Below, in pieces: positions 1-64,000 of a stretch of DNA of 64,000 bases. A program made the translations under genes and the position numbers. Under the pieces are notes generated by a model. That model searched no databases. It was not told where the DNA came from and was given only the letters and a program-made list of their open reading frames with translations. This stretch comes from Candidatus Rokuibacteriota bacterium (GTDB taxonomy: Bacteria > Methylomirabilota > Methylomirabilia > Rokubacteriales > CSP1-6): positions 14,843 through 78,842 of the forward strand of contig QHSA01000133.1 in assembly GCA_003220315.1 (NCBI GenBank), read 5' to 3'. The first letter of the stretch is position 1, and the number at the start of each line of letters is the position of its first letter.

Positions 1-784
1 GTTGGAGGAAGACCGCCCCGAGCGACTCCGCGACCGAGACGAGCAGCCCCCCGACGAACGCGCCGAGGAGGCTCCCCATCCCGCCGATGATCACGATGTT
101 GAACGAGGCCACCGAGAGCGAGAGCCCGGTCGCCGGCTCCCAGGGCAGGATCGGTGCGACCAGCGCCCCCGCCGCCCCCACGCACGCCGCGCCGACACCG
201 AACGCGACCGCGTACACCCGTCGCACATCGGTGCCGATCACGAGGGCGCCGAAGGTGTTGTCCGCCGTGGCGCGCATCAGCCGACCGAGCTCGGTCCGGA
301 ACAGAAAGAGCCAGAGCGCCGCCGTCAGGGCGAGCGCGACGCCGAAGGCGATGAGGCGCGCGACGTCCACGAACACCGGGCCGAGCCAGATCGTCGCCGC
401 CGCGAGCGTCGAGCGGGCGCGCGTGGGCTCGGGGCCGAACGCGAGCAGCGCCGTGTTCTCGAGGATCAGCGCGACGCCGAGCATCAGGAGGATCTGCATC
501 TCGTGCGGCGCGTCGAGGACGCGGTCGACGAGCCCCCGCTGGACGACGAGTCCGAGGACGAAGAGCGCCGCGGCGGCGGCGCCGAACGCCACGTAGGGGT
601 CCACGCCGGCCCGCGACGCGAGGAGGAACGTGACGTACATTCCCCACACCATCATGTCGCCGTGGGCGAAGTTCACGACGCGCATGACGCCGAAGATGAG
701 CGTGAGGCCGACGGCCATGAGGCTGTAGACACCACCGAACAGGAGCCCGCTGACCAGGGACTGGAGGACCAGCGTGAGGTCCAG
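1..784 (-). CDS. livH: Branched-chain amino acid ABC transporter permease (LivH family), 3' end truncated by window edge
   Basis: Reverse translation gives LDLTLVLQSLVSGLLFGGVYSLMAVGLTLIFGVMRVVNFAHGDMMVWG..., the typical LivH N-terminus and TM helices. Lies immediately downstream of the SBP gene stop (TAG 786-788). No in-frame ATG/GTG/TTG near the homologous N-terminus; the only candidate start is CTG at 784. Confidence 0.75.
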   Translation of the reverse strand, partial: MDLTLVLQSLVSGLLFGGVYSLMAVGLTLIFGVMRVVNFAHGDMMVWGMYVTFLLASRAGVDPYVAFGAAAAALFVLGLVVQRGLVDRVLDAPHEMQILLMLGVALILENTALLAFGPEPTRARSTLAAATIWLGPVFVDVARLIAFGVALALTAALWLFLFRTELGRLMRATADNTFGALVIGTDVRRVYAVAFGVGAACVGAAGALVAPILPWEPATGLSLSVASFNIVIIGGMGSLLGAFVGGLLVSVAESLGAVFLQ

Positions 785-785
785 G

Positions 786-2072
786 CTAGACCTTGGGCCG
801 CGGGAACACGAACTTCTGCACCGCGGCGTCTCTGGGCCACACGACGACCGGCTTCTGGCCGAGGATCTGGATCATCGCCGTCGAGGCGTTCGGGTTGTCG
901 CCGATCTCGTTGAACACGACGGGACCCGCCGCCACGGCGAGGATGTCCTTGACGTTGGTCTTCTTCATCGCCTCCACGATGGCCTCCGGACCGTCGGGGT
1001 CCGCGAGCGCCTCCCGCCCGGCGCGCTCCAGGACGTCGGCGATGGTCAGCATCCCGTCGTACGACGCGACGGAGTTCGTGTCGAAGGTCTTTCCGCCCGA
1101 TCGCTTGCGGTACTCCTCCGCGACCGCCTGCGTGCGCGCCTTCTTGAAGTTGGGCCACGACGGCACGTTGTCCATCACGTACTCCAGATCGTCCTTGAGC
1201 GCCGCGAGTTGGCCCGCCTCGTAGAGACCGGGACTGCCGGGGCCGACGATGCCCATGACCTCGACACGCTGCTTCCGGATCTCGGGCAGCAGGAGCTGCG
1301 CGCTCGCCGGGCGCGTGATCGGCGCGATGACGTCGGGCTTCGCCGCCTTCGCCCGCGAGACCTCCGTGGAGAGGTCCGAGGGCGGCTCCGACCAGGGGAT
1401 GACCTCGACGATTTCCCACGACGGGCTCGCCGCTTTGTGGGCCGCGATGAACCCCTTCGACTGGTTCTGGCCGAAGAGGTCGTTCGTGTACATGAGCACG
1501 ACCCGCCTCGGCGCGACGCGGGCCGCCGCAAAGATCTCGTTGAAGTACCGGACCGCGAGGCGGCCGAAGCTCGAGCCGGTCGGGAAGTTCCGGTAGACGT
1601 ACTGGACCTTCTGCTGCCCGTCCTTCACCGCCTTCGCGACGTTCGCCGTGATCGGGTCGGCCGCCGCGATGTCCACGAGGAACGGCACGCGCTTCTGCTG
1701 GGCGACCGACACCATGGCCGCCGTCGAGCCGGAATCGAACGATCCCATGAGCATCCGCGCGCCCTGGTTGACGACGCGCTCCGCCTCGAGGCGCCCGAGA
1801 TCGGGCTTCGTCTGCGTGTCGCCCAGCAGCAGCTCCAGCTTCATCCCGCCGAGCGACTTGATGCCGCCCGCCGCGTTGATCGCGTCCGCGGCCATCTGAG
1901 CGCCGAGGCGGCACGCCTGGCCCGGCTCGGCGAGCGGGCCCGTCACGGGATGGATGACGCCAAGCTTGAAGGTCGCCGGCTGGGCGCGCAGCGCGCGCGG
2001 CGCGAAGCCGAGCGCCGCGCCCGTCGCGGTGGTGTTGAGGAACATCCGACGGCTGAGTCGGGTCAGTGCCAT
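786..2072 (-). CDS. Branched-chain amino acid ABC transporter substrate-binding protein (LivJ/LivK family) with Tat/Sec-type signal
   Basis: 428-aa ORF; N-terminal RRMFLNTTATGAALGF twin-arginine-like signal; periplasmic binding protein type-I fold motifs; same-strand neighbour of the permease. Confidence 0.9.
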   Translation of the reverse strand: MALTRLSRRMFLNTTATGAALGFAPRALRAQPATFKLGVIHPVTGPLAEPGQACRLGAQMAADAINAAGGIKSLGGMKLELLLGDTQTKPDLGRLEAERVVNQGARMLMGSFDSGSTAAMVSVAQQKRVPFLVDIAAADPITANVAKAVKDGQQKVQYVYRNFPTGSSFGRLAVRYFNEIFAAARVAPRRVVLMYTNDLFGQNQSKGFIAAHKAASPSWEIVEVIPWSEPPSDLSTEVSRAKAAKPDVIAPITRPASAQLLLPEIRKQRVEVMGIVGPGSPGLYEAGQLAALKDDLEYVMDNVPSWPNFKKARTQAVAEEYRKRSGGKTFDTNSVASYDGMLTIADVLERAGREALADPDGPEAIVEAMKKTNVKDILAVAAGPVVFNEIGDNPNASTAMIQILGQKPVVVWPRDAAVQKFVFPRPKV

Positions 2073-2147
2073 GCACTCCTCCCCCAGTGGTGTCGGTGGA
2101 TTATAGCCCCCTCGGCGGTCGAGTCGGATTCCGCGGGCGGACGTCGC

Positions 2148-3296
2148 TCAGTCGTCGAGCAGCTCCTTGGCGATGATCAGCCGCTGGATCTGGTTCGTCC
2201 CCTCGTAGATCTGCATGATCTTCGCGTCCCGCATGAAGCGCTCGACGGGGTACTCGCGTGTGTAGCCGTAGCCCCCGAAGACCTGGATGGCGTCGGTCGC
2301 GACCTTCATCGCGGCGTCGCCGGCCCAGCACTTCGCCATCGACGCCTCGTACGTGTTGCCTCGGATCCCCGCGTCCACCTGACGGGCGGCGTGGTGGACC
2401 ATGAGGCGCGCGGCGTGGACCTGCATCGCCATGTCGGCGAGCATGAACTGGATACCCTGAAAGGCTGCGACCGCCCGCCCGAACTGGTGTCGCTCCCGGG
2501 CGTACGCCACCGCGGCGTCGAGCGCCGCCTGCGCGATGCCGACGGCCATCGCGCCGGTCGCCGGGCGCGTGACGTCGAGGGTCTCCATGGCGATCGTGAA
2601 TCCCTCGCCCTCCTCGCCGAGGCGGTTCGCGACCGGTACGGCGCAGTCGGTGAAGTGGAGCGCCACGGTGGGCGAGGCTCGGATGCCCATCTTCTTCTCC
2701 TTCTTACCCACGGCGAAGCCGGGCATGCCTCGCTCGACGAGGAACGCGGTGACGCCCTTCGCGCGCAGCTTCGGGTCGATCGTGGCGAAGACGACGATGA
2801 CGTCGGCGTGGTCGCCGTTGGTGCACCACTGCTTGGAGCCGTTCAGGACGTAGCGGTCACCCCTCCGCACCGCGGTCGTCCGGAGGCCCGCCGCGTCCGA
2901 GCCGGCGCCGGGCTCCGAGAGCGAGTACGCGGCGAGGAGCTCGCCCGTCGCCAGGCGCGGCAGGTACTTCGTCTTCTGCGCTTCGGTGCCGAAGCGGAGG
3001 ATCGGGAGCCCGCCGAGCGGCTGGTCGAGGTACTGGGTCGCCGTCGCCGCGCACGCCCACGCGATCTCCTCGCACACGAGCGCGAGCGCGAGGCACCCCG
3101 CATCGGTCCCGCCGTACCGCTCGGGCACCCAGATCCCGTAGAGCCCCGCGTCGATGAGCGCTCGGATCGAGTCCTCGGGGTACTCCTCGGCGTCGTCGTA
3201 CCGGGCCGCGTGCGGCGCCACGCGCTCACGCGCGATCGTGCGCGCGAGGTCACGGATCAGCCGCTGGTCCTCGGTCAGGTAGAAGGCGTCGTTCAC
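2148..3296 (-). CDS. Acyl-CoA dehydrogenase
   Basis: ACAD motifs ([23 protein letters not shown], [12 protein letters not shown]). Start set at GTG 3296 ([11 protein letters not shown]) preceded by GAGGGGGA; the upstream ORF-track extension is spurious. Confidence 0.9.
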
Positions 3297-3307
3297 GGGC
3301 GTCCCCC

Positions 3308-4483
3308 TCAGATGATCCGCTGGCGCCGGAGATCGACGAGCCGCTCCGGCGGGTACCCGAGCGTCTCGCCGTAGATCTTGTCGTTGTGCTCGCCGAGACG
3401 CGGCGGGAAAGTGAGCGACGGCGGGTCGCCGACCGGAGGCGCGGGCAGCGCGACGGTGAGGCCGGTGCGCGGGTCCCGGACGTGGACGAGCCGAGGAGCC
3501 ACCAGCGGGTCGGCGACCACATCGGCCAGCGTGTTGACCCGCGAGATCGGGACCCCCGCCTCGCGCAGGAGGGCCTGCGCCTCGGCGGTCGGGAGCCGCG
3601 CGACGCGCTCGCCCAGCTCCCGATGGAGCCGCCCCACATCGGCGATGCGCCCGGCGTTCGCGGCCCACTCGGGCCGGTCGAGCCCGGCGAACGCGCGGAG
3701 CTTCGCCAGCGCGGCCCACTGCGCGTCGTTGCCGACGGCGACGTACACGTAACCGTCGCGGGTCTGAAAGACCGCCACGGGGGCAAAGAATGGATGGATG
3801 GTCCCCGTCCGTGTGATCCGCTCGCCCAGGCTCGCCGACAGGAGGACCGGTGAGACCATCCAGGAGACCGCGCTTCGCAGCATCGAGACGTCGAGCCGCG
3901 CCCCCGTCCCCGTCACGGCCCGGTGGTAGAGCGCCCGCATGATCGCGCCATAGCCGTGCTCCGCGGCGCCGAGGTCCACCATCGGCAGCCCGAACACCAT
4001 GGGCGGGCCGTCGGGCGCGCCGGTGAGCTCCATGAACCCCGCGCGGGCCTGGAGGATCGGGTCGTACGCGGCCTCGTCGTGGTCGGGCCCGAAGCCGGTG
4101 ACGCCGAGCCAGATCAGGTCGGGCTTGACGGCCCGGAGCGTGGCGTCGTCGATGCCGAGCTTCGCGTAGCTCCGCGGGCGCTGGTTGGTGGCGAAGACGT
4201 CCACCCGGAGCGCGCGGACGAGCTCACGGAGGATCCGGCGCCCCTCGGCCTCGCCGAGGTTCAGGGTAACCGCTTCCTTGCCACAATTGTTCGGCAGGAA
4301 ATAGCTCCGCATGTCGGCCTCGCCCAGCACGTCACGGCCGACGAATCGGTTCGGGTCCGGGCGCCCGGCGTTCTCGACGCGGATCACGCGCGCGCCGTCG
4401 CATGCGAGCCGATAGGTGAGGAACGGCAGGACCGTCGCCTGCTCGAGCGAGAGGACCGTGACGCCCTCGAGGGCTCGCGTCAC
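3308..4483 (-). CDS. CoA-transferase family III (CaiB/BaiF-like)
   Basis: [17 protein letters not shown]...[11 protein letters not shown]-terminus typical of family III CoA transferases. GTG start 4483 overlaps the TGA of the upstream ligase gene (GTGA). Confidence 0.9.
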
Positions 4484-5751
4484 CGGACGGTGCGGCGGTC
4501 CACGACCCGGACCGCCTTGCCCTGAGATCGCTCGAGCTCGCCGAGCCTCGCGAAGCGGACCTCCGGGGAGAGCGCCAGGAGGTCGGAGAGCTCGCGGCGA
4601 ATCCGCGCGCCCACGGCGGGATCGCAGCCGGCCTCGGCCTCGACGTGGATCGTCAGGCGCTCGCCCCCGCCCTCGCCCTCGAGGACGATCTGGTACTCGT
4701 GGCTCAGGTTGGGCTGGCGCAGGAGGACGGTCTCCACCTGGCGCGGGTAGAAGTTCACGCCCTTGAAGATCACCATGTCGTCGGTCCGGCCGCGCAGCCG
4801 GTCGAGCCGGAGCGCCGTCCGGCCGCAGTCGCACCTCGCGCGCGAGAGCACGCGCGTGAGGTCGTGGGTGCGGTAGCGGACGAGCGGCAGCCCGACGCGC
4901 GTCAGCGTCGAGACGACCAGCTCACCCTCGGTGCCGTCCGGCACGACGGCGCCGGTCGCCGGGTCCACGATCTCGGGATGGTAGTGGTCCTCCCAGACGT
5001 GGATCCCCGCACGCGCCCCGCAATCGATCCCCATGCCGGGTCCGCCGGTCTCGGTCATGCCGATGATGTCGAAGCTCTGGATCGCGAGCTCCCGCTCGAT
5101 GCGCAGGCGCAGCTCGTCGGACCACGTCTCCGAGCCGAAGATCCCGACGCGGAGCGAGAGCGAGGCGAGGTCGAACTGCTCCTCGCGCGCCACCTCGACG
5201 AGCCGCAGCGGGTAGGTCGCGATCGCGGTCACGACGGTGGCCTTGAGGTCCCGCATGAGCCGCAACTGGAGGGAGGTGCGCCCCGCGCCCGTGGGAATCA
5301 CCATCGCGCCGAGGCGCTCGGCCCCGTAGTGGAAGCCGAAGCCGCCCGTGAAGAGGCCGAACGACGGCGTGATCTGGATGACGTCGCTCCGGCCGACGCT
5401 CGCCGCGACGTAGCAGCGCGCCATGACCTCGCCCCACTGCGCCACGTCCTCGGCGGTGTACGGGTTGAGGATCGGGTTCCCCGTCGTGCCGCTCGACATG
5501 TGGACCCGGCGGTAGGCCTGCTCCCGCCCGCACGCGAGGGCGAAGGGGTAGGCGTCGCGCAGCTCGGCCTTCGTGAGGAACGGCAGCCGGCGCCAGTCCT
5601 CGAGCCGCCGGAGGTCTTCCGGCCGCGCGCCGCCGAGCCGGCGTGCGTGCGCTGGGTGATCGCTGAGGCGAGCGAGCGTGGCGCGCATCCGCTCGAGGAC
5701 CAGGCGCTCGAGCCGCTCGCGGTCGAGAGCTTCGAGCTCGGGCTGGAACAT
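4480..5751 (-). CDS. paaK: Phenylacetate-CoA ligase-like adenylate-forming enzyme (PaaK / F390 synthetase family)
   Basis: MFQPELEALDRERLERL... SSGTTGNP AMP-binding motif and C-terminal PaaK-type domain. Start chosen at the ATG giving the homologous N-terminus. Confidence 0.85.
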   Translation of the reverse strand: MFQPELEALDRERLERLVLERMRATLARLSDHPAHARRLGGARPEDLRRLEDWRRLPFLTKAELRDAYPFALACGREQAYRRVHMSSGTTGNPILNPYTAEDVAQWGEVMARCYVAASVGRSDVIQITPSFGLFTGGFGFHYGAERLGAMVIPTGAGRTSLQLRLMRDLKATVVTAIATYPLRLVEVAREEQFDLASLSLRVGIFGSETWSDELRLRIERELAIQSFDIIGMTETGGPGMGIDCGARAGIHVWEDHYHPEIVDPATGAVVPDGTEGELVVSTLTRVGLPLVRYRTHDLTRVLSRARCDCGRTALRLDRLRGRTDDMVIFKGVNFYPRQVETVLLRQPNLSHEYQIVLEGEGGGERLTIHVEAEAGCDPAVGARIRRELSDLLALSPEVRFARLGELERSQGKAVRVVDRRTVR

Positions 5752-5773
5752 CCGCTCGCGGGCGACCGCCTGT

Positions 5774-6499
5774 CTACGCGGGCGTGAGGTTGCGGAGCCC
5801 GCCGAGCTTCCGGAGACCCAGCGCATAGGGAAGGGCCCGGAGCACGACGCCCAGCGTCTCGCGCTGGCGCGCGAGCCAGGTGACCTCGGGACGGGGCGGG
5901 AGCGGCGCCGCGAGCGCGGCGAGGTCGAGGTACCAGGTGCGAGCCCGACCCACGCCCTCGAGCTCCTCCTCGAGCGGCCGGGCGCCCGTGCGCAGACGTT
6001 CGTCCGCGCGCTCCCACAGCGGCTCGGACATCAGGAGGTACTCGCGAACCGGGACGGAGTTCTTCAGCATCCGATGGACGAAGATGACGTCGAAGCCCGC
6101 GAGCCTCGTGAGCCGCTTGACCCGCTGGGGCGCCACGTCGCCCAGGTGGGCGACGAACTTGACCTTGAGGTTCCCGACCTGGGCGCACCCCTGGCACGGG
6201 CAGTTGTTGAGGCAGGCGATTTTCTGCTGGAGCGCGTGAAAGGCGCCGTGCATGGCCACCGACTGGCCAAGCGCCGACTCCACCAGCTCCGGGCCCGTGC
6301 CGCCCGGCAACGGGCGGTACATGAACGCGGCGTCCCCCTCCACCTCCACGAGATCGAGGGCCGAGGTGGCGTCGATCATCGCCTCGAGCAGTCGGGCCAC
6401 GACATCCTGGGCGTGCGCCAGGTCCGTCCGGTGGAACTCCATGAAGCGGGTATAACCCGCGATGTCGGCGATGAGGAGGAGCCCGCGCTGGACCGCCAT
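5774..6499 (-). CDS. DUF2652-family protein (nucleotidyl-cyclase-like fold)
   Basis: 241 aa; LLIADIAGYTRFM motif resembling the class III cyclase core; CxxC motifs; recalled as DUF2652, moderate certainty. Confidence 0.6.
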   Translation of the reverse strand: MAVQRGLLLIADIAGYTRFMEFHRTDLAHAQDVVARLLEAMIDATSALDLVEVEGDAAFMYRPLPGGTGPELVESALGQSVAMHGAFHALQQKIACLNNCPCQGCAQVGNLKVKFVAHLGDVAPQRVKRLTRLAGFDVIFVHRMLKNSVPVREYLLMSEPLWERADERLRTGARPLEEELEGVGRARTWYLDLAALAAPLPPRPEVTWLARQRETLGVVLRALPYALGLRKLGGLRNLTPA

Positions 6500-6511
6500 G
6501 CCGCCTCCATC

Positions 6512-7267
6512 CTACACCCCGAGCCCCCCTCGACGGGCGCCGGCGTGCGCCGCCAACCCGAGGTAGGCGGCACGGACGCGCGGGTCCTCACCGAGCTCCT
6601 GGCTCGTCCCCGCGACGACGACGCGACCCGTCTCGAGCACGTAGCCGCGGCTCGCGAGCCGGAGCGCCCGGCGCGCGTTCTGCTCGACGAGCAGGACGGC
6701 CACGCCCGTCGCGTTGATCCGCTGGATGGTTCGGAAGATCTCGCGCGAGAGCATCGGCGCCAGGCCGAGCGAGGGCTCGTCGAGCAGGAGCAGGCGCGGC
6801 CGGGCCACGAGCGCCCGGGCGATCGCGAGCATCTGCTGCTCGCCGCCGGAGAGCGTGCCCGCGAGCTGGCGCCGCCGCTCGCGCAACACGGGGAAGAGCT
6901 CGAACGCGTCCTCGAGTCGCGCCGCCAGGTCGCGCCGGGGAACCGTATGGCCACCGACGAGCAGATTCTCGAGCACGGTGAACTCGACGAAGACGTCGCG
7001 CCCCTCCGGCACGTGCCCGACACCGGCCGCGACGATCCGGTCCGCGGGCTCACGCGTGATGTCGCGCCCCTCGTAGAGCACGCGGCCTTGCGCGGGCCTC
7101 ACCAGTCCCGAAATCGTTCTCAGCGTCGTGGACTTGCCACTGCCGTTCGCCCCGAGGAGCGCGACGATCTCGCCGCGGCCCACCGTGAGCGAGACGCCCT
7201 CCACCGCGCGGCGCTTGCCGTAGGACACCGCGAGGTCCTCGACCGCGAGCGTCGCCGGCATCCTCAT
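6512..7267 (-). CDS. livF: Branched-chain amino acid ABC transporter ATP-binding protein LivF
   Basis: Walker A GANGSGKST, signature LSGGEQQML, Walker B LLLLDEPS. Start ATG 7267 (MRMPATLAVEDL) preceded by GAGGCGAGCC and overlapped by the TGA of the R2 mini-ORF. Confidence 0.9.
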   Translation of the reverse strand: MRMPATLAVEDLAVSYGKRRAVEGVSLTVGRGEIVALLGANGSGKSTTLRTISGLVRPAQGRVLYEGRDITREPADRIVAAGVGHVPEGRDVFVEFTVLENLLVGGHTVPRRDLAARLEDAFELFPVLRERRRQLAGTLSGGEQQMLAIARALVARPRLLLLDEPSLGLAPMLSREIFRTIQRINATGVAVLLVEQNARRALRLASRGYVLETGRVVVAGTSQELGEDPRVRAAYLGLAAHAGARRGGLGV

Positions 7268-7391
7268 AGGCTCGCCTCGCACGGCGGGGCCGATTTGTAT
7301 CGCTCGCCTCGGGCCTGGGGGCCCCAGCCCCCGGTCGGCCCTGCGGCTCGCCCTGCGGCCCCGCGACGTGCTGCGGCTCGCACTGCCATCC
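7264..7391 (-). repeat. R2-family intergenic element forming a 41-codon mini-ORF between livG and livF
   Basis: ATG 7389 lies 2 nt after the livG stop (TGA 7392-7394). The mini-ORF MAVRAAARRG...PPCEASL ends with TGA 7264-7266 overlapping the livF ATG (ATGA). Shares CTGCGGCTCGCACTGCCATC and GGCGAGGCGAG blocks with 14117-14228 and 23602-23868. Confidence 0.7.
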
Positions 7392-8153
7392 TCAGTCGTC
7401 CTCGCGGCCCAGATAGGCCTCGACCACCGCCGGCTCGACGGCGATCGCGCGCGGCTGGCCCTCGGCGATCTTCCGCCCGTAGTTCAGCACGGCCACGCGG
7501 TCGGAGACGCCCATCACGAGCTCCATGTCGTGCTCGACGAGCAGGATCGTGAGCCCCCGCTCGTCCCGCAGCCGCACGATCAACCCCATGAGCGCCTGGG
7601 TCTCGGTGGGATTGAGGCCGCCGGCGGGCTCGTCGAGCAGCAGGAGCCTGGGCTCCGCGGCGAGCGCGCGCGCGAGCTCGAGGCGCTTCTGGAGCCCGAG
7701 CGGCAGGCTGCGCGCCTCGACGCCGGCCTGGCCCTCGAGCCCCAGGCGCGCCAGGAGCGCGCGCGCGGTCGCGCGCGCCGCGCCCTCCTCCCGAAGGACC
7801 GCGGGGAGCCCGAGCGCGCCGCGGAGCGCGCCCGCGCGGAGGTGGGCGTGGCAGCCGATCAGCACGTTGTCGAGCACGGTGAGCTGGCGAAAGACCTCGG
7901 TGTTCTGGAAGGTGCGCGCGATCCCGCACCGCGCGATCGCGTGCGGTCCCATGGCCAGGAGGTCACGGCCGAGGAAGGTGACGCGACCGGACGCGGGGCG
8001 TTCGAGGCCGGTCACGATGTTGAAGACCGTCGACTTCCCCGCCCCGTTGGGGCCGATCAGCGCCACGATCTCCCGCGCGGCGACCTCGACGGAGAAGCCA
8101 CTCAGCGCGGCGAGGCCGCCGAAGCTGATCGAGAGGTCCTCGACGCGGAGCAC
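7392..8153 (-). CDS. livG: Branched-chain amino acid ABC transporter ATP-binding protein LivG
   Basis: Walker A GPNGAGKST, LSLGLQKRLELARAL signature region, Walker B LLLLDEPAGG. Confidence 0.9.
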   Translation of the reverse strand: MLRVEDLSISFGGLAALSGFSVEVAAREIVALIGPNGAGKSTVFNIVTGLERPASGRVTFLGRDLLAMGPHAIARCGIARTFQNTEVFRQLTVLDNVLIGCHAHLRAGALRGALGLPAVLREEGAARATARALLARLGLEGQAGVEARSLPLGLQKRLELARALAAEPRLLLLDEPAGGLNPTETQALMGLIVRLRDERGLTILLVEHDMELVMGVSDRVAVLNYGRKIAEGQPRAIAVEPAVVEAYLGREDD

Positions 8154-8159
8154 CGCGCG

Positions 8160-9323
8160 CTACTCGGCCCTGAGCCAGTCGGTGAGCTGCTTGAAGCGGC
8201 CCCGCTCCACGCGCACCCAGAACCCCTGCCGCTGGGTCTCGTGGTCCGGGCCGATCGTGACCGGCGGCAGGATGCCGCTCTCGAATCCACGGATCCCCTC
8301 GAGCGCGACGACGAGTCCCTCGCGCGTGAGGCGGCGGCCCGCGCGCGTGGCGCCCTCCGTGAAGAGCATCGCCGCGAAGTAGCCCGAGAGGGAGTAGCGG
8401 TTGGGCTCGTTCTTCGGGAGGTACGTCTTTAAGTCATCGCGATATCGCTTGACGCCCGGCCGGTCCGAGGTCAGCGGGTCGGGCCAGAGCGACAGTCCCT
8501 CGACGCCCTCCGACGCGTCTCCCGCGAGCGCGAGGTAACGCTCGTCGGTGAGCGGGCCGGAGGAGACCATGACGACCTCGCTCCAGCCGATCTTCTGGCG
8601 CTCGCGGAGCGCCTGGGCGCCCGGGCCGGGCGTGAGGACGAGGAAGAGCACGTCGGGCCTGGCCGCCTGAAGCTTGGCCATCTGGGCGCTCACGTCGGTG
8701 ACGCCGCGCTTGACCGACTCCGTCGCCACCAGCTTGAGCCCGTGGCGCCCGAGGTCTTTCTCGAGGGCGGTGAGGAACGACTTGCCGTACTCGTCGTCCT
8801 GGTAGAGCGTCGCGAACTTCCCGAACTTCCGCGCGCCCACGAGGTAGTCGATCATCATGCGCGACTGCCGGTCGTAGAGCGTCATCCCGCTGAAGACCCA
8901 CTTCCGCCCGCGCGTGATCGGCGAGCCCTGGAACGGGAAGAGCAGCGGGACACGGTTCTCCTCGAGGTACTCGAGCGTCGCCACCACCGGCGGCGTGCCC
9001 TGCGGGGCGATGATCGCGAAGACTCCATCCTGCTCGAGGAGCTTCCGCGTGTTGGCGACCGCCTCCTGCGGCTTGTAGCCGTCGTCGTAGTACACCGTCC
9101 GCACCTTCCGGCCGTGGATGCCCCCGCCGTCGTTGACGGCCTTGAAGTAGAGGTCCACCCCGAACCTCGTCGCCTGCTCGCCCGTGAAGGCGAGCGGGCC
9201 CGAGAACGAGTTCGAGCCGCCGAGCAGGATCTCGGCGTCGGTCACGCCCTGCTGCGCCCGGGCGGGCAGCGGAGTGGCGCCCGTGGTGAGGCCCGCGATG
9301 ACGAGGGCCAGGAGGACTCGCAT
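8160..9323 (-). CDS. Branched-chain amino acid ABC transporter substrate-binding protein (paralog 1)
   Basis: 387 aa, signal peptide MRVLLALVIAGLTTGATPLPARA; about 75% identical to the next gene upstream. Confidence 0.9.
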   Translation of the reverse strand: MRVLLALVIAGLTTGATPLPARAQQGVTDAEILLGGSNSFSGPLAFTGEQATRFGVDLYFKAVNDGGGIHGRKVRTVYYDDGYKPQEAVANTRKLLEQDGVFAIIAPQGTPPVVATLEYLEENRVPLLFPFQGSPITRGRKWVFSGMTLYDRQSRMMIDYLVGARKFGKFATLYQDDEYGKSFLTALEKDLGRHGLKLVATESVKRGVTDVSAQMAKLQAARPDVLFLVLTPGPGAQALRERQKIGWSEVVMVSSGPLTDERYLALAGDASEGVEGLSLWPDPLTSDRPGVKRYRDDLKTYLPKNEPNRYSLSGYFAAMLFTEGATRAGRRLTREGLVVALEGIRGFESGILPPVTIGPDHETQRQGFWVRVERGRFKQLTDWLRAE

Positions 9324-9344
9324 ACGTCGTCTCCTTCTCGTCGG

Positions 9345-10505
9345 CTACTCCGACTTGAGCCAGTCGGTGAGCTGCTTGAAGCGGCCCCGCTCCACACGCA
9401 CCCAGACCGCCTGCTTTTGGGTCTCGTGGTCCGGGCCGATGGTGAGCGGCGGCAGGATCCCGCTCTCCCAGCGCTTGACGGACTGGAGGGCGGCGATCAA
9501 CGACTCGCGGGTCAGCCGGGCCCCCGCGCGCGTGGCGCCCTCCGCGAAGAGCATCGCGGCGAAGTAGCCCGCGAGGGAATACCGGTTGGGCTCGTTCCGC
9601 GGGAAGTAGTTCTGCATGTGCTCGCGGTAACGCCGCACGCCTGGCAGGTCCGAGGTGAGCGGGTCGGGCCAGAGCGACAGCCCCTCGACACCCTCGGCAG
9701 CGTCGCCGGCGAGCGAGAGATACCGCTCGTCGGTGAGCGGGCCGGTGGACACCATGAGCGTGTCGGTCCAGCCGATCTTCTGCCGCTCCCTGAGCGCCTG
9801 CGCGCCCGGGCCGGGTACGAGGACCAGGAAGGTCACCTCGGGCTTCGCGGTGTGGAGCTTGGCGATCTGGGCGCTCACGTCGGTGACGCCGCGCTTCACC
9901 GATTCGACCGCGAGCAGCCTGAGGCCGTGGCGCGCCAGGTCCTTCTCGAAGGCCGTGAGGAACGACTTGCCGTACTCGTCGTCCTGGTAAAGCGCGGCGA
10001 ACTTCCTGTACTTTCGCCGACCCACCAGATAGTCGATCATCATCCGTGACGAGCGGTCGCTCATCGTCATGCCCTGGAAGACCCAGTGCCGGCCGCGCGT
10101 GACGGTCGAGCTCTGGTACGGGAACAGGAGCGGGACACGGTTCTGCTCGAGGTACTCGAGCGTCGCCACGACCGGTGGGGCGCCCTGCGGGATGATGACC
10201 GCGAACACCTGGTCCTGCTCGACGAGCTTGCGTGTGTTTGCCACCGCGTCCTGCGGCTTGTAACCGTCGTCGTACCAGATCGTCCGCACCTTCCGGCCGT
10301 GGATGCCCCCGCCGTCGTTGACGGCCTTGAAGCCGAGATCCACCCCGAACTTCGTGATCTGCTCGCCCGTGAAGGCCAGCGGGCCCGAGAACGAGTTCGA
10401 GCCGCCGAGCAGGATCTCGGTGTCGGTGACGCCCTGCTCGGCGCGCGCCGGCGCCGCGACCATCACGACGAGGGCGAGCAGCGGAAGGAGCCATCCGGAT
10501 CTCAT
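9345..10505 (-). CDS. Branched-chain amino acid ABC transporter substrate-binding protein (paralog 2)
   Basis: Start ATG 10505 (MRSGWLLPLLALVVMVAAPARA), overlapped (ATGA) by the stop of the R1 mini-ORF; the ORF-track N-terminal extension is repeat-derived. Confidence 0.9.
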   Translation of the reverse strand: MRSGWLLPLLALVVMVAAPARAEQGVTDTEILLGGSNSFSGPLAFTGEQITKFGVDLGFKAVNDGGGIHGRKVRTIWYDDGYKPQDAVANTRKLVEQDQVFAVIIPQGAPPVVATLEYLEQNRVPLLFPYQSSTVTRGRHWVFQGMTMSDRSSRMMIDYLVGRRKYRKFAALYQDDEYGKSFLTAFEKDLARHGLRLLAVESVKRGVTDVSAQIAKLHTAKPEVTFLVLVPGPGAQALRERQKIGWTDTLMVSTGPLTDERYLSLAGDAAEGVEGLSLWPDPLTSDLPGVRRYREHMQNYFPRNEPNRYSLAGYFAAMLFAEGATRAGARLTRESLIAALQSVKRWESGILPPLTIGPDHETQKQAVWVRVERGRFKQLTDWLKSE

Positions 10506-10740
10506 GGTCGTTCTCCTTGTAGCGGGGTCCGCGAGCCCGGCGCCATCGGTGGGTGGCCTGAGACCAGGCGCGCCCCGGCTCCGGTCCCCCTGCCGCCGCT
10601 CATTCCAGTCCACGCCGCGAGCCCGGCGCCATCGGTGGGTGGCCTGAGACCAGGCGCGCCCCGGCTCCGGTCCCCCTGCCGCCGCTCATTCCAGTCCACG
10701 CCGCGAGCCCGGCGCCATCGGTGGGTGGCCTGCCCACCGT
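10502..10740 (-). repeat. R1-family tandem repeat (86-bp unit x ~2.35) forming chained mini-ORFs between livM and the SBP gene
   Basis: Units 10531-10616 and 10617-10702, plus a partial unit 10703-10732 that lies inside the livM 3' coding end. The livM TGA (10686-10688) overlaps ATG 10689 of a 28-codon mini-ORF (MSGGRGTGAGARLVSGHPPMAPGSRRGLE). Its TGA overlaps ATG 10603 of a 33-codon mini-ORF whose TGA (10502-10504) overlaps the SBP ATG 10505. Confidence 0.8.
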
Positions 10741-11651
10741 GTGCGGAGCCGCCGCACGGCACTCGCGATGCCGCCCGGCATGAACAGCATCGAGGCGATC
10801 AGGATCGCGCCAAAGATCAATGGGCGGTAGTTCTGGAAGCCCGCGAGGGAGTCGTTCAGGACCGTGAGCACCGCCGCGCCGGCCACCGAGCCAGGGACCG
10901 ATCCGAGGCCGCCGAGGATGATCATCGCCACGAAGTCCACCGACAGGAACACGTCGAAGGCGTCGGGCGAGAGGAAGCCGACGACGAAGGCGAAGAGCCC
11001 GCCGGCGACGCCCGTGTAGAGCGCCGAGATCGCGAACGCGAGCGTCTTGTACCGCGCCACGTGGATCCCGCTCGCCTGCGCCGCGACCTCGCTCTCGCGG
11101 AGCGCGAGGAGCGCGCGCCCGGTCCGCGTCCGCGCGAGGTTTCCGGCGGCCCACACCATCACCGCGCCCACCGCGAGGACCAGATAGTAGCGCGCCGTGT
11201 CGGTCGCGAGCACCCACGGCCCGAGGCGCGCGGCTGGGACCCGGAGCCCGTCGTTGCCGCGCGTGAGCCCGTCGAGGTTCAGGATCGCCTCGACGACGAC
11301 GAACCCGAAGGCGAGCGTCGCCATCGCGAGATAGAGGCCCTCGAGCCTGAGGCACGGCACCCCGAGCAGGAGTCCGACCGCCGCGGTGACGAGCGCCGCC
11401 GCGAGGAGCGCCACGACGACCGGGACGCCGGGCGAGCGCGTGGCCACGATCGCGGCGGTGTACGCGCCCACTGCGAGGAACCCCGCGTGGCCGAACGAGA
11501 GCTGGTTCGTGTACCCGGAGAGGAGGTTGAGCCCGATCGCCACGATCGCGTTGACGACGATGAGGCTCGCCAGGAAGACGAAGTAGCGCGGCGCCGCCCA
11601 CGGCCAGAGGAGCAGTCCCGCCGCGCCGATCGCCAGCGCGAGGAGCCGCAT
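10686..11651 (-). CDS. livM: Branched-chain amino acid ABC transporter permease LivM
   Basis: Start ATG 11651 (MRLLALAIGAAGLL) overlaps the TGA of livH (ATGA); LivM-type TM profile; the last ~18 codons are encoded by R1 repeat sequence. Confidence 0.85.
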   Translation of the reverse strand: MRLLALAIGAAGLLLWPWAAPRYFVFLASLIVVNAIVAIGLNLLSGYTNQLSFGHAGFLAVGAYTAAIVATRSPGVPVVVALLAAALVTAAVGLLLGVPCLRLEGLYLAMATLAFGFVVVEAILNLDGLTRGNDGLRVPAARLGPWVLATDTARYYLVLAVGAVMVWAAGNLARTRTGRALLALRESEVAAQASGIHVARYKTLAFAISALYTGVAGGLFAFVVGFLSPDAFDVFLSVDFVAMIILGGLGSVPGSVAGAAVLTVLNDSLAGFQNYRPLIFGAILIASMLFMPGGIASAVRRLRTRWAGHPPMAPGSRRGLE

Positions 11652-12529
11652 CAGACCTTCCGCCGCGCCACCCGACCGAGCATGCCGCCCGGACGGATCA
11701 GGAGGATCGCGATCAGCGCGAGGAAGGGCACCGAGTGCTTGATCGACGACGGGAGGTAGAGCGGCGCGAGGTTCTCGATCACGCCGAGCAGCATGCCGCC
11801 GACGACGGCGCCGGGCATCGAGCCAAAGCCGCCCAGGACCGCCGCGATGAAGCCGTTGATCGCGACGAGGCCCATCTGCGAGGAGAGGAAGACCACCGGA
11901 GCGATCAGGACGCCGGCGATCGCGCCGACGACCGATGCCAGGATCCACGACGCCGCGTAGACCCGCTCGACGCTGATCCCCACGAGCCGCGCCGCGCGCT
12001 GGTTCTGAGCGACCGCGCGCATCGCTCGGCCGAGCCGGGTGCGCGTGAAGAGCGCCCAGAGGCCGAGCATGAGCGCGAGCGAGGCGCCGATGATCCCGAG
12101 CGACACGGGTGCCACGCGCACGGGGCCCAGGACGATGGGGCGGGTCCCGAAGAACGACGGGAACGGGAACTCGTCGTGCGTCCACGCGAGGCCGGCCGCC
12201 GAGCGCAGCACGAGCGACAGGCCGAGGGTGATGATCAGCACGTCGAAGTGCGTCGCCCCGATCGCGTGGCGGATGATCACACGCTCGATCACCCACCCGA
12301 GGAGCGCCGCCGCGGCGACCGCGATCAACATCACGACCACCAGGGGCAGCTTCACGTGCGCGTAGACCGTGAAGCCCGCGAAGGTCGAGACCATCAGCAT
12401 CTCGCCCTGCGCAAAGTTCAGCGTGCGCGTCGCGTTGTAGACGATGACGAGGCTCAGCGCCACGAGCGCGTAGATCGAGCCGGTCGCCAGCCCGCTCACG
12501 ACGACGTGGACGAGCGCTGCGATTGTCAC
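11651..12529 (-). CDS. livH: Branched-chain amino acid ABC transporter permease LivH
   Basis: GTG 12529 (VTIAALVHVVVSGLATGSIYALVALSLVIVYNATRTLNFAQGE) overlaps the upstream TGA (GTGA); typical LivH. Confidence 0.85.
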   Translation of the reverse strand: MTIAALVHVVVSGLATGSIYALVALSLVIVYNATRTLNFAQGEMLMVSTFAGFTVYAHVKLPLVVVMLIAVAAAALLGWVIERVIIRHAIGATHFDVLIITLGLSLVLRSAAGLAWTHDEFPFPSFFGTRPIVLGPVRVAPVSLGIIGASLALMLGLWALFTRTRLGRAMRAVAQNQRAARLVGISVERVYAASWILASVVGAIAGVLIAPVVFLSSQMGLVAINGFIAAVLGGFGSMPGAVVGGMLLGVIENLAPLYLPSSIKHSVPFLALIAILLIRPGGMLGRVARRKV

Positions 12530-13014
12530 CGGACGCGCGCGACGAAGCGGCAGGCCGGCGCGCCGGTCGCCGCGCAGGCCGTCTCGGTGGCGACGGCGGG
12601 CGCGCCGAGCGCCACCTCGGCGAGCCGCTCGAGGACGCCGCGCGTGAGGTGACACACCGGCGTCACGGCGGCGCCGTACGCCCGGGCGAACGGCGAGTTC
12701 CGTACGCTGACCACCAGCTCGTCCGACCCGAGGCGCTCGAGCGCGAACGCGCCCCAGCCGATCTCGCCGCCCATCGCCAGGAGTCGCGCGACGATCTCCT
12801 CCGCCGCGCCCTCGAGAGCCTGGAGCGCCGTGCCGCCGCCCGCCCGGCCGCCCGCGGCGAGGCACGCCGCGGCGCGCTCGCCCAGCACCGCCTCGACCGC
12901 CTTCTGCAGCGCGACGAGCGTCTCGGGGCGCACGAGGAGATAGCACGACCCCTGGTAGGTGAGGCCGCCCGCGCCATCGGCCTCCACCCTCGACGGCACG
13001 CGGTCGGCGGTCAC
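12526..13014 (-). CDS. V4R (4-vinyl reductase) domain protein
   Basis: 162 aa from GTG 13014 (GTGA overlap with upstream gene); C-terminal region resembles the V4R small-molecule binding domain; start is uncertain. Confidence 0.55.
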   Translation of the reverse strand: MTADRVPSRVEADGAGGLTYQGSCYLLVRPETLVALQKAVEAVLGERAAACLAAGGRAGGGTALQALEGAAEEIVARLLAMGGEIGWGAFALERLGSDELVVSVRNSPFARAYGAAVTPVCHLTRGVLERLAEVALGAPAVATETACAATGAPACRFVARVR

Positions 13015-14120
13015 TGGATCGCCTTCCGCCACATCGGCGAGGCCCACCCGTCCCGGAGGAACGCAAGAATCTCGCGCCGGCTCAGGTCGCCGAGCCCCAG
13101 GTGCTCGAGCGCGCGGCCGCGGCCCGAGAGCTCGCGCCCGAGCAGCGCGCCGTACACGAGAAGGAGCCCCGTGATCGCGGGCGTCACCGCGCCCGCCGCC
13201 CGCGCGGCCGACTCGAGGAGCGCCAACCCGAGAACCGCGTCCTCGGTGACGTAGCGGTGCTCGAACGTGACGATCTCGCTCCAGAGGCCGCTCGCCACGA
13301 GTTTCGTCTTCGCCCCGGCGCCGTAGAGCCCCTCGGCCGCCCGCGTCTCGTCGTAGTACGTCGCGAGCTCGTAGTGGGGCGCCGCGTAGCCCCAGCCCCG
13401 GCGAGTCGCGACCCGCTCGGCGTCCACGGCGTCGATGAGCCGGCGCACGCTCGGCGTCGTGCCAGCCGCGTGGACGTCGAAGCTGCCACCGTCGATCGCG
13501 CCGGTATTCAGGAGAACGAGCGGGGGGTGGATCACGGGCCCGGCGTTGGTGAGCGCGACATCGAGGGAGTCCGCGCACGGGCGGACGGCCGGGAAGAGCT
13601 CGGCGAGCCGCGGCAAGACGCGCGGGCCCCGCGACGCGGGAAACACGCCGATCGGCAGGTTGGCGGCGCGCAGGGGCGCCTTGACGACCGCGGGCGCCGT
13701 CTTCCGCGTGAGATAGGGCAGCGTCCCGGTCTCGGCGAGGGCGAGCGGTAAGGGGCCGCCGGCGCGCGCAATCCCCCGCGCCATCGCGTAGCTACCGAGC
13801 GTTCCCGGTGTGAGCAGGATGATCTGTCGGTCGTTGAGACACGGCGCCAGGCGCTTGGCGAGCTCCTCGTGGCTCGTCGCGGGTAGCGGGACGATCAGGA
13901 CCTCCGCGCCCTCGACCGCCTCGCCGAGGTCGGTCGTGGCGCGCTCGAGCTGCGCCGTCCCGTGCCGCCCCTCGGCGTCGAGCGTGATCGTCGCGCGCTC
14001 CACGAGCGGGCCGAGCGCGTCCGCCGAGCGGCTCCAGAGCCTGACGCGGTGGCCGGCCAGCGCGAGATCGGCCGCCGTCGCGAAGCCACCATTGCCCGCG
14101 CCCAGGACTGCTAGCTTCAC
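13011..14120 (-). CDS. NAD/NADP-dependent octopine/nopaline (opine) dehydrogenase family oxidoreductase
   Basis: GTG 14120 gives MKLAVLGAGNGGFATAADLALAGHRV, a classic Rossmann N-terminus of the opine dehydrogenase family. The GTG is overlapped by the TGA of the R2 mini-ORF. Confidence 0.7.
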   Translation of the reverse strand: MKLAVLGAGNGGFATAADLALAGHRVRLWSRSADALGPLVERATITLDAEGRHGTAQLERATTDLGEAVEGAEVLIVPLPATSHEELAKRLAPCLNDRQIILLTPGTLGSYAMARGIARAGGPLPLALAETGTLPYLTRKTAPAVVKAPLRAANLPIGVFPASRGPRVLPRLAELFPAVRPCADSLDVALTNAGPVIHPPLVLLNTGAIDGGSFDVHAAGTTPSVRRLIDAVDAERVATRRGWGYAAPHYELATYYDETRAAEGLYGAGAKTKLVASGLWSEIVTFEHRYVTEDAVLGLALLESAARAAGAVTPAITGLLLVYGALLGRELSGRGRALEHLGLGDLSRREILAFLRDGWASPMWRKAIQ

Positions 14121-14228
14121 AGACTCGCCTCGCCTGTGGCTGCGGCTCGCACTGCCACGACGTTCATAAGCTCGCCTCGCACGGCGGGGCCCCAGCCCCA
14201 CGACGTGCTGCGGCTCGCACTGCCATCA
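14117..14228 (-). repeat. R2-family element forming two chained mini-ORFs (20 and 16 codons)
   Basis: The CoA-transferase TGA (14226-14228) overlaps ATG 14226 (TGATG). Mini-ORF1 MAVRAAARRGAGAPPCEASL ends with TGA 14164-14166 overlapping ATG 14167 of mini-ORF2 MNVVAVRAAATGEASL. Its TGA 14117-14119 overlaps the GTG 14120 of the next gene. Confidence 0.7.
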
Positions 14229-15419
14229 CGCCACGACTCCGGCGGCGCGCAGCTCGGCGATCCGCGCGGCGGAGTATTCGAGGACACCGCCGAGCACGGC
14301 CTCGGTGTGCTCGCCGAGTGTGGGCGGCGGCGCCGTCTCGAGCCCCATCGCGCCGTCCACCTTGACCGGCGTGCCGAGCGCCGGGAGCTTGCCGTGGACC
14401 GGATGCGCCGTCTCGAGGACCATGCCGCGCTGGCGCACCTGGGGGTCGGCGAGGACGCGATCGACGGAGCGGATGGGCGCGCCGGGCACGCCCTCCGCCC
14501 CGAGCCGCGCGAGCCAGTCGTCGGTCGTCCGCCGGCGGAAAGCGGCCTCGATCAGCGGGACCAGCACGCCACGGTTCGCGACGCGATCACGATTGGTCCC
14601 GAAGCGCAGGTCGCGCTCCCACTCCGGGTGCTCGACCACGCGGCAGAACCCCGACCAGAACTTCTCGGCGAAGACGGCGACGACCAGGTGACCATCACGC
14701 GTCGCGAGGGCCTGATAGGGGACGACCGAGGCGTGGCTCGAGCCGAGCGGCCCGGGGACGCGACCGTTCGTCCAGAAATACTGCGCAATATACGTGAGGA
14801 GCGAGACCTGGCAGTCGAGCAGCGACAGGTCGAGGTGGGCGCCCTCGCCAGTCCGCTCGCGACGGAAGAGCGCTCCGGCCACCGCAAACGCGCCGAAGAT
14901 CCCGCCCGTGAGGTCGCCCATCGGCAGGCCCATGCGCACCGGCGCCCTCCCCGGCTCGCCCGTGATGGACATCGCCCCGGCCATCGCCTGGAGCGCCAGG
15001 TCGAAGGCCGGCCAGTCGCGATACGGCCCCTCCTGGCCGTAGGCGGAGATCGAGCAGAGGATCACGCGCTGGTTGAGGGACCAGAGCTTGGAGTACGCGC
15101 AGCCGAGACGCTCCATCACGCCGGGGCGGAAGTTCTCCCAGACGACGTCGGCCCGACGGACGAGGTCGTAGAAGACCTCGCGCCCGGCATCCCTGGTGAG
15201 GTCGAGCGCGACGGACTTCTTGCTGCGGTTGATCGCGAGGAAGTACGCCGACTCGCCGTCGGCGAGGAACGGCGGACCCATGACCCGCATCGGGTCGCCG
15301 CCGTCGGGGTCCTCGATCTTGATCACCTCGGCGCCCATGTCGGCGAGCAGCATCGAGCCGTACGGCCCCGCGAGCATGCGGGAGAGGTCGAGCACGCGGA
15401 CGCCCGCGAAGAGCTTCAC
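14226..15419 (-). CDS. CoA-transferase family III (CaiB/BaiF-like)
   Basis: MKLFAGVRVLDLSRMLAGPYGSMLLADMGAEVIKIE, the canonical family III N-terminus. Confidence 0.9.
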   Translation of the reverse strand: MKLFAGVRVLDLSRMLAGPYGSMLLADMGAEVIKIEDPDGGDPMRVMGPPFLADGESAYFLAINRSKKSVALDLTRDAGREVFYDLVRRADVVWENFRPGVMERLGCAYSKLWSLNQRVILCSISAYGQEGPYRDWPAFDLALQAMAGAMSITGEPGRAPVRMGLPMGDLTGGIFGAFAVAGALFRRERTGEGAHLDLSLLDCQVSLLTYIAQYFWTNGRVPGPLGSSHASVVPYQALATRDGHLVVAVFAEKFWSGFCRVVEHPEWERDLRFGTNRDRVANRGVLVPLIEAAFRRRTTDDWLARLGAEGVPGAPIRSVDRVLADPQVRQRGMVLETAHPVHGKLPALGTPVKVDGAMGLETAPPPTLGEHTEAVLGGVLEYSAARIAELRAAGVVA

Positions 15420-15467
15420 GCTGTCTCCGCTTGACGTCGGCGTTGCAGGCCGATACCTTTACTTTCA

Positions 15468-15716
15468 ATGAGTATTGTAAAGCGCGTCCGCACGCGCGGC
15501 CGCACGCGGATCAGTGCGAAGAACCAGACGACGATCCCGGTCGCCGCGCTCAGGCGCGCCGGGCTCAAGCCCGGGGACGAGCTGCGGGTGGAGGCTGCCG
15601 GCGCGGGCCGCATCGTTCTCACCCGGGTCGAGGAGACGCTGGCCGGCTACGCCGGCCGCCTGACGGGAGTGTATCCAAAGGGATCCCTACAGAAATTGCG
15701 CCGCGAGTGGCGATAG
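15468..15716 (+). CDS. vapB: VapB/AbrB-MazE family antitoxin
   Basis: 82 aa; SpoVT/AbrB-like swapped-hairpin N-terminus (RISAKNQTTIPVAALRRAGLKPGDELRV); overlaps the downstream PIN gene. Confidence 0.8.
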   Translation: MSIVKRVRTRGRTRISAKNQTTIPVAALRRAGLKPGDELRVEAAGAGRIVLTRVEETLAGYAGRLTGVYPKGSLQKLRREWR

Positions 15717-16096
15717 TCGTCCTCGACGCGAGCATCGTCATCGCGTTCCTCGACGCGCGCGACCCGCACCACGCCGCCGCGGTCGCGGCCGTCGGCCAGT
15801 CCCGCCGGGAGGAGCTGGTCCTACCGTCGAGCGCGTACGCCGAGGTCCTCGTCGACCCCTGGCGCCGCGGACCCGACGCGGTCGCGGTCGTCAGGCGACT
15901 CGTGACCGACGTGGGCATCCGCATCGAACCGCTCAACGAGCAGATCGCCGAACGCGCCGCCAGGCTCCGGGCCCACCACCGCGCGCTCCGGCTTCCCGAC
16001 GCGCTCGTGCTTGCGACCGCGGATGCGCTCGACGCCACCGCCTTCACGTGCGACCGGTCGTGGCAGCGCCTGAGCCGTCGGGCCCGGGTCGTCTGA
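15707..16096 (+). CDS. vapC: VapC PIN-domain toxin
   Basis: GTG start overlapping vapB by 10 nt; IVVLDASIVIAFLD... PIN acidic residues (D, E, D) present. Confidence 0.8.
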   Translation: MAIVVLDASIVIAFLDARDPHHAAAVAAVGQSRREELVLPSSAYAEVLVDPWRRGPDAVAVVRRLVTDVGIRIEPLNEQIAERAARLRAHHRALRLPDALVLATADALDATAFTCDRSWQRLSRRARVV

Positions 16097-16106
16097 CCGG
16101 CCCCCA

Positions 16107-18392
16107 TCACCGGGCGTCCTTCGAGGCGACATGGCCGGCGAGCGCCGCGCGCACGCGGGCGGGCGTGATCGGCAGCTCGGTGAAGCGAACGCCGAGCGCG
16201 TCCTTCAGGGCGTTCGCGACCGCGGCGGCGACGGGGATGACGCCCGACTCGCCGAGCCCCTTGGCGCCGAACGGGCCCTCCGCGTCCACCGTCTCGATGA
16301 GGCGCACGACGATCTCGGGCATGTCGGCGGCCTTGAAAACCGCGTAGTCCATGAAGCTCTGCGTCAGGATCTGGCCCTCCTCGACGACCAGCTTCTCGGT
16401 GAGCGCGTAACCGAGCCCCATGTGGATGCCGCCGTGCACCTGACCTTCCGCGGCGCCGGGGTTGAGCGCGCGGCCGACGTCGTGCGCGGAGACGATCTTG
16501 CGCACCTCGATCTTGCCCGTCTCCGGCTCGACGTCGACGAGCACCGCCTGACACGCCGAGGCGTACGCGGCGGAGACGTTCCCCTGGAAGTCTTTGTCGA
16601 GCATCACCGTCGGCGGGTCGTAGAAGGCCTCGGCGACGAGCACGCGCCCTCCGTGCCTGAAGTGTCCCGCCCGCACCACCTGCTCGTACGGAAGCCGCCG
16701 GTGCGGCTCGCTCCGCACGAACACGACGCCGCCCGCGACGTCGAGCCGCTCCGCCGGCTCCTCGAGCTCCACGGCGGCGAACTCGAGGAGCTGCGCCTTC
16801 ACCTTCTCGGCGGCGAGTCGCGCGGCGTTGCCGGCGACGAACGTCGTCCGGCTCGCGTGCGTCCCCACGTCCCACGGCCGCACGCTCGTGTCGGAGTTGA
16901 CCACGTCCACGCGCTCGAGCGGGACGCCGAGCGTCTCGGCCACGATCATCGCGAGGACGGTCTCCGACCCCTGGCCGATCTCGCTCGCGCCGGTAAGCAG
17001 CGCGACCTTGCCGAAGTCGTCGAGCTTGACGATCGCGCCGCAGCCGTCGGAGCGGTAGATCCGCGCGCCACCACCGACGTGGAACATGCCCGCGTACCCG
17101 ACCCCGCGCTTCCAGCCGGGCCTGAGCGGCGGCGGGTCTCGCCGCATCTCCTCGGCGGCGGCGTCGATGCACTCGGTCATCGCGAACGACGTGAGCACGA
17201 AGCCCTGCGGGTTCACGTCGCCCGGCTTCGACGCGTTCCGGCGGCGCACGTCGAGCCGGTCCAGCCCGAGACGTTCGGCGAGGTCGTCCATCTGAGACTC
17301 CACGGCGAACGTGGACTCGGGGTTGCCGTAGCCGCGCATCGAGCCGGAGTACGGGTTGTTCGTGTACACGATCGTTGTATCGAAGCGGACGCTCGGGACG
17401 CGGTAGAGCCCGGCGACGGTCGCGAGCATCACGTACGGCGTCGTCGAGCCCCAGGAGGTGTACGCCCCGTTGTCGATCGTCACGTGCGCGTCGCGCGCGA
17501 GCAGCCGGCCGTCCCGGTCGGCCGCGGTGCGCAGCCGGATCGTGCAGGGCTCACGCCCGGGGCACGCGATGAATTCCTCCACGCGGTCGAACTCGATCTT
17601 CACCGGACGGCGGCAGTGGAGCGCCAGCAGCGCGGCGATGACGTCGATCGGGTACAGGTCGAGGCCGCGGCCGAAGTTGCCGCCCACGGGGGGCTGCAGC
17701 ACCCGCACGCGGTCACCGCCGATCCCGAGCGCCTCGCCGAGATCGCGCCGGTAGAGGAACGGCACCTGGGTCGTCGTCCACATCGTCAGGTTCCCGGCGG
17801 GGTCCCAGTCGGCGAGCGCGACCATCGTGCCCAGGCACGCCTGCGTGACGAAGGGGAGCCGGTAGGTGTCTTCGACGACCACCGCCGCCTCGGCGAGCGC
17901 GCGGTCCACGTCGCCGCGGCTGAACTGATAGCGCAATGTGTGCGCGTTCCTCCCGAGCTCCTCGTGCACGAGCGGCGCGCCCGGGACCAGCGCCACGCGC
18001 GGGTCGAACACCGCCGGGAGCTCCGCGTACTCGACGTCGATGAGCGCGAGCGCCGCCTCGGCGAGCTCGGGCGTCTCGGCGGCGACCGCGGCCACCTCGT
18101 CGCGGACCGAGCGCACCTTGCCCCGCTTGAGCGCGGTCTGGTCCTTGGCGACGCCGAACAGACGCGGCTCCACGTCGTCCCCGGTCAGCACGGCCAGGAC
18201 GCCGGGGAGCGCGCTCGCGCGGCGCGTGTCGACCCGGACGAGGCGCGCGTGCGGGTGCTGCGATCTCAGAATCTTGCCGTGGGCCAGGCGCGGCAGGACA
18301 AGGTCGTGGAGGTAACGCGTGCGGCCGGTGACCTTCTCCGCGCCGTCCCGCTTCGGGACCGTCGTGCCGATGACGTCGAAGGAGCGCGTCAT
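16107..18392 (-). CDS. Xanthine dehydrogenase/aldehyde oxidase family molybdopterin-binding subunit
   Basis: 761 aa; a/b hammerhead and MoCo-binding domains; no adjacent FeS or FAD subunit genes. Confidence 0.85.
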   Translation of the reverse strand: MTRSFDVIGTTVPKRDGAEKVTGRTRYLHDLVLPRLAHGKILRSQHPHARLVRVDTRRASALPGVLAVLTGDDVEPRLFGVAKDQTALKRGKVRSVRDEVAAVAAETPELAEAALALIDVEYAELPAVFDPRVALVPGAPLVHEELGRNAHTLRYQFSRGDVDRALAEAAVVVEDTYRLPFVTQACLGTMVALADWDPAGNLTMWTTTQVPFLYRRDLGEALGIGGDRVRVLQPPVGGNFGRGLDLYPIDVIAALLALHCRRPVKIEFDRVEEFIACPGREPCTIRLRTAADRDGRLLARDAHVTIDNGAYTSWGSTTPYVMLATVAGLYRVPSVRFDTTIVYTNNPYSGSMRGYGNPESTFAVESQMDDLAERLGLDRLDVRRRNASKPGDVNPQGFVLTSFAMTECIDAAAEEMRRDPPPLRPGWKRGVGYAGMFHVGGGARIYRSDGCGAIVKLDDFGKVALLTGASEIGQGSETVLAMIVAETLGVPLERVDVVNSDTSVRPWDVGTHASRTTFVAGNAARLAAEKVKAQLLEFAAVELEEPAERLDVAGGVVFVRSEPHRRLPYEQVVRAGHFRHGGRVLVAEAFYDPPTVMLDKDFQGNVSAAYASACQAVLVDVEPETGKIEVRKIVSAHDVGRALNPGAAEGQVHGGIHMGLGYALTEKLVVEEGQILTQSFMDYAVFKAADMPEIVVRLIETVDAEGPFGAKGLGESGVIPVAAAVANALKDALGVRFTELPITPARVRAALAGHVASKDAR

Positions 18393-18399
18393 GCTCGCG

Positions 18400-19995
18400 T
18401 CAGAACTTCACGGGCTCCTTGTGCTCCCCGAAGACGTCCTTCAGGGCGCGCGCGATCTCGCCGAGCGTCGCGTACGCCTTCACGGCCTCCACGATCGGGT
18501 CCATGAGATTGCCCGCGGCCCGCGCTTCGTCACGGAGGCGCGCGAGCGCGCGCGCCACGGCGCCCCCGTCCCGGTCCCGGCGAATCCGTTCGAGTCGTGC
18601 GATCTGGGCGGCGGCGACCTGCGGGTCGGAGGCGTACAGCTCGACCTCGCGGTCGGCCGCGGCGGGCGTGTCGCCGACGTGGCAGTTGGCGCCGACCTTC
18701 GGGATCTCACCGGAGGCGAGCTTCTGCTCGAAGCGGTACGCCTGGCGCGCGACCTCGGCCTGGAGGGCGCCGCTCTTCACGGCCTCGACGATGCCGCCCA
18801 TCCGTTCGACCCGGGCCATCTCCTCGAGGATCTCCGTCTCCATGGCGCTCGTCAGCGCCTCGACATAGTACGAGCCCCCGAGCGGGTCCACCGTGTCTGC
18901 CGCGCCGGACTCCTCGGCACAGATCTGCATGGTGCGGAGCGCGATGAGCTGCGCCTTCGCCGACGGGATCGTGTACGCCTCGTCGTAGGTCGGCAAGGCC
19001 ATGGTCTGCGCGCCGGCCAACGCCGCGGCGAGCGCGATGTACGCGCCCCGGACGATGTTGTTCTCGGGCTCCTGGACCACGAACGCCGAGCCGCCGCCCC
19101 CGATCAGCGTCCGAAACATCCACGACTTCGGATTCGTCGCGCCGAACCGCTCGCGCAGCATGCGCGCGTACAGGCGCCGGCCCGCGCGGAATTTCGCGAC
19201 CTCCTCGAAGATCTTCCCCCATGCCGTGAAGTTGAACGAGATCCGCGGGGCGAAATCGTCGACGGAGATCCCGCGCGCGAGCATGCGCTCGATGTACGCG
19301 GCCGCGATCAACAGCCCGTACGCCATCTCCTGCGCCGTCGTGCAGCCCGCCTCGCGGATGTGGTAGCCGCACACCGAGACCGGATTCGAGCGCGGATAAC
19401 GCTTCGCCGAGAACTCGACGAGGTCCGCCACGAGCCGCAGGGACGGCTCGACGGGGTAGATCCACGTGCCCCGCGCGACGAATTCCTTGAGGATGTCGTT
19501 CTGGGGTGTCGTGACGACCCGGTCGGCCGCGGCGCCCTGCTTCTCGGCGACGACGTAGTACATGGCCGTGATCGGCGCCGCCATCCCGTTGATCGTGAGG
19601 GAGACGCTGACGCGGTCGAGCGGAATGCCAGCGAACGCGTCCTCCATGTCGGCCAGCGTGTCGATCGCCATCCCGACCCGGCCCACCTCGCCCTCGGCGC
19701 GCGGGTCGTCGGAGTCGAGACCCAACTGAGTGGGCAGGTCGAAGGCGACGTTCAGGGCGTCCTGTCCGTGCGCCATCAAGTACTTGAATCGGCCATTCGT
19801 CTCCGTCGGTGTGCCGAAGCCGACGTACTGGCGCATCGTCCAGAGGCGCTCGCGGTACATCGTCGAGTGGATGCCCCGCGTGAACGGGTACTCGCCGGGG
19901 CGGCCGATGTCGCGCCCGACGTCGACGTCGGCCAGGTCCTCGGGCCCGTAGAGGGGCTTGATCGGAAAGCCCGCGTGCGTTCGTAGCTCCTTCAT
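18400..19995 (-). CDS. Methylmalonyl-CoA mutase family catalytic (substrate-binding) subunit
   Basis: 531 aa; MCM N-terminal TIM-barrel motifs (RGIHSTMYRERLWTMRQYVGFGT); lacks a B12 domain, which is supplied by the upstream gene. Confidence 0.9.
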   Translation of the reverse strand: MKELRTHAGFPIKPLYGPEDLADVDVGRDIGRPGEYPFTRGIHSTMYRERLWTMRQYVGFGTPTETNGRFKYLMAHGQDALNVAFDLPTQLGLDSDDPRAEGEVGRVGMAIDTLADMEDAFAGIPLDRVSVSLTINGMAAPITAMYYVVAEKQGAAADRVVTTPQNDILKEFVARGTWIYPVEPSLRLVADLVEFSAKRYPRSNPVSVCGYHIREAGCTTAQEMAYGLLIAAAYIERMLARGISVDDFAPRISFNFTAWGKIFEEVAKFRAGRRLYARMLRERFGATNPKSWMFRTLIGGGGSAFVVQEPENNIVRGAYIALAAALAGAQTMALPTYDEAYTIPSAKAQLIALRTMQICAEESGAADTVDPLGGSYYVEALTSAMETEILEEMARVERMGGIVEAVKSGALQAEVARQAYRFEQKLASGEIPKVGANCHVGDTPAAADREVELYASDPQVAAAQIARLERIRRDRDGGAVARALARLRDEARAAGNLMDPIVEAVKAYATLGEIARALKDVFGEHKEPVKF

Positions 19996-20378
19996 GTCTC
20001 CCTCGCCTCCTTCGTGAACGCGGCGACGATGTCCGGCAGCGGTGTGCCCATCGGGAACACGCGCGCGACGCCGAGCTTCCGGAGCTCCTCCACGTCGCGC
20101 GGCGGGATGATGCCGCCCACGACGACCCTGACCTCCCCGGCGCCGTGCGCCCGCAGCCCCTCGAGCACGCGGCGCGAGAGGAGCACGTGGGCGCCCGACA
20201 GCACCGAGAGCCCGACCACGTCTACGTCCTCCTGGATCGCCGCCCGCACGATCTCGTCCGGCGTCCGCTTGAGCCCCGAGTAGACGACCTCGACCCCCGC
20301 GTCGCGGAGCGCCTGCGCCACGACCTTCGCGCCGCGGTCGTGGCCGTCGAGCCCCGGCTTGGCGATCAGGACCTTCAC
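19992..20378 (-). CDS. Cobalamin (B12)-binding domain subunit of acyl-CoA mutase
   Basis: 128 aa; DGHDRG B12-binding motif; GTG start 20378 overlapped by the TGA of the R1 mini-ORF; its TGA overlaps the mutase ATG (ATGA). Confidence 0.9.
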   Translation of the reverse strand: MKVLIAKPGLDGHDRGAKVVAQALRDAGVEVVYSGLKRTPDEIVRAAIQEDVDVVGLSVLSGAHVLLSRRVLEGLRAHGAGEVRVVVGGIIPPRDVEELRKLGVARVFPMGTPLPDIVAAFTKEARET

Positions 20379-20652
20379 TGTAGCGAAGTCCGCGAGGCCG
20401 GCGCCATCGGTGGGTGGCCTGAGACCAGGCGCGACCCGGCTCCGGTCCCCATGTCGTGTCTCATTCCAACAGGGTCCGCGAGGCCGGCGCCAGCGGTGGG
20501 TGGCCGTCGGACTGACCGCCCTTCGAGCGCGGGCTTCGCCCGCGCAACCGATCCTGGGGGAGGCTCGGAGGGGGCCGTCGAGGCCCCCTTCGATGAGGTG
20601 GGTGGCCTGAGACCAGGCGCGACCCGGCTCCGGTCGTCCCGGCGCTATTCAT
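20375..20652 (-). repeat. R1-family element (two units, the distal one interrupted by a nested R3 element) forming 63- and 29-codon chained mini-ORFs
   Basis: ATG 20652 lies 2 codons before the metallophosphoesterase TAG (ATGAATAG). Mini-ORF1 reads through R1-partial, R3 and R1 to TGA 20461-20463, which overlaps ATG 20464 of mini-ORF2 (MRHDMGTGAGSRLVSGHPPMAPASRTSLQ). Its TGA 20375-20377 overlaps GTG 20378 of the B12 subunit. Confidence 0.75.
20496..20607. mobile_element. R3 MITE-like element (92 bp) with 10-bp direct target duplication GTGGGTGGCC, nested in R1
   Basis: Insert 20506-20597 flanked by GTGGGTGGCC at 20496-20505 and 20598-20607. Two internal hairpins (GCGCGGGC-TTC-GCCCGCGC; GGGGGCC-GTCGA-GGCCCCC). 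A near-identical copy (3 differences) sits at the same position of a diverged R1 at 27445-27556. Confidence 0.7.
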
Positions 20653-21124
20653 TCGGGAGCTCGAGGATGCGGCCCCGCACGCGCCCATCCTCGACGGTGA
20701 GTCGTCCCACTGCCACGGGAAGCTTGAAGCGGCGGGGGCCGGCGCTTCCCGGATTGAAAAACAGCACGCCGTCCCGCTCCTCCTGCCGCGGCTGGTGACT
20801 GTGGCCGGAAATGACCACGCCGAACCCCGCCGCGCGCGGGTCAAGGCCCAGCGCCGTCACGTCGTGCAGCACGTACAGGAGCACGCCCCCGATCTCGAGA
20901 ACCTGAGTGGACGGAACCTTCTCGGCCCACGCGCCGCGATCATTGTTGCCACGAACGGCCGTCACCGGCGCGATCGCGCCGAGTCGCTCCAGCACGTCCG
21001 GCGTGCCGATGTCCCCGGCGTGGACGATCGCATCGACGCCCCGGAGCGCCACGACCGCCTCGGGCCTCAACCGTCCGTGAGTGTCGGAGATAACGCCCAC
21101 CGATCGCACGCGCGAGCCGCTCAT
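20645..21124 (-). CDS. Metallophosphoesterase (YfcE/MJ0936 family)
   Basis: 159 aa from ATG 21124 (ATGA overlap with upstream DUF35 gene); GVISDTHG ... GDIG ... GNND ... GHSH motifs. Confidence 0.8.
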   Translation of the reverse strand: MSGSRVRSVGVISDTHGRLRPEAVVALRGVDAIVHAGDIGTPDVLERLGAIAPVTAVRGNNDRGAWAEKVPSTQVLEIGGVLLYVLHDVTALGLDPRAAGFGVVISGHSHQPRQEERDGVLFFNPGSAGPRRFKLPVAVGRLTVEDGRVRGRILELPNE

Positions 21125-21549
21125 GCCGGGGCGAACGCCGGCAGCCATCGGGCGTTGCCCTTGGGGTCGTCGGCGACGCGAAGCGGCGCGAGCCGGACGC
21201 GCTGGCCGATCCTGAGCGCCGCCGGGTCGGCGTCGACGAGGGCCGTGAAGACCCGATGGACGTCGACCTTCACGATCGCAAAGACGCGCGGCCCGTCGAA
21301 GCCCGCGGGAAGCCCCGCCTCCTGCAGCGTGAAGGCGTGGAGCGTTCCCTCGCCCGGGAGGTCCACCCATTCGAACCGGTCCGACGCGCACTCGCCGCAG
21401 AAGCCGCGGGGTGGCCACGCCGTCGTGCGGCAGTCGCGGCAGCGGGTGGTCATGAGCCGCCCCGACGCCAGGCGCGTGTAGAACTCGTGAAGCTTCGTGT
21501 GGTCCGCCGACTCCAGCGGGAAGGGGTCGACCGCGCGGAAATAGGTCAC
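21121..21549 (-). CDS. Zn-ribbon/OB-fold protein (DUF35 family, thiolase-associated)
   Basis: GTG 21549 (GTGA overlap); CRDCRTTAWPPRGFCGEC zinc ribbon followed by an OB fold; the family normally partners SCP2-type thiolases. Confidence 0.75.
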   Translation of the reverse strand: MTYFRAVDPFPLESADHTKLHEFYTRLASGRLMTTRCRDCRTTAWPPRGFCGECASDRFEWVDLPGEGTLHAFTLQEAGLPAGFDGPRVFAIVKVDVHRVFTALVDADPAALRIGQRVRLAPLRVADDPKGNARWLPAFAPA

Positions 21550-22645
21550 GCGCCGACCACCGGCCACTTCGACTCGATGGGGAGTCCCGCGCGCGCGATC
21601 TGCCGCCGGGCGAGCTCTTCCACACGTGCGTAGAGCGCCTGCTCGTCGAGCGTCGTGAGCCGCCCCTCGTCGAGGACGATCCGCCCGTCGATCAGCACGG
21701 TCCGCACACTCGCGCCCGTCGCCGCGTAGACGAGGTTGTTCAACGGATTGAGGAGCGGGCGCCACTCGGGAGTGTCCAGGTCGTAGAGCACCAGGTCGGC
21801 GCGCTTGCCCCGCTCGATCGAGCCGATCTCGCGCTCGAGCAAGAGCGCCGCGGCGCCGTGGAGCGTCGCCATCTCGAGGACGCGCTCGGGGCCCATCACG
21901 CCCACGTCGAGGCGCGCGTCCTTGGAGATCGTGGCGGTGAGGTACATGAGCCGCAGCATGTCGAAGTGGTTCGAGCCGTTCCCGCTGTCGCCCCCGAGCG
22001 AGACCGAGACGCCGGCGTCGAGCATCTCGGGGAACCGGCCGTGGGCGACGAGCCCCTTCGTGTGCTTGAGCGCCGCCGACGGGCAGTGAGAGACCTTCAC
22101 GCCACGCGGACCGCGGCGAGCATCTCCTCGTTCGCGCGGAGCGCGTCGGCCGTGGTCTGGCGCATCCGTCCGGATCCGCCCGCGAGGTCCCACGACCAGC
22201 GCCCGAGGATCGCGCGCATCCCGATCGCCTCGACCGCGTCGGCGACCGCCGCGACGTCGAAGAGCGTGCCCGCCTCACAGAAGGTCGTCGTCCCCGTGCG
22301 GATCATCTCGACGCACGCGAGCTGCGCGGAGACCTGCTCCTCCTCCGGGGTCATGACCGCGTAGAGCGGGATGAGCCAGTCGGGGAGGTAGCGGTCCACC
22401 GGGATGTCGTCGAGGAGGAGGCCGCGATTCAAGTGCTCCGAGAGGTGGACGTGCGTGTCGACGAAGCCGGGGAGCACGAGGCGTCGGCGACCGTCGATCA
22501 CCCGGTCGGGCGCACGCGGCGGCCGCACGTCGACGGCGGGGCCCACGTCCACGATGTCCCGGCCGTCCACGAGCACGGCGCCGTCGCGCAGGATGCGCCG
22601 CTCGCGGTCCACGGTGACGACGGTCGCGTGCTCGATGAGGATCAC
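21546..22645 (-). pseudogene. Amidohydrolase (chlorohydrolase / MTA-SAH deaminase family) disrupted by an internal ~75-aa deletion with frame change
   Basis: Frame A 22097-22645 encodes the N-terminal half, from the HxH metal site region (FVDTHVHLSE) to ...RANEEMLAAVRVA*. Frame B resumes at GTG 22100 with VKVSHCPSAALKHTKG (the HxPxSNxKL region) and continues to 21546. The segment that should carry two metal-ligand His motifs is absent. The fragment junction is a GTGA overlap. Confidence 0.5.
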
Positions 22646-23604
22646 TGGTACGCAGCGTCCTCTCGCACCCGCCTGAGCTGCCGGAGCAGCGCACGGACCT
22701 TGGCGGTCTCGAACGTCTCGCGCCGGTCGCCGGCGTAGTCGAAGAACCCGCGCCCCGTCTTCGGGCCGAGCTCTCGCCTCGCGATCTTCTCCTCGACCAG
22801 GCGCGCCGGCTTGAAGCGGTCGTCACCGAGCGCGTCGGCGAGGAAGCGGCTCGCACGGTGGAGGATGTCCACGCCGCCCCAGTCGATGAACTCGAAGATC
22901 CCGACCTGCGCGTAACGGAAGCCCATCCCCGCCCTGAACGCCCGGTCCACGTCCTCGGGCGACGCGACGCCCTCCTCGACGAGGCGGACCGCCTCGTTCA
23001 TGAGCAACGCCTGTAGCCGCGGCCCGATGAACCCCGGCGAGTCGGCGCACCGCACGGGGACCTTCCCGAGCGCCTCGAGGACCTCGATGGCGCGGTCGAC
23101 GACGGCGGCCGTGGTCGCCTGGCCGGCGACGACCTCCACGAGCGGGACGATGTGGGCGGGGTTGAGCCAGTGCGCGACGAGGAAGCGCTCCGGACGCTCT
23201 ACCGCGTCGGCGAGGTGCCTGGGCGCGATCGTCGAGCTCGTCGAGGCGATGATCGCCCCGGCGCCGACGCGGGTCGAGAGGCGCCCCAGCACCTCGCGCT
23301 TGAGGTCGAGCAGCTCCGGCAGCGCCTCCTGCACGAAAGCGCACGCGTCGAGGCCGTCGAGCCCCGTGCGGTCCTCGATCCGGTCGAGCGCCGACGCGAC
23401 GTCGCCGCCCGCGATCACACCCTCCTCGGTCATGAGCCGGAGGTCGCGGGTGATCTCGCGCCGCGCGTCGGCGAAGACGGCGCGCCGCTCCTCGGGCGTG
23501 CGGGCCTTGACGTCGACGAGGAGGACACGGCGCCCGCCCAAGGCGAAGGCGAGCGCGATCTGGCGCCCGATCCTCCCGGGGCCGAGAACCGCGACTGTAT
23601 TCAT
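22642..23604 (-). CDS. 3-hydroxyacyl-CoA dehydrogenase (NAD-binding, HBD/FadB-type)
   Basis: MNTVAVLGPGRIGRQIALAFALGG Rossmann N-terminus; C-terminal 3HCDH dimerisation domain; ATG 23604 is the last start of the R2 tandem array. Confidence 0.9.
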   Translation of the reverse strand: MNTVAVLGPGRIGRQIALAFALGGRRVLLVDVKARTPEERRAVFADARREITRDLRLMTEEGVIAGGDVASALDRIEDRTGLDGLDACAFVQEALPELLDLKREVLGRLSTRVGAGAIIASTSSTIAPRHLADAVERPERFLVAHWLNPAHIVPLVEVVAGQATTAAVVDRAIEVLEALGKVPVRCADSPGFIGPRLQALLMNEAVRLVEEGVASPEDVDRAFRAGMGFRYAQVGIFEFIDWGGVDILHRASRFLADALGDDRFKPARLVEEKIARRELGPKTGRGFFDYAGDRRETFETAKVRALLRQLRRVREDAAYQ

Positions 23605-23868
23605 AGACTCGCCTCGCCGGCGGCTGCGGCTCGTACGACCACGTTCATAGACTCGCCTCGCCGGCGGCTGCGGCTCGTACGACCACGCTCATAGACTCGC
23701 CTCGCCGACGGCTGCGGCTCGTACGACCACGTTCATAGACTCGCCTCGCCGACGGCTGCGGCTCGTACGACCACGTTCATAGACTCGCCTCGCCGGCGGC
23801 TGCGGCTCGTACGACCACGTTCATAGACTCGCCTCGCCGACGGCTGCGGCTCGTACGACCACGTTCAC
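23602..23868 (-). repeat. R2-family 44-bp tandem array (6 ATG units plus 1 GTG unit), each unit a 15-codon mini-ORF
   Basis: Unit CATAGACTCGCCTCGCCG(G/A)CGGCTGCGGCTCGTACGACCACG(T/C)T at 44-bp period, with start codons at 23604, 23648, 23692, 23736, 23780, 23824 (ATG) and 23868 (GTG). On the minus strand each unit reads (M/V)NVVVRAAA(A/V)GEASL-TGA, with the TGA overlapping the next ATG (ATGA). The thiolase TGA (23865-23867) overlaps the first GTG; the last TGA overlaps the dehydrogenase ATG. Confidence 0.85.
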
Positions 23869-25034
23869 GCCGGTTCGCGCCCGTAAATCATCACGACGTG
23901 CTCGCCCATCCCGCTGTTGTTGTGCGTGAGCCCGATCGCCGCGCCGGGCACCTGGCGGGCGCCGGCCTCGTCGCGGAGCTGGACGAAGACCTCCGCCGCC
24001 TGGGCGACGCCGGTGGCGCCGAGCGGGTGACCGCATCCGATCAGCCCGCCGCGCGGGTTCACGACCACGTCGCCGCCGTAGTCGCCGCGCCCCGCGGCGA
24101 CGAACGCGCCCGCCTCGCCCTTGCCGCAGAAGCCGAGCTCCTCGCACGCAATGAGCTCCGCGATCGCGAAGCAGTCGTGTACCTCGGCGAGGTCGACCTC
24201 GCGCGGCGCGATGCCGGCCATCCGGTACGCGGCCTGCGCCGCACGCCTGAGCGCGGGCCACTGGGCGTAGTCCTCGTGGAGCGAGGTGAGCTGGAAGCCG
24301 TCCAGCGCCTGGCCCGTCCCTCGGATCCAGACCGGCTTGTCGGTCAGCCCGCGCGCCCGCTCCTCGCTCGCGAGGATCACCGCCGCGGCGCCGTCGGTGA
24401 TCGGCGAGCACATGAACAGGCGCAAGGGCGTCGCGATCATCCGCGAGCCGAGCACCTGGTCGAGCGTGGCGCCCTTGTTGAAGTGGGCGTTCGGGTTCTT
24501 GGCGGCATGGGTATGGTTTTTCACGCCGACCATCGCGAGCTGCTCCTCGGTCGTCCCGTACGCGGCCATGTGGCGCTGGGCCGCGAGCGCGAAACAGGGC
24601 GGCGCCGTGAGCCCGAAGGCCGCCTCCCACTCGCGGTCCACCCCGGTGCCCATGTTGAGGATCGCCTCCTCGCCCGTCGGCGCGTTGAGCTTCTCGACGC
24701 CGAGCACCATGACGAGGTCGGCGAGCCCCGCGGCGATGAAGGCGTACGCGTAGCGGATCGCGACGGTGCCCGAGGCGCACATGTGCTCGGTCCGCGCGCT
24801 GAGCGCGCTCGGCTTGATTCCGAGCGCCTCGGCGGCGAGCGAGGAAATATGGGACTGGAAGGCCGTGCGCTCCGGCATCACGGAGCCGACGACGAGACCC
24901 TCGACGTCCTTCGGCTTCACCGCAGGGATCGAGTCGAAGCACGCCTTGCCCGCCTCCCAGATGAGGTCGCGGTAGCTCGCCCGGCGCACGCCGAACTTCG
25001 AGACCCCCGCGCCGACCAGCGCGACTCGTCTCAT
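23865..25034 (-). CDS. Thiolase-like protein (SCP2-type thiolase / lipid-transfer protein family)
   Basis: 389 aa; MRRVALVGAGVSKFG N-terminus; active-site Cys region (EHMCASGT); C-terminal GCGHPLGATG. Confidence 0.9.
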   Translation of the reverse strand: MRRVALVGAGVSKFGVRRASYRDLIWEAGKACFDSIPAVKPKDVEGLVVGSVMPERTAFQSHISSLAAEALGIKPSALSARTEHMCASGTVAIRYAYAFIAAGLADLVMVLGVEKLNAPTGEEAILNMGTGVDREWEAAFGLTAPPCFALAAQRHMAAYGTTEEQLAMVGVKNHTHAAKNPNAHFNKGATLDQVLGSRMIATPLRLFMCSPITDGAAAVILASEERARGLTDKPVWIRGTGQALDGFQLTSLHEDYAQWPALRRAAQAAYRMAGIAPREVDLAEVHDCFAIAELIACEELGFCGKGEAGAFVAAGRGDYGGDVVVNPRGGLIGCGHPLGATGVAQAAEVFVQLRDEAGARQVPGAAIGLTHNNSGMGEHVVMIYGREPA

Positions 25035-25711
25035 CTCATCCTCCCGCGCGCACCCGCGTCGATCGCTTCGGCGATCGCCGCGTGTCCGGCCTGGCGGGCC
25101 ACATCCGCCGGCGTTTGCCCCTCGTGGTTCCCGGTCTCTGGATCCGCGCCCGCCGCGAGCAGCAGCCGCACGACCTCGGCGTCGCCGCCGAGCGCAGCCT
25201 CGTGCAGTGGCGTGTGTCCGCCGCTCTGCCGCGCGTTCACGCGCGCGCCCGCGTCGAGCAGGCGACGCATGAGCGCGGCGCCAGCGCGACCGGCTGCGGC
25301 CGCGTGCAACGGCGCGTTGGCGTGGCCGTTGCGCGACGTCGCGTTCACGTCGGCGCCACGCGCCAGCAACACGTCCACCATCGCCGTGTGGCGAAAGTGA
25401 CCCGCGAGGTGCAGCGGCGTCCAGCCATCCGGCGCATGCGCGTTCACGAGCGTCGGGTCGGTGTCGAGCAGCGCGCGCACGCGGTCGACGTCGCCCGCCG
25501 CGGCGGCCTCGAACACGTCGAGCGTGGCGCCCCGGGCGCGCAGGAGCGTCAGGACGTCGGGCGCCCGATGATAGATGGCGAGCAAGACCGGGGTCTCACC
25601 CGACGCGGTGCGCGCGGTCACCAGGCTCGGGTCACGGTCGAGGGCGGCCACCGCCGCCGCTCGATCCCGACCCCTGACCGCCGCCAGCAGTTCGTCCACC
25701 GGGCGCGTCAC
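25031..25711 (-). CDS. Ankyrin-repeat protein
   Basis: GTG 25711 (GTGA overlap); 4-5 ANK repeats (GWTPLHLAGHFRHTAMVDVLLARGADVNA..., GHTPLHEAALGGDAEVVRLLLAAGADPE). Confidence 0.8.
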   Translation of the reverse strand: MTRPVDELLAAVRGRDRAAAVAALDRDPSLVTARTASGETPVLLAIYHRAPDVLTLLRARGATLDVFEAAAAGDVDRVRALLDTDPTLVNAHAPDGWTPLHLAGHFRHTAMVDVLLARGADVNATSRNGHANAPLHAAAAGRAGAALMRRLLDAGARVNARQSGGHTPLHEAALGGDAEVVRLLLAAGADPETGNHEGQTPADVARQAGHAAIAEAIDAGARGRMR

Positions 25712-26184
25712 GGGCGCCTCCGCATGAGGACGCTCTCCTCGTAGCCGCACACGGTGTCGCCCCGCTGGTTCTTCACGACCGCGCTCAAGATCACGACGCC
25801 ACGGTCGGGCCTGGACGTCTCGCGGCACGCCGTGACGGTCATCTCGGTGTGCACGGTGTCGCCGAACTTGACGGGCGCGGTGAAGCGGACCCGGTCGAGC
25901 CCGAGGAGCGCGAGCGTCGTCCCCTCGAACCAGCCCGCGAGGTTCTGCGCGCCGTTGGAGACCGCGAGCGTGAGGATGCCGTGGGCGACGCGCGCGCCAA
26001 ACGGCGTCGTCGTCGCGTACTCCTCGTCCGTGTGGAGCGGGTTGAAGTCGCCCGTGAGCCCGGCGAAGCGCGAGACGTCGCCGCCGTCCACCGTGCGCCG
26101 TCCGGTCACGAGCACCTCGCCGACCTCGAAATCCTCCCAGTAGCGTCCGCGTGGTCGCGACGTCCCTCCCCGTGTCGTCGTCAT
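25708..26184 (-). CDS. MaoC-like (R)-specific enoyl-CoA hydratase / hotdog dehydratase
   Basis: 159 aa; DFNPLHTDEEYA hydratase motif. Confidence 0.85.
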   Translation of the reverse strand: MTTTRGGTSRPRGRYWEDFEVGEVLVTGRRTVDGGDVSRFAGLTGDFNPLHTDEEYATTTPFGARVAHGILTLAVSNGAQNLAGWFEGTTLALLGLDRVRFTAPVKFGDTVHTEMTVTACRETSRPDRGVVILSAVVKNQRGDTVCGYEESVLMRRRP

Positions 26185-27344
26185 CACGCGAACGCCTGAC
26201 CACGGTCCCAGTCGAGGTCGCGGTCGATCACGACGCGCAGGATCTCCGAGGTCCCGCCACCGGGCAAGAGGAAGCGCGCGTCACGGAAGTAGCGCTGGAT
26301 CGGGTACTCCATCGCGAGTCCGTACGAGGCGAAGATGCGCGCCGCCTCGTCCGTGACGCGCACCGCCATCTCCGACGCGAAGAGCTTCACCATCGCCGCC
26401 TCACGGGTGATCGCGCGTCCGGCGTCGAGCCGGGCCGCGGCCTGGTAGGTCATGAGCGTCGCCGCGTGGAGCCGGGTGAGCATGTCGGCGAGCTTGAAGC
26501 CGATCGCCTGGTGCTCGACGATCGGCTTCCCGAACGCGACCCGCTCCCGGGCGTAGGCGAGCGCGGCCGTGTACGCGGCGCGCGCGATCCCGACGGAGAT
26601 CGCCGCGGTCATCACCCGGATCTCCGAGAGGACGGACCCGATCTTCTCGACACCACCCGTTTCACCACCGAGGAGATACTCGGGAGGAACTTCCACGTCG
26701 TCGAGCCGGATCTCCCCCGTCACGGAACCACGCACCGCCATCTTGTCGATCGACTTCCCGAGCGCGATCCCGCGCATCGCCGAGCGGTCCAGGAGGAAGA
26801 GCGCGATGTTCTTCATGCCGCGCTCGGCAGAGGTCTTCGCCGCGACCGTCAGGACGTCGGCCACCGGCGCGTTGGTCACCCAGGTCTTGCCCCCGCGGAG
26901 CACCCAGCGGTCGCCGCGTCGCTCGGCGCGCGTGGTGATGTTGGCGACGTCGGAGCCGGCGCCGGGCTCGGTGAGCGCGAAGGTCGCGACCAGGTCGCCC
27001 CGGAGCGCGGGCACGAGGTACTTCCGGCGGAGCTCTTCGGTGCCGTACTTGTAGATGAAGTAGGTCCCCATCAGCGACTGCATGGCCACCGTCGCGGCCA
27101 CCGAGAGCGAGCCCCGGGCGAGCTCCTCGGCGAAGAGACAATAGGTGACCATGTCCGCGTCGGCGCCGCCGTACGCCGCCGGGTAGCGGAGACCGAGATA
27201 GCCGAGCTCGCCGAGGCGCTTGAACAGCGTCCACGGGAACTCCGCGCGCTCGTCGATCGCCTCTGCGGCCGGCACCACCTCGGCGTCGACGAGCCGCGCG
27301 ACCGCCTTGCGAAATTCTTCTTGCTCTGGCGTGAAGGCGATCAT
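26184..27344 (-). CDS. Acyl-CoA dehydrogenase
   Basis: ATG 27344 (MIAFTPEQEEF) overlapped by the TGA of the R1 mini-ORF; ACAD motifs throughout. Confidence 0.9.
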   Translation of the reverse strand: MIAFTPEQEEFRKAVARLVDAEVVPAAEAIDERAEFPWTLFKRLGELGYLGLRYPAAYGGADADMVTYCLFAEELARGSLSVAATVAMQSLMGTYFIYKYGTEELRRKYLVPALRGDLVATFALTEPGAGSDVANITTRAERRGDRWVLRGGKTWVTNAPVADVLTVAAKTSAERGMKNIALFLLDRSAMRGIALGKSIDKMAVRGSVTGEIRLDDVEVPPEYLLGGETGGVEKIGSVLSEIRVMTAAISVGIARAAYTAALAYARERVAFGKPIVEHQAIGFKLADMLTRLHAATLMTYQAAARLDAGRAITREAAMVKLFASEMAVRVTDEAARIFASYGLAMEYPIQRYFRDARFLLPGGGTSEILRVVIDRDLDWDRGQAFA

Positions 27345-27625
27345 TGTAACGGGGGCCGCGGGGCCGCCACACTCCGTGGGTGGCCTGAGACAAGGCGCGA
27401 CCCGGTTCCGTTCCGTAACGGGGGCCGCGGGGCCGCCACACTCCGTGGGTGGCCGTCGGACCGACCGCCCTTCGAGCGCGGGCTTCGCCCGCGCCACCGA
27501 TCCTGGGGGAGGCTCGGAGGGGGCCGTCGAGGCCCCCTTCGATGAGGTGGGGGGCCTGAGACGAGGTGCGACCCGGGCCCGTTCGGCACGCCGCCGCGTT
27601 TCATTCCACCGGGCGCGGCACTCAT
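27341..27625 (-). repeat. R1-family element (two units, the distal one carrying a nested R3) forming a 94-codon mini-ORF
   Basis: ATG 27625 overlaps the hyuB TGA (ATGA); the ORF reads through R1, R3 and R1 (…HLVSGPPPHRRGPRRPPPSLPQDRWRGRSPRSKGG…RLVSGHP…) to TGA 27341-27343, which overlaps the ACAD ATG 27344. Confidence 0.75.
27445..27556. mobile_element. R3 MITE-like element (92 bp) with 10-bp target duplication (GTGGGTGGCC / GTGGGGGGCC), nested in R1
   Basis: Insert 27455-27546; differs from the 20506-20597 copy at 3 positions, whereas the flanking R1 sequences differ extensively. Confidence 0.7.
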
Positions 27626-29427
27626 GACGTCTTCCGCTCCGCTCTCATCGCGCCGCGGAGCTCGCGCGTGGCGTGCTCGTCCACACGAAGGTCGACCCCC
27701 GTCCCCGCGATCACGACGCCGTAGTCCGCGCGCGCCGCCGCGATCGAGACGTAATCGTCCAGGACGTCCTCGAGCACGCGCCGGGGGTCGCGCTCGAGCG
27801 GGTCACCGTAGCCCCCGGCGCCGGGCTGCTGGAACGAGATGACGTCACCGAACGCGAACTCGCGAGAGGCCTTCCCGTGGACGAGCTGTTCGTCCGGGCC
27901 GGGATTGATCACCGTTCGGCCGAGCGTTCCCGGCCGGCCACCGAACAGGCCGTATGGCGCGAACGTCTGCCGGTCGGCGAGATTCGTGAGCTTGCCGTCG
28001 TCGGCGAGGAAGCGCATGTCGCGGCGGACGCCGCAGCCGCCCCGGAACTTCCCCGCGCCGGCGGAGTCACGGAGCAGCTCGAAGCGCTCGACGATGATCG
28101 GCAGGTTCGCCTCCTGCGCCTCGACGGGGATGTTCGAGGCGTTGAACGCCCACGCCATCGCCTCGCACCCGTCCCGCGTCGCGCGCGCGCCCGTGCCCGA
28201 GAGCACCAGCTCGTACGCGACGAAGCGGCGCCGACGCGCGCGGTCCGAGCCGCCGAAGGTCGGATTCGCCATGTGCGACGCGGCCGCCGCCACTCGGTCG
28301 GGCACCGCCCGCGCGAGCGCGCCGATCACCGACTCGAACGTGCGGTAGCAGATGATCGCGCGCGGCCCCCCGCCCGCCGGCGGCCGCGGGTTGAGGAACG
28401 ACCCCTCGGGCGCCGTCACGGTGATGGGGCGCAGCGCGCCGTCGTTCATCGGGCCGAACGGGTCGGTCAGGCACTTGACCGCGGCATACGAGTAGGAGCG
28501 CGTGTAGTTGATGTAGGAGTTCATGCCCGACGCGGTCTGCGGGCTCGAGCCCCCATAGTCGATCACCATGCCGTCGCCCGCGACCGTCACCGCGACGGCC
28601 ACGCGGAGCGGCGCGGTCCCCGGCCCCGAGTCGTCCATGAAGTCCTCGAACGTGTAGACGCCGTCCGGGACGGCCCGGATCGCGGCGCGCATGTTCGCCT
28701 CGGTCCGCTCGATGATCTCGTCCATCGCGCGGACGAGCAGGTCGCGGCCGTAGCGCGCGCCGAGCTCTTGGAGTCTCAGCTCCCCGACGCGCAACGCGCT
28801 CCGCTGGGCGCGCAGGTCGCCGAGGACCTTCTCGGGCGTGCGCGTGTTCGCGGCGATGATCCCGACGATCCCAGCGTCCTCCTCGTACGCCCTCCACACC
28901 TTGGTCGGCGGGATACGGAGCCCTTCCTGGAAGTAGTCGAAGATGCCCTCGACGCCCTGGCTGCCGGGGCGCTGGCCGCCGACGTCGGTGTGGTGGAGGA
29001 TGTTCACCGCGAAACCGACCAGCTGACCCTCGTGGAACGCGGGCTGCGTGACGAAGAAGTCCGGCAGGTGCCCCGAGCCGAGCAGCGGATCGTTCATGAG
29101 AATGGCATCGCCCGGACGCAGCGACTCGACGGGGTGCGCGGCGAGCGCGTTCTTGACGGCGACGGACATGGCCCCCATGTGCCCGGGACTGTACGGCCCC
29201 TGAGCGACCATGCGCCCCTCGGGGTCGAAGACCGCCACGGAGAAGTCCTGGCCCTCACGCGCCTGCTCGGAGTAGGCGGTCTTATGGACCGTCGTCCCGA
29301 TCTCGACCGCGATCGACTGGAGCGCGCCCCAGATGACGCCGAGGGTGATCGGGTCCGTTGTCGCGGAGGCGGCGAGGCCGGCGCACTCCGTAGGTGGCGT
29401 GCTGTGGGTGCGGTCTGGCTCCGTCAT
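27622..29427 (-). CDS. hyuB: Hydantoinase B / 5-oxoprolinase subunit (HyuB family)
   Basis: 601 aa from ATG 29427 (ATGA overlap with hyuA); DPITLGVIWGALQSI... HyuB N-terminal motif. The first ~20 codons (MTEPDRTHSTPPTECAGLAAS) are encoded by a partial R1 unit. Confidence 0.85.
   Translation of the reverse strand: MTEPDRTHSTPPTECAGLAASATTDPITLGVIWGALQSIAVEIGTTVHKTAYSEQAREGQDFSVAVFDPEGRMVAQGPYSPGHMGAMSVAVKNALAAHPVESLRPGDAILMNDPLLGSGHLPDFFVTQPAFHEGQLVGFAVNILHHTDVGGQRPGSQGVEGIFDYFQEGLRIPPTKVWRAYEEDAGIVGIIAANTRTPEKVLGDLRAQRSALRVGELRLQELGARYGRDLLVRAMDEIIERTEANMRAAIRAVPDGVYTFEDFMDDSGPGTAPLRVAVAVTVAGDGMVIDYGGSSPQTASGMNSYINYTRSYSYAAVKCLTDPFGPMNDGALRPITVTAPEGSFLNPRPPAGGGPRAIICYRTFESVIGALARAVPDRVAAAASHMANPTFGGSDRARRRRFVAYELVLSGTGARATRDGCEAMAWAFNASNIPVEAQEANLPIIVERFELLRDSAGAGKFRGGCGVRRDMRFLADDGKLTNLADRQTFAPYGLFGGRPGTLGRTVINPGPDEQLVHGKASREFAFGDVISFQQPGAGGYGDPLERDPRRVLEDVLDDYVSIAAARADYGVVIAGTGVDLRVDEHATRELRGAMRAERKTS
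29381..29427 (-). repeat. Partial R1 unit fused to the 5' end of hyuB
   Basis: GCCGGCGCACTCCGTAGGTGGC... encodes the PPTECAGLAA peptide shared with other R1 frames; ends with ...CATTCCA at the hyuA stop. Confidence 0.6.
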
Positions 29428-31487
29428 TCCAACTCCACCAGGAGACTCGCGTACTCGTCCACAGCCGCCGAGGCGCCGGGCGGAAGGACGGTCGTGGACT
29501 CGCGCTCCTCCACGATCGCCGGCCCCGTGAGGCGCGCCCCTGCCGCGAGCGCGTAGCGGTCGTAGACCGGCGTGTCCACGTAGCCGCGCGCCTCGGGAAA
29601 GTAGGCGCGACGGCTCCCCTTCACCGCGCGGCCACGGTCCTCGGTCTGCGCCTTCGCGAGCGCGATGCGGGGCGAGCCGCCGACCGCCGAGAGCTTCCAC
29701 GTGACGACCTCCACGGGCTCGCGCGGGTTCGCATAGCCGTAGCGGGCGGCGTAGACCTCGTCGAACGTCGCGCGCACCCGGGCGAGCGCGGCGGCGTCGA
29801 GCTCGCCCGACGGCACGGGAACGGTCAGCTCGTACCCCTGGCCCACGTAGCGCGCGTCGGCCGAGCGCGCCACGTGGATCTCACCGGCGACGGCGGACTC
29901 GCGGACGACCTCCGTCGCCTGCCGCGCCATCTCCGCGTACATCCGACCGAGCTGCGCGAGATCCACGGCGTCGAGCCGGCGGACGTAAGTGCGCGCCACG
30001 TCGAACCGGAGCTCCGCGGCCAGCAGGCCGATCGCGGCCGTGACCCCGGCGGCCGCGGGGAGAATCACGCGCGGGATGCCGAGCGCCTGGGCGAGTCGGC
30101 AGCCGTGCACGGGGCCCGAGCCGCCGAAGGCGACGAACGTGAGGTCGCGCGGGTCGCGGCCGCGCTCGATCGAGACCACGCGGGTCGCCAGCTCCATGTT
30201 GGTGGTGACGATCGCGTGGATCCCCCACGCCGCGTCCTCGAGCGACAGGCCGAGCGGCGCCGCGACCTTCGTCTCGATCGCCCGCGTCGCCGCCGCCGGC
30301 TCGAGCTTGACCGAGCCGCCCGCGAAGTAGTCGGGGTTGATATAGCCGAGCACCACGTTCGCGTCGGTGACCGTGGGCTCGACACCACCGCGCCCGTAGC
30401 AGACGGGCCCCGGCACCGACGAGGCGCTCTCCGGGCCCACGGCGATCACGCCGAGCCGCGCGCGGGCGATCGAGCCGCCGCCCGCACCGATCTCGACGAG
30501 GTCGATCGCCTGAATGTTCATCGGCAGGCCGCTGCCCGGGGCGTTGTTGACGCGGTGGAGCTCGAACGCCGTCGTCGTGGAGGGCCGCCCGCGCTCGACG
30601 AGTGCGAGCTTGGCGGTCGTGCCCCCCATGTCGAACGCGATCAGGTCGCGGTGGCCGGTGAGCTCGCCGTACGCCGCCGCCATCAGGGCGCCCGCGGCGG
30701 GACCCGACTCGATCATCCGCACGGGGTAGCGCTGCATCGCCTCCGCCGTCGCGACGCCGCCGGAGGACTGCATGACGAAGAGCCGGCCCCGGTAGCCGCG
30801 CTCGGCCAGGGCGGCGGCGAGCCCGCGCAGGTACTCGCGCACGGCCGTCATCACGTAAGCGTTGACCACGGTCGTCGAGGTCCGCTCGTATTCGCGGAAG
30901 GTCGGCGACACCTCGTGCGACATCGTCACCGTCACGTGCGGAGCCTCTTCTCCGACGATCTCCGCCAGGCGCCGCTCGTGGAGGGGGTTCAGGTACGCGT
31001 GCAGGAGGCAGATCGCGAGGGTCGTGACCTCGCGCGCGACGAGCTCGCGGACGGCCCGACGGGCGTCGGCCTCGTCGAGCGGGCTCCGCACCGAGCCGTC
31101 CGCCAGGACGCGCTCGGTCACCTCGCCGATCAACCGGCGAGGGATCAGCGGCGCGGGCTTCTCGATCTGGAGGTCGTAGACCTGGTAGCGCTTCTCGCGC
31201 CCGATCAGGAGCACGTCGCGGAAGCCCCGCGTGGTGAGGAGCCCGACGCCTCGCGCCTTGCGCTCGATGACGACATTGGAGCCGAGTGTCGTCCCGTGGA
31301 CCGCCTGGGCCACGTCGCGCCACGTGACACCGCTCCGGGCGACGAGCTCGTCGAGCCCCGCGAGGCAGGCCTCGGAGGGGTCCGGGTAGGTCGTCAGCCG
31401 CTTCGCGATGAGGAGCTCCCCCGACGGCGACTGCAGCACCAAGTCGGTGAACGTCCCCCCGACGTCGAACCCGATCCGGTAGGGCAT
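29424..31487 (-). CDS. hyuA: Hydantoinase A / 5-oxoprolinase subunit (HyuA family)
   Basis: 687 aa; MPYRIGFDVGGTFTD N-terminus; ATG 31487 overlaps the TAA of the R1 mini-ORF (TAATG). Confidence 0.9.
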   Translation of the reverse strand: MPYRIGFDVGGTFTDLVLQSPSGELLIAKRLTTYPDPSEACLAGLDELVARSGVTWRDVAQAVHGTTLGSNVVIERKARGVGLLTTRGFRDVLLIGREKRYQVYDLQIEKPAPLIPRRLIGEVTERVLADGSVRSPLDEADARRAVRELVAREVTTLAICLLHAYLNPLHERRLAEIVGEEAPHVTVTMSHEVSPTFREYERTSTTVVNAYVMTAVREYLRGLAAALAERGYRGRLFVMQSSGGVATAEAMQRYPVRMIESGPAAGALMAAAYGELTGHRDLIAFDMGGTTAKLALVERGRPSTTTAFELHRVNNAPGSGLPMNIQAIDLVEIGAGGGSIARARLGVIAVGPESASSVPGPVCYGRGGVEPTVTDANVVLGYINPDYFAGGSVKLEPAAATRAIETKVAAPLGLSLEDAAWGIHAIVTTNMELATRVVSIERGRDPRDLTFVAFGGSGPVHGCRLAQALGIPRVILPAAAGVTAAIGLLAAELRFDVARTYVRRLDAVDLAQLGRMYAEMARQATEVVRESAVAGEIHVARSADARYVGQGYELTVPVPSGELDAAALARVRATFDEVYAARYGYANPREPVEVVTWKLSAVGGSPRIALAKAQTEDRGRAVKGSRRAYFPEARGYVDTPVYDRYALAAGARLTGPAIVEERESTTVLPPGASAAVDEYASLLVELE

Positions 31488-31567
31488 TATTGGTGGCCTG
31501 AGACGAGGTGCGCCCCGGCTCCGTTCCGCCCGCCGCTTCCCATTCCAGCGAGCCGCAAGGCCGGCAT
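31487..31567 (-). repeat. Single R1 unit forming a 26-codon mini-ORF between the GntR gene and hyuA
   Basis: ATG 31567 lies 1 nt after the GntR TAG (31569-31571); MPALRLAGMGSGGRNGAGAHLVSGHQ-TAA, with the TAA overlapping the hyuA ATG. Confidence 0.65.
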
Positions 31568-31568
31568 G

Positions 31569-32294
31569 CTAGCTCCGGCGTTCGGCTCGGGAGAGGACGA
31601 GACGATAGGGGTAGCGCCGGGGCGTCTGGTAGGTCATCGCGTACTCGACCGGCTCACCACTCGCCGCAAAGTACGTGCGCTCGAAGAGGAGCAGTGGCGT
31701 GCGCGGCCGCACCTGGAGCAGCTCGGCGATCTGCCGCGGCGCGAGGGCCGCGTCGACCACCTGCTCCATGAGCTTGATCGGCACGCCGAGCACGCGCTCG
31801 ATCGCGCCGATGAGCGAGGTCTTCGAGAGGTCCTCGTCGGAGAGCGCCGTGCCGATCGTGAGCGGCACGTACGCGGTCACGTGCTGGAAGGGTCCGTTGT
31901 CCGCGTGGCGGACGCCGCTGATCTGGTAGACCGACGAGCGCGGCGGCAGACGCAGCGCGTGCGCGATGTTTGCCGGGACCGGGACGATCTCGCGCGCCAC
32001 CAGCTTGAACCACGACTCGTCGCCGAGCGCCATCATGTCGCCGACCGAGCCGATCACGCGGAGCTTCGGGTCGGCTCCCGCCGACGGCGTCGAGAAGGTC
32101 CCGCGCCCGGCGTGACGGTAGAGGAGCCCCTCCTCCACGAGGACGTCGAGCGCCTGCCGGATGGTCGGCCGGCTGACCTTGAAGCGCTTGCAGAGCGCGT
32201 GCTCGGAGGGGATGCGCTCGCCCTCCCCGCGCAGATCCTGGCGGATCGCGTCGGCGATCTGGAGGTACCGGGGAATCCCTGGACGGTAGTTCAC
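31569..32294 (-). CDS. GntR-family transcriptional regulator (HutC/UTRA subfamily)
   Basis: N-terminal wHTH (RIPSEHALCKRFKVSRPTIRQALDVLVEEGLL) followed by a UTRA effector domain. Confidence 0.9.
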   Translation of the reverse strand: MNYRPGIPRYLQIADAIRQDLRGEGERIPSEHALCKRFKVSRPTIRQALDVLVEEGLLYRHAGRGTFSTPSAGADPKLRVIGSVGDMMALGDESWFKLVAREIVPVPANIAHALRLPPRSSVYQISGVRHADNGPFQHVTAYVPLTIGTALSDEDLSKTSLIGAIERVLGVPIKLMEQVVDAALAPRQIAELLQVRPRTPLLLFERTYFAASGEPVEYAMTYQTPRRYPYRLVLSRAERRS

Positions 32295-32317
32295 GCGCCG
32301 AACCTCCCGCTGTCAGG

Positions 32318-32329
32318 ATGTCTAGACAT
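32318..32329. promoter_or_regulatory. Perfect 12-bp palindrome ATGTCTAGACAT (candidate GntR/HutC operator)
   Basis: Located 24 bp upstream of the GntR start codon; matches the GT-N-TA-N-AC logic of HutC-subfamily operators. Confidence 0.5.
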
Positions 32330-32382
32330 CTAGCACCCCGCCTCTACGTCGTCAACGACCGAGACGGATGCCACCGTGCGGA

Positions 32383-33012
32383 TCACCCACACGCGAGCAT
32401 CGCGCGCACCTCGTCGTCCGGCACGGGCGAGAAGTCGAGGTAGTACTGCCCGACGGCCTGGAACTCCGGGTCGACGACGAGGCTCACGAAGCGATCGGCG
32501 GCGCGCTCGAATTCTCCCGCGGCCTGCGCGGAGGCGCAGGGCACCGCCACGGTAACGTCGCGCGCCCCGTGTCGGCGCGCGTACGCGAGGGCGACGCGCA
32601 TCGTGAGGCCAGTGGCGAGGCCGTCGTCCACCAGCACCACGCCGGGGCCCGGGAGGTGGGCGCCGAGGGACCGCGCGCCGTACGCCGCCATCCGGCGCTG
32701 GATCTCTCCGCGCACCCGGGCCTTCGCCTGCTCCACCTCCGCCGGCGAGAGCCCGAGCATCGCGACCGACTCGGCCTTGACGTACGCCTCGCCGTCCTCG
32801 TCGAGCGCGCCGAAGGCGAACTCGGGCGCGACCGCCGCGGTCAGCTTGCCCGCGTAAACGAGCGCGAGCGGCGCGCGGAACCGCTCGACAAGGGGCAGGG
32901 CGACCGTCACGCCGCCCCGCGGGATCGCGCCGACGACGAAGGGCGGCGCCGGCGTCGGGACCAGCGCGTCGGCGAGCGCTCGCCCGGCGTCGGCCCGGTC
33001 CCGGAAGGTCAT
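32383..33012 (-). CDS. Phosphoribosyltransferase-domain protein
   Basis: 209 aa; PRTase type-I motif (VVLVDDGLATGLTM). Confidence 0.75.
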   Translation of the reverse strand: MTFRDRADAGRALADALVPTPAPPFVVGAIPRGGVTVALPLVERFRAPLALVYAGKLTAAVAPEFAFGALDEDGEAYVKAESVAMLGLSPAEVEQAKARVRGEIQRRMAAYGARSLGAHLPGPGVVLVDDGLATGLTMRVALAYARRHGARDVTVAVPCASAQAAGEFERAADRFVSLVVDPEFQAVGQYYLDFSPVPDDEVRAMLACG

Positions 33013-33051
33013 GGCGCCTCGGCGTTCATCGGCTCGCTTCGGACGGCGGGG

Positions 33052-34200
33052 CTAGGCGCGCACCAGCTCGCGCGCGATCACGACCCGCTGGATCTGGTTC
33101 GTGCCCTCGTAGATCTGCGTGATCTTGGCGTCGCGCATGAAGCGCTCGACGGGATACTCGCGCGTGTAGCCGTAGCCGCCGAAGATCTGCACGGCGTCCG
33201 TCGTGACCCGCATCGCCGCGTCGCCCGCGAAGCACTTGGCCATCGACGACTCGAACGCCGTGCGGGGAGCGCCGCGGTCCAGGAGCGCTGCGGCGTGGTG
33301 GACCATGAGGCGCGCCCCGTGCGTCTGCATCGCCATGTCCGCGAGCATGAACTGAATCCCCTGGAAGGCCGCGATCGGCTGGCCGAACTGCTGCCGCTCT
33401 TTGGCGTAGGCGACGGCGGCGTCGAGCGCGGCCTGGGCGATCCCCACGGCCTGGGCGCCCACGGCCGGGCGCGAGCCGTCCAGGACGCGCAGCGCGATCC
33501 TGAACCCCTCGCCCTCGTCGCCGAGACGGTTCTCGACGGGCACCTCGCAGTCGCTCAGATGGAGCGCAACCGTCGGGGACCCGCGAATCCCCAGCTTGCG
33601 CTCGAGCTTGCCGAGGGCGAACCCGGGGAACGTCGGCTCGACCAGGAACGCGGTGACCCCGCGGTGGCCCTTGCCGCGGTCCACGGTGGCGAAGAGGGTG
33701 ATGACGCCGGCGTGACTGCCGTTCGTGACCCACATCTTGGTCCCGTTGAGAAGGTAGCGGTCGCCCCGGCGCACGGCGGTCGTCGTGAGCGCGCCGGCGT
33801 CGGACCCGGCGCCAGGCTCCGAGAGGGAGAACGCCGCGGTGATCTCGCCCGCAGCGAGCCGCGGCAGGTAGCGCCGCTTCTGCGCCTCGCTGCCTGCCGT
33901 GACGATCGGGAACCCGCCGGTGTACTGGACGAGATAGATGACGGCGGTGGACGCACACGCCCAGGCAATCTCCTCGACCGCCAGGCAGAAGGCGAGCGCG
34001 CCGAGCCCGGCGCCGCCGTAGGCCTCGGGGATGTAGAGCCCCATGAGCCCCTGCTCGCCGAGTGACGTGAGCTGGTCGGTCGGATACGTCTCCGTCTCGT
34101 CCACCTGCGCGGCGAGTGGCGCGACCCGTTCGCGGGCGAGAGCCCGGACGAGGTCGCGCACCTGGCGCTGCTCGGCGGTCAGATCGAAGAGGTCGCGCAT
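33052..34200 (-). CDS. Acyl-CoA dehydrogenase
   Basis: Start ATG 34200 ([14 protein letters not shown]); about 65% identical to the ACAD at 2148-3296. Confidence 0.9.
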
Positions 34201-34361
34201 TCCGGAAGCATTATCGGCCACACCGGGCCCGCTGACAATTCTCGTCACGCCGGCCGTGTAACTTTGGGTCATGCGCGAGGCGGCCGGTGCGGCGCCCTCG
34301 GGCAAGTGCTTGAGTTCCCGAACCCCCCATCGTTGGCACCGGCCGTGCATTTTTCGCTGAC

Positions 34362-35162
34362 GTGAAATCAGACGCGAAGGTCATCGTGGTCATGCCCGCG
34401 TACAACGCGGGCCGCACCCTTCGGATGACGTACGAGGAGCTGCCCAAGGACGCCGTCAGCATGGTGATCCTCGTGGACGACGGCTCGACCGACGCGACGC
34501 TCGAGATCGCCCGGCAGCTCGGGCTGGAGATCTTCGTCCACAACCGGAATTACGGCTACGGCGCCAACCAGAAGACCTGCTACGCGGAAGCGCTCCGCGC
34601 CGGAGCCGACGTCGTCGTCATGGTTCACCCCGACTATCAGTACGACCCGCGGCTCGTCCCTCAGATCATCGAGCCGATCCTCCGCGGCGAGGCCGACGTG
34701 GTGCTGGGCTCACGGCTCAAGACGGGCTCGGCGCTCCGGCAGGGGATGCCGTGGTGGAAGTACGTCTCGAACCGCTTCCTCACGGCGCTCGAGAACCGGG
34801 CGTTCCGCCTCCGGCTCTCGGAGTTCCACACCGGATACCGCGCGTTTCGCCGCGAGGTGCTCGAGCGCGTGAACTTCGTCCTGAACTCCGACGGCTTCGT
34901 CTTCGACCAGGAGATCATCGCGCAGGTCGTGGCCGCGCGCTTCCGGATCGCCGAGATCGCGGTCCCGACGCGCTATTTTCCCGAGGCGTCGTCGGCGAGC
35001 TTCTGGGCGTCGATCACGTACGGGCTCTCCATCCTCGTCCTGCTCGCGCGCTACGTCCTCCACCGTCGAGAGCTCCTGCGGACCCGCCGCTTCGACAGCC
35101 TCCGTGGCCGCTACACGCGCCTCGCGCCGCCGGAGCGCGTCGCGGCCCGCGCGCGCTCTTGA
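34362..35162 (+). CDS. Family-2 glycosyltransferase (dolichyl-phosphate mannosyltransferase-like)
   Basis: [11 protein letters not shown]...VDDGSTD...DAD; GT-A fold motifs with a C-terminal TM helix; GTG start. Confidence 0.85.
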
Positions 35163-35290
35163 CGATCCCCCGCCCCTAGACGATCATCGGGCGTCGCTCG
35201 GTCGTCCCACCCGACGCGGAGCCCGTGCACCTCCGGCAGGCCACCTGCCGTGGAGGTGGGCACCCGGCCCCCGCGACAAGGAGACGCGCC

Positions 35291-36418
35291 ATGGCGGAGC
35301 TCGCGGCGACGAAGCGTCTGGTCACGACCCTCGCGATCCTCGTCCTCGTCCTCGCGGCCGGCTTCTATGCGGTCGCCCAGCAGATGGACGAGTCGAAGCG
35401 CGACCGCACCGTCCCCGTGCTCGGCGGTAAGTACCACGTGCTGCCGGCGACGCTCGAGACGACGCAGTGGGGCTGGCTCGACCCCAAGGAGCCGCCCAAG
35501 CTCGTCGTCAACTCCGGCGACACGGTCGCGGTCGAGACGATGATGCACGCGCACAACAAGATCCAGCCCGGGACGACGATGGAGGAGATCGTCGCCCTCC
35601 GCAAGGCGAACCCGGGGGGCGGGCCCCACTCCCTGACCGGGCCGATCTACGTGAACGGCGCCGAGCCCGGCGACGTGATGGAGATCCGGATCCTCAAGAT
35701 CACTCCCAAGGCGTTCGGCGTGAACTTCAACCTCCCCGGCAGGGAGTTCCCGACGATCGGCGCGCTCGCCTCAGAGATGCCCGACGGCTTCGTCAGGTAC
35801 TTCTACCTCGACTGGGACAAGCGTCAGGCGGAGTTCAAGCCCGGCATCGTCGTCGACCTCCAGCCGTTCCCGGGGACGCTGGCCGTCGGCATCGACCCCA
35901 AGGACCCCTCGCCGCGCAAGGGCGGCGCGACCGATCCGATGGCGCCGGTGTCGACGCTCCGGCCCTGGAAGAACGGCTCGAACATGGACATCAACGAGCT
36001 GCAGGAGGGCACGACGATCTACATCCCGATCTTCCTCAAGGGCGGCCTCGTCTGGACGGGCGATTCCCACTGCCGCCAGGGCAATGGCGAGGTCAACCTC
36101 ACCGCGCTCGAGTGCGCCTACCGCGAGATCGTGATGCAGCTCATCGTGCGCAAGGACCTGAAGCTCGACTGGCCGCGCGTGGAGACGAAGACGCACTGGA
36201 TCATGCTGGGCTTCGACGAGGACCTCAACCGGGCGATGGTGAGCGCCGTCCGCGAGACCGTCGACTTCCTCGCGAGCCAGAAGATGGCGCCGCTGACCCG
36301 CTACGAGGCTTACTCGCTCGTCTCGATGGTGGGCGACTGCCGCGTGACGCAGGTGGTGGACGTGCGCAAGGGTGTCCACTGCATGATCCCGAAGTCGATC
36401 TTCGTCAAGCCGTCGTAG
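35291..36418 (+). CDS. Acetamidase/formamidase (FmdA/AmdA family), membrane-anchored
   Basis: N-terminal TM helix followed by the FmdA_AmdA fold (HAHNKIQPG, DxCRQGNGEV). Confidence 0.85.
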   Translation: MAELAATKRLVTTLAILVLVLAAGFYAVAQQMDESKRDRTVPVLGGKYHVLPATLETTQWGWLDPKEPPKLVVNSGDTVAVETMMHAHNKIQPGTTMEEIVALRKANPGGGPHSLTGPIYVNGAEPGDVMEIRILKITPKAFGVNFNLPGREFPTIGALASEMPDGFVRYFYLDWDKRQAEFKPGIVVDLQPFPGTLAVGIDPKDPSPRKGGATDPMAPVSTLRPWKNGSNMDINELQEGTTIYIPIFLKGGLVWTGDSHCRQGNGEVNLTALECAYREIVMQLIVRKDLKLDWPRVETKTHWIMLGFDEDLNRAMVSAVRETVDFLASQKMAPLTRYEAYSLVSMVGDCRVTQVVDVRKGVHCMIPKSIFVKPS

Positions 36419-36419
36419 G

Positions 36420-37319
36420 GTGCGCGCCGCGCTGCTGGTCCTGCTCGCGGCCGTCCCGGCCTGGGCGGGCGGCGCGCTCTCCGTCGTGACGACCTCGACC
36501 GACCTCCAGGCCCTCGTCGAGGCCGTCGGCGGCGACCGCGTGCGGGTCGAGAGCCTGGCGCCCGCCGCGCACGAGCCGCACGCGGTTACAGTCACGCCCG
36601 GGCAGTTCGAGAAGCTCAAGGCCGCCGCGCTCCTCGTGCGGATCGGGCTCGACCACGAGCCCTGGCTCGCCCGCGTCCTCCGCGCCGCGAACGATCCCCG
36701 CTTCGCGCCGGGGAGCGCGCACGACCTCGACGTCTCGAAGTCCGTCGACCTGCTCCAGACGGCGACCGCGCGCGTGAGGGGCGAAGGGGTTGCCCACGTC
36801 CACGGCTTCGGCAACCCGCACTACTGGCTCGATCCCGCGAACGCGCGGCCGATGACCGGGGCGATCCTCGAGGCCCTCGTCCGGCTGGCGCCGGACGGCC
36901 GCGACGTCTTCGCCAAGAACCGCGCGCGCTGGCTCGCGCGGCTCGACGACTCGCTCGCCCGCTGGACACGGGCGCTGGCGCCCTATCGCGGCACGCGCGC
37001 CGTCGTCGTGCACGACAGCTGGCCGTACTTCGCCCGACGCTTCGGGCTCGTCGTCGTCGCCGCGGTCGAGCCCGCGCCCGGCGTGCCCCCGTCGGCGGCG
37101 TCGCTCGCTGCGCTCACCGCGAAGATGCGCCAGGCGCGGGTCCGGCTCGTGATCGGCGAGCCGTCGTCGAACGCGTCACTCGTGAGTCACGTGGCGGCGC
37201 GCGGCGGCGCCCGGGCGGTCGTGCTCGTCCCCTCCGTCGGGGCCGACCCCGAGGCGGGCGACTACGTAGCCCTCTTCGAGCTCGACGTGCGGCGCCTCGT
37301 CGAGGCGCTCGGACCGTGA
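36420..37319 (+). CDS. Metal ABC transporter substrate-binding protein (ZnuA/TroA family)
   Basis: Signal peptide; His-rich metal site (AHEPH, HVHGFGNPHYWLDP); GTG start 1 nt after the formamidase stop. Confidence 0.8.
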   Translation: MRAALLVLLAAVPAWAGGALSVVTTSTDLQALVEAVGGDRVRVESLAPAAHEPHAVTVTPGQFEKLKAAALLVRIGLDHEPWLARVLRAANDPRFAPGSAHDLDVSKSVDLLQTATARVRGEGVAHVHGFGNPHYWLDPANARPMTGAILEALVRLAPDGRDVFAKNRARWLARLDDSLARWTRALAPYRGTRAVVVHDSWPYFARRFGLVVVAAVEPAPGVPPSAASLAALTAKMRQARVRLVIGEPSSNASLVSHVAARGGARAVVLVPSVGADPEAGDYVALFELDVRRLVEALGP

Positions 37320-38593
37320 TCGAGTTCCTCGCGCTCCCGTTCCTCGCCTGCCTCGTGCTCACCGCGATCCACGTCTACCTCGGGCTCCACGTGCTCGCGC
37401 GTGGCGTCATCTTCGTGGACCTGGCGCTCGCCCAGACGGCGGCCCTCGGGATCACCGTCGCCCTCCTCGCGGGCCACGCGATCCAGAGCGACGCGGCGTA
37501 CTGGTACGCGCTCGTCTTCACACTGGCGGGCGCCGGGCTCTTCGCCGTGAGCCGGACACATCGCGGACGTGTTCCGCAGGAGGCCCTCATCGGTATCGTC
37601 TACGCGGTGTCGGCTGCGGCGGCCGTGCTCGTCGTGGATCGGGCCCCGCAGGGGAACGAGCACATCAAGCAGCTCCTGGTGGGAAGCATCCTGACGGTCA
37701 CGGGGGACGAGGTGCGCGCGCTCGCCCTCCTCTACGCCCTGATCGGCGCCATTCATTGGGTCGTGCGCCGCCCGCTCCTCCGCATCTCGTTCGACCCGAA
37801 CGGCGCCGCCGGGCGGCACGCGGTCCGCGCGTGGGACTTCGTTTTCTACGCCTCGTTCGGGCTGGTGGTGACCAGCTCGGTGCGAGTCGCGGGCGTGCTC
37901 CTCGTCTTCTCGTACCTCGTCGTGCCCGCGACGGTGGGGGCGTTGCTCACGGGCTCCGTGCGCGGCCGCCTCCTCCTCGGCTGGGCCGCGGGCGCCGGGG
38001 TGAGCGCCGCAGGGCTCGCGGCCTCCTACGCCTGGGACCTCCCGACCGGCGCCACCGTGGTCACGACCTTCGGCGCGTTGCTCGCCGTGGTCGGGCTGGC
38101 GCTCGCGGCGCGCGGGCTCGGCCGCGCGGTCCGGACGCGCGGCGCCTCGGCGCTCCGCTCGCTCGGCGCCGGCGCGTGCGCCCTCGTCGCGCTTGCCGGA
38201 CTCCTCGTGGCGCTCTTCCCGCGAATGGACCATGTCTGGCTCGACTGGATCGAGGCGCCCCTGCCCGTCGTCGAGCTCGCGTTCCTCACGCCGCGGGAGC
38301 GCGAGACGTACCGCGAGAGCCACGCGGCGATCGCGCAGGCCACCGCCGACCTCGCGCGGCTACGCGCGCTGCAGCAGGAGGTCCTGTGGGGCGCCCGAGC
38401 GATGCCCGAGGAGACGACGGAGCGGCTCAGGCAGTTCGTGGCGGGCCGGAGCGAGCTCACGGCTGGCGACCGGATGGTGCTACGCACCCTGCGGACCAGG
38501 GCCCGCGAGCGCCAGCGCTACTGGATCGGCGTCCCGTTGCTCCTCGCCGGTGCCGTCGGCGCCCTCGTCCTCGCGCGCGCCCGCCGCGTCTAA
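37316..38593 (+). CDS. Metal ABC transporter permease (ZnuB family) with ~140-aa C-terminal cytoplasmic extension
   Basis: GTGA overlap with the SBP gene; 8 predicted TM helices followed by an Arg/Glu-rich helical tail; no ATPase gene adjacent. Confidence 0.8.
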   Translation: MIEFLALPFLACLVLTAIHVYLGLHVLARGVIFVDLALAQTAALGITVALLAGHAIQSDAAYWYALVFTLAGAGLFAVSRTHRGRVPQEALIGIVYAVSAAAAVLVVDRAPQGNEHIKQLLVGSILTVTGDEVRALALLYALIGAIHWVVRRPLLRISFDPNGAAGRHAVRAWDFVFYASFGLVVTSSVRVAGVLLVFSYLVVPATVGALLTGSVRGRLLLGWAAGAGVSAAGLAASYAWDLPTGATVVTTFGALLAVVGLALAARGLGRAVRTRGASALRSLGAGACALVALAGLLVALFPRMDHVWLDWIEAPLPVVELAFLTPRERETYRESHAAIAQATADLARLRALQQEVLWGARAMPEETTERLRQFVAGRSELTAGDRMVLRTLRTRARERQRYWIGVPLLLAGAVGALVLARARRV

Positions 38594-38597
38594 CCCG

Positions 38598-38690
38598 TGC
38601 GTCGGAATCACCGCTGTTCGAGCGCCGGCTCCGCCGGCGCAACCGATCCGGGGGGAGGCATCGGAAGGGGGGCGAAGCCCCCCTCCGAGT
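38598..38690. repeat. R3-like hairpin element at convergent gene ends (probable bidirectional terminator)
   Basis: GTCGGAATCACCGCTGTTCGAGCGCCGGCTCCGCCGGCGCAACCGATCCGGGGGGAGGCATCGGAAGGGGGGCGAAGCCCCCCTCCGAG; same architecture as R3, with compensatory stem changes (GCGCCGGC/GCCGGCGC versus GCGCGGGC/GCCCGCGC). Confidence 0.6.
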
Positions 38691-38693
38691 TAC

Positions 38694-39548
38694 CTAGCCC
38701 GTGTAGGCGTAGAAGCCGCGGCCCGTCTTCCGTCCGAGGTGGCCCGCGATCACCATGCGCTTGAGAAGCGGCGGCGGCGCGTAGCGAGGCTCGCGGAACT
38801 CCTCGAACATCACCTCGGCGACGTACATCGCGGTGTCGAGCCCGACGAGGTCCAGGAGCGTGAACGGCCCCATGGGGTAGCCACAGCCGAGCTTCATCGC
38901 CGTGTCGATGTCCTCGAGCGAGGCGAGGCCGCTCTCGTAAAGCCGGACCGCGTCGAGCAGGTACGGCACGAGCAACCGATTCACGATGAACGCCGTCGAG
39001 TCCTTCGTCTGGACCGGGGTCTTGCCGACCGCGCGGACCCACTCGGTCGCCGTCGCGACCACCGCCTCGTCGGTCAGGATCGTCCGCGCCACCTCCACGA
39101 GCTTCATCAGCGGCACGGGGTTGAAGAAGTGGAGCCCGAGGACCTGGCGGGGGCGCGTGGTCGCCGCGGCCAGGGCCGTGACGTTGCACGACGAGGTGTT
39201 GGTCGCCAGGATCGCGTGGGGCGGGCAGATCCGGTCGAGCTTCGCAAAGGTCTCGTTCTTGAGCTGCTGGTTCTCCGTCATGGCCTCGACGACGAGGTCG
39301 CACCCCTTGAGGTCCTCGAGTCGCGGCGTGCCGCCGATGCGCGCGAGCGCGGCGTCTTTCGTGGCGGCGTCGAGCTTGCCCTTCGCCGCGAGCCCCTCGA
39401 AGACCTCACGGAGCCGGCTGAGGCCCCGCTTGACCAGCTCGGCACTCGCCTCGACGAAGAGCACGGGGAACCCCGCCTGGGCCGCGACCTGGGCGATGCC
39501 CGAGCCCATGAGACCACAGCCGATGACGCCGACGTTTTTGATGGTCAT
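38694..39548 (-). CDS. 3-hydroxybutyryl-CoA dehydrogenase
   Basis: MTIKNVGVIGCGLMGSGIAQVAA Rossmann N-terminus; full-length 3HCDH. Confidence 0.9.
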   Translation of the reverse strand: MTIKNVGVIGCGLMGSGIAQVAAQAGFPVLFVEASAELVKRGLSRLREVFEGLAAKGKLDAATKDAALARIGGTPRLEDLKGCDLVVEAMTENQQLKNETFAKLDRICPPHAILATNTSSCNVTALAAATTRPRQVLGLHFFNPVPLMKLVEVARTILTDEAVVATATEWVRAVGKTPVQTKDSTAFIVNRLLVPYLLDAVRLYESGLASLEDIDTAMKLGCGYPMGPFTLLDLVGLDTAMYVAEVMFEEFREPRYAPPPLLKRMVIAGHLGRKTGRGFYAYTG

Positions 39549-39574
39549 GAGCGTCTCCCGGGGGCCGGCGGAGG

Positions 39575-39937
39575 CTAGTTGCGCGCGCGACGACCCGGCA
39601 GGGACGGCGGCTCGTAGTGGGCCGTCCCCGGCGGGCACGGATTCCGCACGGTGACCGCCACGGAGCCGGCGCCGGTGCCGCAACGGACGCTGCCATCGGC
39701 CTGCGGTGTGCACTCGGCGGCGCGAGGTGGCGGACCGTCCTCTCTGAGCGCCTGATCGAACGCCGACACGCGCGGCTCGATGGGCTGCGCGAAAATGCTC
39801 AGGATCATCGACGCGCTGACCGGCGTCTTCGCCTCCTCGGCGGAGGCGCCGGGCGCCCACGCGCCGAGCGTCAGGAGGGTGCCGGCCAGGAGCGTGGCGC
39901 CACCGCGCACGAGAGCGATCCGTGTCGAGATTCCCAC
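39575..39937 (-). CDS. Hypothetical small secreted protein
   Basis: 120 aa; signal peptide (LLAGTLLTLGAWAPGASA); several Cys residues; no recognisable family. Confidence 0.4.
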   Translation of the reverse strand: MGISTRIALVRGGATLLAGTLLTLGAWAPGASAEEAKTPVSASMILSIFAQPIEPRVSAFDQALREDGPPPRAAECTPQADGSVRCGTGAGSVAVTVRNPCPPGTAHYEPPSLPGRRARN

Positions 39938-39950
39938 CTGTGATGCCTCC

Positions 39951-40475
39951 TCAGTCGTAGACGATGAGGGAATGGAGCGGGAAGCTCTTGAGCTTGTCGC
40001 GGCCGTGGAGGAAGGCGAGCTCGATCAGGAACGCCACGCCGACGATGTGGCCCCCGAGCTGCTCGATCAGCCGGAGCGTCGCGGCCATCGTGCCGCCCGT
40101 GGCGAGCAGGTCATCGACGGCGAGTACGCGCTGCCCCGGCTTGACCGCGTCCTCGTGGATGGCGAGCGCGTCGCGCCCGTACTCGAGCTCGTACTCGACC
40201 TCGATGGTCTTGCCCGGGAGCTTGCCGAGCTTCCGCACGGGGACGAAACCCGCGCTCAGCTCGTGGGCGAGCGCCCCGCCGAAGATGAACCCACGCGACT
40301 CGACGGCGACCACGACGTCCACGCGCTCCTTCTGATAGCGGCCCGCGAGCACGTCGATCACGTAGCGGAACGCCGGACCGTCCTTGAGAAGGGTGGTGAT
40401 GTCCTTGAAGAGGATCCCCTCGGTTGGGAAGTCCCTGATGTCACGGATCTTCGCCCTGAGGTCGGCGATGTTCAT
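39951..40475 (-). CDS. apt: Adenine phosphoribosyltransferase
   Basis: 174 aa; PRPP-binding motif VLAVDDLLATGGT; Apt-length with matching N-terminus. Confidence 0.9.
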   Translation of the reverse strand: MNIADLRAKIRDIRDFPTEGILFKDITTLLKDGPAFRYVIDVLAGRYQKERVDVVVAVESRGFIFGGALAHELSAGFVPVRKLGKLPGKTIEVEYELEYGRDALAIHEDAVKPGQRVLAVDDLLATGGTMAATLRLIEQLGGHIVGVAFLIELAFLHGRDKLKSFPLHSLIVYD

Positions 40476-40774
40476 CGCGCGCCTATCTTACGCGCTCCAT
40501 GTCGCAGCGCGCAAGACGCCGCATCACATCAAAATTTAGGTTACCGAGCGGGAGGTCGTACATCCTGAATTATGAGTTCCTACGGACGCCGCGCGACGGC
40601 GCCGACGTGCCCGCGTGACACCCAATGGACGGCCATCCGTCAGGTCACCGACGAGCGTCCGACGAGCGCCGCCGCTCAACCCACGAATTTCCTAGCGCCG
40701 ATGCCACGTGGAGTTCTACGTGGCACTCAACTTGCTTCGTTCGAGGGTGAGGCAAGTTTCGACACGAGACACCC

Positions 40775-41143
40775 ATGCTGCTCCCGGAGCAAGTCCACCG
40801 GCTCTTCCAACTCGCCCTGGTCGAGTTCGCGCCCGACTGGGAGATCAGCGGAGCCTGCACGGAGCTCAGTCTACACAGGGCGGAGCACTGGGCTTCCGGC
40901 CTCGGGACATTCGGGCTCGTCCTCCACAACCGGGTGACCGGCGCCACGAAGGTTCTCGGCCGGCGGACGGGAGAGCTCCCGAACGCGACCTACCACCGTG
41001 GCATCTCGTATCGCGTCCTCGAGGCATACGCCGACCGGATCACGGACCCGATCCGGCGCTACTTCGAGGAGATCGGCGTCGTCGCCCCGCCGGAGGCGCG
41101 GTTCCAGAAGCCGCCGGCGGGCTCCGGCCTCAAGCACGCCTGA
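40775..41143 (+). CDS. Hypothetical protein
   Basis: 122-aa ORF downstream of a ~300-bp lower-GC, ORF-free region; no family recognised. Confidence 0.4.
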   Translation: MLLPEQVHRLFQLALVEFAPDWEISGACTELSLHRAEHWASGLGTFGLVLHNRVTGATKVLGRRTGELPNATYHRGISYRVLEAYADRITDPIRRYFEEIGVVAPPEARFQKPPAGSGLKHA

Positions 41144-41187
41144 CGCGTCGCCCGCGCGCCGACTTCCCCACCGCCCGACTGCCACGC

Positions 41188-41934
41188 TCATGACTCGAGC
41201 CGTGCGATCGCGTCGGGCAAGCCGCCGAGCCGCGGGATCGCGTCGTCGGGACGCCACAGGCCGACCGCCCGCGGCGCTTCGCTCGTGACGTGGATGACCC
41301 GCATGCCGGCGGCGCGCGCGCCCTGGATGTCGAGCACCTCGTCGTCGCCGACGTGCACCGCGCTCTCGGGGACGGCGCCGACGGCGCGCAGCGTGAGGGC
41401 GAAGATCTCGGGGTCCGGCTTGCGCACGCCCACTTCGTCCGAGAAGGTCGTATGCCGGAAGTAGCCGAGCAGCCCGAAGCGCTCGAGGAGCTTGCGCAGC
41501 GTGACGCCGGGCGTCCGCATGATGTTCGACACGACGGCGAGCGTGTATCCGCGCGCCGCGAGCGCCTCGAGGGCCGCGCGCGCGGACTCGTCCACCGCCG
41601 GCGGCACCAGGAGCGCGGGGCGCGCGTAGGCCTCGACGAGCATCGCCATCGTCTCGCTGGTCACCCGGCGGGGAAGTCCGGCATCGGCCGCGGCGAGGAT
41701 CGCCCGGACGTGCTCCGTCACCGGCACGTCGCGGTTCCGACTCCAGACTTTCGAGAGGAACGCGCCCGACTCCTCGTAGCCGCGCTCGAGCGCCCTGGCC
41801 GCGACGCGCAGGCCCGCCGCGGCGAGGACCGTCCCGAAGTCGGCCATGCGGCGCTTCTTGTAGCGGTTGTCGCTCGATGGCGGGTCGTGGAGCAGCGTTC
41901 CCCAGAAGTCGAGCGTGACCGTCGTGATCTTCAG
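41188..41934 (-). CDS. HAD-family hydrolase
   Basis: Homologous N-terminus LKITTVTLDFWGTL (motif I DxxG as D-F-W-G) ... VGDDEVLDIQGARAAGM (motif IV). The only start candidate is CTG 41934, overlapping the ECH TGA (CTGA). Confidence 0.65.
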   Translation of the reverse strand: MKITTVTLDFWGTLLHDPPSSDNRYKKRRMADFGTVLAAAGLRVAARALERGYEESGAFLSKVWSRNRDVPVTEHVRAILAAADAGLPRRVTSETMAMLVEAYARPALLVPPAVDESARAALEALAARGYTLAVVSNIMRTPGVTLRKLLERFGLLGYFRHTTFSDEVGVRKPDPEIFALTLRAVGAVPESAVHVGDDEVLDIQGARAAGMRVIHVTSEAPRAVGLWRPDDAIPRLGGLPDAIARLES

Positions 41935-42707
41935 CGTCGGCTCCTGAACTTCGGCGGCCGCTTCTCGAGGAACGCGCTCATCCCCTCGAAGGGCTCGTCG
42001 GTCGCGTAGGCCGCGACAAACGCGTCGACCCCCGAGCGCACCGCCGTCCTCAGGTCGGTCGCGCGCCAGCGGACGATCAGCTCCTTCTGCAGGCGGACCG
42101 CCTCGGGACCGCACGCGAGGATCGCGTCCACGCGCGCCTGCACGGTCGCGCGCAGGCGCTCGGCCGGCACGACGTCGTTGACGAGCCCCCACTCGTGCGC
42201 CCGCTCCGCCGTGATCGGCTCGCCGGTGAGGAGCAGTTCCGCGGCGCGGCCGGGACCGACCAGGGGCGGCAGGAGCGCCGCCTGGATCACGGACGGCACG
42301 CCCACGCGGACTTCCGGCAGGCCGAGGGGCGCCCCCGCGACGGCCACGCGCAGGTCGCACGCGAGCGCCAGCTCGAAGCCGGCGCCGAGGCACGCGCCGT
42401 TCACCGCGGCGATCACCGGGCACGGCGCCCGGTGCACGGCGTCGATCGCGTCGTGCAACGCGGTGATCAGCTCCATCGCCCGCGCCGCGTCGAGATCGCG
42501 CAAGACCCGCACGTCCATGCCCGCCGTGAACGCGCGCCCGCTGCCGGTCAGGACCACCACGCGCGTGGCGCGATCGGCGGCGAACGCGTCGAAGGCCGCG
42601 CGCACGGCGTGGATCACCCCGGGGTCGAGGAGGTTGAGCGGCGGACGGTCCAGCGTGCACCAGACGGCGACACCGGCCCGCTCGACGTGGAGCCCCGCGT
42701 CCGCCAC
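41931..42707 (-). CDS. Enoyl-CoA hydratase/isomerase
   Basis: 258 aa from GTG 42707; crotonase-fold motifs (VVVLTGSGRAFTAGMDV, AAVNGACLGAGFELALACDLRVA). Confidence 0.85.
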   Translation of the reverse strand: MADAGLHVERAGVAVWCTLDRPPLNLLDPGVIHAVRAAFDAFAADRATRVVVLTGSGRAFTAGMDVRVLRDLDAARAMELITALHDAIDAVHRAPCPVIAAVNGACLGAGFELALACDLRVAVAGAPLGLPEVRVGVPSVIQAALLPPLVGPGRAAELLLTGEPITAERAHEWGLVNDVVPAERLRATVQARVDAILACGPEAVRLQKELIVRWRATDLRTAVRSGVDAFVAAYATDEPFEGMSAFLEKRPPKFRSRR

Positions 42708-42802
42708 TAGTCGCTTGCCGGGCTTGGATCTCGCACGGAGCGGACCCAGCGGTGTCGCGCCGAATGGCGAGCCAGGGGCCGCCCGAGGGAGGAGCCCGAC
42801 AC

Positions 42803-43120
42803 TTAATACCGGCGCATGGTCGGGTCGACCGTCCGCGCCCAGTGATCGAGGCCCCCGACGAGGTTCTTCACGTTCTTGAAGCCGAGCTGGCGCAGGTAGT
42901 CGGCGACCGCCGCGCTCCGCACGCCCTGATGGCAGTAGACGACGATCTCGTCGTCGGAATTGAGCTCGCCCGCCCTGACCTCGATCTCCTCGATCGGGAT
43001 GTGCACCGAGTTGTCGAGGCGGCAGAGCCGCGTCTCCCAGTCCTGGCGCACGTCGAGCAGGAGGGGCCGGTCGTTCCGGTCCAGTCGCGCTTTCAGGTCT
43101 TGCGGCGTGATGCCGTCCAT
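42803..43120 (-). CDS. Rhodanese-domain protein
   Basis: 105 aa; active-site loop CHQGVRS. Confidence 0.8.
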   Translation of the reverse strand: MDGITPQDLKARLDRNDRPLLLDVRQDWETRLCRLDNSVHIPIEEIEVRAGELNSDDEIVVYCHQGVRSAAVADYLRQLGFKNVKNLVGGLDHWARTVDPTMRRY

Positions 43121-43132
43121 GACGATCTCCGC

Positions 43133-43984
43133 TCAGCGGGGCGCGGGCCGCCCGACCAGGAAGTCCACGAGCCAGCGGTTCACGGTCTCGGCCTGCTCGA
43201 TCTGGGGGAAGTGCCCGCACTCGTCCACCCAGCGGACCGTCGCGTGCGCGAAGCCTTCGGCGACCAGCGCGCAGTGCGCCGACGGCACGACGCGGTCCTG
43301 GCGGCCGTGGATCAGCAGGACGGGGAGGTCGAGGGTCGCGATCGCGCGGCGGTAGTCCTCAGCGTGGACTTCGAAGTCCGTCCGCACGTGGCGGAGCGTG
43401 GCGAGGTACGCCGCGCGCGCCTCGGCGGCGGTCCGCGCCGCGAATCCGAAGTCGACGAAGAAGTCGACCTCCTCGCGGACCGGCCGGTGGAAGCAGCGCG
43501 CGAGCGCGGCTTTGTAGAGCGCCGCCGAGCCGCAGCGCGCGAGCGCCTCACCGATGAGCGGTAGGGCGACGAGCCGGTAGACCCATGAGGGGCGATAGCC
43601 GAAGCCAGGGACGACGCCGCCCACGAGGGCGAGCCGCTCGACCCGCGCCGGATGGGTGACCGCGTACGTGACGGCGACGGCCGCGCCGAGCGAGTGGCCC
43701 ACGAGCGAGGCCCCCTGGATTCCGAGCGCTTCCATGAACCCGTGGAGCGCGCCGGCGAAGTAGGGCAGCCGGTAGCGCGTGCGGGGCTTCGCGGAGGCGC
43801 CGAAGCCAGGGAGGTCGAGCGCGTACACGGTCGTCCGCGCCGCGAGCCCGCGCAGGGTGTGGCGCCAGGACTCGGCGAACCCGCCCAGGCCGTGCACCAG
43901 GACGACGGCGGGCCCACGCCCCTCGACGAGGTAGTGGAGATCGAGCCCGTCGACTTCGCCGCCCCGAAGCCGGAGTTCTGGCAT
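43133..43984 (-). CDS. Alpha/beta-fold hydrolase
   Basis: HGLGG oxyanion motif, GHSLG nucleophile elbow, C-terminal His. Confidence 0.85.
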   Translation of the reverse strand: MPELRLRGGEVDGLDLHYLVEGRGPAVVLVHGLGGFAESWRHTLRGLAARTTVYALDLPGFGASAKPRTRYRLPYFAGALHGFMEALGIQGASLVGHSLGAAVAVTYAVTHPARVERLALVGGVVPGFGYRPSWVYRLVALPLIGEALARCGSAALYKAALARCFHRPVREEVDFFVDFGFAARTAAEARAAYLATLRHVRTDFEVHAEDYRRAIATLDLPVLLIHGRQDRVVPSAHCALVAEGFAHATVRWVDECGHFPQIEQAETVNRWLVDFLVGRPAPR

Positions 43985-44061
43985 GAGGCTACGATTCTAC
44001 CAAACCGCCGCCGCCCGACTCGGGACATCGGAGGCGCGCCGGCCGCCCGGGCGTCACTCTC

Positions 44062-45006
44062 TCAGGCGAACAGGTCGGGAGGCGAGGAATCGGCCGCCGG
44101 GCTGAGCGGCCGTCCGAGGAGCCGCCTCAGCATGAGCGCGTTCCGGACCGGGTAGTCGCGGTTGTTGTTGTTGAAGGAGATGAAGACCTGCTCGGCCTCC
44201 TCTCCGATCCGCCCGATCTCGGGGACGAGCTCCCGGAGCTCCGCCTCGCTGTAGAGGTAGTCGTACTTCTCACGCACGGTCGGCTCCTCCCCTCGGAGCT
44301 GGCGGAGCCATCCCTCGGCGTTCCGCCCGTGCAGACGGAACACGGCGCTCGGCGCGGTCGCGGCCGTCACGCGCGGCACCGCGCCGGCGGCGACCGGCGC
44401 GTCGACGATCACGTGGGCGAGCCGCGCTCCAGCGAGCGCCGCGAGCGTCTCGGCCGCGTGCTCGGGGAACCACGAGCGATGGCGGAACTCGACCGCGATC
44501 GTGAAGCCCGGCAGGCGCTCAACGAGGGAGGCGAGGTAGTCGAGCCACGCGGCGCCGAAGCGAACCCACGGCGCGAACTGGAAGAGGACGTAGCCGAGCT
44601 TCCCCGCCTCGGCCAGCGGTGCCACGGCCGCGCGGAAGAGCCGCACCGCGGCGTCCACCGCCTCGGGCGGAAAGCTCGTGGCCTCGATCTCCCCGCGCCG
44701 CGTCCGCCGGGGCTGTCGGGGCAGGAGGGCCACGAGCTCCGCCGGGAGGCTCTCGGGCTTCGGGTGGTGCCCCGTCAGCAGCGCGTAGGCCTTGACGTGG
44801 AAGACGAACCCGGGGGGCGTGCGCTCGACCCAGCGGACGGTGTTGCGGACGTCGGGAATCGCGTAGTAAGAGCTGTTCACCTCGACGGTGTCGAAGACGC
44901 TCGCGTAATAGCGCAGGCGCGCCTCCGCCGACATGGACCGCCTCGGATAGAAGCCGCCGCTCTCGATGAGCGCAGGATCCGCCCAGGAGCAGATCCCGAC
45001 TCGCAC
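44062..45006 (-). CDS. DUF72 (YecE-like) family protein
   Basis: 314 aa; conserved DUF72 N-terminus (MRVGICSWADPALIESGGFYP...YYASVFDTVEVNSSYY). Confidence 0.85.
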   Translation of the reverse strand: MRVGICSWADPALIESGGFYPRRSMSAEARLRYYASVFDTVEVNSSYYAIPDVRNTVRWVERTPPGFVFHVKAYALLTGHHPKPESLPAELVALLPRQPRRTRRGEIEATSFPPEAVDAAVRLFRAAVAPLAEAGKLGYVLFQFAPWVRFGAAWLDYLASLVERLPGFTIAVEFRHRSWFPEHAAETLAALAGARLAHVIVDAPVAAGAVPRVTAATAPSAVFRLHGRNAEGWLRQLRGEEPTVREKYDYLYSEAELRELVPEIGRIGEEAEQVFISFNNNNRDYPVRNALMLRRLLGRPLSPAADSSPPDLFA

Positions 45007-45019
45007 GCGCTCGGTGGGG

Positions 45020-45568
45020 CTAGAGGATCTTTTCGTAGATGCCGGGTGAGATGACGCGGTAGACGTGGATCGGCTGCGAGACGTTCTTGAAGGTCTTCTC
45101 CCCGACGCTCTCGAGGACGAAGTGATGACGGATGCGCTCGGCCGTCGTCGGGTCGAGCGCCTGCGCGAAGAGCGGCCCGCTCATCGGCGCACCCGGCGCT
45201 CGTTGCATCTTCGAGATGTTCGCGAGGACCTCGGGCGCGAGGCCGGCCCTCCGTGCGACATCCCCCGCGGTGGCGAGGTCGGTGAACGCCTCGACGCCGT
45301 TGCGACGGTAGATGGTGAACCCTTCGACGAGCGACGAGGACTTGAGCTCCTGGATCATCGTGCGCGTGACGTCCGGACGCTCCTGCAGCATGGCGCCCTC
45401 GATGGACGCGACCACGGCCGTCGTGAGCCGGCGGGCCGCGATCTTGTTCTGGTCGATCAAGGCATCCGACTCGCGCCGGATCGTGACGATCGTCGAGGCG
45501 CCGAAGCCAAGGATGAGCACGATCACGATGAGCAGCCCGATCTTGATCGCGAGCCGGGAGCGGAACAT
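45020..45568 (-). CDS. Hypothetical membrane-anchored protein
   Basis: 182 aa; N-terminal TM helix; C-terminus GEKTFKNVSQPIHVYRV resembles the last strand of class III cyclase domains, but no cyclase core is present. Confidence 0.5.
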   Translation of the reverse strand: MFRSRLAIKIGLLIVIVLILGFGASTIVTIRRESDALIDQNKIAARRLTTAVVASIEGAMLQERPDVTRTMIQELKSSSLVEGFTIYRRNGVEAFTDLATAGDVARRAGLAPEVLANISKMQRAPGAPMSGPLFAQALDPTTAERIRHHFVLESVGEKTFKNVSQPIHVYRVISPGIYEKIL

Positions 45569-45578
45569 CGCGGAGCGG

Positions 45579-46064
45579 TCAGCGCTGCGCGGCCTGCGCG
45601 ATCGCCTGCGCGAGCTCGTCCGCCTCTTTCGGATCGAGCGGCCTGAGGCGCGCGAGCACCTCTCGCGCCTCCGCGAGCCGGCCCATCCGCACGTACGCCT
45701 CGCCGAGGTACTCGAGCGCCTGCGGGTACTGCGGGCGGAGTCGCAGCGCTTCCTGGTAGGCCTTCACGGATTCCTCGAACTTCCCCCGCTTCCGCAGCGC
45801 GTGGCCGAGCCCGTTCCACGCCTCTGGAAACGCGGGCCGGACCCGGGTCGCCTCGCGGTAGGCCTGCTCGGCTCCCGCCCAGTCGCTCTGGCGCGCGAGG
45901 GCCTGGCCCTGGTTGAAGTATGACTCGGCGGTGACGGCAGCGGGCTGGCCGGGTGCGGAGGCGTCGTCGTCGGGGTTCGCCGCGACCCCGGTCGCCAGGA
46001 GGAGCACGAGCGACACGAGGGCGAGACGCATGGCCGATCCTACCATGAAGGAGGCTCCGGTCAC
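45579..46064 (-). CDS. Secreted TPR-repeat protein
   Basis: Signal peptide followed by 3 TPR motifs (AEQAYREATRVRPAFPEAWNGLGHAL...); start could also be ATG 46031. Confidence 0.7.
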   Translation of the reverse strand: MTGASFMVGSAMRLALVSLVLLLATGVAANPDDDASAPGQPAAVTAESYFNQGQALARQSDWAGAEQAYREATRVRPAFPEAWNGLGHALRKRGKFEESVKAYQEALRLRPQYPQALEYLGEAYVRMGRLAEAREVLARLRPLDPKEADELAQAIAQAAQR

Positions 46065-46144
46065 GGACCGCCCGCCGCACCGACCCCGCGTGCGGCGCGC
46101 GCGGGGCGGCGCGCGCGGTCAGGGTCTGCTAGAATTCGTCTCCG

Positions 46145-46372
46145 ATGGCGCGAGCCGACAACTTCGAGGAGTTCGAGGCGACGAGCCTCTTCTGTCCGCG
46201 CTGCCGGCGCGCGACGCCGGTGCGCAAGAAGCTGCTCCTCGTCCTCCCGAGCGGCAACAAGTACGACTACGTCTGCGCCGAGTGCGGTGCGACGGTCGGT
46301 GGCAAGACGGACAACGACGCGAGCGCGTTTCACACGACGATCCCTCCCGCGTCGCCGCGCGATTTCCGGTAG
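46145..46372 (+). CDS. Small zinc-ribbon protein
   Basis: 75 aa; CPRC...CAEC four-Cys ribbon. Confidence 0.45.
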   Translation: MARADNFEEFEATSLFCPRCRRATPVRKKLLLVLPSGNKYDYVCAECGATVGGKTDNDASAFHTTIPPASPRDFR

Positions 46373-46462
46373 CAGCTAACTCCGCGCCAGATCAGTCGCG
46401 CAGGTCTCGGGTGTCAGCCCGTTGACACCGCCCGTTGTGGTCGTCGTCCTCATCTCAACATC

Positions 46463-46497
46463 CTGTTGCATAACACGACGCGTCTTGGCATACTCTC
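46463..46497 (+). promoter_or_regulatory. Candidate sigma70-type promoter (TTGCAT-17-CATACT) in a low-GC island upstream of the transglycosylase gene
   Basis: ~200-bp region of ~50% GC versus ~70% overall. Also contains TTGACA at 46423 and a perfect SD (AAGGAGG) 7 nt before ATG 46576. Confidence 0.35.
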
Positions 46498-46575
46498 TCA
46501 ACTTCATTCTTCTTTTTTCCTTCCCGCGTCCATCGAACAGCGGACTCCGTAGTTGAAATAGTAAGGAGGAACCGT

Positions 46576-47223
46576 ATGAGTAGGTACGGCAAGGCGGTTC
46601 TCGTTTTGGCGTTCGCGCTCACCGTCGCGGTGGGTGGGCTCATCCTCACGCGCCAAGTCATCGCCGTCGCAGGAGAAGCCGACGCCGAGCGGCTCAGCCG
46701 CGCGGTGCTCGAGTACATCGCCGAGAAGAACCCGCAGGCGCCGATCAAGGCGTTTCAAAAGTTTCCCGAGGTGCTCATCGCCGAAGCCCAGCGCGCGAAC
46801 ATCGACCACTGCCTGGTGCTCGCGCAGGCGGAGGTCGAGTCCGAGTTCCGTCACGATGCGGTCGGCCGGGCCGGAGAGGTCGGCCTGTTCCAGATGCTGC
46901 CGTCCACGGCGGTGCTCTTCGAATCGACCGTCGGTCCCTTCCGGCGCCCGGTGCTCAAGGGCCAGCGCGATCTCGGCGACCTCGCCGACCCGCGGGTCAG
47001 CGCGCGCTTCGCGTTGGCCTACCTCCGCGACATCATGAGCCGCAAGCCGAACATCAAGGACGCACTCACCGAGTACAACGGGGGTCCTGCGGGCCGTCAC
47101 CCGCACTACTATCGGATGGTCATGGGCGCGTACGTCGAGATTCTGGAGCGGAGTGAGCTGCGGTGCCGCCTGCAGCCCGCGCCGAAACGGCTCCCGGTCC
47201 TCGCGTTCCTGACTCGCGTCTGA
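46576..47223 (+). CDS. Lytic transglycosylase (SLT domain) protein, membrane-anchored
   Basis: SLT catalytic motifs (AQAEVESEF...GLFQMLPSTA); N-terminal TM helix. Confidence 0.8.
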   Translation: MSRYGKAVLVLAFALTVAVGGLILTRQVIAVAGEADAERLSRAVLEYIAEKNPQAPIKAFQKFPEVLIAEAQRANIDHCLVLAQAEVESEFRHDAVGRAGEVGLFQMLPSTAVLFESTVGPFRRPVLKGQRDLGDLADPRVSARFALAYLRDIMSRKPNIKDALTEYNGGPAGRHPHYYRMVMGAYVEILERSELRCRLQPAPKRLPVLAFLTRV

Positions 47224-47276
47224 TCCGTGCCGCGGCCCCCGGACGCGCGTGATCGGGGAGCGCTCGCGCCCGCCGT

Positions 47277-47640
47277 CTACGTGCGGCTGGCGCTCGTGAT
47301 GAAGACGAAGCCGGCGCGGCCGGTCGCGAGCACCCGACTGCTCGAGAACTCTTCGATCCGTCCCTCGCCGTCCGCGTAGCGACCGTGATCGGCGACGAGC
47401 CGGGCGCGGCCGACGTCGCGACGATCCCTCCATGGGCCGTGCCCGGCGGGCCCCCGTACTGGCGGCTGACGATGCTGGGCGAGACGCCGCCGTCGTCCTT
47501 GAAGGACCGGACGCGAAGTCCGACCGGGTGGCCCGGTCCGCAGCCGAAGCAGTGATAATAGAGGTCGGCGGGCGTGCGGTGAAACGCTGCGCCTCGAGCC
47601 CGGCGAGTCGCTCGCGGACGACGCGGAGATCGGTGAGCGC
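47277..47640 (-). pseudogene. Hotdog-fold (PaaI-type) thioesterase remnant: frameshifted and internally deleted
   Basis: One frame encodes ...DLYYHCFGCGPGHPVGLRVRSFKDDG...GTAHGGIVAT (HGG motif). A -1 frame continues with GRARLVADHGRYADGEGRIEEFSSSRVLATGRAGFVFI-TAG (stop 47277-47279). About 20-50 residues between the two pieces are missing; no start codon is present. Confidence 0.45.
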
Positions 47641-47686
47641 CGTACGGCCGAGCCGCAGAGACGCTCCCGGCCTGGAGGGAGGAGAA

Positions 47687-48109
47687 ATGCGAACCCGACG
47701 GTCCCTGACGCTCGTTCTCGCCGGTCTGCTGGCGCTTGGCGGGTGCGCCTCGAGCCAGTCGCCAGTGCTCTACCCCAACGAGAAGCTGAAGCAGGCCGGC
47801 CGGGAGCAGGCCGACCGCGAGATCACGGAATGCCGCAAGCTCGCGGACGCCTACGTGCAGAGCACCGCCGGCAAGGACGTCGCCAAGGGTGCGGCCGTCG
47901 GCGGAGCGGCGGGCGCGGCGATCGGCGCCGTCGGTGGCGCGGTCAGCGGCCGCGGTGCCGGAACCGGGGCGGCGGTCGGGGCCGCGACCGGTGCGACGGC
48001 GGGCGCCGCCCACGGCGTCGTCAAGCAGACGGCGCCGAGCCCGGTCTACAAGGCCTACGTAAACCGCTGCCTGCGGGAGCGGGGCTACGAAGTCATCGGC
48101 TGGCAGTAG
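47687..48109 (+). CDS. Glycine-zipper lipoprotein (SlyB/YMGG-like)
   Basis: Lipobox LALGGC followed by a Gly/Ala zipper (GAAVGGAAGAAIGAVGGAVSG); SD GGAGGGAGGAG upstream. Confidence 0.7.
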   Translation: MRTRRSLTLVLAGLLALGGCASSQSPVLYPNEKLKQAGREQADREITECRKLADAYVQSTAGKDVAKGAAVGGAAGAAIGAVGGAVSGRGAGTGAAVGAATGATAGAAHGVVKQTAPSPVYKAYVNRCLRERGYEVIGWQ

Positions 48110-48112
48110 GCG

Positions 48113-48394
48113 CTACGCCAGGACCGCGTCGATCTTGCGCGCGAGCGCAAAGTCCTTGGCGGTGAGACCGCCCGCCGAGTGCGTCCAGAGGGAGAGCGTG
48201 ACCGCGTTCCCGTGGATCGCGATGTCCGGGTGATGTCCGGCGCTCTCCGCGAACGCCGCGACGGCGTTGACGAAGAACATCGCGTCTTTGAAGCTCTGGA
48301 ACCGGTACGTGCGATCGATCGTCTTGCCCACCCGCGTCCAGTCCGGCGTCCGCTCGAGCTCGGCCACGACCGCCGCATCGCCCAGGAGGGTCAT
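48113..48394 (-). CDS. Pterin-4a-carbinolamine dehydratase
   Basis: 93 aa; HHPD...THS motifs (ESAGHHPDIAIHGNAVTLSLWTHSAGGLT); ATGA overlap with the upstream HD gene. Confidence 0.85.
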   Translation of the reverse strand: MTLLGDAAVVAELERTPDWTRVGKTIDRTYRFQSFKDAMFFVNAVAAFAESAGHHPDIAIHGNAVTLSLWTHSAGGLTAKDFALARKIDAVLA

Positions 48395-48957
48395 CGGTCG
48401 AACCAGCACCGGATCAGCGGCGCCCACGCGCTGAGGGGGCGGGCGGCTTTGCCGACCGCCTTCGCGTCGTCGTCCCAGCGCCTGAGGGCGAGCGCGGCGG
48501 CGAGCCACGGATGCCCGGCGAGCCGCGCGATCTCCGCGGCCGCCATGACCCCGCCCTGGAGCCGCAGCGTGTGCCGCGAGCCCGCGGAGAGCCGGCCGAA
48601 GTAGTCGGGCTCGGTCGCGCACAGGTAGCGTTTGGCGTCGGCGTGCATGCGCACGCACCACGCGACGCGCTCGGGCACCCACGGCGCGATCAGCTCGGCA
48701 CCGACCTCGTGGTGCCCACGGGCGTCCGGTCCCGCGCGCGTCGGCTCGGTGGCGTCGGAGACGAGCGATTGATCCACGGCATAGCGGCCGACGTCGTGCA
48801 GGAGGCACGCGAGCTGGAGCTCGTCGTCGGCGCCCGCGTCCCACGCGAGCTCGGCGCACTGGAGGGCGTGCTCCAGCTCCGACACGGCCTCGCCTCCATA
48901 GCCGCGCGCCGCGGCGCGCGCCATGGCGTCGAGCAGCCGGTCGGCCATCGTGCTCAC
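48391..48957 (-). CDS. HD-domain phosphohydrolase
   Basis: LQCAELA...LLHDVGRY HD motif; ATGA overlap with the NHL gene. Confidence 0.75.
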   Translation of the reverse strand: MSTMADRLLDAMARAAARGYGGEAVSELEHALQCAELAWDAGADDELQLACLLHDVGRYAVDQSLVSDATEPTRAGPDARGHHEVGAELIAPWVPERVAWCVRMHADAKRYLCATEPDYFGRLSAGSRHTLRLQGGVMAAAEIARLAGHPWLAAALALRRWDDDAKAVGKAARPLSAWAPLIRCWFDR

Positions 48958-49877
48958 ACGCGGATGAACTTCTGCAGCGAGCGGATCTCGCGCGGCGGCG
49001 TCTCGTTCCTCCCCTGCGCGGTCCAGGACACCTCGGCCACGTAGAGCGCGCCGCGCGAGTCGACGGCGCAGCCGTGCGGCGCCACGAACTCACCCGGCTT
49101 CTCGCCCGCGAAGGGGCCACCGAGCCGCCCCACCAGATCGCCCTTGAGGGTGAGGATGCTCACGCGCGCGCCGAGGTTCGGCACCTGAGCGTTCACGGCG
49201 AGGTGCGTCGGCAGCTCGCCGACGTAGAGCAGCCCGCCGTCGCGTCGCTCCGCGAAGAGCCCGCACGGGCGATGCAGGTTGCTGAGCTGCGCGAGGTACT
49301 GCCCCTTCCCGTCGAAGACCTGCACGCGGTGATTCTCGCGATCGGCGACATACACCAGGCCGTCCGCGTCGGTGGCGAGGTTGTGCGGGACGTTGAAGCA
49401 GCCGGGGTCGGTGCCCGGCGCGCCCCACGAGTGGAGGTGCCGGCCCGTGGGGTCGTACTTGTGCACGCGCGAGTTGCCGTAGCCGTCGGAGACGTAGACG
49501 TCGCCGCTCTTCGGGCAGAGCGCCACGTGGGTCGGCCGGTTGAACGGCTTGCCGCCCTGGAGCGTGGACGGGGTGTCGGGATCACCGATCGTCAGCAGCA
49601 GCTTCCCCGCGGCGGTGAACTGGCGGATCGTGTGGTGCAGATCGTCCGTCAGCCAGAGCGTGTCGTTCGGGCCGATCGTGATCCCGTGCGGCCGGCGGAA
49701 GATCCCCTCGCCCCACGAGCGGAGGAAGTTCCCGTCCCGGTCGAAGACGATGACCGGGTGCGCGCCGCGGTTGAAGACGTAGACGTTGTCTGCCGCGTCG
49801 ACGGCCACGCTCGTGGCCTCGACGTAGGACCACCCCTCGGGCAGCCTGCCCCACCCCGCCACCGGACGGTAGTTCAT
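48954..49877 (-). CDS. NHL-repeat beta-propeller protein
   Basis: Repeated ...VYV(S/A)D... blades (six-bladed NHL type). Confidence 0.75.
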   Translation of the reverse strand: MNYRPVAGWGRLPEGWSYVEATSVAVDAADNVYVFNRGAHPVIVFDRDGNFLRSWGEGIFRRPHGITIGPNDTLWLTDDLHHTIRQFTAAGKLLLTIGDPDTPSTLQGGKPFNRPTHVALCPKSGDVYVSDGYGNSRVHKYDPTGRHLHSWGAPGTDPGCFNVPHNLATDADGLVYVADRENHRVQVFDGKGQYLAQLSNLHRPCGLFAERRDGGLLYVGELPTHLAVNAQVPNLGARVSILTLKGDLVGRLGGPFAGEKPGEFVAPHGCAVDSRGALYVAEVSWTAQGRNETPPREIRSLQKFIRV

Positions 49878-49983
49878 GACCGACCCTCCCCCGCTCGGAG
49901 CCCCATACTGCCACAAGCGGACCACACGGGCCATCGCCGGACGGAGCCGGAGTCACGCCGTCCGCTCGCGTAGAATATCCGGG

Positions 49984-52900
49984 ATGCGGTGCCCCGCGTG
50001 TCGAACCGAGAACCGCCCCGGCGTGAGGTTCTGCGAGGAGTGCGGCGCGACGCTCGACGTGCTGTGTCCCGCGTGCGGCGCCGGCGTCCCGACGGGAAAG
50101 AAATTCTGCGGCGCGTGCGGCGCCCCGCTCGCCGCCGCCGTCCCCCCGGCGCCCGCCGTGGCGTCCCCGCGGTTCGAGTCGCCGCGTGCGTACACCCCCG
50201 CGCATCTCGCGGCGCGGATCCTGAAGGACCGCGCGGCGCTCTCGGGGGAGCGCAAGCAGGTCAGCGTGCTCTTCGCCGACGTCTCCGGCTTCACGTCCAT
50301 CTCCGAGCGCCTCGACCCCGAGGAAGTCCACGCGCTCATCAACCGCGCGTTCGAGCTGATGCTGGCCGAGATCCACCGCTACGAGGGCACGGTCAACCAG
50401 TTCCTGGGGGACGGACTCATGGCGCTCTTCGGCGCACCGATCGCGCACGAGGACCATGCCCAGCGCGCCGCTCACGCCGCGCTCGCCATGCAGCAGACGC
50501 TTTCGCGCTACCGCGACGAGCTCCAGGCGACGCGCGCGATCGACTTCCGCGTCCGCCTGGGCCTCAACACGGGGCTCGTCGTCGTGGGCGCCATCGGCGA
50601 TAACCTCAGGATGGACTACACGGCGGTCGGGGACACGACGAACACGGCGGCCCGGATGCAGCAACTCGCCGAGCCCGGCGCGATCGTGGTGGCCGAGGCC
50701 AGCCAGAAGCTGATCGCGCCGTACTTCGCCACGCGGGCGCTCGGCGCAGTCCCCGTGAAGGGCAAGAGCCAACCCGTGGCCGCGTACGAGCTCCTCAAGG
50801 CGCTCGAGGGGGTCACGCGTCTCGACGCCCGCGCGGCACGCGGCCTGTCGCCGTTCGTCGGGCGTGACGACGCGCTCGAGACCCTGGCGCGCGCCTGGGC
50901 GCAGGTCCGGAGCGGCCGCGGGCAGGCCGTTTTCGTCCTCGGCGACGCGGGCATCGGCAAGTCGCGGCTCCTCTTCGAGTTCCGGCGGCGAATCGGGGAC
51001 ACGGTGACGTGGATCGAGGGCGACTGTATCTCGTTCGGGCAGTCGATCCCGTTCCTCCCGATCGTCCAGATGCTCAAGCGGAACTTCGGTATCGAGGATC
51101 ACGACTCCGAAGAGCGGATCGTCGCCCGGGTCCATCACGGCGTCGCGTTCCTCGGCGAGGAGGCCGCGAGCGTCGAGGCCCTGCTGCGGTACCTCCTCGC
51201 CGTCGATCCGGGCGATCCGGCCGTCGCCGCGCTGGACCCGGTGCAGCGGCGTGCCCGCGTCGTCACCGCGATCCACCGGCTGACCGCGACGGGCAGCCGC
51301 CGGCGCCCGATCGTGCTCGTCGTGGAGGACGCGCACTGGATCGACGGCGCCTCGGAGGACTTCCTGAAGTCCCTGACGGAGAATCTGCCCGGCATGGCGG
51401 TGCTGCTGATCGTCACGTATCGCCCGGTCTACGCGCAACCGTTCGGCGATCGCACCTACTACTGGCGCATCGGGCTTCAACCGGTCGATGAGGGCGCCGC
51501 GACGCACATCGTGCGCGCGACGCTCGGCGTCGCGGAGCTCCCGCGCGAGCTGGCCGTCACCATCGCGGGCAAGGCGGAAGGCAATCCGTTCTTCCTCGAG
51601 GAGATCGGCCGCACCCTCGAGGAGACGGGCGCGGTCCGGGTCGAGAATGGCCGGCTCGTGCTGGCGCAGGCGGCGTCGACGATCACCGTGCCCGAGACCG
51701 TGCAGGACGTGATCGCCGCGCGCCTGGACCGACTCGCGGACTCGCAGAAGCGGACCGTGCAGACGGCGTCCGTCATCGGCCGCGAGTTCGCGCTGGCGCT
51801 CCTCAAACGCGTCTCCGATCTCCAAGAGCAGCTCGAGCAGAGCTTGAGCGAGCTCAAGCGAATCGAGTTGATCTACCAGAAGGGCGGCTTCGGCGAGCTC
51901 GAGTACGTCTTCAAGCACGCGCTGACCCAGGACGTCGCCTACGCCTCGCTGCTCCAGTCCGAGCGGCGTCGCTTGCACGCGCTGATCGGTGCGGCGATCG
52001 AGGAGGTCTACGCCGGTCGCCTCGAGGAGCGGACCGAGGAGCTCGTCTACCACTTCACCCGCGGCGAGGTCTGGGACAAGGTCGTCCGGCACGCGCGGGT
52101 GGCCGCCGAGCGCGCGGCGGCGCTCTGCGTGGACGACAAGGCCGTCGAGTTCTACGAGATCGCCCTCGAGGCGCTGCGGCAGGCGGCAGAGACGCCGGAG
52201 ACGGCGCGGGCCGGCATCGACCTCCGCCTGGCCATGCGAGCGCCGCTCTGGCGGGCCGGACGACTCGATCCGCTGTATGAACGGTTCCGGGAGGCGGAAG
52301 ACCTCGCCACACGGCACGGCGTGGCGGAGGTCCTGGACACGATCTACGCCTATCTCGTCCAGTATCACTGGGCCAAGGGCAACCCCGACGAGGCCTTGAC
52401 GTACGGGCGGCGCTGCCTCGAGCGGGCCGCGGCGCGAGACGATCTGGGGCTCGCGGTCACCGGGCACTACTACCTCAGCCGCACCTACCAGACGGTGGGG
52501 CGACACCGCGAAGCCGTCGGTGAAGCCGAGGCGCTGCTGTCCCTGCTCGCCGGCCGGGAGCACGAACGGTTCGGGTTGTCCGGTCTACCCTTCTCCGGCG
52601 CCTGCGCCCTGGCGGCCTTCTCCCTCGCCGAGCTCGGGGACACCACCGGAGCCCTGGCGATGATCGAGCGAGGGAGGGCGGCCGTCGACGCGGCCGGGCA
52701 CCAGTACAGCGCGGCCGTCATCGACGTCAATCACGCGTTCGTCCTCGCGCGGGCTGGCCGTCTCGAGGAGGCGGTTCGGATCGGCGAGTCGGTGGTCGCC
52801 ACCTGCCAGGAGAAGAAATTCGCCGGTCAGTTCATGCTGGGCGCCTGCGCGTTGGCGCACGCGTACGCGGCGCTCGGCCGCGGGCGGGAGGCGGCCGCGC

Positions 52901-53229
52901 TGGCGGGCGCGGCGATCGAGCGGCAAGACACGGCGCAGGCCTTCTCCGACCGCGCGTGGATGCACTCCACCAAGGCGCTCGGGCACGTCGCAGCGGGCGA
53001 ACTGGACGAGGCCGCCCGCGACGTGGCGCGCGGACTCGAGTTCGCCGAGCGTCACCGCGAGCGCGGCTGGGAGGCGTGGACGCGCTACGTCGCCGGACTC
53101 ATCGCCGAGCGGCGTGGTGATCGTGCCGGCGCCGCGCGCGACGTCGACGAGGCACAGGAGATCGCGGAAGAGCTCGGGATGCGGCCCCTCCTCGAGCGCT
53201 GTCGCGCGGCGCTCGCGAAGCTCGGCTGA
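49984..53229 (+). CDS. Multidomain adenylate/guanylate cyclase: double zinc-ribbon, class III cyclase (CHD), AAA/STAND ATPase and TPR domains
   Basis: N-terminal CPACRTENRPGVRFCEECGA / CPACGAGVPTGKKFCGACGA ribbons. CHD motifs (VLFADVSGFT, FLGDGLMALFGAP, VGDTTNTAARM, LGAVPVKGKSQPVAAYEL). Walker A GDAGIGKS and Walker B LVVEDAHW. Long C-terminal TPR/helical region. Confidence 0.85.
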   Translation: MRCPACRTENRPGVRFCEECGATLDVLCPACGAGVPTGKKFCGACGAPLAAAVPPAPAVASPRFESPRAYTPAHLAARILKDRAALSGERKQVSVLFADVSGFTSISERLDPEEVHALINRAFELMLAEIHRYEGTVNQFLGDGLMALFGAPIAHEDHAQRAAHAALAMQQTLSRYRDELQATRAIDFRVRLGLNTGLVVVGAIGDNLRMDYTAVGDTTNTAARMQQLAEPGAIVVAEASQKLIAPYFATRALGAVPVKGKSQPVAAYELLKALEGVTRLDARAARGLSPFVGRDDALETLARAWAQVRSGRGQAVFVLGDAGIGKSRLLFEFRRRIGDTVTWIEGDCISFGQSIPFLPIVQMLKRNFGIEDHDSEERIVARVHHGVAFLGEEAASVEALLRYLLAVDPGDPAVAALDPVQRRARVVTAIHRLTATGSRRRPIVLVVEDAHWIDGASEDFLKSLTENLPGMAVLLIVTYRPVYAQPFGDRTYYWRIGLQPVDEGAATHIVRATLGVAELPRELAVTIAGKAEGNPFFLEEIGRTLEETGAVRVENGRLVLAQAASTITVPETVQDVIAARLDRLADSQKRTVQTASVIGREFALALLKRVSDLQEQLEQSLSELKRIELIYQKGGFGELEYVFKHALTQDVAYASLLQSERRRLHALIGAAIEEVYAGRLEERTEELVYHFTRGEVWDKVVRHARVAAERAAALCVDDKAVEFYEIALEALRQAAETPETARAGIDLRLAMRAPLWRAGRLDPLYERFREAEDLATRHGVAEVLDTIYAYLVQYHWAKGNPDEALTYGRRCLERAAARDDLGLAVTGHYYLSRTYQTVGRHREAVGEAEALLSLLAGREHERFGLSGLPFSGACALAAFSLAELGDTTGALAMIERGRAAVDAAGHQYSAAVIDVNHAFVLARAGRLEEAVRIGESVVATCQEKKFAGQFMLGACALAHAYAALGRGREAAALAGAAIERQDTAQAFSDRAWMHSTKALGHVAAGELDEAARDVARGLEFAERHRERGWEAWTRYVAGLIAERRGDRAGAARDVDEAQEIAEELGMRPLLERCRAALAKLG

Positions 53230-53242
53230 GCTCGGACGGAGC

Positions 53243-53551
53243 CTACTTCCCGTACGCCGTCGACAGGTACCGGACGATCGCCTTCGCGTCCTCGTCGCTG
53301 ATCGAGGCGCCGAAGACCTTGATCATCTTCGTGACGACCGCTTCCCACTGCTTCGCGTCGCCCCGTGGCTGCATCACGATGTAGTCCGTCGAGTGGCACG
53401 AGCGGCACGCGCGCTGCGCCACCTCGACCCCCGGGCCGGGCGTGAGATCCCCGTACGCGTGGTCCGGCGGGAGCGTGATCGCCTTGGTCTGCGCCGCGGC
53501 CGTGAGCGGGAGCGCCGTCACGAGCGCCGCGAGGACGAGCGTGCGTCGCAT
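53243..53551 (-). CDS. Monoheme cytochrome c (SorB-like)
   Basis: Signal peptide; haem-binding CRSCH motif; immediately downstream of the molybdoenzyme gene. Confidence 0.7.
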   Translation of the reverse strand: MRRTLVLAALVTALPLTAAAQTKAITLPPDHAYGDLTPGPGVEVAQRACRSCHSTDYIVMQPRGDAKQWEAVVTKMIKVFGASISDEDAKAIVRYLSTAYGK

Positions 53552-53561
53552 GGCGCGCCTC

Positions 53562-54782
53562 CTAGCCCGCGTGAACGCCGCAGTGCTCGACGACGTTGCG
53601 CAGGTAGCCGGCGGGGTTCCAGAGGGGCTCGGACCCCTGCGACTCGCCGATCGCGTTGAGCGCCCGGACCATGAGCGTGTAGTCGCCCGCCCCTGGCGGC
53701 GTCCAGACCGCGCTCCACTCACGGAACGAGCACCGGCCGAGGTCCGGCCCGAGCTGCGCGCGCCGCCATGTGGCGCCGCCATCGTCGGAGACCTGGACCT
53801 CGCGGACGCCATAGCCTCCGTCGAACGCGATACCCTTGAGCGCCACGGGTCGCCCGGCGGCGACGCGCGCGCCGCTCGGGGGCGCGACGATGAAGGAGCG
53901 GACCGTCATGCGGTGGATCGGCACGGTGCTCTTCGGCGCCGTGCCGGGCTCGACGCAGCCGCACGGCGTGTCGGGAATGCGGTAGGCCGGTTTCATCCAG
54001 AACTTCTCGAACACGTGGTCGACGACCGCGATCTCCGAGAGATTCTTCACCCAGTAGGTCGCATACCACCCGGGCACGACCAGGCGGGCCGGGAAGCCGT
54101 TCAGCATCGGGAGCTCGCGCCCGTTCATCTGGTAAGCCACGATGACGTCGGGATCCTCCATGATGCGCCGGAGGTCGAGGCTCTTCACGAAGTGGGGGAC
54201 GCTCGGGAAGGCAGGCTTGTCCAGGCCCTCGAACGTCGCCTGCACGGCCCCCTGGCGGACGCCGGCCGCGGCGAGGAGATCCCTGAGGCGCGCGCCCACC
54301 CATTCGGCATTCCCCATGGCGCCGTCACCCCACTCCCCGCCGAGGACGCGGGGCGAGAACCGTCCCCGGCTGTTGCCGGCGCACTGGGTGACCGCGGTCA
54401 CCGCCGCCTTCGGGAACCTGGTCTTGAGGTCCTCGAACGAGAGCTCGAGGGGCCGCTCCACGAGCCCCGTCACCCGCAATCGCCAGGTCCCGAGGTCCAC
54501 GCCGGTCGGCACGGGGAAGGTGTGGTAGCGGACGAAGAACGCCTCGTTCGGCGTGATCGCCCGGTCGAAATACGTCATCGGGGTCTCGAGTTGCGGGGGT
54601 CTCGACGTCATGAGGATGAGGTCGGTCTTCTCGGGATAGCGGACGAGCGGCCGCCCGGCGAGGATCGGATCTGCCTGCTGCGAGAACGCCCGGGGCGCCC
54701 GCCAGAGCATCTCTGCCGAAACGGCGAACGCGCCGAGTCCGCCAACTGTTCTCAGGAAGTCCCTGCGAGGGCTCCGCGCCAT
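53562..54782 (-). CDS. Sulfite-oxidase-family molybdopterin oxidoreductase (SorA/YedY-like), Tat-exported
   Basis: Tat signal (RRDFLRTVGGLGAFAVS); Mo-Cys motif (VTAVTQCAGNSR); C-terminal dimerisation domain. Confidence 0.85.
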   Translation of the reverse strand: MARSPRRDFLRTVGGLGAFAVSAEMLWRAPRAFSQQADPILAGRPLVRYPEKTDLILMTSRPPQLETPMTYFDRAITPNEAFFVRYHTFPVPTGVDLGTWRLRVTGLVERPLELSFEDLKTRFPKAAVTAVTQCAGNSRGRFSPRVLGGEWGDGAMGNAEWVGARLRDLLAAAGVRQGAVQATFEGLDKPAFPSVPHFVKSLDLRRIMEDPDVIVAYQMNGRELPMLNGFPARLVVPGWYATYWVKNLSEIAVVDHVFEKFWMKPAYRIPDTPCGCVEPGTAPKSTVPIHRMTVRSFIVAPPSGARVAAGRPVALKGIAFDGGYGVREVQVSDDGGATWRRAQLGPDLGRCSFREWSAVWTPPGAGDYTLMVRALNAIGESQGSEPLWNPAGYLRNVVEHCGVHAG

Positions 54783-54880
54783 GGCTCCCCTCCTGATCCG
54801 GGTGAACGCCCCCCGACTCTATCCGGACTCGAGATCGTCTTCCACCCTCTCGAATTCCCTCGTGCGTATACCCTTTCAGC

Positions 54881-55360
54881 ATGGACGAGCGCGCGTTCAG
54901 CCGTGTGGCCGAGGCGTACGCCGGCCGGCTCTACGCCGTCGCCTACCGGCTCCTCAGGAACCGTGCGGACGCCGAGGACGCCGTGCAGCGCGCCCTCATG
55001 AAGGCGTTTGCGGCGCGCGCGTCGTACTCGCCGCGCTGGGCGGTCTCCACGTGGCTCTACCGCGTGCTCTCGAACGTCTGTATCGACGAGCTGCGCCGGC
55101 GCCGCCCCCCGCCCGACCCGGCGCCCGCCCACGGCGGCCGTGACTCGGGCGACGTCGAGCGCGTGGACCTGGCCCGCGCCCTGGACGCCGTGCCGCGAGA
55201 GGCGCGGCTCCTGTTGGCGCTCCACTACGTCAACGGTCTCTCGTACCGGGAGCTCGCCCGGGTCCGCGGAATCTCGGTCAACACGGTCAAGAGCCAGCTC
55301 GCCCGGGGCAAGACGATTCTCCGGCGGGCGCTGGGGGATCGGCGATGGATCTCGACCTGA
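54881..55360 (+). CDS. ECF (sigma-70 family) RNA polymerase sigma factor
   Basis: Region 2 (DAEDAVQRALMKAF... WLYRVLSNVCIDELRRR) and region 4 (YRELARVRGISVNTVKSQLARGKTIL). Confidence 0.85.
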   Translation: MDERAFSRVAEAYAGRLYAVAYRLLRNRADAEDAVQRALMKAFAARASYSPRWAVSTWLYRVLSNVCIDELRRRRPPPDPAPAHGGRDSGDVERVDLARALDAVPREARLLLALHYVNGLSYRELARVRGISVNTVKSQLARGKTILRRALGDRRWIST

Positions 55361-56052
55361 CGCTCAGGGAGTTCTTCACGGCCGCGGCTCCGCCACGCCA
55401 CGCGCTCGCCCGCCTGTTTCGGGGACTCGGGGGTCGCTCGCCACGGCTCGAACCGCTCGCCGATCGATTCCGCATTGAGGCGAGCGACCACGGCGTGACG
55501 CGCCTCCGACCGGGGCGGGGCCTCGGCGCGGCGTCCCCACGCGCCCGCGGCCACGCCGAGCAGGCGCGCGAGGAGCTCCGCGAATACCTCGCGGGCCGCC
55601 GGACGTTCTTTCGGGTCCCCCTGGACCTCGACGGGGTGCCCGAGTTCCAGGCCACGGTGCTGGCGGAGGCCGCGCGCATCCCGTTCGGCGAGGTCGTCGC
55701 GTACGCGACGCTCGCGCGGCGCATCGGCCACCCACGCGCCGCGCGCGCCGTCGGCAACGCCCTCGGCAGGAATCCGGTGCCCGTGATCGTCCCCTGCCAC
55801 CGGGTCGTCCGCGGGGACGGGAGCTGGGGGCACTACGCCTTCGGCCACGCGATGAAGACGTTCCTGCTCGGGCTCGAGCGCGCGACGCCGCTCCTCGTCG
55901 GCTGCGCGACGAGCCGGATCGTCTGCCGACGCGGCTGCGCGCACGAGCGGCGTGTCGCCGAGGGGAATCGCGTCGTCTTCGCCTCGCTCCGCGACGCGCG
56001 GAGCGTCGGCTACCGCCCCTGCCGCGTGTGCCGGCCGGCCCGCGTCGCGTGA
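55345..56052 (+). CDS. Methylated-DNA-protein-cysteine methyltransferase (Ogt) fused to a C-terminal Ada-type Cys4 zinc domain
   Basis: Overlaps the sigma gene by 16 nt (anti-sigma position). Ogt DNA-binding domain with PCHRVV active site. C-terminal CRRGC...GYRPCRVCRP matches the Ada N-terminal methylphosphotriester-repair zinc motif. Confidence 0.7.
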   Translation: MDLDLTLREFFTAAAPPRHALARLFRGLGGRSPRLEPLADRFRIEASDHGVTRLRPGRGLGAASPRARGHAEQAREELREYLAGRRTFFRVPLDLDGVPEFQATVLAEAARIPFGEVVAYATLARRIGHPRAARAVGNALGRNPVPVIVPCHRVVRGDGSWGHYAFGHAMKTFLLGLERATPLLVGCATSRIVCRRGCAHERRVAEGNRVVFASLRDARSVGYRPCRVCRPARVA

Positions 56053-56090
56053 TCGGCGGCTTGCCGTGATCGGCCGCGTGCTAGGAGCGT

Positions 56091-56220
56091 GTCGGAGAAA
56101 GGGCTGTCGACCGGGGTTCGAGCGCCGGCTTTGCCGGCGCACCGATTCCTCGGGGGTTCGCTCCCTCTCGGGAGCGCTCCCCCGGCCTCGGAGGGGGCCG
56201 TCGCGCCCTTAGGGCGCGCC
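56091..56220. repeat. R3-like hairpin element (extended variant)
   Basis: GTCGGAGAAAGGGCTGTCGACCGGGGTTCGAGCGCCGGCTTTGCCGGCGCACCGATTCC...CTCGGAGGGGGCCGTCGCGCCCTTAGGGCGCGCC; shares the TTCGAGCGCCGGC-loop-GCCGGCGC-ACCGAT core and GGAGGGGGCC hairpin with other R3 copies. Lies in frame with the downstream gene, giving a spurious N-terminal extension. Confidence 0.55.
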
Positions 56221-56250
56221 TGTGAAGTCGCCCCCGCCGACTCTGCTAGG

Positions 56251-57084
56251 ATGCCGACGATGACGGCCCGCGGCTCGCTCGTCTCGTTCGCCGTCGCGCT
56301 GCTCCTGGTCGGCGGCCCACGGCCGGCCGCCGCCCAGTACCCGGTCTTCGACGCCCACATCCACTATAGCCGCCCCGACTGGGACGCGTACCCGCCGGAG
56401 CGCGCGCTCGCCCTCCTCGCTCGGGCGGGTGTGCGTCGCGCGCTCGTGTCGAGCACGCCCGACGACGGCACGCTCAAGCTCTACGAGCGCGCGCCGACGG
56501 TGGTCGTGCCGTTCCTCCGGCCCTACCGCAGGCGCGAAGACATGGGCGGCTGGCACGCAGACGCGGGCGTTGCCGAATACGTGGAGGAGCGACTCAAGCG
56601 CGGTATCTACCGCGGCATCGGCGAGTTCCACCTCGGTGGCGCCGACGTGGACGCGCCCGTCGTCCGGCGGATCGCCGAGCTGGCGGCGGAGCGCGACCTG
56701 TTCCTGCACGCCCACGTGGACGCCGACACGATCGAGAAGCTCCTGGCGCGCTACCCGAAGGTCCGCTTCCTCTGGGCCCACGCGGGCATGTCGGCGGACG
56801 CCAGGACCGTCGGCCGGCTGCTCGACCGATTCCCGAAGCTCTGGGTGGAGCTGGCGCTCCGCAGCGACGTCGCGCCGGGCGGCCGGCTCGACCCCGAATG
56901 GCGCGCGCGCTTCCTGCGTCACGCCGATCGTTTCATGGTCGGGACCGACACGTGGGTGACTTCTCGCTGGGAGGCCGTCGAGTCCTCCACGCGGGACGTC
57001 CAGGAGTGGCTCGCCGAGCTCCCGGCGGAGGTCGCCGAGCAGATCGCGTGGAGGAACGGCGCGCGTCTCTTCCCGGCGCCTTAG
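56251..57084 (+). CDS. Amidohydrolase-2 family (TIM-barrel metal-dependent hydrolase), secreted
   Basis: Signal peptide; FDAHIHY metal motif; HAHVD and WAHAG motifs. Confidence 0.7.
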   Translation: MPTMTARGSLVSFAVALLLVGGPRPAAAQYPVFDAHIHYSRPDWDAYPPERALALLARAGVRRALVSSTPDDGTLKLYERAPTVVVPFLRPYRRREDMGGWHADAGVAEYVEERLKRGIYRGIGEFHLGGADVDAPVVRRIAELAAERDLFLHAHVDADTIEKLLARYPKVRFLWAHAGMSADARTVGRLLDRFPKLWVELALRSDVAPGGRLDPEWRARFLRHADRFMVGTDTWVTSRWEAVESSTRDVQEWLAELPAEVAEQIAWRNGARLFPAP

Positions 57085-57121
57085 TTGAGGTCAGGGGGAG
57101 CGGCGCTGGCGCCCGACACGC

Positions 57122-57541
57122 TCAGCGGCCCTGAGCCTCGACGAGGTGGCGGTCCGAGTCGTAACGGAGCCGGCCGAGCGCCGCGTCGCGCTCGAGCCAC
57201 GCGACTTCGTCCACCTCGTGGTCGTGCTCGCCGACCTTCTCGAGCGGTCGCATGAGGAACCAGCGCACCGTCTTCCGGATCCGCTGCCCGTCGCGCTGAA
57301 ACCAGTACGTCGCGGTGTCCAGCTCGCGCACGACCTCGCAGCGGTACCCGGTCTCCTCGCGCACCTCGCGGAGGGCCGCGTCCGCGCTCGACTCGCCGGG
57401 GCCGAGCGTCCCCTTCGGCAGCGTCCACACGGGCTGGTTACGCAGATCACGCGCGCGGATCAGCAGCACCCGGCCACGCTCGTCGACGACCAGCCCGCCC
57501 GCCGAGAACTGCAGCACCGGCCGCGTCTGCTTCTCCGCCAT
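57122..57541 (-). CDS. NUDIX hydrolase
   Basis: Nudix box GPGESSADAALREVREETG. Confidence 0.85.
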   Translation of the reverse strand: MAEKQTRPVLQFSAGGLVVDERGRVLLIRARDLRNQPVWTLPKGTLGPGESSADAALREVREETGYRCEVVRELDTATYWFQRDGQRIRKTVRWFLMRPLEKVGEHDHEVDEVAWLERDAALGRLRYDSDRHLVEAQGR

Positions 57542-57555
57542 ACGCCCATGATACG

Positions 57556-59238
57556 ATGCGACGCGAGACCCAGCTCGAAGGGAGAACGGACGCGCTCGAC
57601 CTTCTCGCGCACTTCCCGGCGGGCGTGACGCCGCGTCCCGAGCAGGCGCGTCTGCTCGCCGCCGTCGCCGATGCGATCGCGGAGGCCCTGGACGACCCGG
57701 CGGCCGCGCGCGTGGTCCTCGTCGAGGGGCCGCCGGGCGTGGGCAAGAGCCACATCGCGATGACGCTCGCGCGGTGGAGCGGTGACGCCTACCTGCTGAC
57801 CTCGCAGAAGCTGCTCCAGGATCAGTACGAGCGCGAGTTCGGCGCCGAGCTCCAGATCGTGAAGGGCCGCGACAACTACGCGTGCGACCGCTATCCCGGC
57901 GCGCACGTCCCGACCTCGCGCGGCGCCTGCCGCCGGCCGCGCGGCCCGCTCTGCCAGTGCCCGTACGTCCGCGCCAAGACGGCCGCCCTCGGGGCGCCGA
58001 TCTTCTGCGCCAACACCACCTACTTCGCCACGCTCCGCCACTGGCACGCCGAGCGACTCCGGCGGCGCCGTCTCTTGATCGTCGACGAGGCGCACAACCT
58101 CGAGGCGCAGCTCGCCGGCGTCTACACCGCCGGCTTCCCGCCGGCCGAGATGCGCGCGTGGTTCGGCGGGCCGCTGCCGCACCTGGCCTCCGCCGACGAC
58201 TACCGCGCGCTGCTCGTCGAGCACCTCGACCGGCTCGAGGCGCGACGCGCGGCGATCGGGCGCGAGCTGGAGGCGCTCCGTCCGCCCGAGCTCGCCGCCG
58301 ACCTCTTCCTGCGCATGCCCCCGTCCCGGGCCGAGCAGGAGCTGATCGCGCAGCGCGATAATCTAGAATCGGCGTTCGCGCGCGTCCGCTTCTTCCTCGA
58401 CGATGCGGGAGAGTGGATCATGCGCTACCCACCCGATCCCGACGCCACGCTCGAGCTCGTGCCCCTGAGCGTCGCCGTGATGGCGCGCGAGCTGTTCGCC
58501 GAGTCCGCGGAGCTGGTCGTGCTCTCCTCGGCGCACCTCGGCCCGAAGAGCGTCCTGGCGGAGTGCTTCGGCCTCGACGCGGGCGGGATGCGCGCCTTCG
58601 CCAGCCCCTCCCCCTTCCCCGTCGAGCAGCGCCCCATCGTGTACCGTCCGGTGGGCGCGCTCTCGCGCTCAAGCCTCGCCGCGCTCGAGCCCGCCCTCTT
58701 CGCGGCGATCGCCACGATCCTCGACGTCCATCGCGCCGAGAAGGGGCTCATCCACGCGCCCTCGTACGCCGCCGGCGCCCGCCTGGTCCGCGACCTCGCG
58801 GCGCGCGCGCCGGCCCACGCGCGCCGTCTGATCTGGGTGGAGTCGACCGAGGCGAAGGCGCGTGCCCTCGACGCGCACCGCGCCTCGTCGGTCCCGACCG
58901 TCCTCGTCTCGCCGTCCCTCCGTGACGGCGTGGACCTGCCGGACGATTTCCTGCGCTTCCAGATCGTGACGAAGATGCCGTTCCCCGACCTCGGTGATCC
59001 GTGGACCGCGGCGCGGCGGGAGCGCGATCCGCGCTGGTACGCGCTCGAGACCGCCAAGGCGCTCGTGCAGGCGTACGGGCGCTCGTGCCGCCACGCCGGC
59101 GACCACGGGGTCAGCTATGTCCTCGACGCGCAGTTCGAGCGCTTCCTGGCCCGCTATCGTGTGCTCCTGCCCGAGTGGTTCCTGGACGCCGCGGAGCCCG
59201 CGCTCCGCGCGCGGGGCTCGTCGGACGGGACCGAGTGA
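57556..59238 (+). CDS. XPD/Rad3/DinG-family Fe-S ATP-dependent DNA helicase
   Basis: Walker A GPPGVGKS; four-Cys FeS insert (C-D-R ... C-R-R-P-R-G-P-L-C-Q-C-P); DEAH box LIVDEAHNLE; HD2 motifs near the C-terminus. Confidence 0.8.
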   Translation: MRRETQLEGRTDALDLLAHFPAGVTPRPEQARLLAAVADAIAEALDDPAAARVVLVEGPPGVGKSHIAMTLARWSGDAYLLTSQKLLQDQYEREFGAELQIVKGRDNYACDRYPGAHVPTSRGACRRPRGPLCQCPYVRAKTAALGAPIFCANTTYFATLRHWHAERLRRRRLLIVDEAHNLEAQLAGVYTAGFPPAEMRAWFGGPLPHLASADDYRALLVEHLDRLEARRAAIGRELEALRPPELAADLFLRMPPSRAEQELIAQRDNLESAFARVRFFLDDAGEWIMRYPPDPDATLELVPLSVAVMARELFAESAELVVLSSAHLGPKSVLAECFGLDAGGMRAFASPSPFPVEQRPIVYRPVGALSRSSLAALEPALFAAIATILDVHRAEKGLIHAPSYAAGARLVRDLAARAPAHARRLIWVESTEAKARALDAHRASSVPTVLVSPSLRDGVDLPDDFLRFQIVTKMPFPDLGDPWTAARRERDPRWYALETAKALVQAYGRSCRHAGDHGVSYVLDAQFERFLARYRVLLPEWFLDAAEPALRARGSSDGTE

Positions 59239-59252
59239 TAGCATAGGCGGTC

Positions 59253-60143
59253 GTGAACGCGCGCGACGTCGACGCGGTCCTCCAGGCGGTCCGCTTCGAG
59301 CTCTATCGGGAGAACGTCTCCGGCGCCCTCGAGCTGGCCGAGCGCGCTCACGCCGCCCATCCCGACCCCCGGTACGCCGAACAGGCGGCGCGGATCCGGT
59401 CGTGGCTCACGCACCTCGAGAGCCGCGAAGCCTATATCGCGGCCCAGGAGGCGCAGTACAGGCGGCTCCGCTGGCGGGTCGGGCTGAAGCTCCTCGAGCG
59501 GCGGATCCGGATCCTCCTCGGCCGGAAGACGCGCAAGATGATCGGGCGACGCGGGCGTGATCCCGAATTCCAGGAGCTCGAGCGCGAGGTCGCCAGCGTG
59601 CGGCCGCGGCGCGCGCTCGACGCCGGAAGCGGCGAGGGGGGCGTGGCGATGGCGCTGGGCGCCCGCCACCCCGACGTGCGCGTCGAGGGCGTCGAGGTGT
59701 CGGCGACGAACGTCAGGATCGCGCGGCAGCTCAACCGGTTCAAGAACGTCGACTTCCGCCCGGGCCTCGCCGAAGAGGTCCACCTCCTCTTTCCGGCCGC
59801 GTCGTTCGACCTCGTGTACTCGTTCGCCGTCCTCGAGCACGTGCGCGACGTGAACGCGACGGTGCGCGCGATCGAGACGGTGCTGCGTCCAGGCGGGCGC
59901 TTTGCGTTCGTCGTTCCCATGCACGAGCTCCGCGCGCGGGGCCCGATCCCCGACTATGCGCCGGTCCACGGCTACGCCGACCACTGTCGCGTCTTCACGG
60001 AGGCGGAGCTGCGCGCGCGCTTCGGCGGTCGGAAGGGTTTTCGACTGGTGAAGATCCCGGGAGCCTGGAAGCACGGCGAGCTCCCGGACTGCTTCGAGCC
60101 GATCGAGTTCGGCTCGTTCTTCGTGTCGTACGCGACGGATTAG
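59253..60143 (+). CDS. Class I SAM-dependent methyltransferase with ~100-aa N-terminal helical extension
   Basis: Motif I LDAGSGEGG; small-molecule MTase type (no DNA-MTase catalytic motif); GTG start. Confidence 0.8.
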   Translation: MNARDVDAVLQAVRFELYRENVSGALELAERAHAAHPDPRYAEQAARIRSWLTHLESREAYIAAQEAQYRRLRWRVGLKLLERRIRILLGRKTRKMIGRRGRDPEFQELEREVASVRPRRALDAGSGEGGVAMALGARHPDVRVEGVEVSATNVRIARQLNRFKNVDFRPGLAEEVHLLFPAASFDLVYSFAVLEHVRDVNATVRAIETVLRPGGRFAFVVPMHELRARGPIPDYAPVHGYADHCRVFTEAELRARFGGRKGFRLVKIPGAWKHGELPDCFEPIEFGSFFVSYATD

Positions 60144-60149
60144 TCGTCG

Positions 60150-60200
60150 GGTGGAGCGGCGCCGCTCCCCCCAACGCCCCCCACCAGATCAGAGGGGGCG
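60150..60200. repeat. Partial R3-like hairpin element at convergent gene ends, overlapping the 3' coding end of the flavoprotein gene
   Basis: GGAGCGGCGCCGCTCC palindrome, then GAGGGGGCG-AGG-CGCCCCCTC hairpin and CCGAGCCGGCGCTCGAC (reverse of the R3 core); the last ~15 codons of the TcuA-like gene lie in it. Confidence 0.5.
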
Positions 60201-61691
60201 AGGCGCCCCCTCCGAGCCGGCGCTCGACGCCGCCGAGCGCCCCGCGATCCGGCCGAACACGGCGCCCGCCATGAGGCCGGCGCCACCCGGATAGTTGTGG
60301 TAGAAGAGCCCGCCCACGAGCTCGCCGGCCGCGAAGAGCCCGGGAATCGGCCGCTGCTCGGTGTCCACGACCTGCGCGACGTCGGTGATGCGGACGCCGC
60401 CGAACGTGAACGTGATGCCGGTCGTGACCGCGTAGCCGACGTAGGGCGGCGCGTCGAGGGGGAGCGCCCAGTTCGACTTGGGCGGCGCGATCCCGCGCGT
60501 GCGCTTGCCGTCCTTGATCGCCGGGTTGAACGCGCCGGGCATGACGGCGGCGTTGAAGGCCGCGACCGTGCGCAGGAACCCCTCGACGTCGATCTCGAGC
60601 TTCCGCGCCAGGCCCTCGAGCGTCGGGTCCTCGGCCTTCGTCACCTCGCGGATCCGGTACTCCTCCCGCAGCAGGTGGAGAACCTTCGCGTCGAAGATCT
60701 GAAACGCGGCGCGCCGCGGCTGCTCGATGACCGCGCGTCCGTACTTCACGTAGGTGTAGTTGCGGAAGTCGGCGCCCTCGTCCACGAAGCGCTCGCCGCG
60801 GAGGTTCACGATGAGTCCCAGTGGGTACGAATGCTTCTGAAAATTGTCGCCGACCTTCCGGTCGCCGTGCCACGGCGCGTTTAGATCCCACTGGACGGCG
60901 TGGCAGCCGCTCCAGTGGCCCCACGGGAGCGCGCCGATCTCGAGCGCCATCCGGATGCCGTCGCCCGTGTTGTACGGCGTGCCGCGGACGCGGGCGAGGT
61001 CCCAGTTGCGGCCCAGATAGCGCGTGCGCATCTCGGGGTTCGCCTCGAAGCCGCCCGCCGCAAGCACGACGGCCCGCGCCGGGATGGTCTCCGCGCCCGC
61101 CGGCGTCCGCACGGCGATGCCGGTCACCGCCCCACGGTCGTCCGTGAGAAGCCGTATCGCCTTCGTCTCGAAGCGCACGTCGATCCCGGCCTTGGCCGCC
61201 GCCTGGTACTCCATGTCGATGAGTCCGGGCCCGCCGCCCACCGCCTCGAGGACCAGCCCGCCCCAGAACCTGAATCGCCCGTCGACCTTGTAGGCCTGAC
61301 GGCCGAACATCGGGATCCAGCGGACGCCGCGGTCCCGCATCCACCGGACCGTCGGCTGCGACTGGCGCACGAGCAGCATCGCCAGGTCGGGGTCGGCGCA
61401 GTCCTCGGTGACGCGCATGAGGTCGTCGTAGAACGTCTCCTCGGTGTACGGATCGACCTCCATCGACGCCTTCTCCTCGTCGGACAGATCGCCGACGAGG
61501 TCACACAACTCCTCGAAGCTCTTGAAGGCGAACCGGAAGCCGCCCGCCGTGAAGAAGCCGTTGCCCCCGCGCCACGCCTCCGGCGCCTTCTCCACGACGA
61601 GCACGCGCGCGCCCGCCTCGCGCGCGGAGAGGGCGGCGCACATGGCGGCGTTGCCGCCCCCGACCACGACGACGTCGTACACGGCGGGCAC
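60189..61691 (-). CDS. FAD-dependent oxidoreductase (tricarballylate dehydrogenase TcuA / fumarate-reductase flavoprotein-like)
   Basis: N-terminal VVVVGGGNAAMCAALSARE dinucleotide fold; 500 aa. Confidence 0.85.
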   Translation of the reverse strand: MPAVYDVVVVGGGNAAMCAALSAREAGARVLVVEKAPEAWRGGNGFFTAGGFRFAFKSFEELCDLVGDLSDEEKASMEVDPYTEETFYDDLMRVTEDCADPDLAMLLVRQSQPTVRWMRDRGVRWIPMFGRQAYKVDGRFRFWGGLVLEAVGGGPGLIDMEYQAAAKAGIDVRFETKAIRLLTDDRGAVTGIAVRTPAGAETIPARAVVLAAGGFEANPEMRTRYLGRNWDLARVRGTPYNTGDGIRMALEIGALPWGHWSGCHAVQWDLNAPWHGDRKVGDNFQKHSYPLGLIVNLRGERFVDEGADFRNYTYVKYGRAVIEQPRRAAFQIFDAKVLHLLREEYRIREVTKAEDPTLEGLARKLEIDVEGFLRTVAAFNAAVMPGAFNPAIKDGKRTRGIAPPKSNWALPLDAPPYVGYAVTTGITFTFGGVRITDVAQVVDTEQRPIPGLFAAGELVGGLFYHNYPGGAGLMAGAVFGRIAGRSAASSAGSEGAPRPL

Positions 61692-61700
61692 AGCCGGGCT

Positions 61701-62015
61701 CTACCCGATGATCTCGCTGATCTGGACCTGCGGCTGGATGTTCGTGTAATTCGGGATGTCGCCCATGATCTCCTTGCCGTGCTCGCCCATCCCCTTCTGG
61801 AAGTCGGCGACCCTGTTGAAGTAGACGTGCGCGACGGCGACGTAGGGCGCCGGCGCGCCGGGCGCGCCGCCCGCGACGCCCTTGTCCGCCTCGGTCCGCA
61901 CGAGGCCGAACTTGCCGAGGCGCTCGCGGACCAGCGCCAAGTGCTTCCGGACGAAGTAGTCGTGGTCGAACTTCTTGCCCTCGCCGGCAGGGTACAGGAC
62001 CGTGATGCGGACCAT
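61701..62015 (-). CDS. EthD/Dabb-like small alpha+beta barrel protein
   Basis: 104 aa from MVRITVLYPA...; start inferred by homologous N-terminus. Confidence 0.6.
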   Translation of the reverse strand: MVRITVLYPAGEGKKFDHDYFVRKHLALVRERLGKFGLVRTEADKGVAGGAPGAPAPYVAVAHVYFNRVADFQKGMGEHGKEIMGDIPNYTNIQPQVQISEIIG

Positions 62016-62062
62016 GGGAACCTCCTCGTCTGGGGATTCTCGCTCCAGGGAGTGGCAGTGTA

Positions 62063-63304
62063 CTACGGAACCGCGTTCACGCCGGCGGGCGCTGCGCGCT
62101 CGGCCCTGAAAAGACCTCGCAGCCGGACGCCGAGCGGCGTACCGGCGAGCGCCGCCCCTGCCCAGAGCCAACCGTGCAGGCTCGTCGACGCGATCCCGCC
62201 GAAGAGCGCGCCGATGTTACAGCCATAGGCGATCCGTGAGCCGTACCCGAGGAGGAGCCCGCCCAGGACCGCCGCGGCGACGCGGCGCGCCGGGACGCGA
62301 CGCCGCGGGGCGAAGCGGCCGGCGAGCCCCGCGCCGAGCAGCGCGCCCAGGACCAGCCCGAGGTCCATGACCGACGTGACGTCGGCGAGGATGGGCGCCG
62401 CGAGCGCCGTCTGCTGGAACTCGCCCGACCAGAACGCGACGCCCGAGAGGTCGTATCCCATCGCGACGAGCGCCTTCGCGCCCCAGAGCGCGAAGGCCCA
62501 GGTGATGGACCACGGCGTGCCCGCCACGACGAGCGTGACGAGGTTGAGGAGCGCGAGGAGGACCGCGCCCACGCCGAGCGGCCACGGCCCCTGAACGACC
62601 CGCCGCCACCCGGTCACCGGCACCGGGAGCGACGAGCGCGCGTCGACGCGCCGGCGCTCGACGGTCCAGGAGACAAGGGCCAGCAGTGCGCACGCGGCGA
62701 GCTGGAGGACGACGGCGCCGGTCCAGCCGAGGCTCTCGGCGAGGGAGACGTCGCCCAGCGACGGCGTCGCCCACCAGAACGGCATGTGGAAGGTCGCGAG
62801 CACCGCGCCCGCGACGAAACCGACGAGCGTGGCCAGCATCGGCGTGACGCCCGCGCCGAGGTGGTAGAGCATCCCGGACCCGCACCCGCCGGCGATCTGC
62901 ATCCCGACTCCGAAGACGAACGCGCCCACGAGCACCGACACGCCCGCCGGGGCGACCGCGCCGGCCACGGAGGCGCCGAAGATCTCGCCGGCGGCGAGGA
63001 CGGGCGCGAAGAGCACGGTCGCCACCGCGAGCATCAAGAGCTGCGCCCGCACGCCGCGACCGTCGCCCACGGTCACGAGGGCGCGGTACGCCGCGGTGAA
63101 GCCGAAGACGGCGTGATGGAGCGTGAGGCCGAGCGCGGCGCCGACGAGGAGGAGGGCGCCCTGCCGTGGGCCGTAGCGCGCCGCGAGCCAGAGGGCGCCG
63201 ACCGTGAGGAAGCCTGCGGCGCCCGTGGCGACCGACACCTGGACGGGCCCGTTGGCGAGCGCGGCCGGCGGGGCGGCGACGGGTGGGGCGACGACGCGGC
63301 TCAT
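62063..63304 (-). CDS. YeeE/YedE-family sulfur-compound (thiosulfate) transporter
   Basis: Duplicated 4-TM units with conserved Cys (GGCGSG, YGCNIG). Confidence 0.8.
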   Translation of the reverse strand: MSRVVAPPVAAPPAALANGPVQVSVATGAAGFLTVGALWLAARYGPRQGALLLVGAALGLTLHHAVFGFTAAYRALVTVGDGRGVRAQLLMLAVATVLFAPVLAAGEIFGASVAGAVAPAGVSVLVGAFVFGVGMQIAGGCGSGMLYHLGAGVTPMLATLVGFVAGAVLATFHMPFWWATPSLGDVSLAESLGWTGAVVLQLAACALLALVSWTVERRRVDARSSLPVPVTGWRRVVQGPWPLGVGAVLLALLNLVTLVVAGTPWSITWAFALWGAKALVAMGYDLSGVAFWSGEFQQTALAAPILADVTSVMDLGLVLGALLGAGLAGRFAPRRRVPARRVAAAVLGGLLLGYGSRIAYGCNIGALFGGIASTSLHGWLWAGAALAGTPLGVRLRGLFRAERAAPAGVNAVP

Positions 63305-64000
63305 CGCGACGGCGCGTCGCCTCGCGCGCGGCGAAGCATCTCGATCAGCACCTCACGGCTCTCACCCGCAGTCCGCACCTCGCGCGGGAAGGCGATGCGC
63401 ACGCTCGAGAGGCGATCGCCCCGGCGCACGCGCAGCTTGAAGCCGAGGCGGTCGACCGCGACCATCGTCGCCGCGTCGGCCTCCTCGCCCGCGTAGAGGC
63501 GCGCATAAGCGACCAGCGCGTCGGCGTGGTCGCGGTTCATGTGCTCCACGATCCCGTCTGCGACGTCGGCGAGCGGATCGGGCGCCGCCGCAAAGTAGGC
63601 CGCCGCGGACACCCAATCCATCGCCGCGAAGCCGCCGACGAAGTAGAGGTCCGTGACCTCGAGGCGCCAGAACGCAAAATCCTCGAAGTCCACCCAGTAC
63701 GCGGCCCGCGCGTGGCGCGCGAGATAGGCGGCGCGCGCCGCGCTCACCTCCGCCGGCGGCACGACGCGCGCGTCGCCCATCAGCGTGAGGCGCGCGCGGG
63801 CGAGCGGGTCGTCCGATTCTTCACGCTGGGGGCCCAGGCCGGGCTGGGTCACGAGGAGGCTCGCGCGCGGGTCGGCCTGGAGGTTCTGGGTGTGCATGGC
63901 CATCGAGCTGATCAGGACGGCCGGCCGCCCGGCGTCATCGAGCGCGTACGGCATGACCGATGCGAACGGGTGGCCGGGGTGCCGCCGCGAGAGCGTCGCG
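63301..64000 (-). CDS. Pyridoxamine-5'-phosphate-oxidase-like FMN-binding / HugZ-family protein, 5' end beyond window
   Basis: Frame is open to the window edge (…HPGHPFASVMPYALDDAGRPAVLISSMAMHTQNL… is the conserved split-barrel region); C-terminal DUF2470-like part. Confidence 0.7.
   Translation of the reverse strand, partial: ATLSRRHPGHPFASVMPYALDDAGRPAVLISSMAMHTQNLQADPRASLLVTQPGLGPQREESDDPLARARLTLMGDARVVPPAEVSAARAAYLARHARAAYWVDFEDFAFWRLEVTDLYFVGGFAAMDWVSAAAYFAAAPDPLADVADGIVEHMNRDHADALVAYARLYAGEEADAATMVAVDRLGFKLRVRRGDRLSSVRIAFPREVRTAGESREVLIEMLRRARGDAPSR

Follow-up and report, generated by a model that had tools for sequence, protein, structure and literature searches.

We found that the 41-codon mini-ORF filling the junction between two co-directional ABC-transporter ATPase genes, livG and livF, of a Candidatus Rokuibacteriota bacterium is probably a compound unit of an intercistronic repeat that is dispersed in Rokubacteria (Methylomirabilota) and can amplify in tandem, and which appears to be MIRU-like and translationally transparent and so would preserve the coupling of the genes that it separates. 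The repeat family inserts at stop/start junctions of co-directional genes, where it amplifies in tandem and nests while retaining an uninterrupted relay of ORFs. The DNA analyzed, called the window here, is a stretch of 64,000 nucleotides with a GC content of 71-73%, and the unit at the livG/livF junction is referred to as copy A.

The mini-ORF of copy A was re-read on the minus strand and runs, as the original prediction had it, for 41 codons from ATG 7389 to TGA 7266-7264, ending inside CTATGAGGATG and separated by GG (2 nt) from the livG stop codon TGA 7394-7392. Its translation from ATG 7389 to TGA 7264 is MAVRAAARRGAAGRAAGPTGGWGPQARGERYKSAPPCEASL followed by the stop. On the minus strand the junction begins GAC GAC TGA GG ATG GCA GTG CGA GCC GCA GCA CGT CGC GGG GCC and ends CCG CCG TGC GAG GCG AGC CTA TGA GG ATG CCG GCG. 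The upstream gene (7392-8153, minus strand) encodes a livG-like ABC ATPase with the Pfam domains ABC_tran and BCA_ABC_TP_C, and the ORF downstream of copy A is a LivF-type ATPase by Pfam. The features of the junction, all on the minus strand, are as follows.

7392 to 7394, minus strand: stop codon TGA of the livG-like ABC ATPase gene (7392-8153)
7387 to 7394, minus strand: left copy of the 8-nt direct repeat TGAGGATG, made of the livG stop, GG and the start now used by the mini-ORF
7264 to 7389, minus strand: 41-codon mini-ORF plus stop, the compound repeat copy A
7358 to 7389, minus strand: 5' half of the outer B-type unit, up to the 5' arm of the hairpin, ATGGCAGTGCGAGCCGCAGCACGTCGCGGGGC (nhmmer 7386-7358; un-nested unit at the same locus in L136)
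7288 to 7357, minus strand: nested inner family copy, 70 nt, with its own hairpin GGGGGC-TGGG-GCCCCC (nhmmer 7356-7298; fold)
7264 to 7287, minus strand: 3' half of the outer B-type unit, CCGCCGTGCGAGGCGAGCCTATGA, including the terminal TGA (nhmmer 7291-7264)
7259 to 7266, minus strand: right copy of TGAGGATG, made of the mini-ORF stop, GG and the native livF start ATG 7261-7259
6512 to 7261, minus strand: livF-like ABC ATPase gene from its native start

Copy A consists of a hairpin-bearing unit of 63 nt whose loop holds a second family copy, also of 63 nt; the inner copy (70 nt) stands in place of the 7-nt loop region TGGGGCC, a net gain of 63 nt. The center of the ORF had been described as a 25-codon insertion that arose by internal duplication, and both parts of this description had to be replaced: the net insertion is 21 codons (63 nt), and nhmmer resolves the unit into three family matches (7386-7358, 7356-7298 and 7291-7264), the middle one being a nested family copy. 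When both translations were compared, the first nine codons (MAVRAAARR) and the last seven (PPCEASL) were indeed common to the ORF at 14164-14226, and the proposed repeat origin of the mini-ORF was borne out by family units at three window junctions and at the loci of our scans. The minimum-free-energy fold of copy A is a nested hairpin (-71.5 kcal/mol, z = -1.9). The same 5'-5'-3'-3' nesting was seen at L094, L095, L107 and L209, and the compound layout, a B-type unit with a short-type copy in its loop, occurs at more than 15 independent loci among the matches listed. In the 3' half of copy A, a Shine-Dalgarno-like GAGG (7278-7275) stands 7 nt ahead of ATG 7267. A promoter and terminator scan of 7000-7700 revealed no sense-strand terminator or promoter consensus. 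The single terminator-like site in that scan lies at window positions 7274-7290 on the plus strand, antisense to the liv operon; its hairpin with a T-rich tail is made by the outer 3' half of copy A and the AT-rich ATACAAATCG of the nested copy, and it could be an antisense transcription stop or a coincidence.

The livG/livF site is empty in a related Rokuibacteriota MAG, where it reads GACGAC-TGA-GG-ATG-CCG (GACGACTGAGGATGCCGGCG; L212-L214) and, over a longer span, GACGACTGAGG followed by ATGCCGGCG and ...GAGGACGACTGAGG followed by ATGCCGGCGACG. This is exactly the window sequence less one 128-nt period. The species concerned (MAG AR20) shares 89% LivF identity and the synteny of the window, and has a 7-unit array elsewhere. 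Because the empty site reads TGA-GG-ATG-CCG, the native livF start is ATG 7261. The insertion of copy A is bordered by the duplicated TGAGGATG, and comparison of the filled and empty sites shows that the mini-ORF start is the former livF start codon and the mini-ORF stop a copy of the livG stop. The TGA-GG-ATG geometry is restored before livF, with the native start 2 nt past the mini-ORF stop, and ATG 7267 with its ATGA overlap is a product of the element end CTA and the duplicated TGA. The overlap of the mini-ORF stop with a livF ATG at 7267, as first proposed, is present as ATGA, but it is probably not the functional junction, given the native start that the empty site defines. The spacing of the mini-ORF is +2 to livG and, to livF, either -4 (ATG 7267) or +2 (native ATG 7261).

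Three alleles of the livG/livF junction were found among contigs encoding identical LivG. Allele a1 is of the window type (126 nt, one ORF). Allele a2 has 104 nt, 22 nt fewer than a1, and in it a GTGA joins an ORF of 23 codons to one of 11; its nested element is of the short type with its own TCTGTGA. Allele a3 consists of a simple un-nested 63-nt B-type unit, GG, and then the 104-nt a2 unit. The ORF chain is unbroken in all three, and the unit borders fall between TGAGG and ATG.

The 64-kb window holds nine units of the family at three operon junctions, all on the sense strand between co-directional genes. The 5' core GGCAGTGCGAGCCGCAGC has 10 matches in the window against 0.6 expected and the 3' end GGCGAGGCGAGYCTRTGA has 9 against 0.8 expected, all on the minus strand. 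The copies other than copy A are listed here.

14164 to 14226, minus strand: copy B, a simple hairpin-bearing 63-nt unit with a 20-codon ORF, at the junction of a CoA-transferase gene and an octopine-DH-like gene
14117 to 14167, minus strand: copy C, a short-type unit of 51 nt with a 16-codon ORF
23601 to 23868, minus strand: array D, six exact 44-nt short-type units from the thiolase stop to the 3HCDH start (ATG 23604)

Copy B (14164-14226; translation MAVRAAARRGAGAPPCEASL and stop) overlaps the CoA-transferase stop in TGATG and copy C in ATGA, and the GTGA at the end of copy C contains the start codon (GTG 14120) of the octopine-DH-like gene. Array D lies at the thiolase/3-hydroxyacyl-CoA dehydrogenase (3HCDH) junction, and each of its units is a 15-codon ORF, MNVVVRAAAxGEASL followed by a stop, joined to the next by ATGA. 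At all three window junctions the first unit has its start codon overlapping or adjoining the upstream stop (as GTGA, TGATG or TGA-GG-ATG), ATGA links each unit to the next, and the final stop overlaps a downstream start. Units end in GAGG, 7 nt, and then (A/G)TGA, an arrangement that, as read from the sequence, is Shine-Dalgarno-like.

The thiolase/3HCDH junction also varies. Contigs encoding identical thiolase carry 1, 2, 3, 4, 6 or 7 units of the 44-nt array, as counted in short-read assemblies, which can collapse arrays. In two relatives (L218 and L219) the junction is empty and shows a plain GTGA overlap, and a more distant relative (L220) has an independent B-type-like insertion there, with the chain intact through TGATG and ATGA overlaps. 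The direct repeats that flank insertions measure 4-8 nt and include the stop codon, unlike a fixed target-site duplication. In a one-unit allele (L121), compared with window positions 23866-23868, the last thiolase codon is changed synonymously from GCG to GCA, and this change turns the first mini-ORF start from GTG (GTGA) into ATG (ATGA).

The distribution of the family was determined with a pattern scan of one genome per species, which gave at least 120 loci. About 35 of those listed come from Candidatus Rokubacteria/Rokuibacteriota/Methylomirabilota MAGs, and in these, among the matches listed, the half-cores are spaced by 5 nt (43 cases), 6 nt (4) or 26 nt (6). The other 85 or so, from Streptomyces and other phyla, had scattered half-core gap lengths and were set aside as chance matches. 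A metagenome scan for long and compound variants yielded 73 further loci in 61 distinct flank contexts. Among the matches listed, Candidatus Rokubacteria/Methylomirabilota MAGs and soil metagenomes together contain the family at about 100 distinct loci. A BLAST search of the window against the genome-scan loci (at least 120) returned no long match, indicating that the window's own genome is absent from those loci; the LivF homologues closest to that of the window are named Rokuibacteriota by their sources. In the 98 distinct arrays from MAGs and metagenomes, among the matches listed, the downstream gene is in the sense orientation in 66 and antisense in 3, and both flanking genes are sense in 42. 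The 26-nt core is nearly invariant across species, and this near-identity beyond neutrality hints at an additional sequence-specific function or a putative mobilising enzyme. One large subfamily has no mini-ORF; its 5' end supplies a TAG stop (gGTAGgGCGAGCC) and its 3' end GAGG-ATG. A second conserved motif, (G)TCCCGAGCGGAGCGAGG, was noticed downstream of the core and ATG at L035, L019, L027, L077, L088, L115, L009 and L066, which suggests further composite subfamilies. A literature search returned nothing relevant on repeats in Rokubacteria or on MIRU-like elements elsewhere.

Other repeats were observed in the window. An unrelated 86-nt tandem repeat at 10502-10732, minus strand, has the same -4 chain design. 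The gene upstream has its stop codon (TGA 10688-10686) in an ATGA, and two mini-ORFs, one of 29 codons (10689-10600) and one of 33 (10603-10502), share an ATGA joint (period 86 = 90 - 4). A periplasmic-binding-protein gene comes next; its ATG 10505 overlaps the last stop of the chain, and its AAGGAG Shine-Dalgarno sequence is contained in the mini-ORF. Related copies lie near 20390-20475, 20578-20663, 27356-27441 and 31469-31554. Copies of a third dispersed family of about 89 nt with small GC hairpins (e.g. GAGCGCGGGCTTCGCCCGCGC), at 20505-20593, 27454-27542, 38600-38688 and 56110-56155, adjoin copies of the 86-nt family. There are also diverged long direct repeats (74-90% identity): the pair 8159-8597 and 9344-9782 represents two tandem periplasmic-binding-protein genes of the liv cluster, found in L129 as well, and the pair 2160-3073 and 33064-33977 represents paralogous genes 30.9 kb apart.

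In the B-type unit (63 nt), the two half-sites of the short core are separated by a hairpin, GCGGGGC-TGGG-GCCCCGC, with an extension by CACG/CGTG. In an alignment of 18 distinct B-type sequences, 98.9% of cells were paired, vs. 33-49% when the partners were slid. Two base pairs covary (GC/CG at 12:6, and CG/UA/GC/UG), and every one-sided change gives G-U, which assigns the hairpin to the sense strand. The B-type hairpin is conserved on that strand and is under selection; its role is probably in element propagation, mRNA processing or mRNA stability. Short-type units are unstructured (z about 0) and have no palindrome.

These properties raise the question of whether the element is mainly an RNA-level host regulatory module, in which the hairpin and the bipartite core set mRNA stability, processing or downstream translation efficiency, or bind a protein or sRNA, and the ORF is a tolerated by-product. 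The pairing statistics (98.9% vs. 33-49%), the covariation and the one-sided changes confined to G-U are what such a module would show, as are the orientation to the downstream gene (66:3), the position of the core 5-8 nt upstream of start codons, also in subfamilies without a mini-ORF, and the near invariance of the 26-nt core between species. However, it is the unstructured short-type units (z about 0) that make the longest arrays, copy number ranges from 1 to 7 among near-identical strains, unlike a tuned regulator, and orthologous junctions work without the element. Rfam gave no match at the gathering score over the whole window and none at E<=1 in 7150-7500. A regulatory role would also leave unexplained why start/stop motifs and unit periods of 2 mod 3 occur specifically at coupled junctions. 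We consider it unlikely that regulation is the main function of the element.

To follow the relay of ORFs, we traced chains from the upstream stop to the downstream start, allowing only -4, -1 or 0 to +3 spacings. A tight chain over the 124-nt spacer of copy A arose in about 3-4% of shuffles with both ends fixed, and copy A taken alone is only mildly significant (chance about 0.03-0.04). A complete chain was present in 19 of the 27 loci with a shuffle null, vs. 4.3 expected, and, after three trivial loci were removed from these 27, a tight chain was present in 16 of the 24 informative co-directional loci, vs. 1.8 expected (P about 8e-15); in both counts some loci are related, which reduces the effective sample. 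Chance does not account for the pattern across the family. It had to be considered that the open frame and the overlaps are merely what a 72% GC sequence with rare stop codons produces, since with fixed ends 3-17% of the shuffles at a locus produce a tight chain and long spurious ORFs are plentiful in the window. Such an origin is very improbable in view of the 16 chains in 24 loci, the chain kept in three alleles and in an independent insertion at another junction, and the second, unrelated family with a like architecture.

Tandem unit periods are 2 mod 3 where start and stop codons sit at the unit borders (44, 41, 65, 68 and also 86 nt), because the units are joined by -4 or -1 overlaps. The 44-nt and 65-nt subfamilies use ATGA or GTGA joints, the 41-nt period of L019 reads the core in another frame, and L139 and L152 combine a 68-nt period with TAATG. 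L035, L037 and L143 have 3n periods with in-frame ATGs. Of two orthologous loci, L202 has a gap of 61 with two ORFs and L176 a gap of 62 with a single one; both have the same terminal ATGA, and the 1-nt indel between them swaps a two-ORF for a one-ORF solution. L188 has a gap of 59 and a single ORF. Arrays in non-operonic, non-coupled intergenic DNA have no start/stop motifs at their unit borders, for example CTTACGACC in L174 and the 62-63 nt periods in L146, L164 and L183. About a third of the co-directional loci do not have a complete chain; exceptions include L003, where 45-nt units read through, and L048, L098 and L194, which are without a start near the upstream stop.

These results change how length variation in the element should be understood. 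The original prediction held that variants keep the frame and both overlaps, with a length of 3n. The alleles and the family statistics support an unbroken path from stop to start, but the frame itself is not invariant, and the 3n rule fails: the 104-nt a2 allele with its GTGA stop/restart and the 44-, 41-, 65-, 68- and 86-nt periods break it and keep the chain. Loci without a complete chain do exist, in the third of co-directional loci just mentioned; 16 of the 24 informative loci keep the chain.

The subfamilies together use three reading frames of one core, and the variable sites inside the units are non-synonymous, which shows that conservation does not lie in the peptide. That the mini-ORF is a functional micropeptide (MAVRAAARR...PPCEASL) is scarcely credible: although copies A and B agree in N- and C-terminal residues and a Shine-Dalgarno-like GAGG stands ahead of the unit start codons, the different frames in which subfamilies read the core led us to reject a functional peptide, alleles of one locus encode unlike peptides (41 aa vs. 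23 + 11 aa), the variation is non-synonymous, the ORF is absent in a related species, and gene callers do not call it.

We therefore return to the reading of copy A as a translationally transparent repeat that preserves coupling. With start and stop codons of its own, a unit would be able to lie between two genes of an operon and leave the ribosome relay intact. Based on termination-reinitiation coupling and Rho polarity (PMC12548453), we propose that a ribosome terminating on the upstream gene would re-initiate on the mini-ORF of the unit, translate it, terminate at the unit end and re-initiate on the next unit or on the downstream gene. Insertion, tandem expansion and nested derivatives would in this manner leave the cistrons coupled, and the inserted RNA would stay translated, leaving no long untranslated Rho-accessible stretch in the operon. 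The peptide would have no function, and selection would act on the uninterrupted ORF relay. A broader model, which is tentative and rather doubtful, is that Rokubacteria harbor a guild of such repeats, with at least two unrelated families whose ends carry stop/start overlaps and an RBS, which colonise operon junctions, amplify and nest there. In this model copy number might serve the host as a mutable stoichiometry dial, since every relay step loses some ribosomes, and the core and hairpin might be the recognition site of a putative mobilising or RNA-binding protein.

Until now MIRUs have been regarded as a peculiarity of mycobacteria (PMC12548453). A seemingly unrelated family with the architecture of MIRU in an uncultured soil phylum, together with a second one in the same window, suggests that bacterial repeats have converged on a general strategy, that of colonising operon junctions with a coupled mini-ORF of their own. 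The arrays are prone to mis-annotation, as wrong start codons (here that of livF) or as spurious small genes. They are also hypervariable sites usable for strain typing in metagenomes, and natural test cases for the number of termination-reinitiation steps that a ribosome can relay. Notable by-products of the analysis are the allelic series found in nature, the reading of the core in all three frames, and the second unrelated family of like design.

Among known systems, the REP/BIME/REPIN sequences (RAYT, TnpA-REP) are similar in being short, GC-rich extragenic repeats within operons, and the B-type units fold as an imperfect palindrome whose hairpin is likewise kept by compensatory changes. 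The GTAG tetranucleotide is a hallmark of REPs; many Rokubacteria copies at the scan loci begin with it (gGTAGtGCGAGCC), whereas the window copies have GCAG or CGTA. The Rokubacteria arrays differ in being direct and head-to-tail rather than inverted doublets or alternating, with copies on both strands at only 3 of 104 loci among the matches listed, in having a short type without a palindrome, and in carrying start and stop codons in their units. An approximate RayT query gave no phmmer match in the 6144 ORFs of the scanned loci, which are not complete genomes. At the both-strand loci L147 and L173 there were ordinary-sized genes and no transposase-sized ORF between the inverted repeats.

Neisseria REP2 (PMC3184786) differs in that it carries a promoter too and sits upstream of transcription units; it does not link cistrons through chains of overlapping stops and starts, and lacks tandem amplification of this kind. 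Rickettsia palindromic elements and the enterobacterial RU/ERIC-type MITEs (PMC3184786, PMC2759123) are also mobile short repeats that keep the frame open and are tolerated in translated regions; unlike the Rokubacteria units, which are separate mini-cistrons between genes, they join a host protein. A MITE was rejected as an identity for the family itself, as its ends (…GCAGTGCGAGCC / GGCGAGCCTATGA) are not inverted repeats and the direct repeats at its flanks have no fixed length (4-8 nt).

The closest likeness is to the MIRUs. According to PMC12548453, which cites Supply et al. 1997, MIRUs insert at start codons and the ORF in a MIRU is coupled at -4; PMC3184786 describes them as polycistronic repeats of 40-100 bp whose ORFs overlap neighbouring genes and which are flanked by tetranucleotide direct repeats. 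The Rokubacteria family likewise forms 40-130 nt units in operon spacers, in direct head-to-tail arrays with strain-to-strain copy-number variation. Its internal ORF overlaps the flanking genes by start and stop with -4 spacing, filled sites show a short direct repeat and relatives have empty sites, and its proposed role would be the same, that of keeping translational coupling. It differs in belonging to another phylum, with a seemingly unrelated consensus; homology to the mycobacterial MIRU is not expected in a Rokubacteria-like host. Further differences are a long subtype with a covarying hairpin, the nesting of copies in one another's hairpin loop, the use of all three frames and of both -4 and -1 overlaps, one subfamily without any ORF, and flanking direct repeats of 4-8 nt instead of a fixed tetranucleotide. 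Taken together, these comparisons indicate that the family would fall within a MIRU-like class in both function and architecture and would require no new mechanism.

Follow-up and report, generated by a model that had tools for sequence, protein, structure and literature searches.

Repeats in translationally coupled operons

To our knowledge, MIRUs are the sole textbook case of a repeat that enters operons without breaking translational coupling. Such mycobacterial interspersed repetitive units (Supply et al. 1997; summaries in PMC12548453 and PMC3184786) integrate at start codons and give a coupling of -4 nt (PMC12548453), and promoter activity has been reported for the MIRU array between M. 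tuberculosis senX3 and regX3 (PMC4213456). Overlaps of the ATGA and TGATG kind support termination-reinitiation (PMC6728339; reviewed in PMC12548453). Both in such overlapping stop/start pairs and in synthetic bicistronic design (BCD) leaders, the stop of a short ORF that overlaps the next start delivers ribosomes to it. Rickettsia palindromic elements (RPEs) are palindromic repeats, inserted in frame inside genes, which add residues to coding sequences without destroying the host proteins.

Here we describe tandem 86-bp units situated between livM and a gene for a periplasmic substrate-binding protein (SBP) in a stretch of 64,000 nucleotides of Candidatus Rokuibacteriota DNA (contig QHSA01000133.1; hereafter the window). 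Our preferred reading, to which we assign a probability of roughly 0.7, is that this locus is one of a set of dispersed intercistronic repeats of Rokubacteria (Methylomirabilota) that work like mycobacterial MIRUs, keeping translation continuous. The 86/87-nt repeat is best read as a new family of MIRU-like kind, likened to MIRUs by layout and not by sequence homology. MIRU units measure 40-100 bp and occur singly or in short tandem arrays of variable unit number, and the units described here measure 86 or 87 nt and form arrays of one to four; both are located between co-directional operon genes, in both the small ORFs overlap the upstream stop and the downstream start by 4 nt, and the same rationale is proposed, namely that coupling is kept and expression little disturbed. 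The differences are that the hosts are Rokubacteria and not Mycobacterium (M. tuberculosis complex, M. leprae), that several unrelated families (86/87-nt and 44-nt) obey the same rule, that other repeats are nested within the element in frame, that the element at the window locus lies inside the livM 3' end and not at a start codon, and that no clear target-site duplication is visible.

The remaining systems are more distant. Unlike in natural stop/start pairs and BCD leaders, the short ORFs here come from a dispersed repeat and are chained serially. REP/BIME, ERIC and MITE elements are likewise short, abundant, intergenic, often in operons and landing sites for insertion sequences, but their defining features are palindromes or terminal inverted repeats, and neither was found here. 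The LivM tail described below resembles the residues added by RPEs, yet our element is mainly intercistronic and yields tails only where the reading frame of an adjacent gene extends into it. The literature searched held nothing relevant on an earlier description of the repeat in Rokubacteria.

Anatomy of the array between livM and the SBP gene

Tandem Repeats Finder (TRF) reports the array with period 86, 2.4 copies, 100% matches and a score of 408, confirming the identical tandem units noticed in the initial annotation, and a repeat search recovered the same array as family D2. Exact recurrences were also found for both halves of the unit (30 nt and 43 nt), where shuffles predict 0.00 matches. 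As the units are perfectly identical and the sequence comes from a metagenome, the assembled copy number may be in error. A near-identical contig sequence (L067/L122), with flanks identical to those of the window, carries 1.4 units as against 2.4, i.e. one unit fewer, and so displays the copy-number polymorphism that had been suggested as a check.

The flanking genes are well defined. Of the 321 LivM residues, 25-287 match PF02653, and the livM ATG at 11651 overlaps the stop of livH by a single base (TGATG); the SBP matches PF13458 with E = 6e-66. Native junctions in this operon are themselves of the overlapping stop/start type, both between livH and livM (TGATG) and between livM and the SBP gene (ATGA, as seen in the repeat-free locus L137). 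On the minus strand, the livM stop TGA (10688-10686) overlaps an ATG (10689-10687) that opens a first small ORF (sORF1) with the product MSGGRGTGAGARLVSGHPPMAPGSRRGLE (29 sense codons); its TGA (10602-10600) overlaps the ATG at 10603 that opens sORF2, the product of which ends ...SRTPLQGERP, and the TGA of sORF2 (10504-10502) overlaps the SBP ATG (10505-10503) in a third ATGA. The three hand-overs and the 33 codons of sORF2 are thus as the initial annotation had them, whereas sORF1 has 29 codons, as does the annotation's own codon list, and not the 28 that it stated. The peptide LVSGHPPMAPGSR is common to LivM and the small ORFs.

Table 1 Positions of the repeat copies, small ORFs and neighbouring genes in the window
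Feature	Position	Strand	Evidence
86-bp tandem array, 2.4 identical units	10529..10732	- (sense strand)	TRF, repeat search, exact pattern matches
Partial repeat unit forming the last 14 livM codons and stop (GHPPMAPGSRRGLE)	10686..10730	-	sequence, translation
First ATGA hand-over, livM stop to sORF1 start	10686..10689	-	sequence, translations
sORF1, 29 codons and TGA, wholly repeat-encoded	10600..10689	-	translation
Second ATGA hand-over, sORF1 stop to sORF2 start	10600..10603	-	sequence, translations
sORF2, 33 codons and TGA; repeat sequence and displaced native livM 3' end (QGERP, stop)	10502..10603	-	translation, comparison with repeat-free L137 and with L139 and L141
livM, LivM-type permease, 321 aa	10686..11651	-	translation, PF02653, homologues
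SBP gene, periplasmic substrate-binding protein, 386 aa, signal peptide	9345..10505	-	translation, PF13458
Native livM 3'-end remnant	10502..10518	-	comparison with L137, L139, L141
Second locus, two units and a half-unit, nested 89-nt hairpin element	20375..20657	-	nhmmer, sequence, ORFs
Third locus, units and nested 89-nt element	27340..27609	-	nhmmer, sequence
Degenerate copy	29358..29431	-	nhmmer, sequence
Truncated copy	31489..31547	-	nhmmer, sequence

Insertion at the livM 3' end

In most of the close LivM orthologues, which are 306-307 aa long and 85-92% identical, the protein ends at ...GGIASAFRFLKGDRV/A and there is no tail, which supports the claim that the repeat supplies the 3' end of livM in the window, where the C-terminal tail peptide is WAGHPPMAPGSR. 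The repeat-encoded portion, put at 10 codons in the initial annotation, in fact extends over at least 14 (GHPPMAPGSRRGLE, 10730-10689). A GHPP...GLE/GPE tail is found only in a few homologues with a repeat-like ending (P0001, P0002, P0064), no homologue with this tail but no repeat was found, and the repeat itself is seen in the DNA at the livM site in the window, L067/L122 and L011.

Because LivM at repeat-free sites ends FRFLKGDRV, with a native ATGA in L137 (which reads ...CTGAAAGGAGACAAGGCATGAGACTC), the element must have entered the 3' end of livM, giving LivM a new tail of 14 residues and a stop, and leaving the native tail as the end of the last small ORF. Indeed, the end of sORF2, LQGERP, compares with native LKGDKA and RQGDRA. 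The remnant at 10502-10518 holds a Shine-Dalgarno-like AAGGAGA (10518-10512), likewise present in L139 and L141, and the ancestral ATGA junction (10505-10502); L141 additionally bears a repeat footprint that is read through in frame. Consequently, the suggestion that the repeat replaced the native livM 3' end is correct as to the origin of the tail, but the native end was displaced and not lost, being kept as the last codons of sORF2; similarly, the final TGA does overlap the SBP ATG, but this ATGA is ancestral and was not made by the repeat. No target-site duplication was found at the livM site on comparison with repeat-free L137 and L139; AATGA stands at both ends of the element, but belongs to its consensus. 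As the native AAGGAGA lies 7 nt upstream of the SBP ATG, the SBP gene may be able to initiate independently, and a relay is perhaps unnecessary at that point.

Further copies in the window

A total of 11 nhmmer matches occur at five loci in the window, every one on the gene strand. The second locus occupies the interval between the TAG of a metallophosphoesterase gene and the GTGA at which a B12-binding mutase subunit starts, and in the third a single ORF continues as far as the ATGA that starts an acyl-CoA dehydrogenase-like gene (MIAFTPEQEEF...). The degenerate copy now forms the 5' coding end of a hydantoinase B-like gene after GGAATGA (...DPITLGVIWGAL...), and the open frame of the truncated copy is closed by a TAA overlapping (TAATG) the ATG start codon of a hydantoinase A-like gene (MPYRIGFDVGGTFTD). 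The initial annotation had the peptide RLVSGHPP recurring at all loci of the repeat, which holds approximately: the variants within the window are RLVSGHPP, RLVSGHPR, HLVSGPPP and HLVSGHQ followed by a stop. Among orthologues of the B12-binding mutase gene, the element is present in L142, L144 and L145, and a degenerate remnant in L143, so that no virgin empty site for a canonical copy was found in L142-L145. A second, unrelated repeat of 44 bp in the window has the same NTGA-to-NTGA layout.

Distribution, orientation and phase across the family

Exact-core matches among 185,579 species genomes scanned are confined to Rokubacteria/Methylomirabilia MAGs, and more than 120 stretches with the element were found in metagenome contigs; the retrieved MAG and soil-metagenome loci hold 132 distinct arrays. 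The downstream gene is co-oriented with the element in 110 of 115 arrays (IS110 insertions account for at least three exceptions out of five: L048, L077 and L099), and the upstream gene in 97 of 108. Across the family one frame (F) is open throughout each unit, and its start is kept in 47 of 51 non-redundant units. Its stop lies exactly at core+56 in 84/115 arrays and is an NTGA overlapping the next start in 94/115, with a TAATG-type overlap in four more, and the overlapped start falls in the independently GC3-called coding frame in 73 of 86; at the upstream side, the preceding stop directly overlaps a frame-F start in 50/97 (49 NTGA and one stop-NTG). Such raw array counts are not independent events, the ATGA ends being shared by descent among copies; only length variants, unit-length classes and nested inserts lend independent support.

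The coding frame is F+2 in 78/81 canonical arrays, and also in 7 of the 8 independent loci with a terminal unit of non-canonical length, defined by a frame-F stop displaced by -33 to +108 nt (approximately 0.003 by chance). Units spaced at 86 nt are joined by an NTGA hand-over at 12/12 junctions, units spaced at 87 nt by in-frame read-through at 17/17, and the relay is kept where nested inserts alter the spacing to 135, 171 or 188. The relay layout of the livM locus is found family-wide. A gapless chain of ORFs from upstream stop to downstream start is present in 35 of 49 arrays, the other 14 having gaps, and in 0/49 when the spacer is reverse-complemented. With mononucleotide-shuffled spacers gapless chains still arise in ~14/49 arrays, but that null is too lenient, because it retains the flanking ATGAs and their phase, and the reverse-complement control is the informative one. 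Three loci break the rule (L051, L089, L113), in that the F ORF ends ~200 nt inside the next gene.

These data bear on whether the repeat is simply an untranslated selfish or neutral sequence, either MITE/REP-like or a minisatellite spread by recombination, the ATGA ends and open frame of which are inherited and have no role in expression. The copies are indeed related by descent, GC-rich sequence has few stops, some chains persist in shuffled spacers, the encoded peptide is unconserved and the SBP gene retains its own Shine-Dalgarno sequence. We nevertheless consider this explanation unlikely, given that orientation is nearly always that of the genes, that unrelated genes truly begin at the terminal ATG/GTG in the 73 of 86 arrays noted above, that length variants and nested inserts keep phase, that the 86- and 87-nt units each take the matching solution, that chains vanish in the reverse-complement control, and that the unrelated 44-bp family has the same design. 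Moreover, the element is without conserved hairpins, and an inverted-repeat scan detected no terminal inverted repeats, only weak internal palindromes with 70-73% complementarity; its ends (..TGGAATGA and ..TACAATGA) are direct, not inverted.

A conserved core and an unconserved encoded peptide

The copies share a strongly conserved core, GTCTCAGGCCACCCAC, on which they were in part selected, and the need for an open frame alone does not explain its conservation. One alternative reading is that the small proteins or tails (29-33 aa, ...RLVSGHPP...) are functional, either as peptides in their own right or as tags at the C- or N-terminus of neighbouring proteins. The frame is held open, one peptide core keeps recurring, LivM in the window carries the peptide as a fusion, and in L041, L103 and L125 frame F runs stop-free for ~740 nt into the adjacent gene, the N-terminus of which is SDR-type as read by eye. 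The pattern of substitution points the other way: differences number 74 synonymous against 422 non-synonymous, the synonymous share in frame F is below that in both other frames, and it is the third codon position that varies least. Furthermore, the core codons TCA and CCA are rare for a GC-rich genome, which suggests that nucleotides and not residues are conserved, and the peptides of the two small ORFs have no Pfam match. A function at the level of the peptide is consequently extremely improbable.

Conserved nucleotides might alternatively reflect a structured RNA element in the operon transcript (a processing site, stabiliser, attenuator or protein-binding site) with the core as its functional part. 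The near invariance of CCTBGTCTCAGGCCACCCAC, itself partly an effect of how copies were retrieved, would fit such an element, as would its orientation with transcription and the imperfect palindromes inside each unit. However, Rfam 15 gave 0 matches at gathering score in the window, those at E <= 10 being miRNA-model noise (E = 0.67-3.1), and the array folds no better than shuffles on either strand (z = 0.84 and 0.06). Among the 51 non-redundant units, the mean MFE is -34.4 as against -36.6 for shuffles, and alifold yields -1.3 and -4.0 kcal/mol without compensatory pairs or covariation. A scan of the livM-SBP locus found no terminator-like site, and we regard the RNA explanation as very unlikely.

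A further hypothesis is that the insert carries a promoter, so that the downstream gene would be driven independently from a -10 box provided by the conserved 3' ...GCTACAAT. TACAAT, which most terminal units conserve, does resemble a -10 hexamer, and the senX3-regX3 MIRU array offers a precedent for promoter activity (PMC4213456). Yet the hexamer overlaps the start codon (TACAATGA), such that a transcript would begin inside the gene, and it is broken in the window's copy (CTACAAGGAG). A scan of the locus revealed neither a -35 partner nor a promoter-like site, although such a scan is a weak test in Rokubacteria. We judge a promoter role to be highly improbable.

A proposed model of continuous translation

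We return, then, to the reading that the repeat keeps translation continuous. From sequence we infer that the small ORFs are translated, that ribosomes terminate and reinitiate between them, and that this relay is the cause of the tolerance of operons towards insertion. The element, placed between co-directional genes and oriented with transcription, would apparently never leave ribosomes without a frame: frame F spans each unit, opening at an ATG or GTG that overlaps the stop of the incoming frame (NTGA), and the TGA that closes it overlaps the start of either the following unit or the downstream gene. Because each frame-F stop overlaps the next start, ribosomes that have passed livM would terminate and re-initiate at ATGA three times, moving from livM to the 29-codon ORF, the 33-codon ORF and finally the SBP gene. 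The coupling of the ancestral livM-ATGA-SBP junction would thereby be preserved, with the relay peptides as probable by-products, and at livM the native tail, Shine-Dalgarno sequence and ATGA have become the end of the last small ORF.

A broader and tentative possibility, about which we have considerable doubt, is that several unrelated repeat families of Rokubacteria (86/87-nt, 44-nt and nested modules) have converged as actively spreading, start-codon-anchored 'portable translational couplers'. With NTGA at both ends and an open frame between, such repeats would supply a stop for the upstream gene, a start, and delivery of ribosomes to the downstream gene, and many downstream genes without a Shine-Dalgarno sequence of their own would rely on them for initiation. 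Candidate routes of spreading are target choice for ATGA junctions and gene conversion between half-units.

These observations suggest that an unrelated and uncultured soil phylum shares the solution seen in MIRUs, with at least two sequence families and more than 100 copies, and point to a general rule on which insertions survive in tightly coupled operons. In practical terms, gene callers will misplace the ends of genes that adjoin the repeats, for instance as variable LivM tails, extended N-termini or seeming fusions. As natural variable-number markers, the arrays lend themselves to the tracking of Rokubacteria strains, and the units are candidate ready-made bicistronic coupling parts for GC-rich hosts.

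Element boundaries and insertion sequences

The 5' boundaries of the element form one cluster at (S)TGGAATGA and another at GGCCACCCAC, unlike the scattered truncations expected of a retro-element. At some 5' ends (ATGAATAG), two incoming frames meet stops and the third is opened. Sequence shared after the element in L048, L077, L099 and L132 belongs to an IS110-family insertion sequence that landed in the repeat; we considered it as a mobilising partner and rejected that role, as it represents an insertion into the repeat. The CT at which the IS110-family element is located is fixed and lies within the 3' end of the repeat.

The chain of reading frames between livM and the binding-protein gene

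Tandem Repeats Finder places the 86-bp repeat between livM and the binding-protein (SBP) gene in a single array at 10529-10732, with 2.4 copies of period 86 that are 100% identical (score 408), and all of the genes that flank it lie on the minus strand. Both halves of the unit recur exactly, and shuffles of the window give 0 matches. LivM (321 aa) matches PF02653 over residues 25-287, and the binding protein matches PF13458. Minus-strand translation supports the initial annotation in its coordinates and in its reading of the junctions, with two corrections. Two small ORFs are indeed chained by ATGA overlaps, the second having 33 codons, yet the first has 29 sense codons rather than 28; and the repeat does supply the tail and stop of livM, but encodes at least 14 of its codons (GHPPMAPGSRRGLE) rather than 10.

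Reading frames at the livM-SBP junction, in window positions
Feature	Position	Strand	Remarks
livM 3' end	TGA 10688-10686	minus	...GGA CTG GAA TGA; the ATG at 10689 begins with the A preceding TGA
sORF1	ATG 10689 to TGA 10602-10600	minus	29 codons, MSGGRGTGAGARLVSGHPPMAPGSRRGLE then stop; ATG 10603 overlaps TGA
sORF2	ATG 10603 to TGA 10504-10502	minus	33 codons, ends ...SRTPLQGERP then stop
Periplasmic binding protein gene	ATG 10505	minus	386 aa; ATG overlaps the sORF2 TGA

History of the junction

We compared LivM with 120 homologues. Most of the close homologues, at 85-92% identity, have a length of 306-307 aa and end in ...LFMPGGIASAFRFLKGDRV/A, and a GHPP...GLE/GPE tail occurs only in P0001, P0002 and P0064. 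The DNA of the window, L067/L122 and L011 holds the repeat, and the LivM tail of L011 matches that of P0064. In the repeat-free orthologue L137 the junction reads CTG AAA GGA GAC AAG GCA TGA, with the binding-protein ATG overlapping the TGA, and the end of sORF2, CTA CAA GGA GAA CGA CCA TGA (LQGERP), is the homologue of this native livM end (LKGDKA, RQGDRA). Given this homology, both the start-site ATGA of SBP and the AAGGAGA preceding it are ancestral, and the element entered about five codons ahead of the livM stop, so that the tail and stop of LivM are now repeat-encoded and sORF2 ends in what used to be the LivM tail. The suggestion that the repeat supplies the 3' coding end of livM is supported: the repeat tail is absent from most orthologues, and the native tail has been displaced to the end of sORF2.

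The element is absent from L139 (...RRLRASWADQGE), while L141 carries a short footprint (GGCCACCCA..GGGACCCG) across which LivM stays in frame as far as the native ATGA. A single unit with a nested 48-nt insert, still ending at ATGA, is present in L011, which comes from another MAG. Copy number, which had been proposed as a check, does vary, with L067 and L122 possessing one unit fewer than the window between identical flanks, although assembly collapse or expansion is possible for any single contig.

In this clade the C-terminus of LivM varies widely (P0041, P0049, P0060, P0024, P0038, P0047, P0048). That of P0041 holds a three-fold GAASQPP repeat (21-nt tandem), LivM and SBP are apparently fused in the calls for P0049 and P0060, and several other tails resemble decayed element copies (AGHPRTGPP.., AGYPGTAPP..).

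A dispersed family

The unit core recurs at four further window loci, all on the minus strand (~20375-20657, 27340-27609, 29358-29431 and 31489-31547). In a scan of one genome per species, a 24-nt degenerate core matched only in Rokubacteria/Methylomirabilia MAGs, and a metagenome scan found it in at least 120 stretches; the matches listed yield 132 deduplicated arrays, of which 95 have a single core, 31 have two cores, 5 have three and 1 has four. The sense-strand consensus of ~87 nt is (G)TGGAATGA-RAAGCGACATGCGGAACGGAGCCGGGTCGCRCCTCGTCTCAGGCCACCCAC-(variable 9 nt)-CGGCCTCGCGGCCCCCG-CTACAATGA, from which internal units differ at their 3' end (...GGTGGAATGA). Boundaries at the 5' side cluster at TGGAATGA, with a second class starting at GGCCACCCAC.

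Loci share composite pieces (half-unit, nested hairpin element, unit) at 89% identity. Spread by half-unit recombination and unequal exchange is as compatible with these data as transposition is, and no virgin empty site for a canonical copy was found among the B12-gene junction orthologues examined. One 'empty' orthologue of this kind (L143, 660-705) has two ATGA overlaps with a 10-codon ORF between them (ATGAGCCGCTCGCGCCCCGTTGCGGAAGTATGA), apparently the decayed remnant of an element's 3' end. The ends of the element are direct (AATGA) rather than inverted, unlike those of a MITE or REP.

A further element, 89 nt long and containing two strong GC hairpins (GGGGGCC..GGCCCCC; GCGCGGGC-GAA-GCCCGCGC), lies at 20505-20593, 27454-27542, 38600-38688 and, in part, 56110-56155. 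It is nested in the 86-nt element with GGCCACCCAC(C) on both flanks, and because nesting adds 102 nt the open frame is kept.

Orientation and phase

Three-base GC periodicity in the 300 flanking nt was used to call the coding strand and frame, independently of the element. The downstream gene is co-stranded with the element in 110 of 115 arrays (of the five exceptions, at least three carry an IS110-family insertion sequence that landed in the repeat), and the upstream gene is co-stranded in 97 of 108. The repeat's open sense frame, which reads ...LVSGHP... (frame F), ends exactly at core+56 nt in 84/115 arrays. In 94/115 its stop is overlapped by an ATG or GTG start (NTGA), with a TAATG-type overlap in 4 more, and the overlapped start falls in the independently called coding frame in 73 of 86 arrays (about one third expected by chance). 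Where the proteins are recognisable, this start is the natural N-terminus, as in GatC (MITREEV...), the B12-binding subunit (M/VKVLIAKPGLDGHDRG) and HyuA (MPYRIGFDVGGTFTD). Upstream, the gene's stop directly overlaps a frame-F start in 50/97 arrays, and such a start lies at most 40 nt away in 32 more. A gapless ORF chain from upstream stop to downstream start is present in 35 of 49 fully resolved arrays (46 of 49 when gaps of up to 30 nt are allowed), compared with 0/49 for reverse-complemented spacers.

As copies share ends by descent, length and spacing variants are more telling than these raw counts. Non-canonical terminal units, whose lengths arise partly from other repeats nested inside, shift the frame-F stop by -33, +3, +6, +12, +36, +48, +60 or +108 nt relative to core+56, and at 7 of the 8 independent loci they leave the overlap in phase with the coding frame of the downstream gene (chance ~0.003). 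Tandem-unit junctions at 86-nt spacing are all NTGA hand-overs (12/12) and those at 87-nt spacing all same-frame read-throughs (17/17); spacings of 84, 135 and 171 give read-through, and one of 188 an NTGA hand-over. The frame-F start is retained at -31 or -19 in 47 of 51 non-redundant units.

At seven loci (L041, L078, L103, L125, L102, L030, L072) frame F continues without a stop into the downstream gene, by eye an SDR-type dehydrogenase (..RVAIVTGGTGALG) or a membrane protein, neither with its own start codon nearby. Here the repeat may supply the start and an N-terminal extension of ~25 residues.

Nature of the constraint

The peptide is not the constrained feature, since variation across 51 non-redundant units is lowest at codon position three of frame F (0.144 versus 0.222 and 0.223) and differences from the consensus are 74 synonymous versus 422 non-synonymous, a synonymous share below that of the other two frames. 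The small-ORF peptides match no Pfam family. Nor is an RNA fold the constraint: an Rfam search returned nothing, neither strand of the array folds better than its shuffles do, the consensus fold of 51 units reaches -1.3 kcal/mol (sense) and -4.0 (antisense) with zero compensatory pairs, and the mean MFE of the units (-34.4) is not lower than that of shuffles (-36.6).

The phase and orientation patterns argue strongly for selection on both properties. Their best-supported reading is that the elements persist inside operons by keeping translation continuous, where we infer both the translation and its benefit. Ribosomes finishing livM would re-initiate at the overlapping ATG, cross each unit and then reach the next start; this would be termination-reinitiation as already known from gene pairs that overlap by ATGA or TGATG (PMC6728339; reviewed in PMC12548453). 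As SBP keeps its own Shine-Dalgarno sequence at this locus, the relay may serve ribosome coverage of the 200-nt insert more than initiation as such.

Comparison with MIRU

The closest described system is that of the mycobacterial interspersed repetitive units (MIRU), 40-100-bp units that are often tandem, variable in number and located between operon genes, with ORFs whose ends overlap the stop of one neighbour and the start of the other; their insertion is proposed to occur at start codons, at a spacing of -4, and hence to disturb expression little (PMC12548453, PMC3184786). The likeness rests on architecture, in which the element agrees with MIRU on every point tested, whereas the hosts differ (Rokubacteria/Methylomirabilia MAGs as against mycobacteria). 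Promoter activity has been reported for the MIRU array that separates senX3 from regX3 (PMC4213456), and TACAAT at the element's 3' end could act similarly, but the livM-SBP locus holds no promoter-like or terminator-like site and we give a promoter role a low probability.

Our literature search returned no description of 86/87-nt repeats in Rokubacteria, and we file the repeat as a new family on a design principle already known from MIRU, which makes its interest moderate. Nonetheless, the same design in an unrelated phylum, with several families and clean phase statistics, provides a useful second example, and a practical warning for the annotation of gene ends in Rokubacteria genomes.

Other repeats and insertion sequences

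An unrelated 44-bp repeat obeys the same NTGA rule. At 23600-23867 (minus strand) an upstream GTGA stop leads into six 15-codon ORFs (MNVVVRAAAVGEASL) chained by ATGA, the last ATGA being the start of a NAD-binding dehydrogenase (MNTVAVLGPGRIG); at 14116-14225 a GTGA is followed in turn by a 21-codon ORF, ATGA, a 15-codon ORF and the GTGA start of VKLAVLGAGNGG. In L003, L009 and L011, members of this 44-bp family sit within the 86-nt element.

In L077 an IS110-family insertion sequence (1508-2978; 409-aa DEDD-type transposase, ORF 1527-2756 on the minus strand) sits before gatC, at a fixed CT inside the 3' end of the repeat (CCCCG-CT-CCAATGA). In L048, L099 and L132 the repeat is likewise followed by this IS end, and from these four different contexts it looks like a repeat-targeting IS.

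The SBP gene (9345-10505) is followed by a paralogous second SBP gene (8160-9323; 81-90% identical stretches), and 2160-2685 and 33064-33589, 30.9 kb apart, share stretches of 78-85% identity. Across ~5700-34400 (~29 kb) nearly all likely genes lie on the minus strand, including LIV-type transporter, acyl-CoA dehydrogenase-like, hydantoinase-like and B12-mutase-related genes, and many gene junctions overlap or hold repeats.

Follow-up and report, generated by a model that had tools for sequence, protein, structure and literature searches.

To our knowledge, the MIRUs of Mycobacterium are so far the one textbook case of a repeat at operon junctions that couples its own small open reading frame (ORF) to the next gene. 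As summarised in the cited part of PMC3184786, MIRUs (Supply et al. 1997, Mol Microbiol 26:991) are repeats of 40-100 bp, which occur in about 40-50 copies per genome and are located in polycistronic mRNAs. According to the same part of this source, the ends of the MIRU ORF overlap the adjacent genes and the comparison of filled and empty sites reveals tetranucleotide direct repeats (PMC3184786). Moreover, in the section of PMC12548453 that deals with them, MIRUs are said to insert at start codons and to carry an ORF that is coupled to the gene at -4 spacing, by which the effect on expression is probably kept to a minimum. Variation of the MIRU copy number may also alter the expression of downstream genes (PMC3635867). 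Other families resemble the element described below in being small G+C-rich intergenic repeats, for instance the REP/BIME sequences, the REP2 sequences of Neisseria and the IR sequences of Borrelia (PMC3184786, cited part). In the case of REP2 and IR, a ribosome-binding site (RBS) and an ATG become the start of the adjacent gene (PMC3184786, cited part), which is also true for the 3' end of our element. However, REPs are palindromes that occur in both orientations and often past the ends of operons, REP2 and IR carry promoters and are located upstream of genes rather than between coupled cistrons, and none of the REP, REP2 and IR sequences is described in the cited part of this source as having an ORF relay from stop to start (PMC3184786).

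Here, we describe an element that is probably a short interspersed repeat of Rokubacteria/Methylomirabilota sitting in the stop/start junctions of operons as a ribosome relay. The window, that is the whole stretch of 64,000 nucleotides that was analysed, derives from a Candidatus Rokuibacteriota bacterium. The initial annotation had proposed a two-step relay of mini-ORFs between a CoA-transferase gene and a gene of the opine-dehydrogenase family. All genes around this junction are encoded on the minus strand, and the following features have been assigned to it:

13011..14120, minus strand: octopine/opine-dehydrogenase-family NAD(P) oxidoreductase, the downstream gene (369 aa; Octopine_DH PF02317 and Rossmann N-terminal families)
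14117..14225, minus strand: insert relative to the empty junction (105-nt spacer and a second GTGA copy; two repeat units)
14117..14167, minus strand: mini-ORF 2, short-type unit (16 codons, peptide MNVVAVRAAATGEASL; profile match with E 4.5e-13)
14121..14134, minus strand: 3' module GGCGAGGCGAGTCT (GAGG 7 nt before the GTG start; modest Shine-Dalgarno sequence)
14164..14229, minus strand: mini-ORF 1, long-type unit (20 codons from ATG 14226, 21 from GTG 14229; sequence and chain analysis)
14179..14208, minus strand: optional hairpin module of the long-type unit (GCACG..GUGGGGC-UGGG-GCCCCGC-CGUGC)
14226..15419, minus strand: CoA-transferase family III gene, the upstream gene (Pfam PF02515, E 2e-130; TGA stop 14228-14226)

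Read on the minus strand, the proposed coordinates and translations of the mini-ORFs turned out to be exact to the base, and the chain consists of TGATG, ATGA and GTGA. The TGA of the CoA-transferase gene is overlapped by ATG 14226-14224 and the in-frame GTG 14229-14227 also gives GTGA. Mini-ORF 1 encodes the 20-codon peptide MAVRAAARRGAGAPPCEASL and its stop (TGA 14166-14164) is overlapped by ATG 14167-14165 of mini-ORF 2, whose own stop (TGA 14119-14117) is in turn overlapped by the GTG of the dehydrogenase gene (14120-14118). An independent gene caller picked the same GTG in six other assemblies, and the resulting N-terminus VKLAVLGAGNGG can be set beside the N-termini MKIAVLGAGNGG and VNVAVLGAGNGG of orthologues. 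The CoA-transferase protein has an identical copy on 9 other contigs.

The repeat unit is 37 nt long (TGGYNGTR-CGAGCCGCAGCC-NNN-GGCGAGGCGAG-YCT) and may contain the 21-nt hairpin module, which is also present in many long-core copies of other genomes. The units recur with periods of 41-59 nt. Each insert or unit has a length of 2 mod 3, brings an RTG at or beside the preceding stop and closes with a TGA on which the following RTG overlaps. In a Shine-Dalgarno (SD) scan of 56 gene starts of these operons and of the element modules, every unit contained GAGG 7 nt upstream of the next RTG, an SD match of no more than 4 nt. Of the 53 co-directional junctions of the local operons, 23 overlap (-4 or -1), and the downstream gene of such an overlap frequently has no recognisable SD sequence. 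Thus, translational coupling is the usual arrangement in these operons.

In the window, a profile derived from 61 distinct units found copies of the element only at 7264-7394, 14116-14232 and 23600-23868, all of them on the minus strand. The two further loci are the following:

7259..7394, minus strand: junction of a LivG-like and a LivF-like gene (branched-chain ABC ATPases), consisting of TGAGGATG, a nested long-type element and TGAGGATG
23600-23868, minus strand: junction of a thiolase-like gene and a 3-hydroxyacyl-CoA dehydrogenase (HADH) gene with six 44-nt units (TRF: 6.1 copies, 97% matches)

At the LivG-LivF junction, one long-type element is nested in the hairpin of another. This copy contains a single mini-ORF of 41 codons (7389..7264), which starts 2 nt past the LivG TGA and ends in the ATGA that supplies the annotated LivF start. 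In the 44-nt array, each unit is a mini-ORF of 15 codons and the chain reads GTGA followed by six times ATGA: the thiolase TGA is overlapped by a GTG and the TGA of the last mini-ORF overlaps the ATG of the 3-hydroxyacyl-CoA dehydrogenase gene. The initial annotation had regarded mini-ORF 2 as a near copy of the unit at 23.6-23.9 kb, which agrees with an identity of 82-86% to the 44-nt array unit, and it had matched mini-ORF 1 to the mini-ORF at 7264-7389, with which it has both ends in common (copy at 7264-7391). The window contains 11 and 9 occurrences of the two repeat motifs, compared with 1.3 and 0.8 expected from shuffles. Judged by motif counts, unit identity and the profile, the nucleotide sequences of the three loci share far more than GC-rich low complexity. 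As a separate observation, an unrelated 86-nt repeat is present at the next junction and shows the same relay.

Relatives of the three operons allowed the comparison of filled and empty sites. For the junction of the CoA-transferase and dehydrogenase genes, metagenomic relatives of the dehydrogenase with 88, 77 and 66-69% identity have empty sites reading GGC-ATGA-AG, GC-GTGA-AC and CG-ATGA-AC, respectively, and the empty junction of L171 is GTGA. The filled one-unit site reads GC-GTGA-TGGCAGTGCGAGCCGCAGCCACAGGCGAGGCGAGTCT-GTGA-AG, that is 37 nt and a repeated RTGA. The empty thiolase-HADH site is GTGA as well (L172-L174; orthologues with 92, 90 and 84% identity). At the LivG-LivF junction, the filled site has the structure TGAGGATG-120 nt-TGAGGATG, from which the empty site GACTGAGGATGCC was predicted before its retrieval. 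The orthologues with 95 and 89% identity match this prediction exactly and carry TGA-gg-ATG at the junction (L167-L170). The border repeats are therefore RTGA (4 nt) at two of the junctions and TGAGGATG (8 nt) at LivG-LivF. The inserts have a net length of 41, 47 or 128 nt, each of which is 2 mod 3, and the 109 nt of the two-link allele are 1 mod 3, as expected for two links. These alignments demonstrate that the element was inserted into the overlapping RTGA junction of coupled operon genes and that the junction is now repeated on both sides.

The number of units varies among close relatives. In most assemblies, the junction between the CoA-transferase and dehydrogenase genes carries a one-unit allele with a gap of 37 nt and one 13-codon ORF (TGATG..GTGA), and the two-unit allele was found in the window and in L005. 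The thiolase-HADH junction has alleles with 1, 2 or 6 units (gaps of 40, 84 and 260 nt); since the copy numbers come from short-read assemblies, large counts are approximate and the figure of 6 units could be imprecise. A sister contig (WNFT01000102.1) ends within the 44-nt array. The LivG-LivF junction exists in a 124-nt and a 102-nt form, which differ by 22 nt, a number not divisible by three. With a further GTGA inside and two mini-ORFs, the shorter allele nevertheless leads the chain to the LivF start. Altogether, 14 of 14 distinct alleles at the three junctions keep the chain into an independently called start. The alleles differ among contigs encoding identical flanking proteins, which come from NCBI MAG assemblies and from the Eel River CZO (CRIT18) soil metagenomes. 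Close homologues of LivF carry the label Candidatus Rokuibacteriota. Units have thus demonstrably been gained and lost, giving VNTR-like alleles, and the polymorphism can be regarded as established in the same way as the insertion history, the geometry and the orientation of the element (see below).

How much weight the chain itself can bear was assessed with mononucleotide shuffles, in which the gene borders and the spacer length were held fixed. The full chain appeared in 82% of the shuffles for 37 nt, 75% for 40 nt, 16-19% for 84-105 nt, 8.6% for 260 nt and 5-6% for 102-124 nt. Even for the 105-nt spacer of the CoA-transferase-dehydrogenase junction, 19% of the shuffles still chain completely. 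Any xTGA in which x is not C is formally a start, so a -1 overlap is cheap. Furthermore, the units are copies of one another and the chains inside arrays are not independent observations. As shuffles often reproduce the chain, it is weak evidence when taken alone, its multi-step appearance is not improbable in stop-poor DNA of 70% GC, and the completeness of the chain was abandoned as a test of significance. The relay that had been proposed for three junctions is real as a chain of stops and starts, but its appearance as a series of several steps arises largely from the repetition of units in DNA with few stops. What is truly constrained is the insert length, with 2 mod 3 per link, and the RTGA at both borders. 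Four facts are informative: the repetition of the border at ancestral overlaps, the classes of insert length, the alleles with compensating changes and the biased orientation.

The shuffles also bear on a rival explanation, according to which the element is a passive spacer with its own RBS. In this case, translation would initiate de novo at GAGG-N7-RTG and the mini-ORFs would be an untranslated by-product of RTGA borders and stop-poor GC-rich DNA. This explanation gains from the presence of the GAGG in every unit and from the chains that arise in 5-80% of shuffles with fixed borders and length. However, it leaves unexplained why the inserts fall into one length class (41, 44, 47, 59 and 128 nt, a +6 variant and the compensated -22 allele) and why, as a rule, the upstream stop has an RTG of the first unit at a distance of 0-9 nt.

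One genome per prokaryotic species was scanned for the two halves of the core with a free inner gap, and ATGA was not required. Matches with the spacing of the family (26-27 nt, or 47 nt with the hairpin module) were obtained in about 35 MAGs of Rokubacteria/Methylomirabilota and in two contigs binned elsewhere. In total, the family comprises about 50 sites in about 35 genomes, and the 21 specified bases of the core are identical across these genomes. Actinobacteria, Proteobacteria and other phyla also gave pattern matches, with different inner spacings; these are located within genes and were regarded as random. A blastn search of the plasmid and phage collections gave no match to the element, and a plasmid or phage origin was dropped. 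The view of the initial annotation that a dispersed element is present rather than chance similarity is borne out by the phylum-wide spread of the family, by the relay that is kept in every allele and by the empty overlaps or near-overlaps in relatives.

Three subfamilies can be distinguished. Subfamily A, to which the copies of the window belong, reads RTGAAYGTGGnnGTR-core-YCTRTGA, subfamily B reads GTGATTGG-core-CGGATA..ATGA and subfamily C reads GGTAGGG-core-CGAAnATGG. The strands of the flanking genes were called by codon-usage likelihood, and the caller was validated on known strands. Where both flanking genes run in one direction, the element shares this direction at 30 sites and is reversed at 7 (p 2e-4). 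The ratio of co-oriented to opposite copies is 13:1 for subfamily A (p 0.002), 12:1 for subfamily B (p 0.003) and 4:4 for subfamily C, which has neither an orientation bias nor a relay. The stop of the upstream gene is usually located 5-23 nt before the core, within the element's own 5' end. A strict relay to the downstream gene in frame is present at 10 of 11 A sites and at 6 of 10 B sites, which belong to different species. The failures are mostly sites at which the upstream stop is TAG, because TAG cannot overlap a start. In subfamily B, translation of the core proceeds in a different frame (MIGEPQPKARRAD); therefore, the architecture recurs and the peptide does not. Among the variants in core length, +6 keeps the strict relay, and +4 and +1 end the mini-ORF 3-9 nt before the start of the gene.

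A few co-oriented copies speak for the passive spacer. The copy in L037 has no mini-ORF start and is a plain 36-nt spacer with a GAGG and a start codon; together with several B sites that likewise lack a mini-ORF start, it occupies the same position as the relay-forming copies. Such copies (L037 and the B sites with a TAG stop) must use their own GAGG for de novo initiation, and the relay is therefore not obligatory. Nevertheless, a passive spacer does not account for a relay that is built in different frames of two subfamilies, and we consider it unlikely as an explanation of the family as a whole.

A structured element that acts on the mRNA or the DNA like a REP/BIME or a MITE, for instance as a stabiliser, a processing signal or a protein-binding site, would make the reading frames irrelevant. 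The identity of the 21 specified core bases would suit such a role, as would the G+C hairpin of the long form, in which another copy can nest, and the GTAG that is found just 5' of the core in many copies of other genomes. This position, GTAG or GTGA, acts as the stop codon of the upstream gene, however, and in subfamily C as well as in some long copies the GTAG is the TAG stop of that gene. The short units fold no better than their shuffles (z -0.64 and +0.48) and the folds of the long units are marginal (z -1.45 and -1.58; -31.8 kcal/mol for 14164-14228 with z -1.45), the optional module being the only part that forms a hairpin. Rfam gave no match at the gathering score for the whole window and none at E<=1 for 13900-14450. 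A reading as structured RNA was dropped in view of the empty Rfam result and the folding of the short unit. There is no inverted pair of >=8 nt in 14100-14245 that could form terminal inverted repeats, and the border repeats have no fixed length (4 nt at two of the sites, 8 nt at LivG-LivF), which led us to drop a MITE as well. Finally, the strong orientation bias with the genes is unlike that of REPs. Taken together, a structured element whose frames do not matter is very improbable.

Independent promoters inside the elements, which the initial annotation had named as a finding that would contradict its proposal, did not emerge at the two loci scanned: neither a sigma-70-like promoter nor an intrinsic terminator was detected at 13900-14500 and 23400-24100. 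The promoter scan was confined to the sigma-70 consensus, and the 7.3-kb locus lies outside it. An internal promoter or terminator was accordingly dropped as a reading of these two regions, and the result supports, if only indirectly, that the element may be transcribed in one mRNA together with its neighbours.

As a further alternative, the mini-ORFs might code for micropeptides or leader peptides with a function in the regulation of the operon. They do have start codons, an SD-like GAGG upstream and defined stops, and AVRAAA..GEASL recurs in subfamily A. However, this recurrence reflects nucleotide conservation, as subfamily B reads the same core as GEPQPKARRAD. The codon usage of the mini-ORFs is far from native, with scores of -4.1 to -4.7 per codon compared with -3.40 +/- 0.26 for genes, and it is no better than that of the other two frames. 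The differences between units within an array are non-synonymous (V/A, N/S), and near-identical strains range from 1 to 6 copies. The non-native codon usage and the frame switching support the view that the peptides are probably without function, and a regulatory role for them is hardly conceivable.

The reading that we prefer remains that of a repeat placed in operon junctions as a ribosome relay. Judging from the geometry of the overlaps, a ribosome that ends translation of the CoA-transferase gene would reinitiate on mini-ORF 1 via the overlapping RTG. It would next terminate where mini-ORF 2 starts and, one unit later, a second time at the GTG of the dehydrogenase gene. Each of these steps would restore the -4 geometry of the ancestral coupling, and the insertion would be close to neutral for the expression of the downstream gene. 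Moreover, translating ribosomes would hold the GC-rich spacer open. The number of units may change by slippage or recombination. Each step of the relay may lose some ribosomes, in which case the copy number would tune the downstream output. The border repeats of 4 nt and 8 nt fit microhomology-driven copying at least as well as the action of a transposase.

A similar arrangement has reportedly been engineered. The synthetic bicistronic design (BCD), attributed to Mutalik et al. 2013, is said to consist of a leader cistron of about 15 codons, in which the SD sequence of the next gene is embedded close to the 3' end and whose stop overlaps the start of that gene. As would be the case for the element, a translating ribosome reportedly delivers itself to the downstream start and clears secondary structure. 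Unlike the element, which is a natural, mobile and tandemly expandable repeat, the BCD is engineered, present as a single copy and placed behind a promoter.

The closest natural counterpart are the MIRUs. Both are short direct repeats, single or in tandem, that are dispersed in intergenic regions inside operons, and both contain small ORFs whose ends overlap the flanking stop and start with a -4 spacing. In both cases, the copy number is polymorphic among strains, and insertion with minimal downstream effect has been proposed as the benefit. Empty and filled sites with short direct repeats are a further common feature, although the repeats are 8 nt long at one site here and 4 nt in MIRUs. The element differs in its host, which is Rokubacteria/Methylomirabilota and not Mycobacterium, and in its shorter unit (37-47 nt), the 37-nt core unit being slightly under the 40-100 bp quoted for MIRUs. 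It is also modular, with an optional hairpin that accepts nested copies, and its subfamilies read one core in different frames, with a third that has no relay. By analogy of architecture, we treat the element as of the same kind as MIRUs, and presumably not as the same family by descent; the logic of the relay is already known from MIRUs. A literature search found no paper that joins Rokubacteria with a repetitive intergenic sequence.

A more far-reaching proposal is that the family represents phylum-wide mobile coupling cassettes, which would target the stop/start overlaps of operons via a machinery recognising the invariant 26-nt core. The gain and loss of units would then act as a heritable rheostat of the ratio of downstream to upstream protein, the cassettes would be convergent with MIRUs and the unrelated 86-nt family would obey the same rule. 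We offer this proposal as a tentative one that is possible but more doubtful than not.

For the annotation of such genomes, it follows that the start codons of genes at these junctions may come from a repeat, and for their assembly that arrays of the 44-nt type break contigs, as in WNFT01000102.1. With empty and filled sites at three junctions, the element provides an independent and cleanly documented example of a coupled junction repeat in a deeply divergent, uncultured soil phylum. The family and the second, unrelated repeat with the same relay suggest a general rule, according to which only those inserts that pass ribosomes on persist at operon stop/start overlaps. If the copy number tunes downstream translation, the junctions would be natural expression-variable sites in soil populations.

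An 86-nt repeat in the window is unrelated to R2, the short interspersed element with mini-ORFs at operon junctions, and it builds the same kind of stop/start relay. The repeat and the genes next to it are as follows:

10504-10732, minus strand: 2.4 tandem copies of the 86-nt repeat, separating a BPD_transp_2 permease gene from a periplasmic binding-protein gene
8160-10494: a tandem pair of periplasmic binding-protein paralogues, with DNA segments 81-90% identical and 1185 nt apart (repeat families D4/D11)

On the minus strand, the permease stop codon TGA 10688-10686 falls within GGAATGAGC. It is followed by a 29-codon ORF, an ATGA overlap, a 33-codon ORF and a second ATGA at ATG 10505, the start of the binding-protein gene, which has an AAGGAG Shine-Dalgarno sequence and encodes a signal peptide. 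More copies of the 86-nt repeat are located near 20390, 20578, 27356 and 31469. The AR20 relative (L169) possesses a single periplasmic binding-protein gene instead of the two tandem paralogues.

Both repeat families also occur as hosts of further elements:

L169 7928-8069 (AR20 MAG QHSX01000042.1): one 86-nt-type unit with a reversed R2-like core inside, at the orthologous permease/binding-protein junction
Window 7284-7364: the LivG-LivF R2 copy, a long-type element sitting in the hairpin loop of another long-type element

The core in L169 reads CTCGCCTCGC..GCTGCGGCTTCG. Thus, the two repeat families nest into each other, and longer untranslated spacers tolerate reversed copies. In the LivG-LivF copy, the hairpin arms GCGGGGCCG and CGGCCCCGC are separated by 63 nt; an alternative allele (L136, L139) carries a short A-type unit in place of the nested long-type one.

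R2 copies with the 5' end GGTAGGG use the TAG as the stop codon of the upstream gene, and the mini-ORF is absent (L029, L034, L061, L066, L111 and other subfamily C or TAG-stop sites). In REP elements, the 5' tetranucleotide is similar to the GTAG at this end. Taken together, the subfamily C copies have no preferred orientation (4:4).

Another insertion lies between the Mo-hydroxylase and CoA-transferase genes, on the opposite strand:

15468-16096, plus strand: a VapBC-type toxin-antitoxin pair, in which the antitoxin ORF (15468..15716) is MazE/AbrB-like and the other ORF encodes a PIN domain

Close relatives have the pair; in L171, which lacks it, the two flanking genes overlap directly.

In the sister MAG GCA_009772195.1, contig WNFT01000102.1 (L001, position 1-23) stops a short distance upstream of the HADH start codon, within the position of the 44-nt array. 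Therefore, the tandem repeat appears to break short-read assemblies, and unit copy numbers taken from MAGs are best regarded as approximate.

At its 5' end (ATGAACGTCGTGGC, window 14150-14167), the internal unit agrees in 13 of 14 bases with the opening codons of orthologous Rossmann-fold dehydrogenase genes whose junctions are empty sites; the starts compared are GTGAACGTCGCGGTC and ATGAACGTCGCCGTC (L155 and L159/L164). This match hints that the R2 family may descend from a duplicated gene start.
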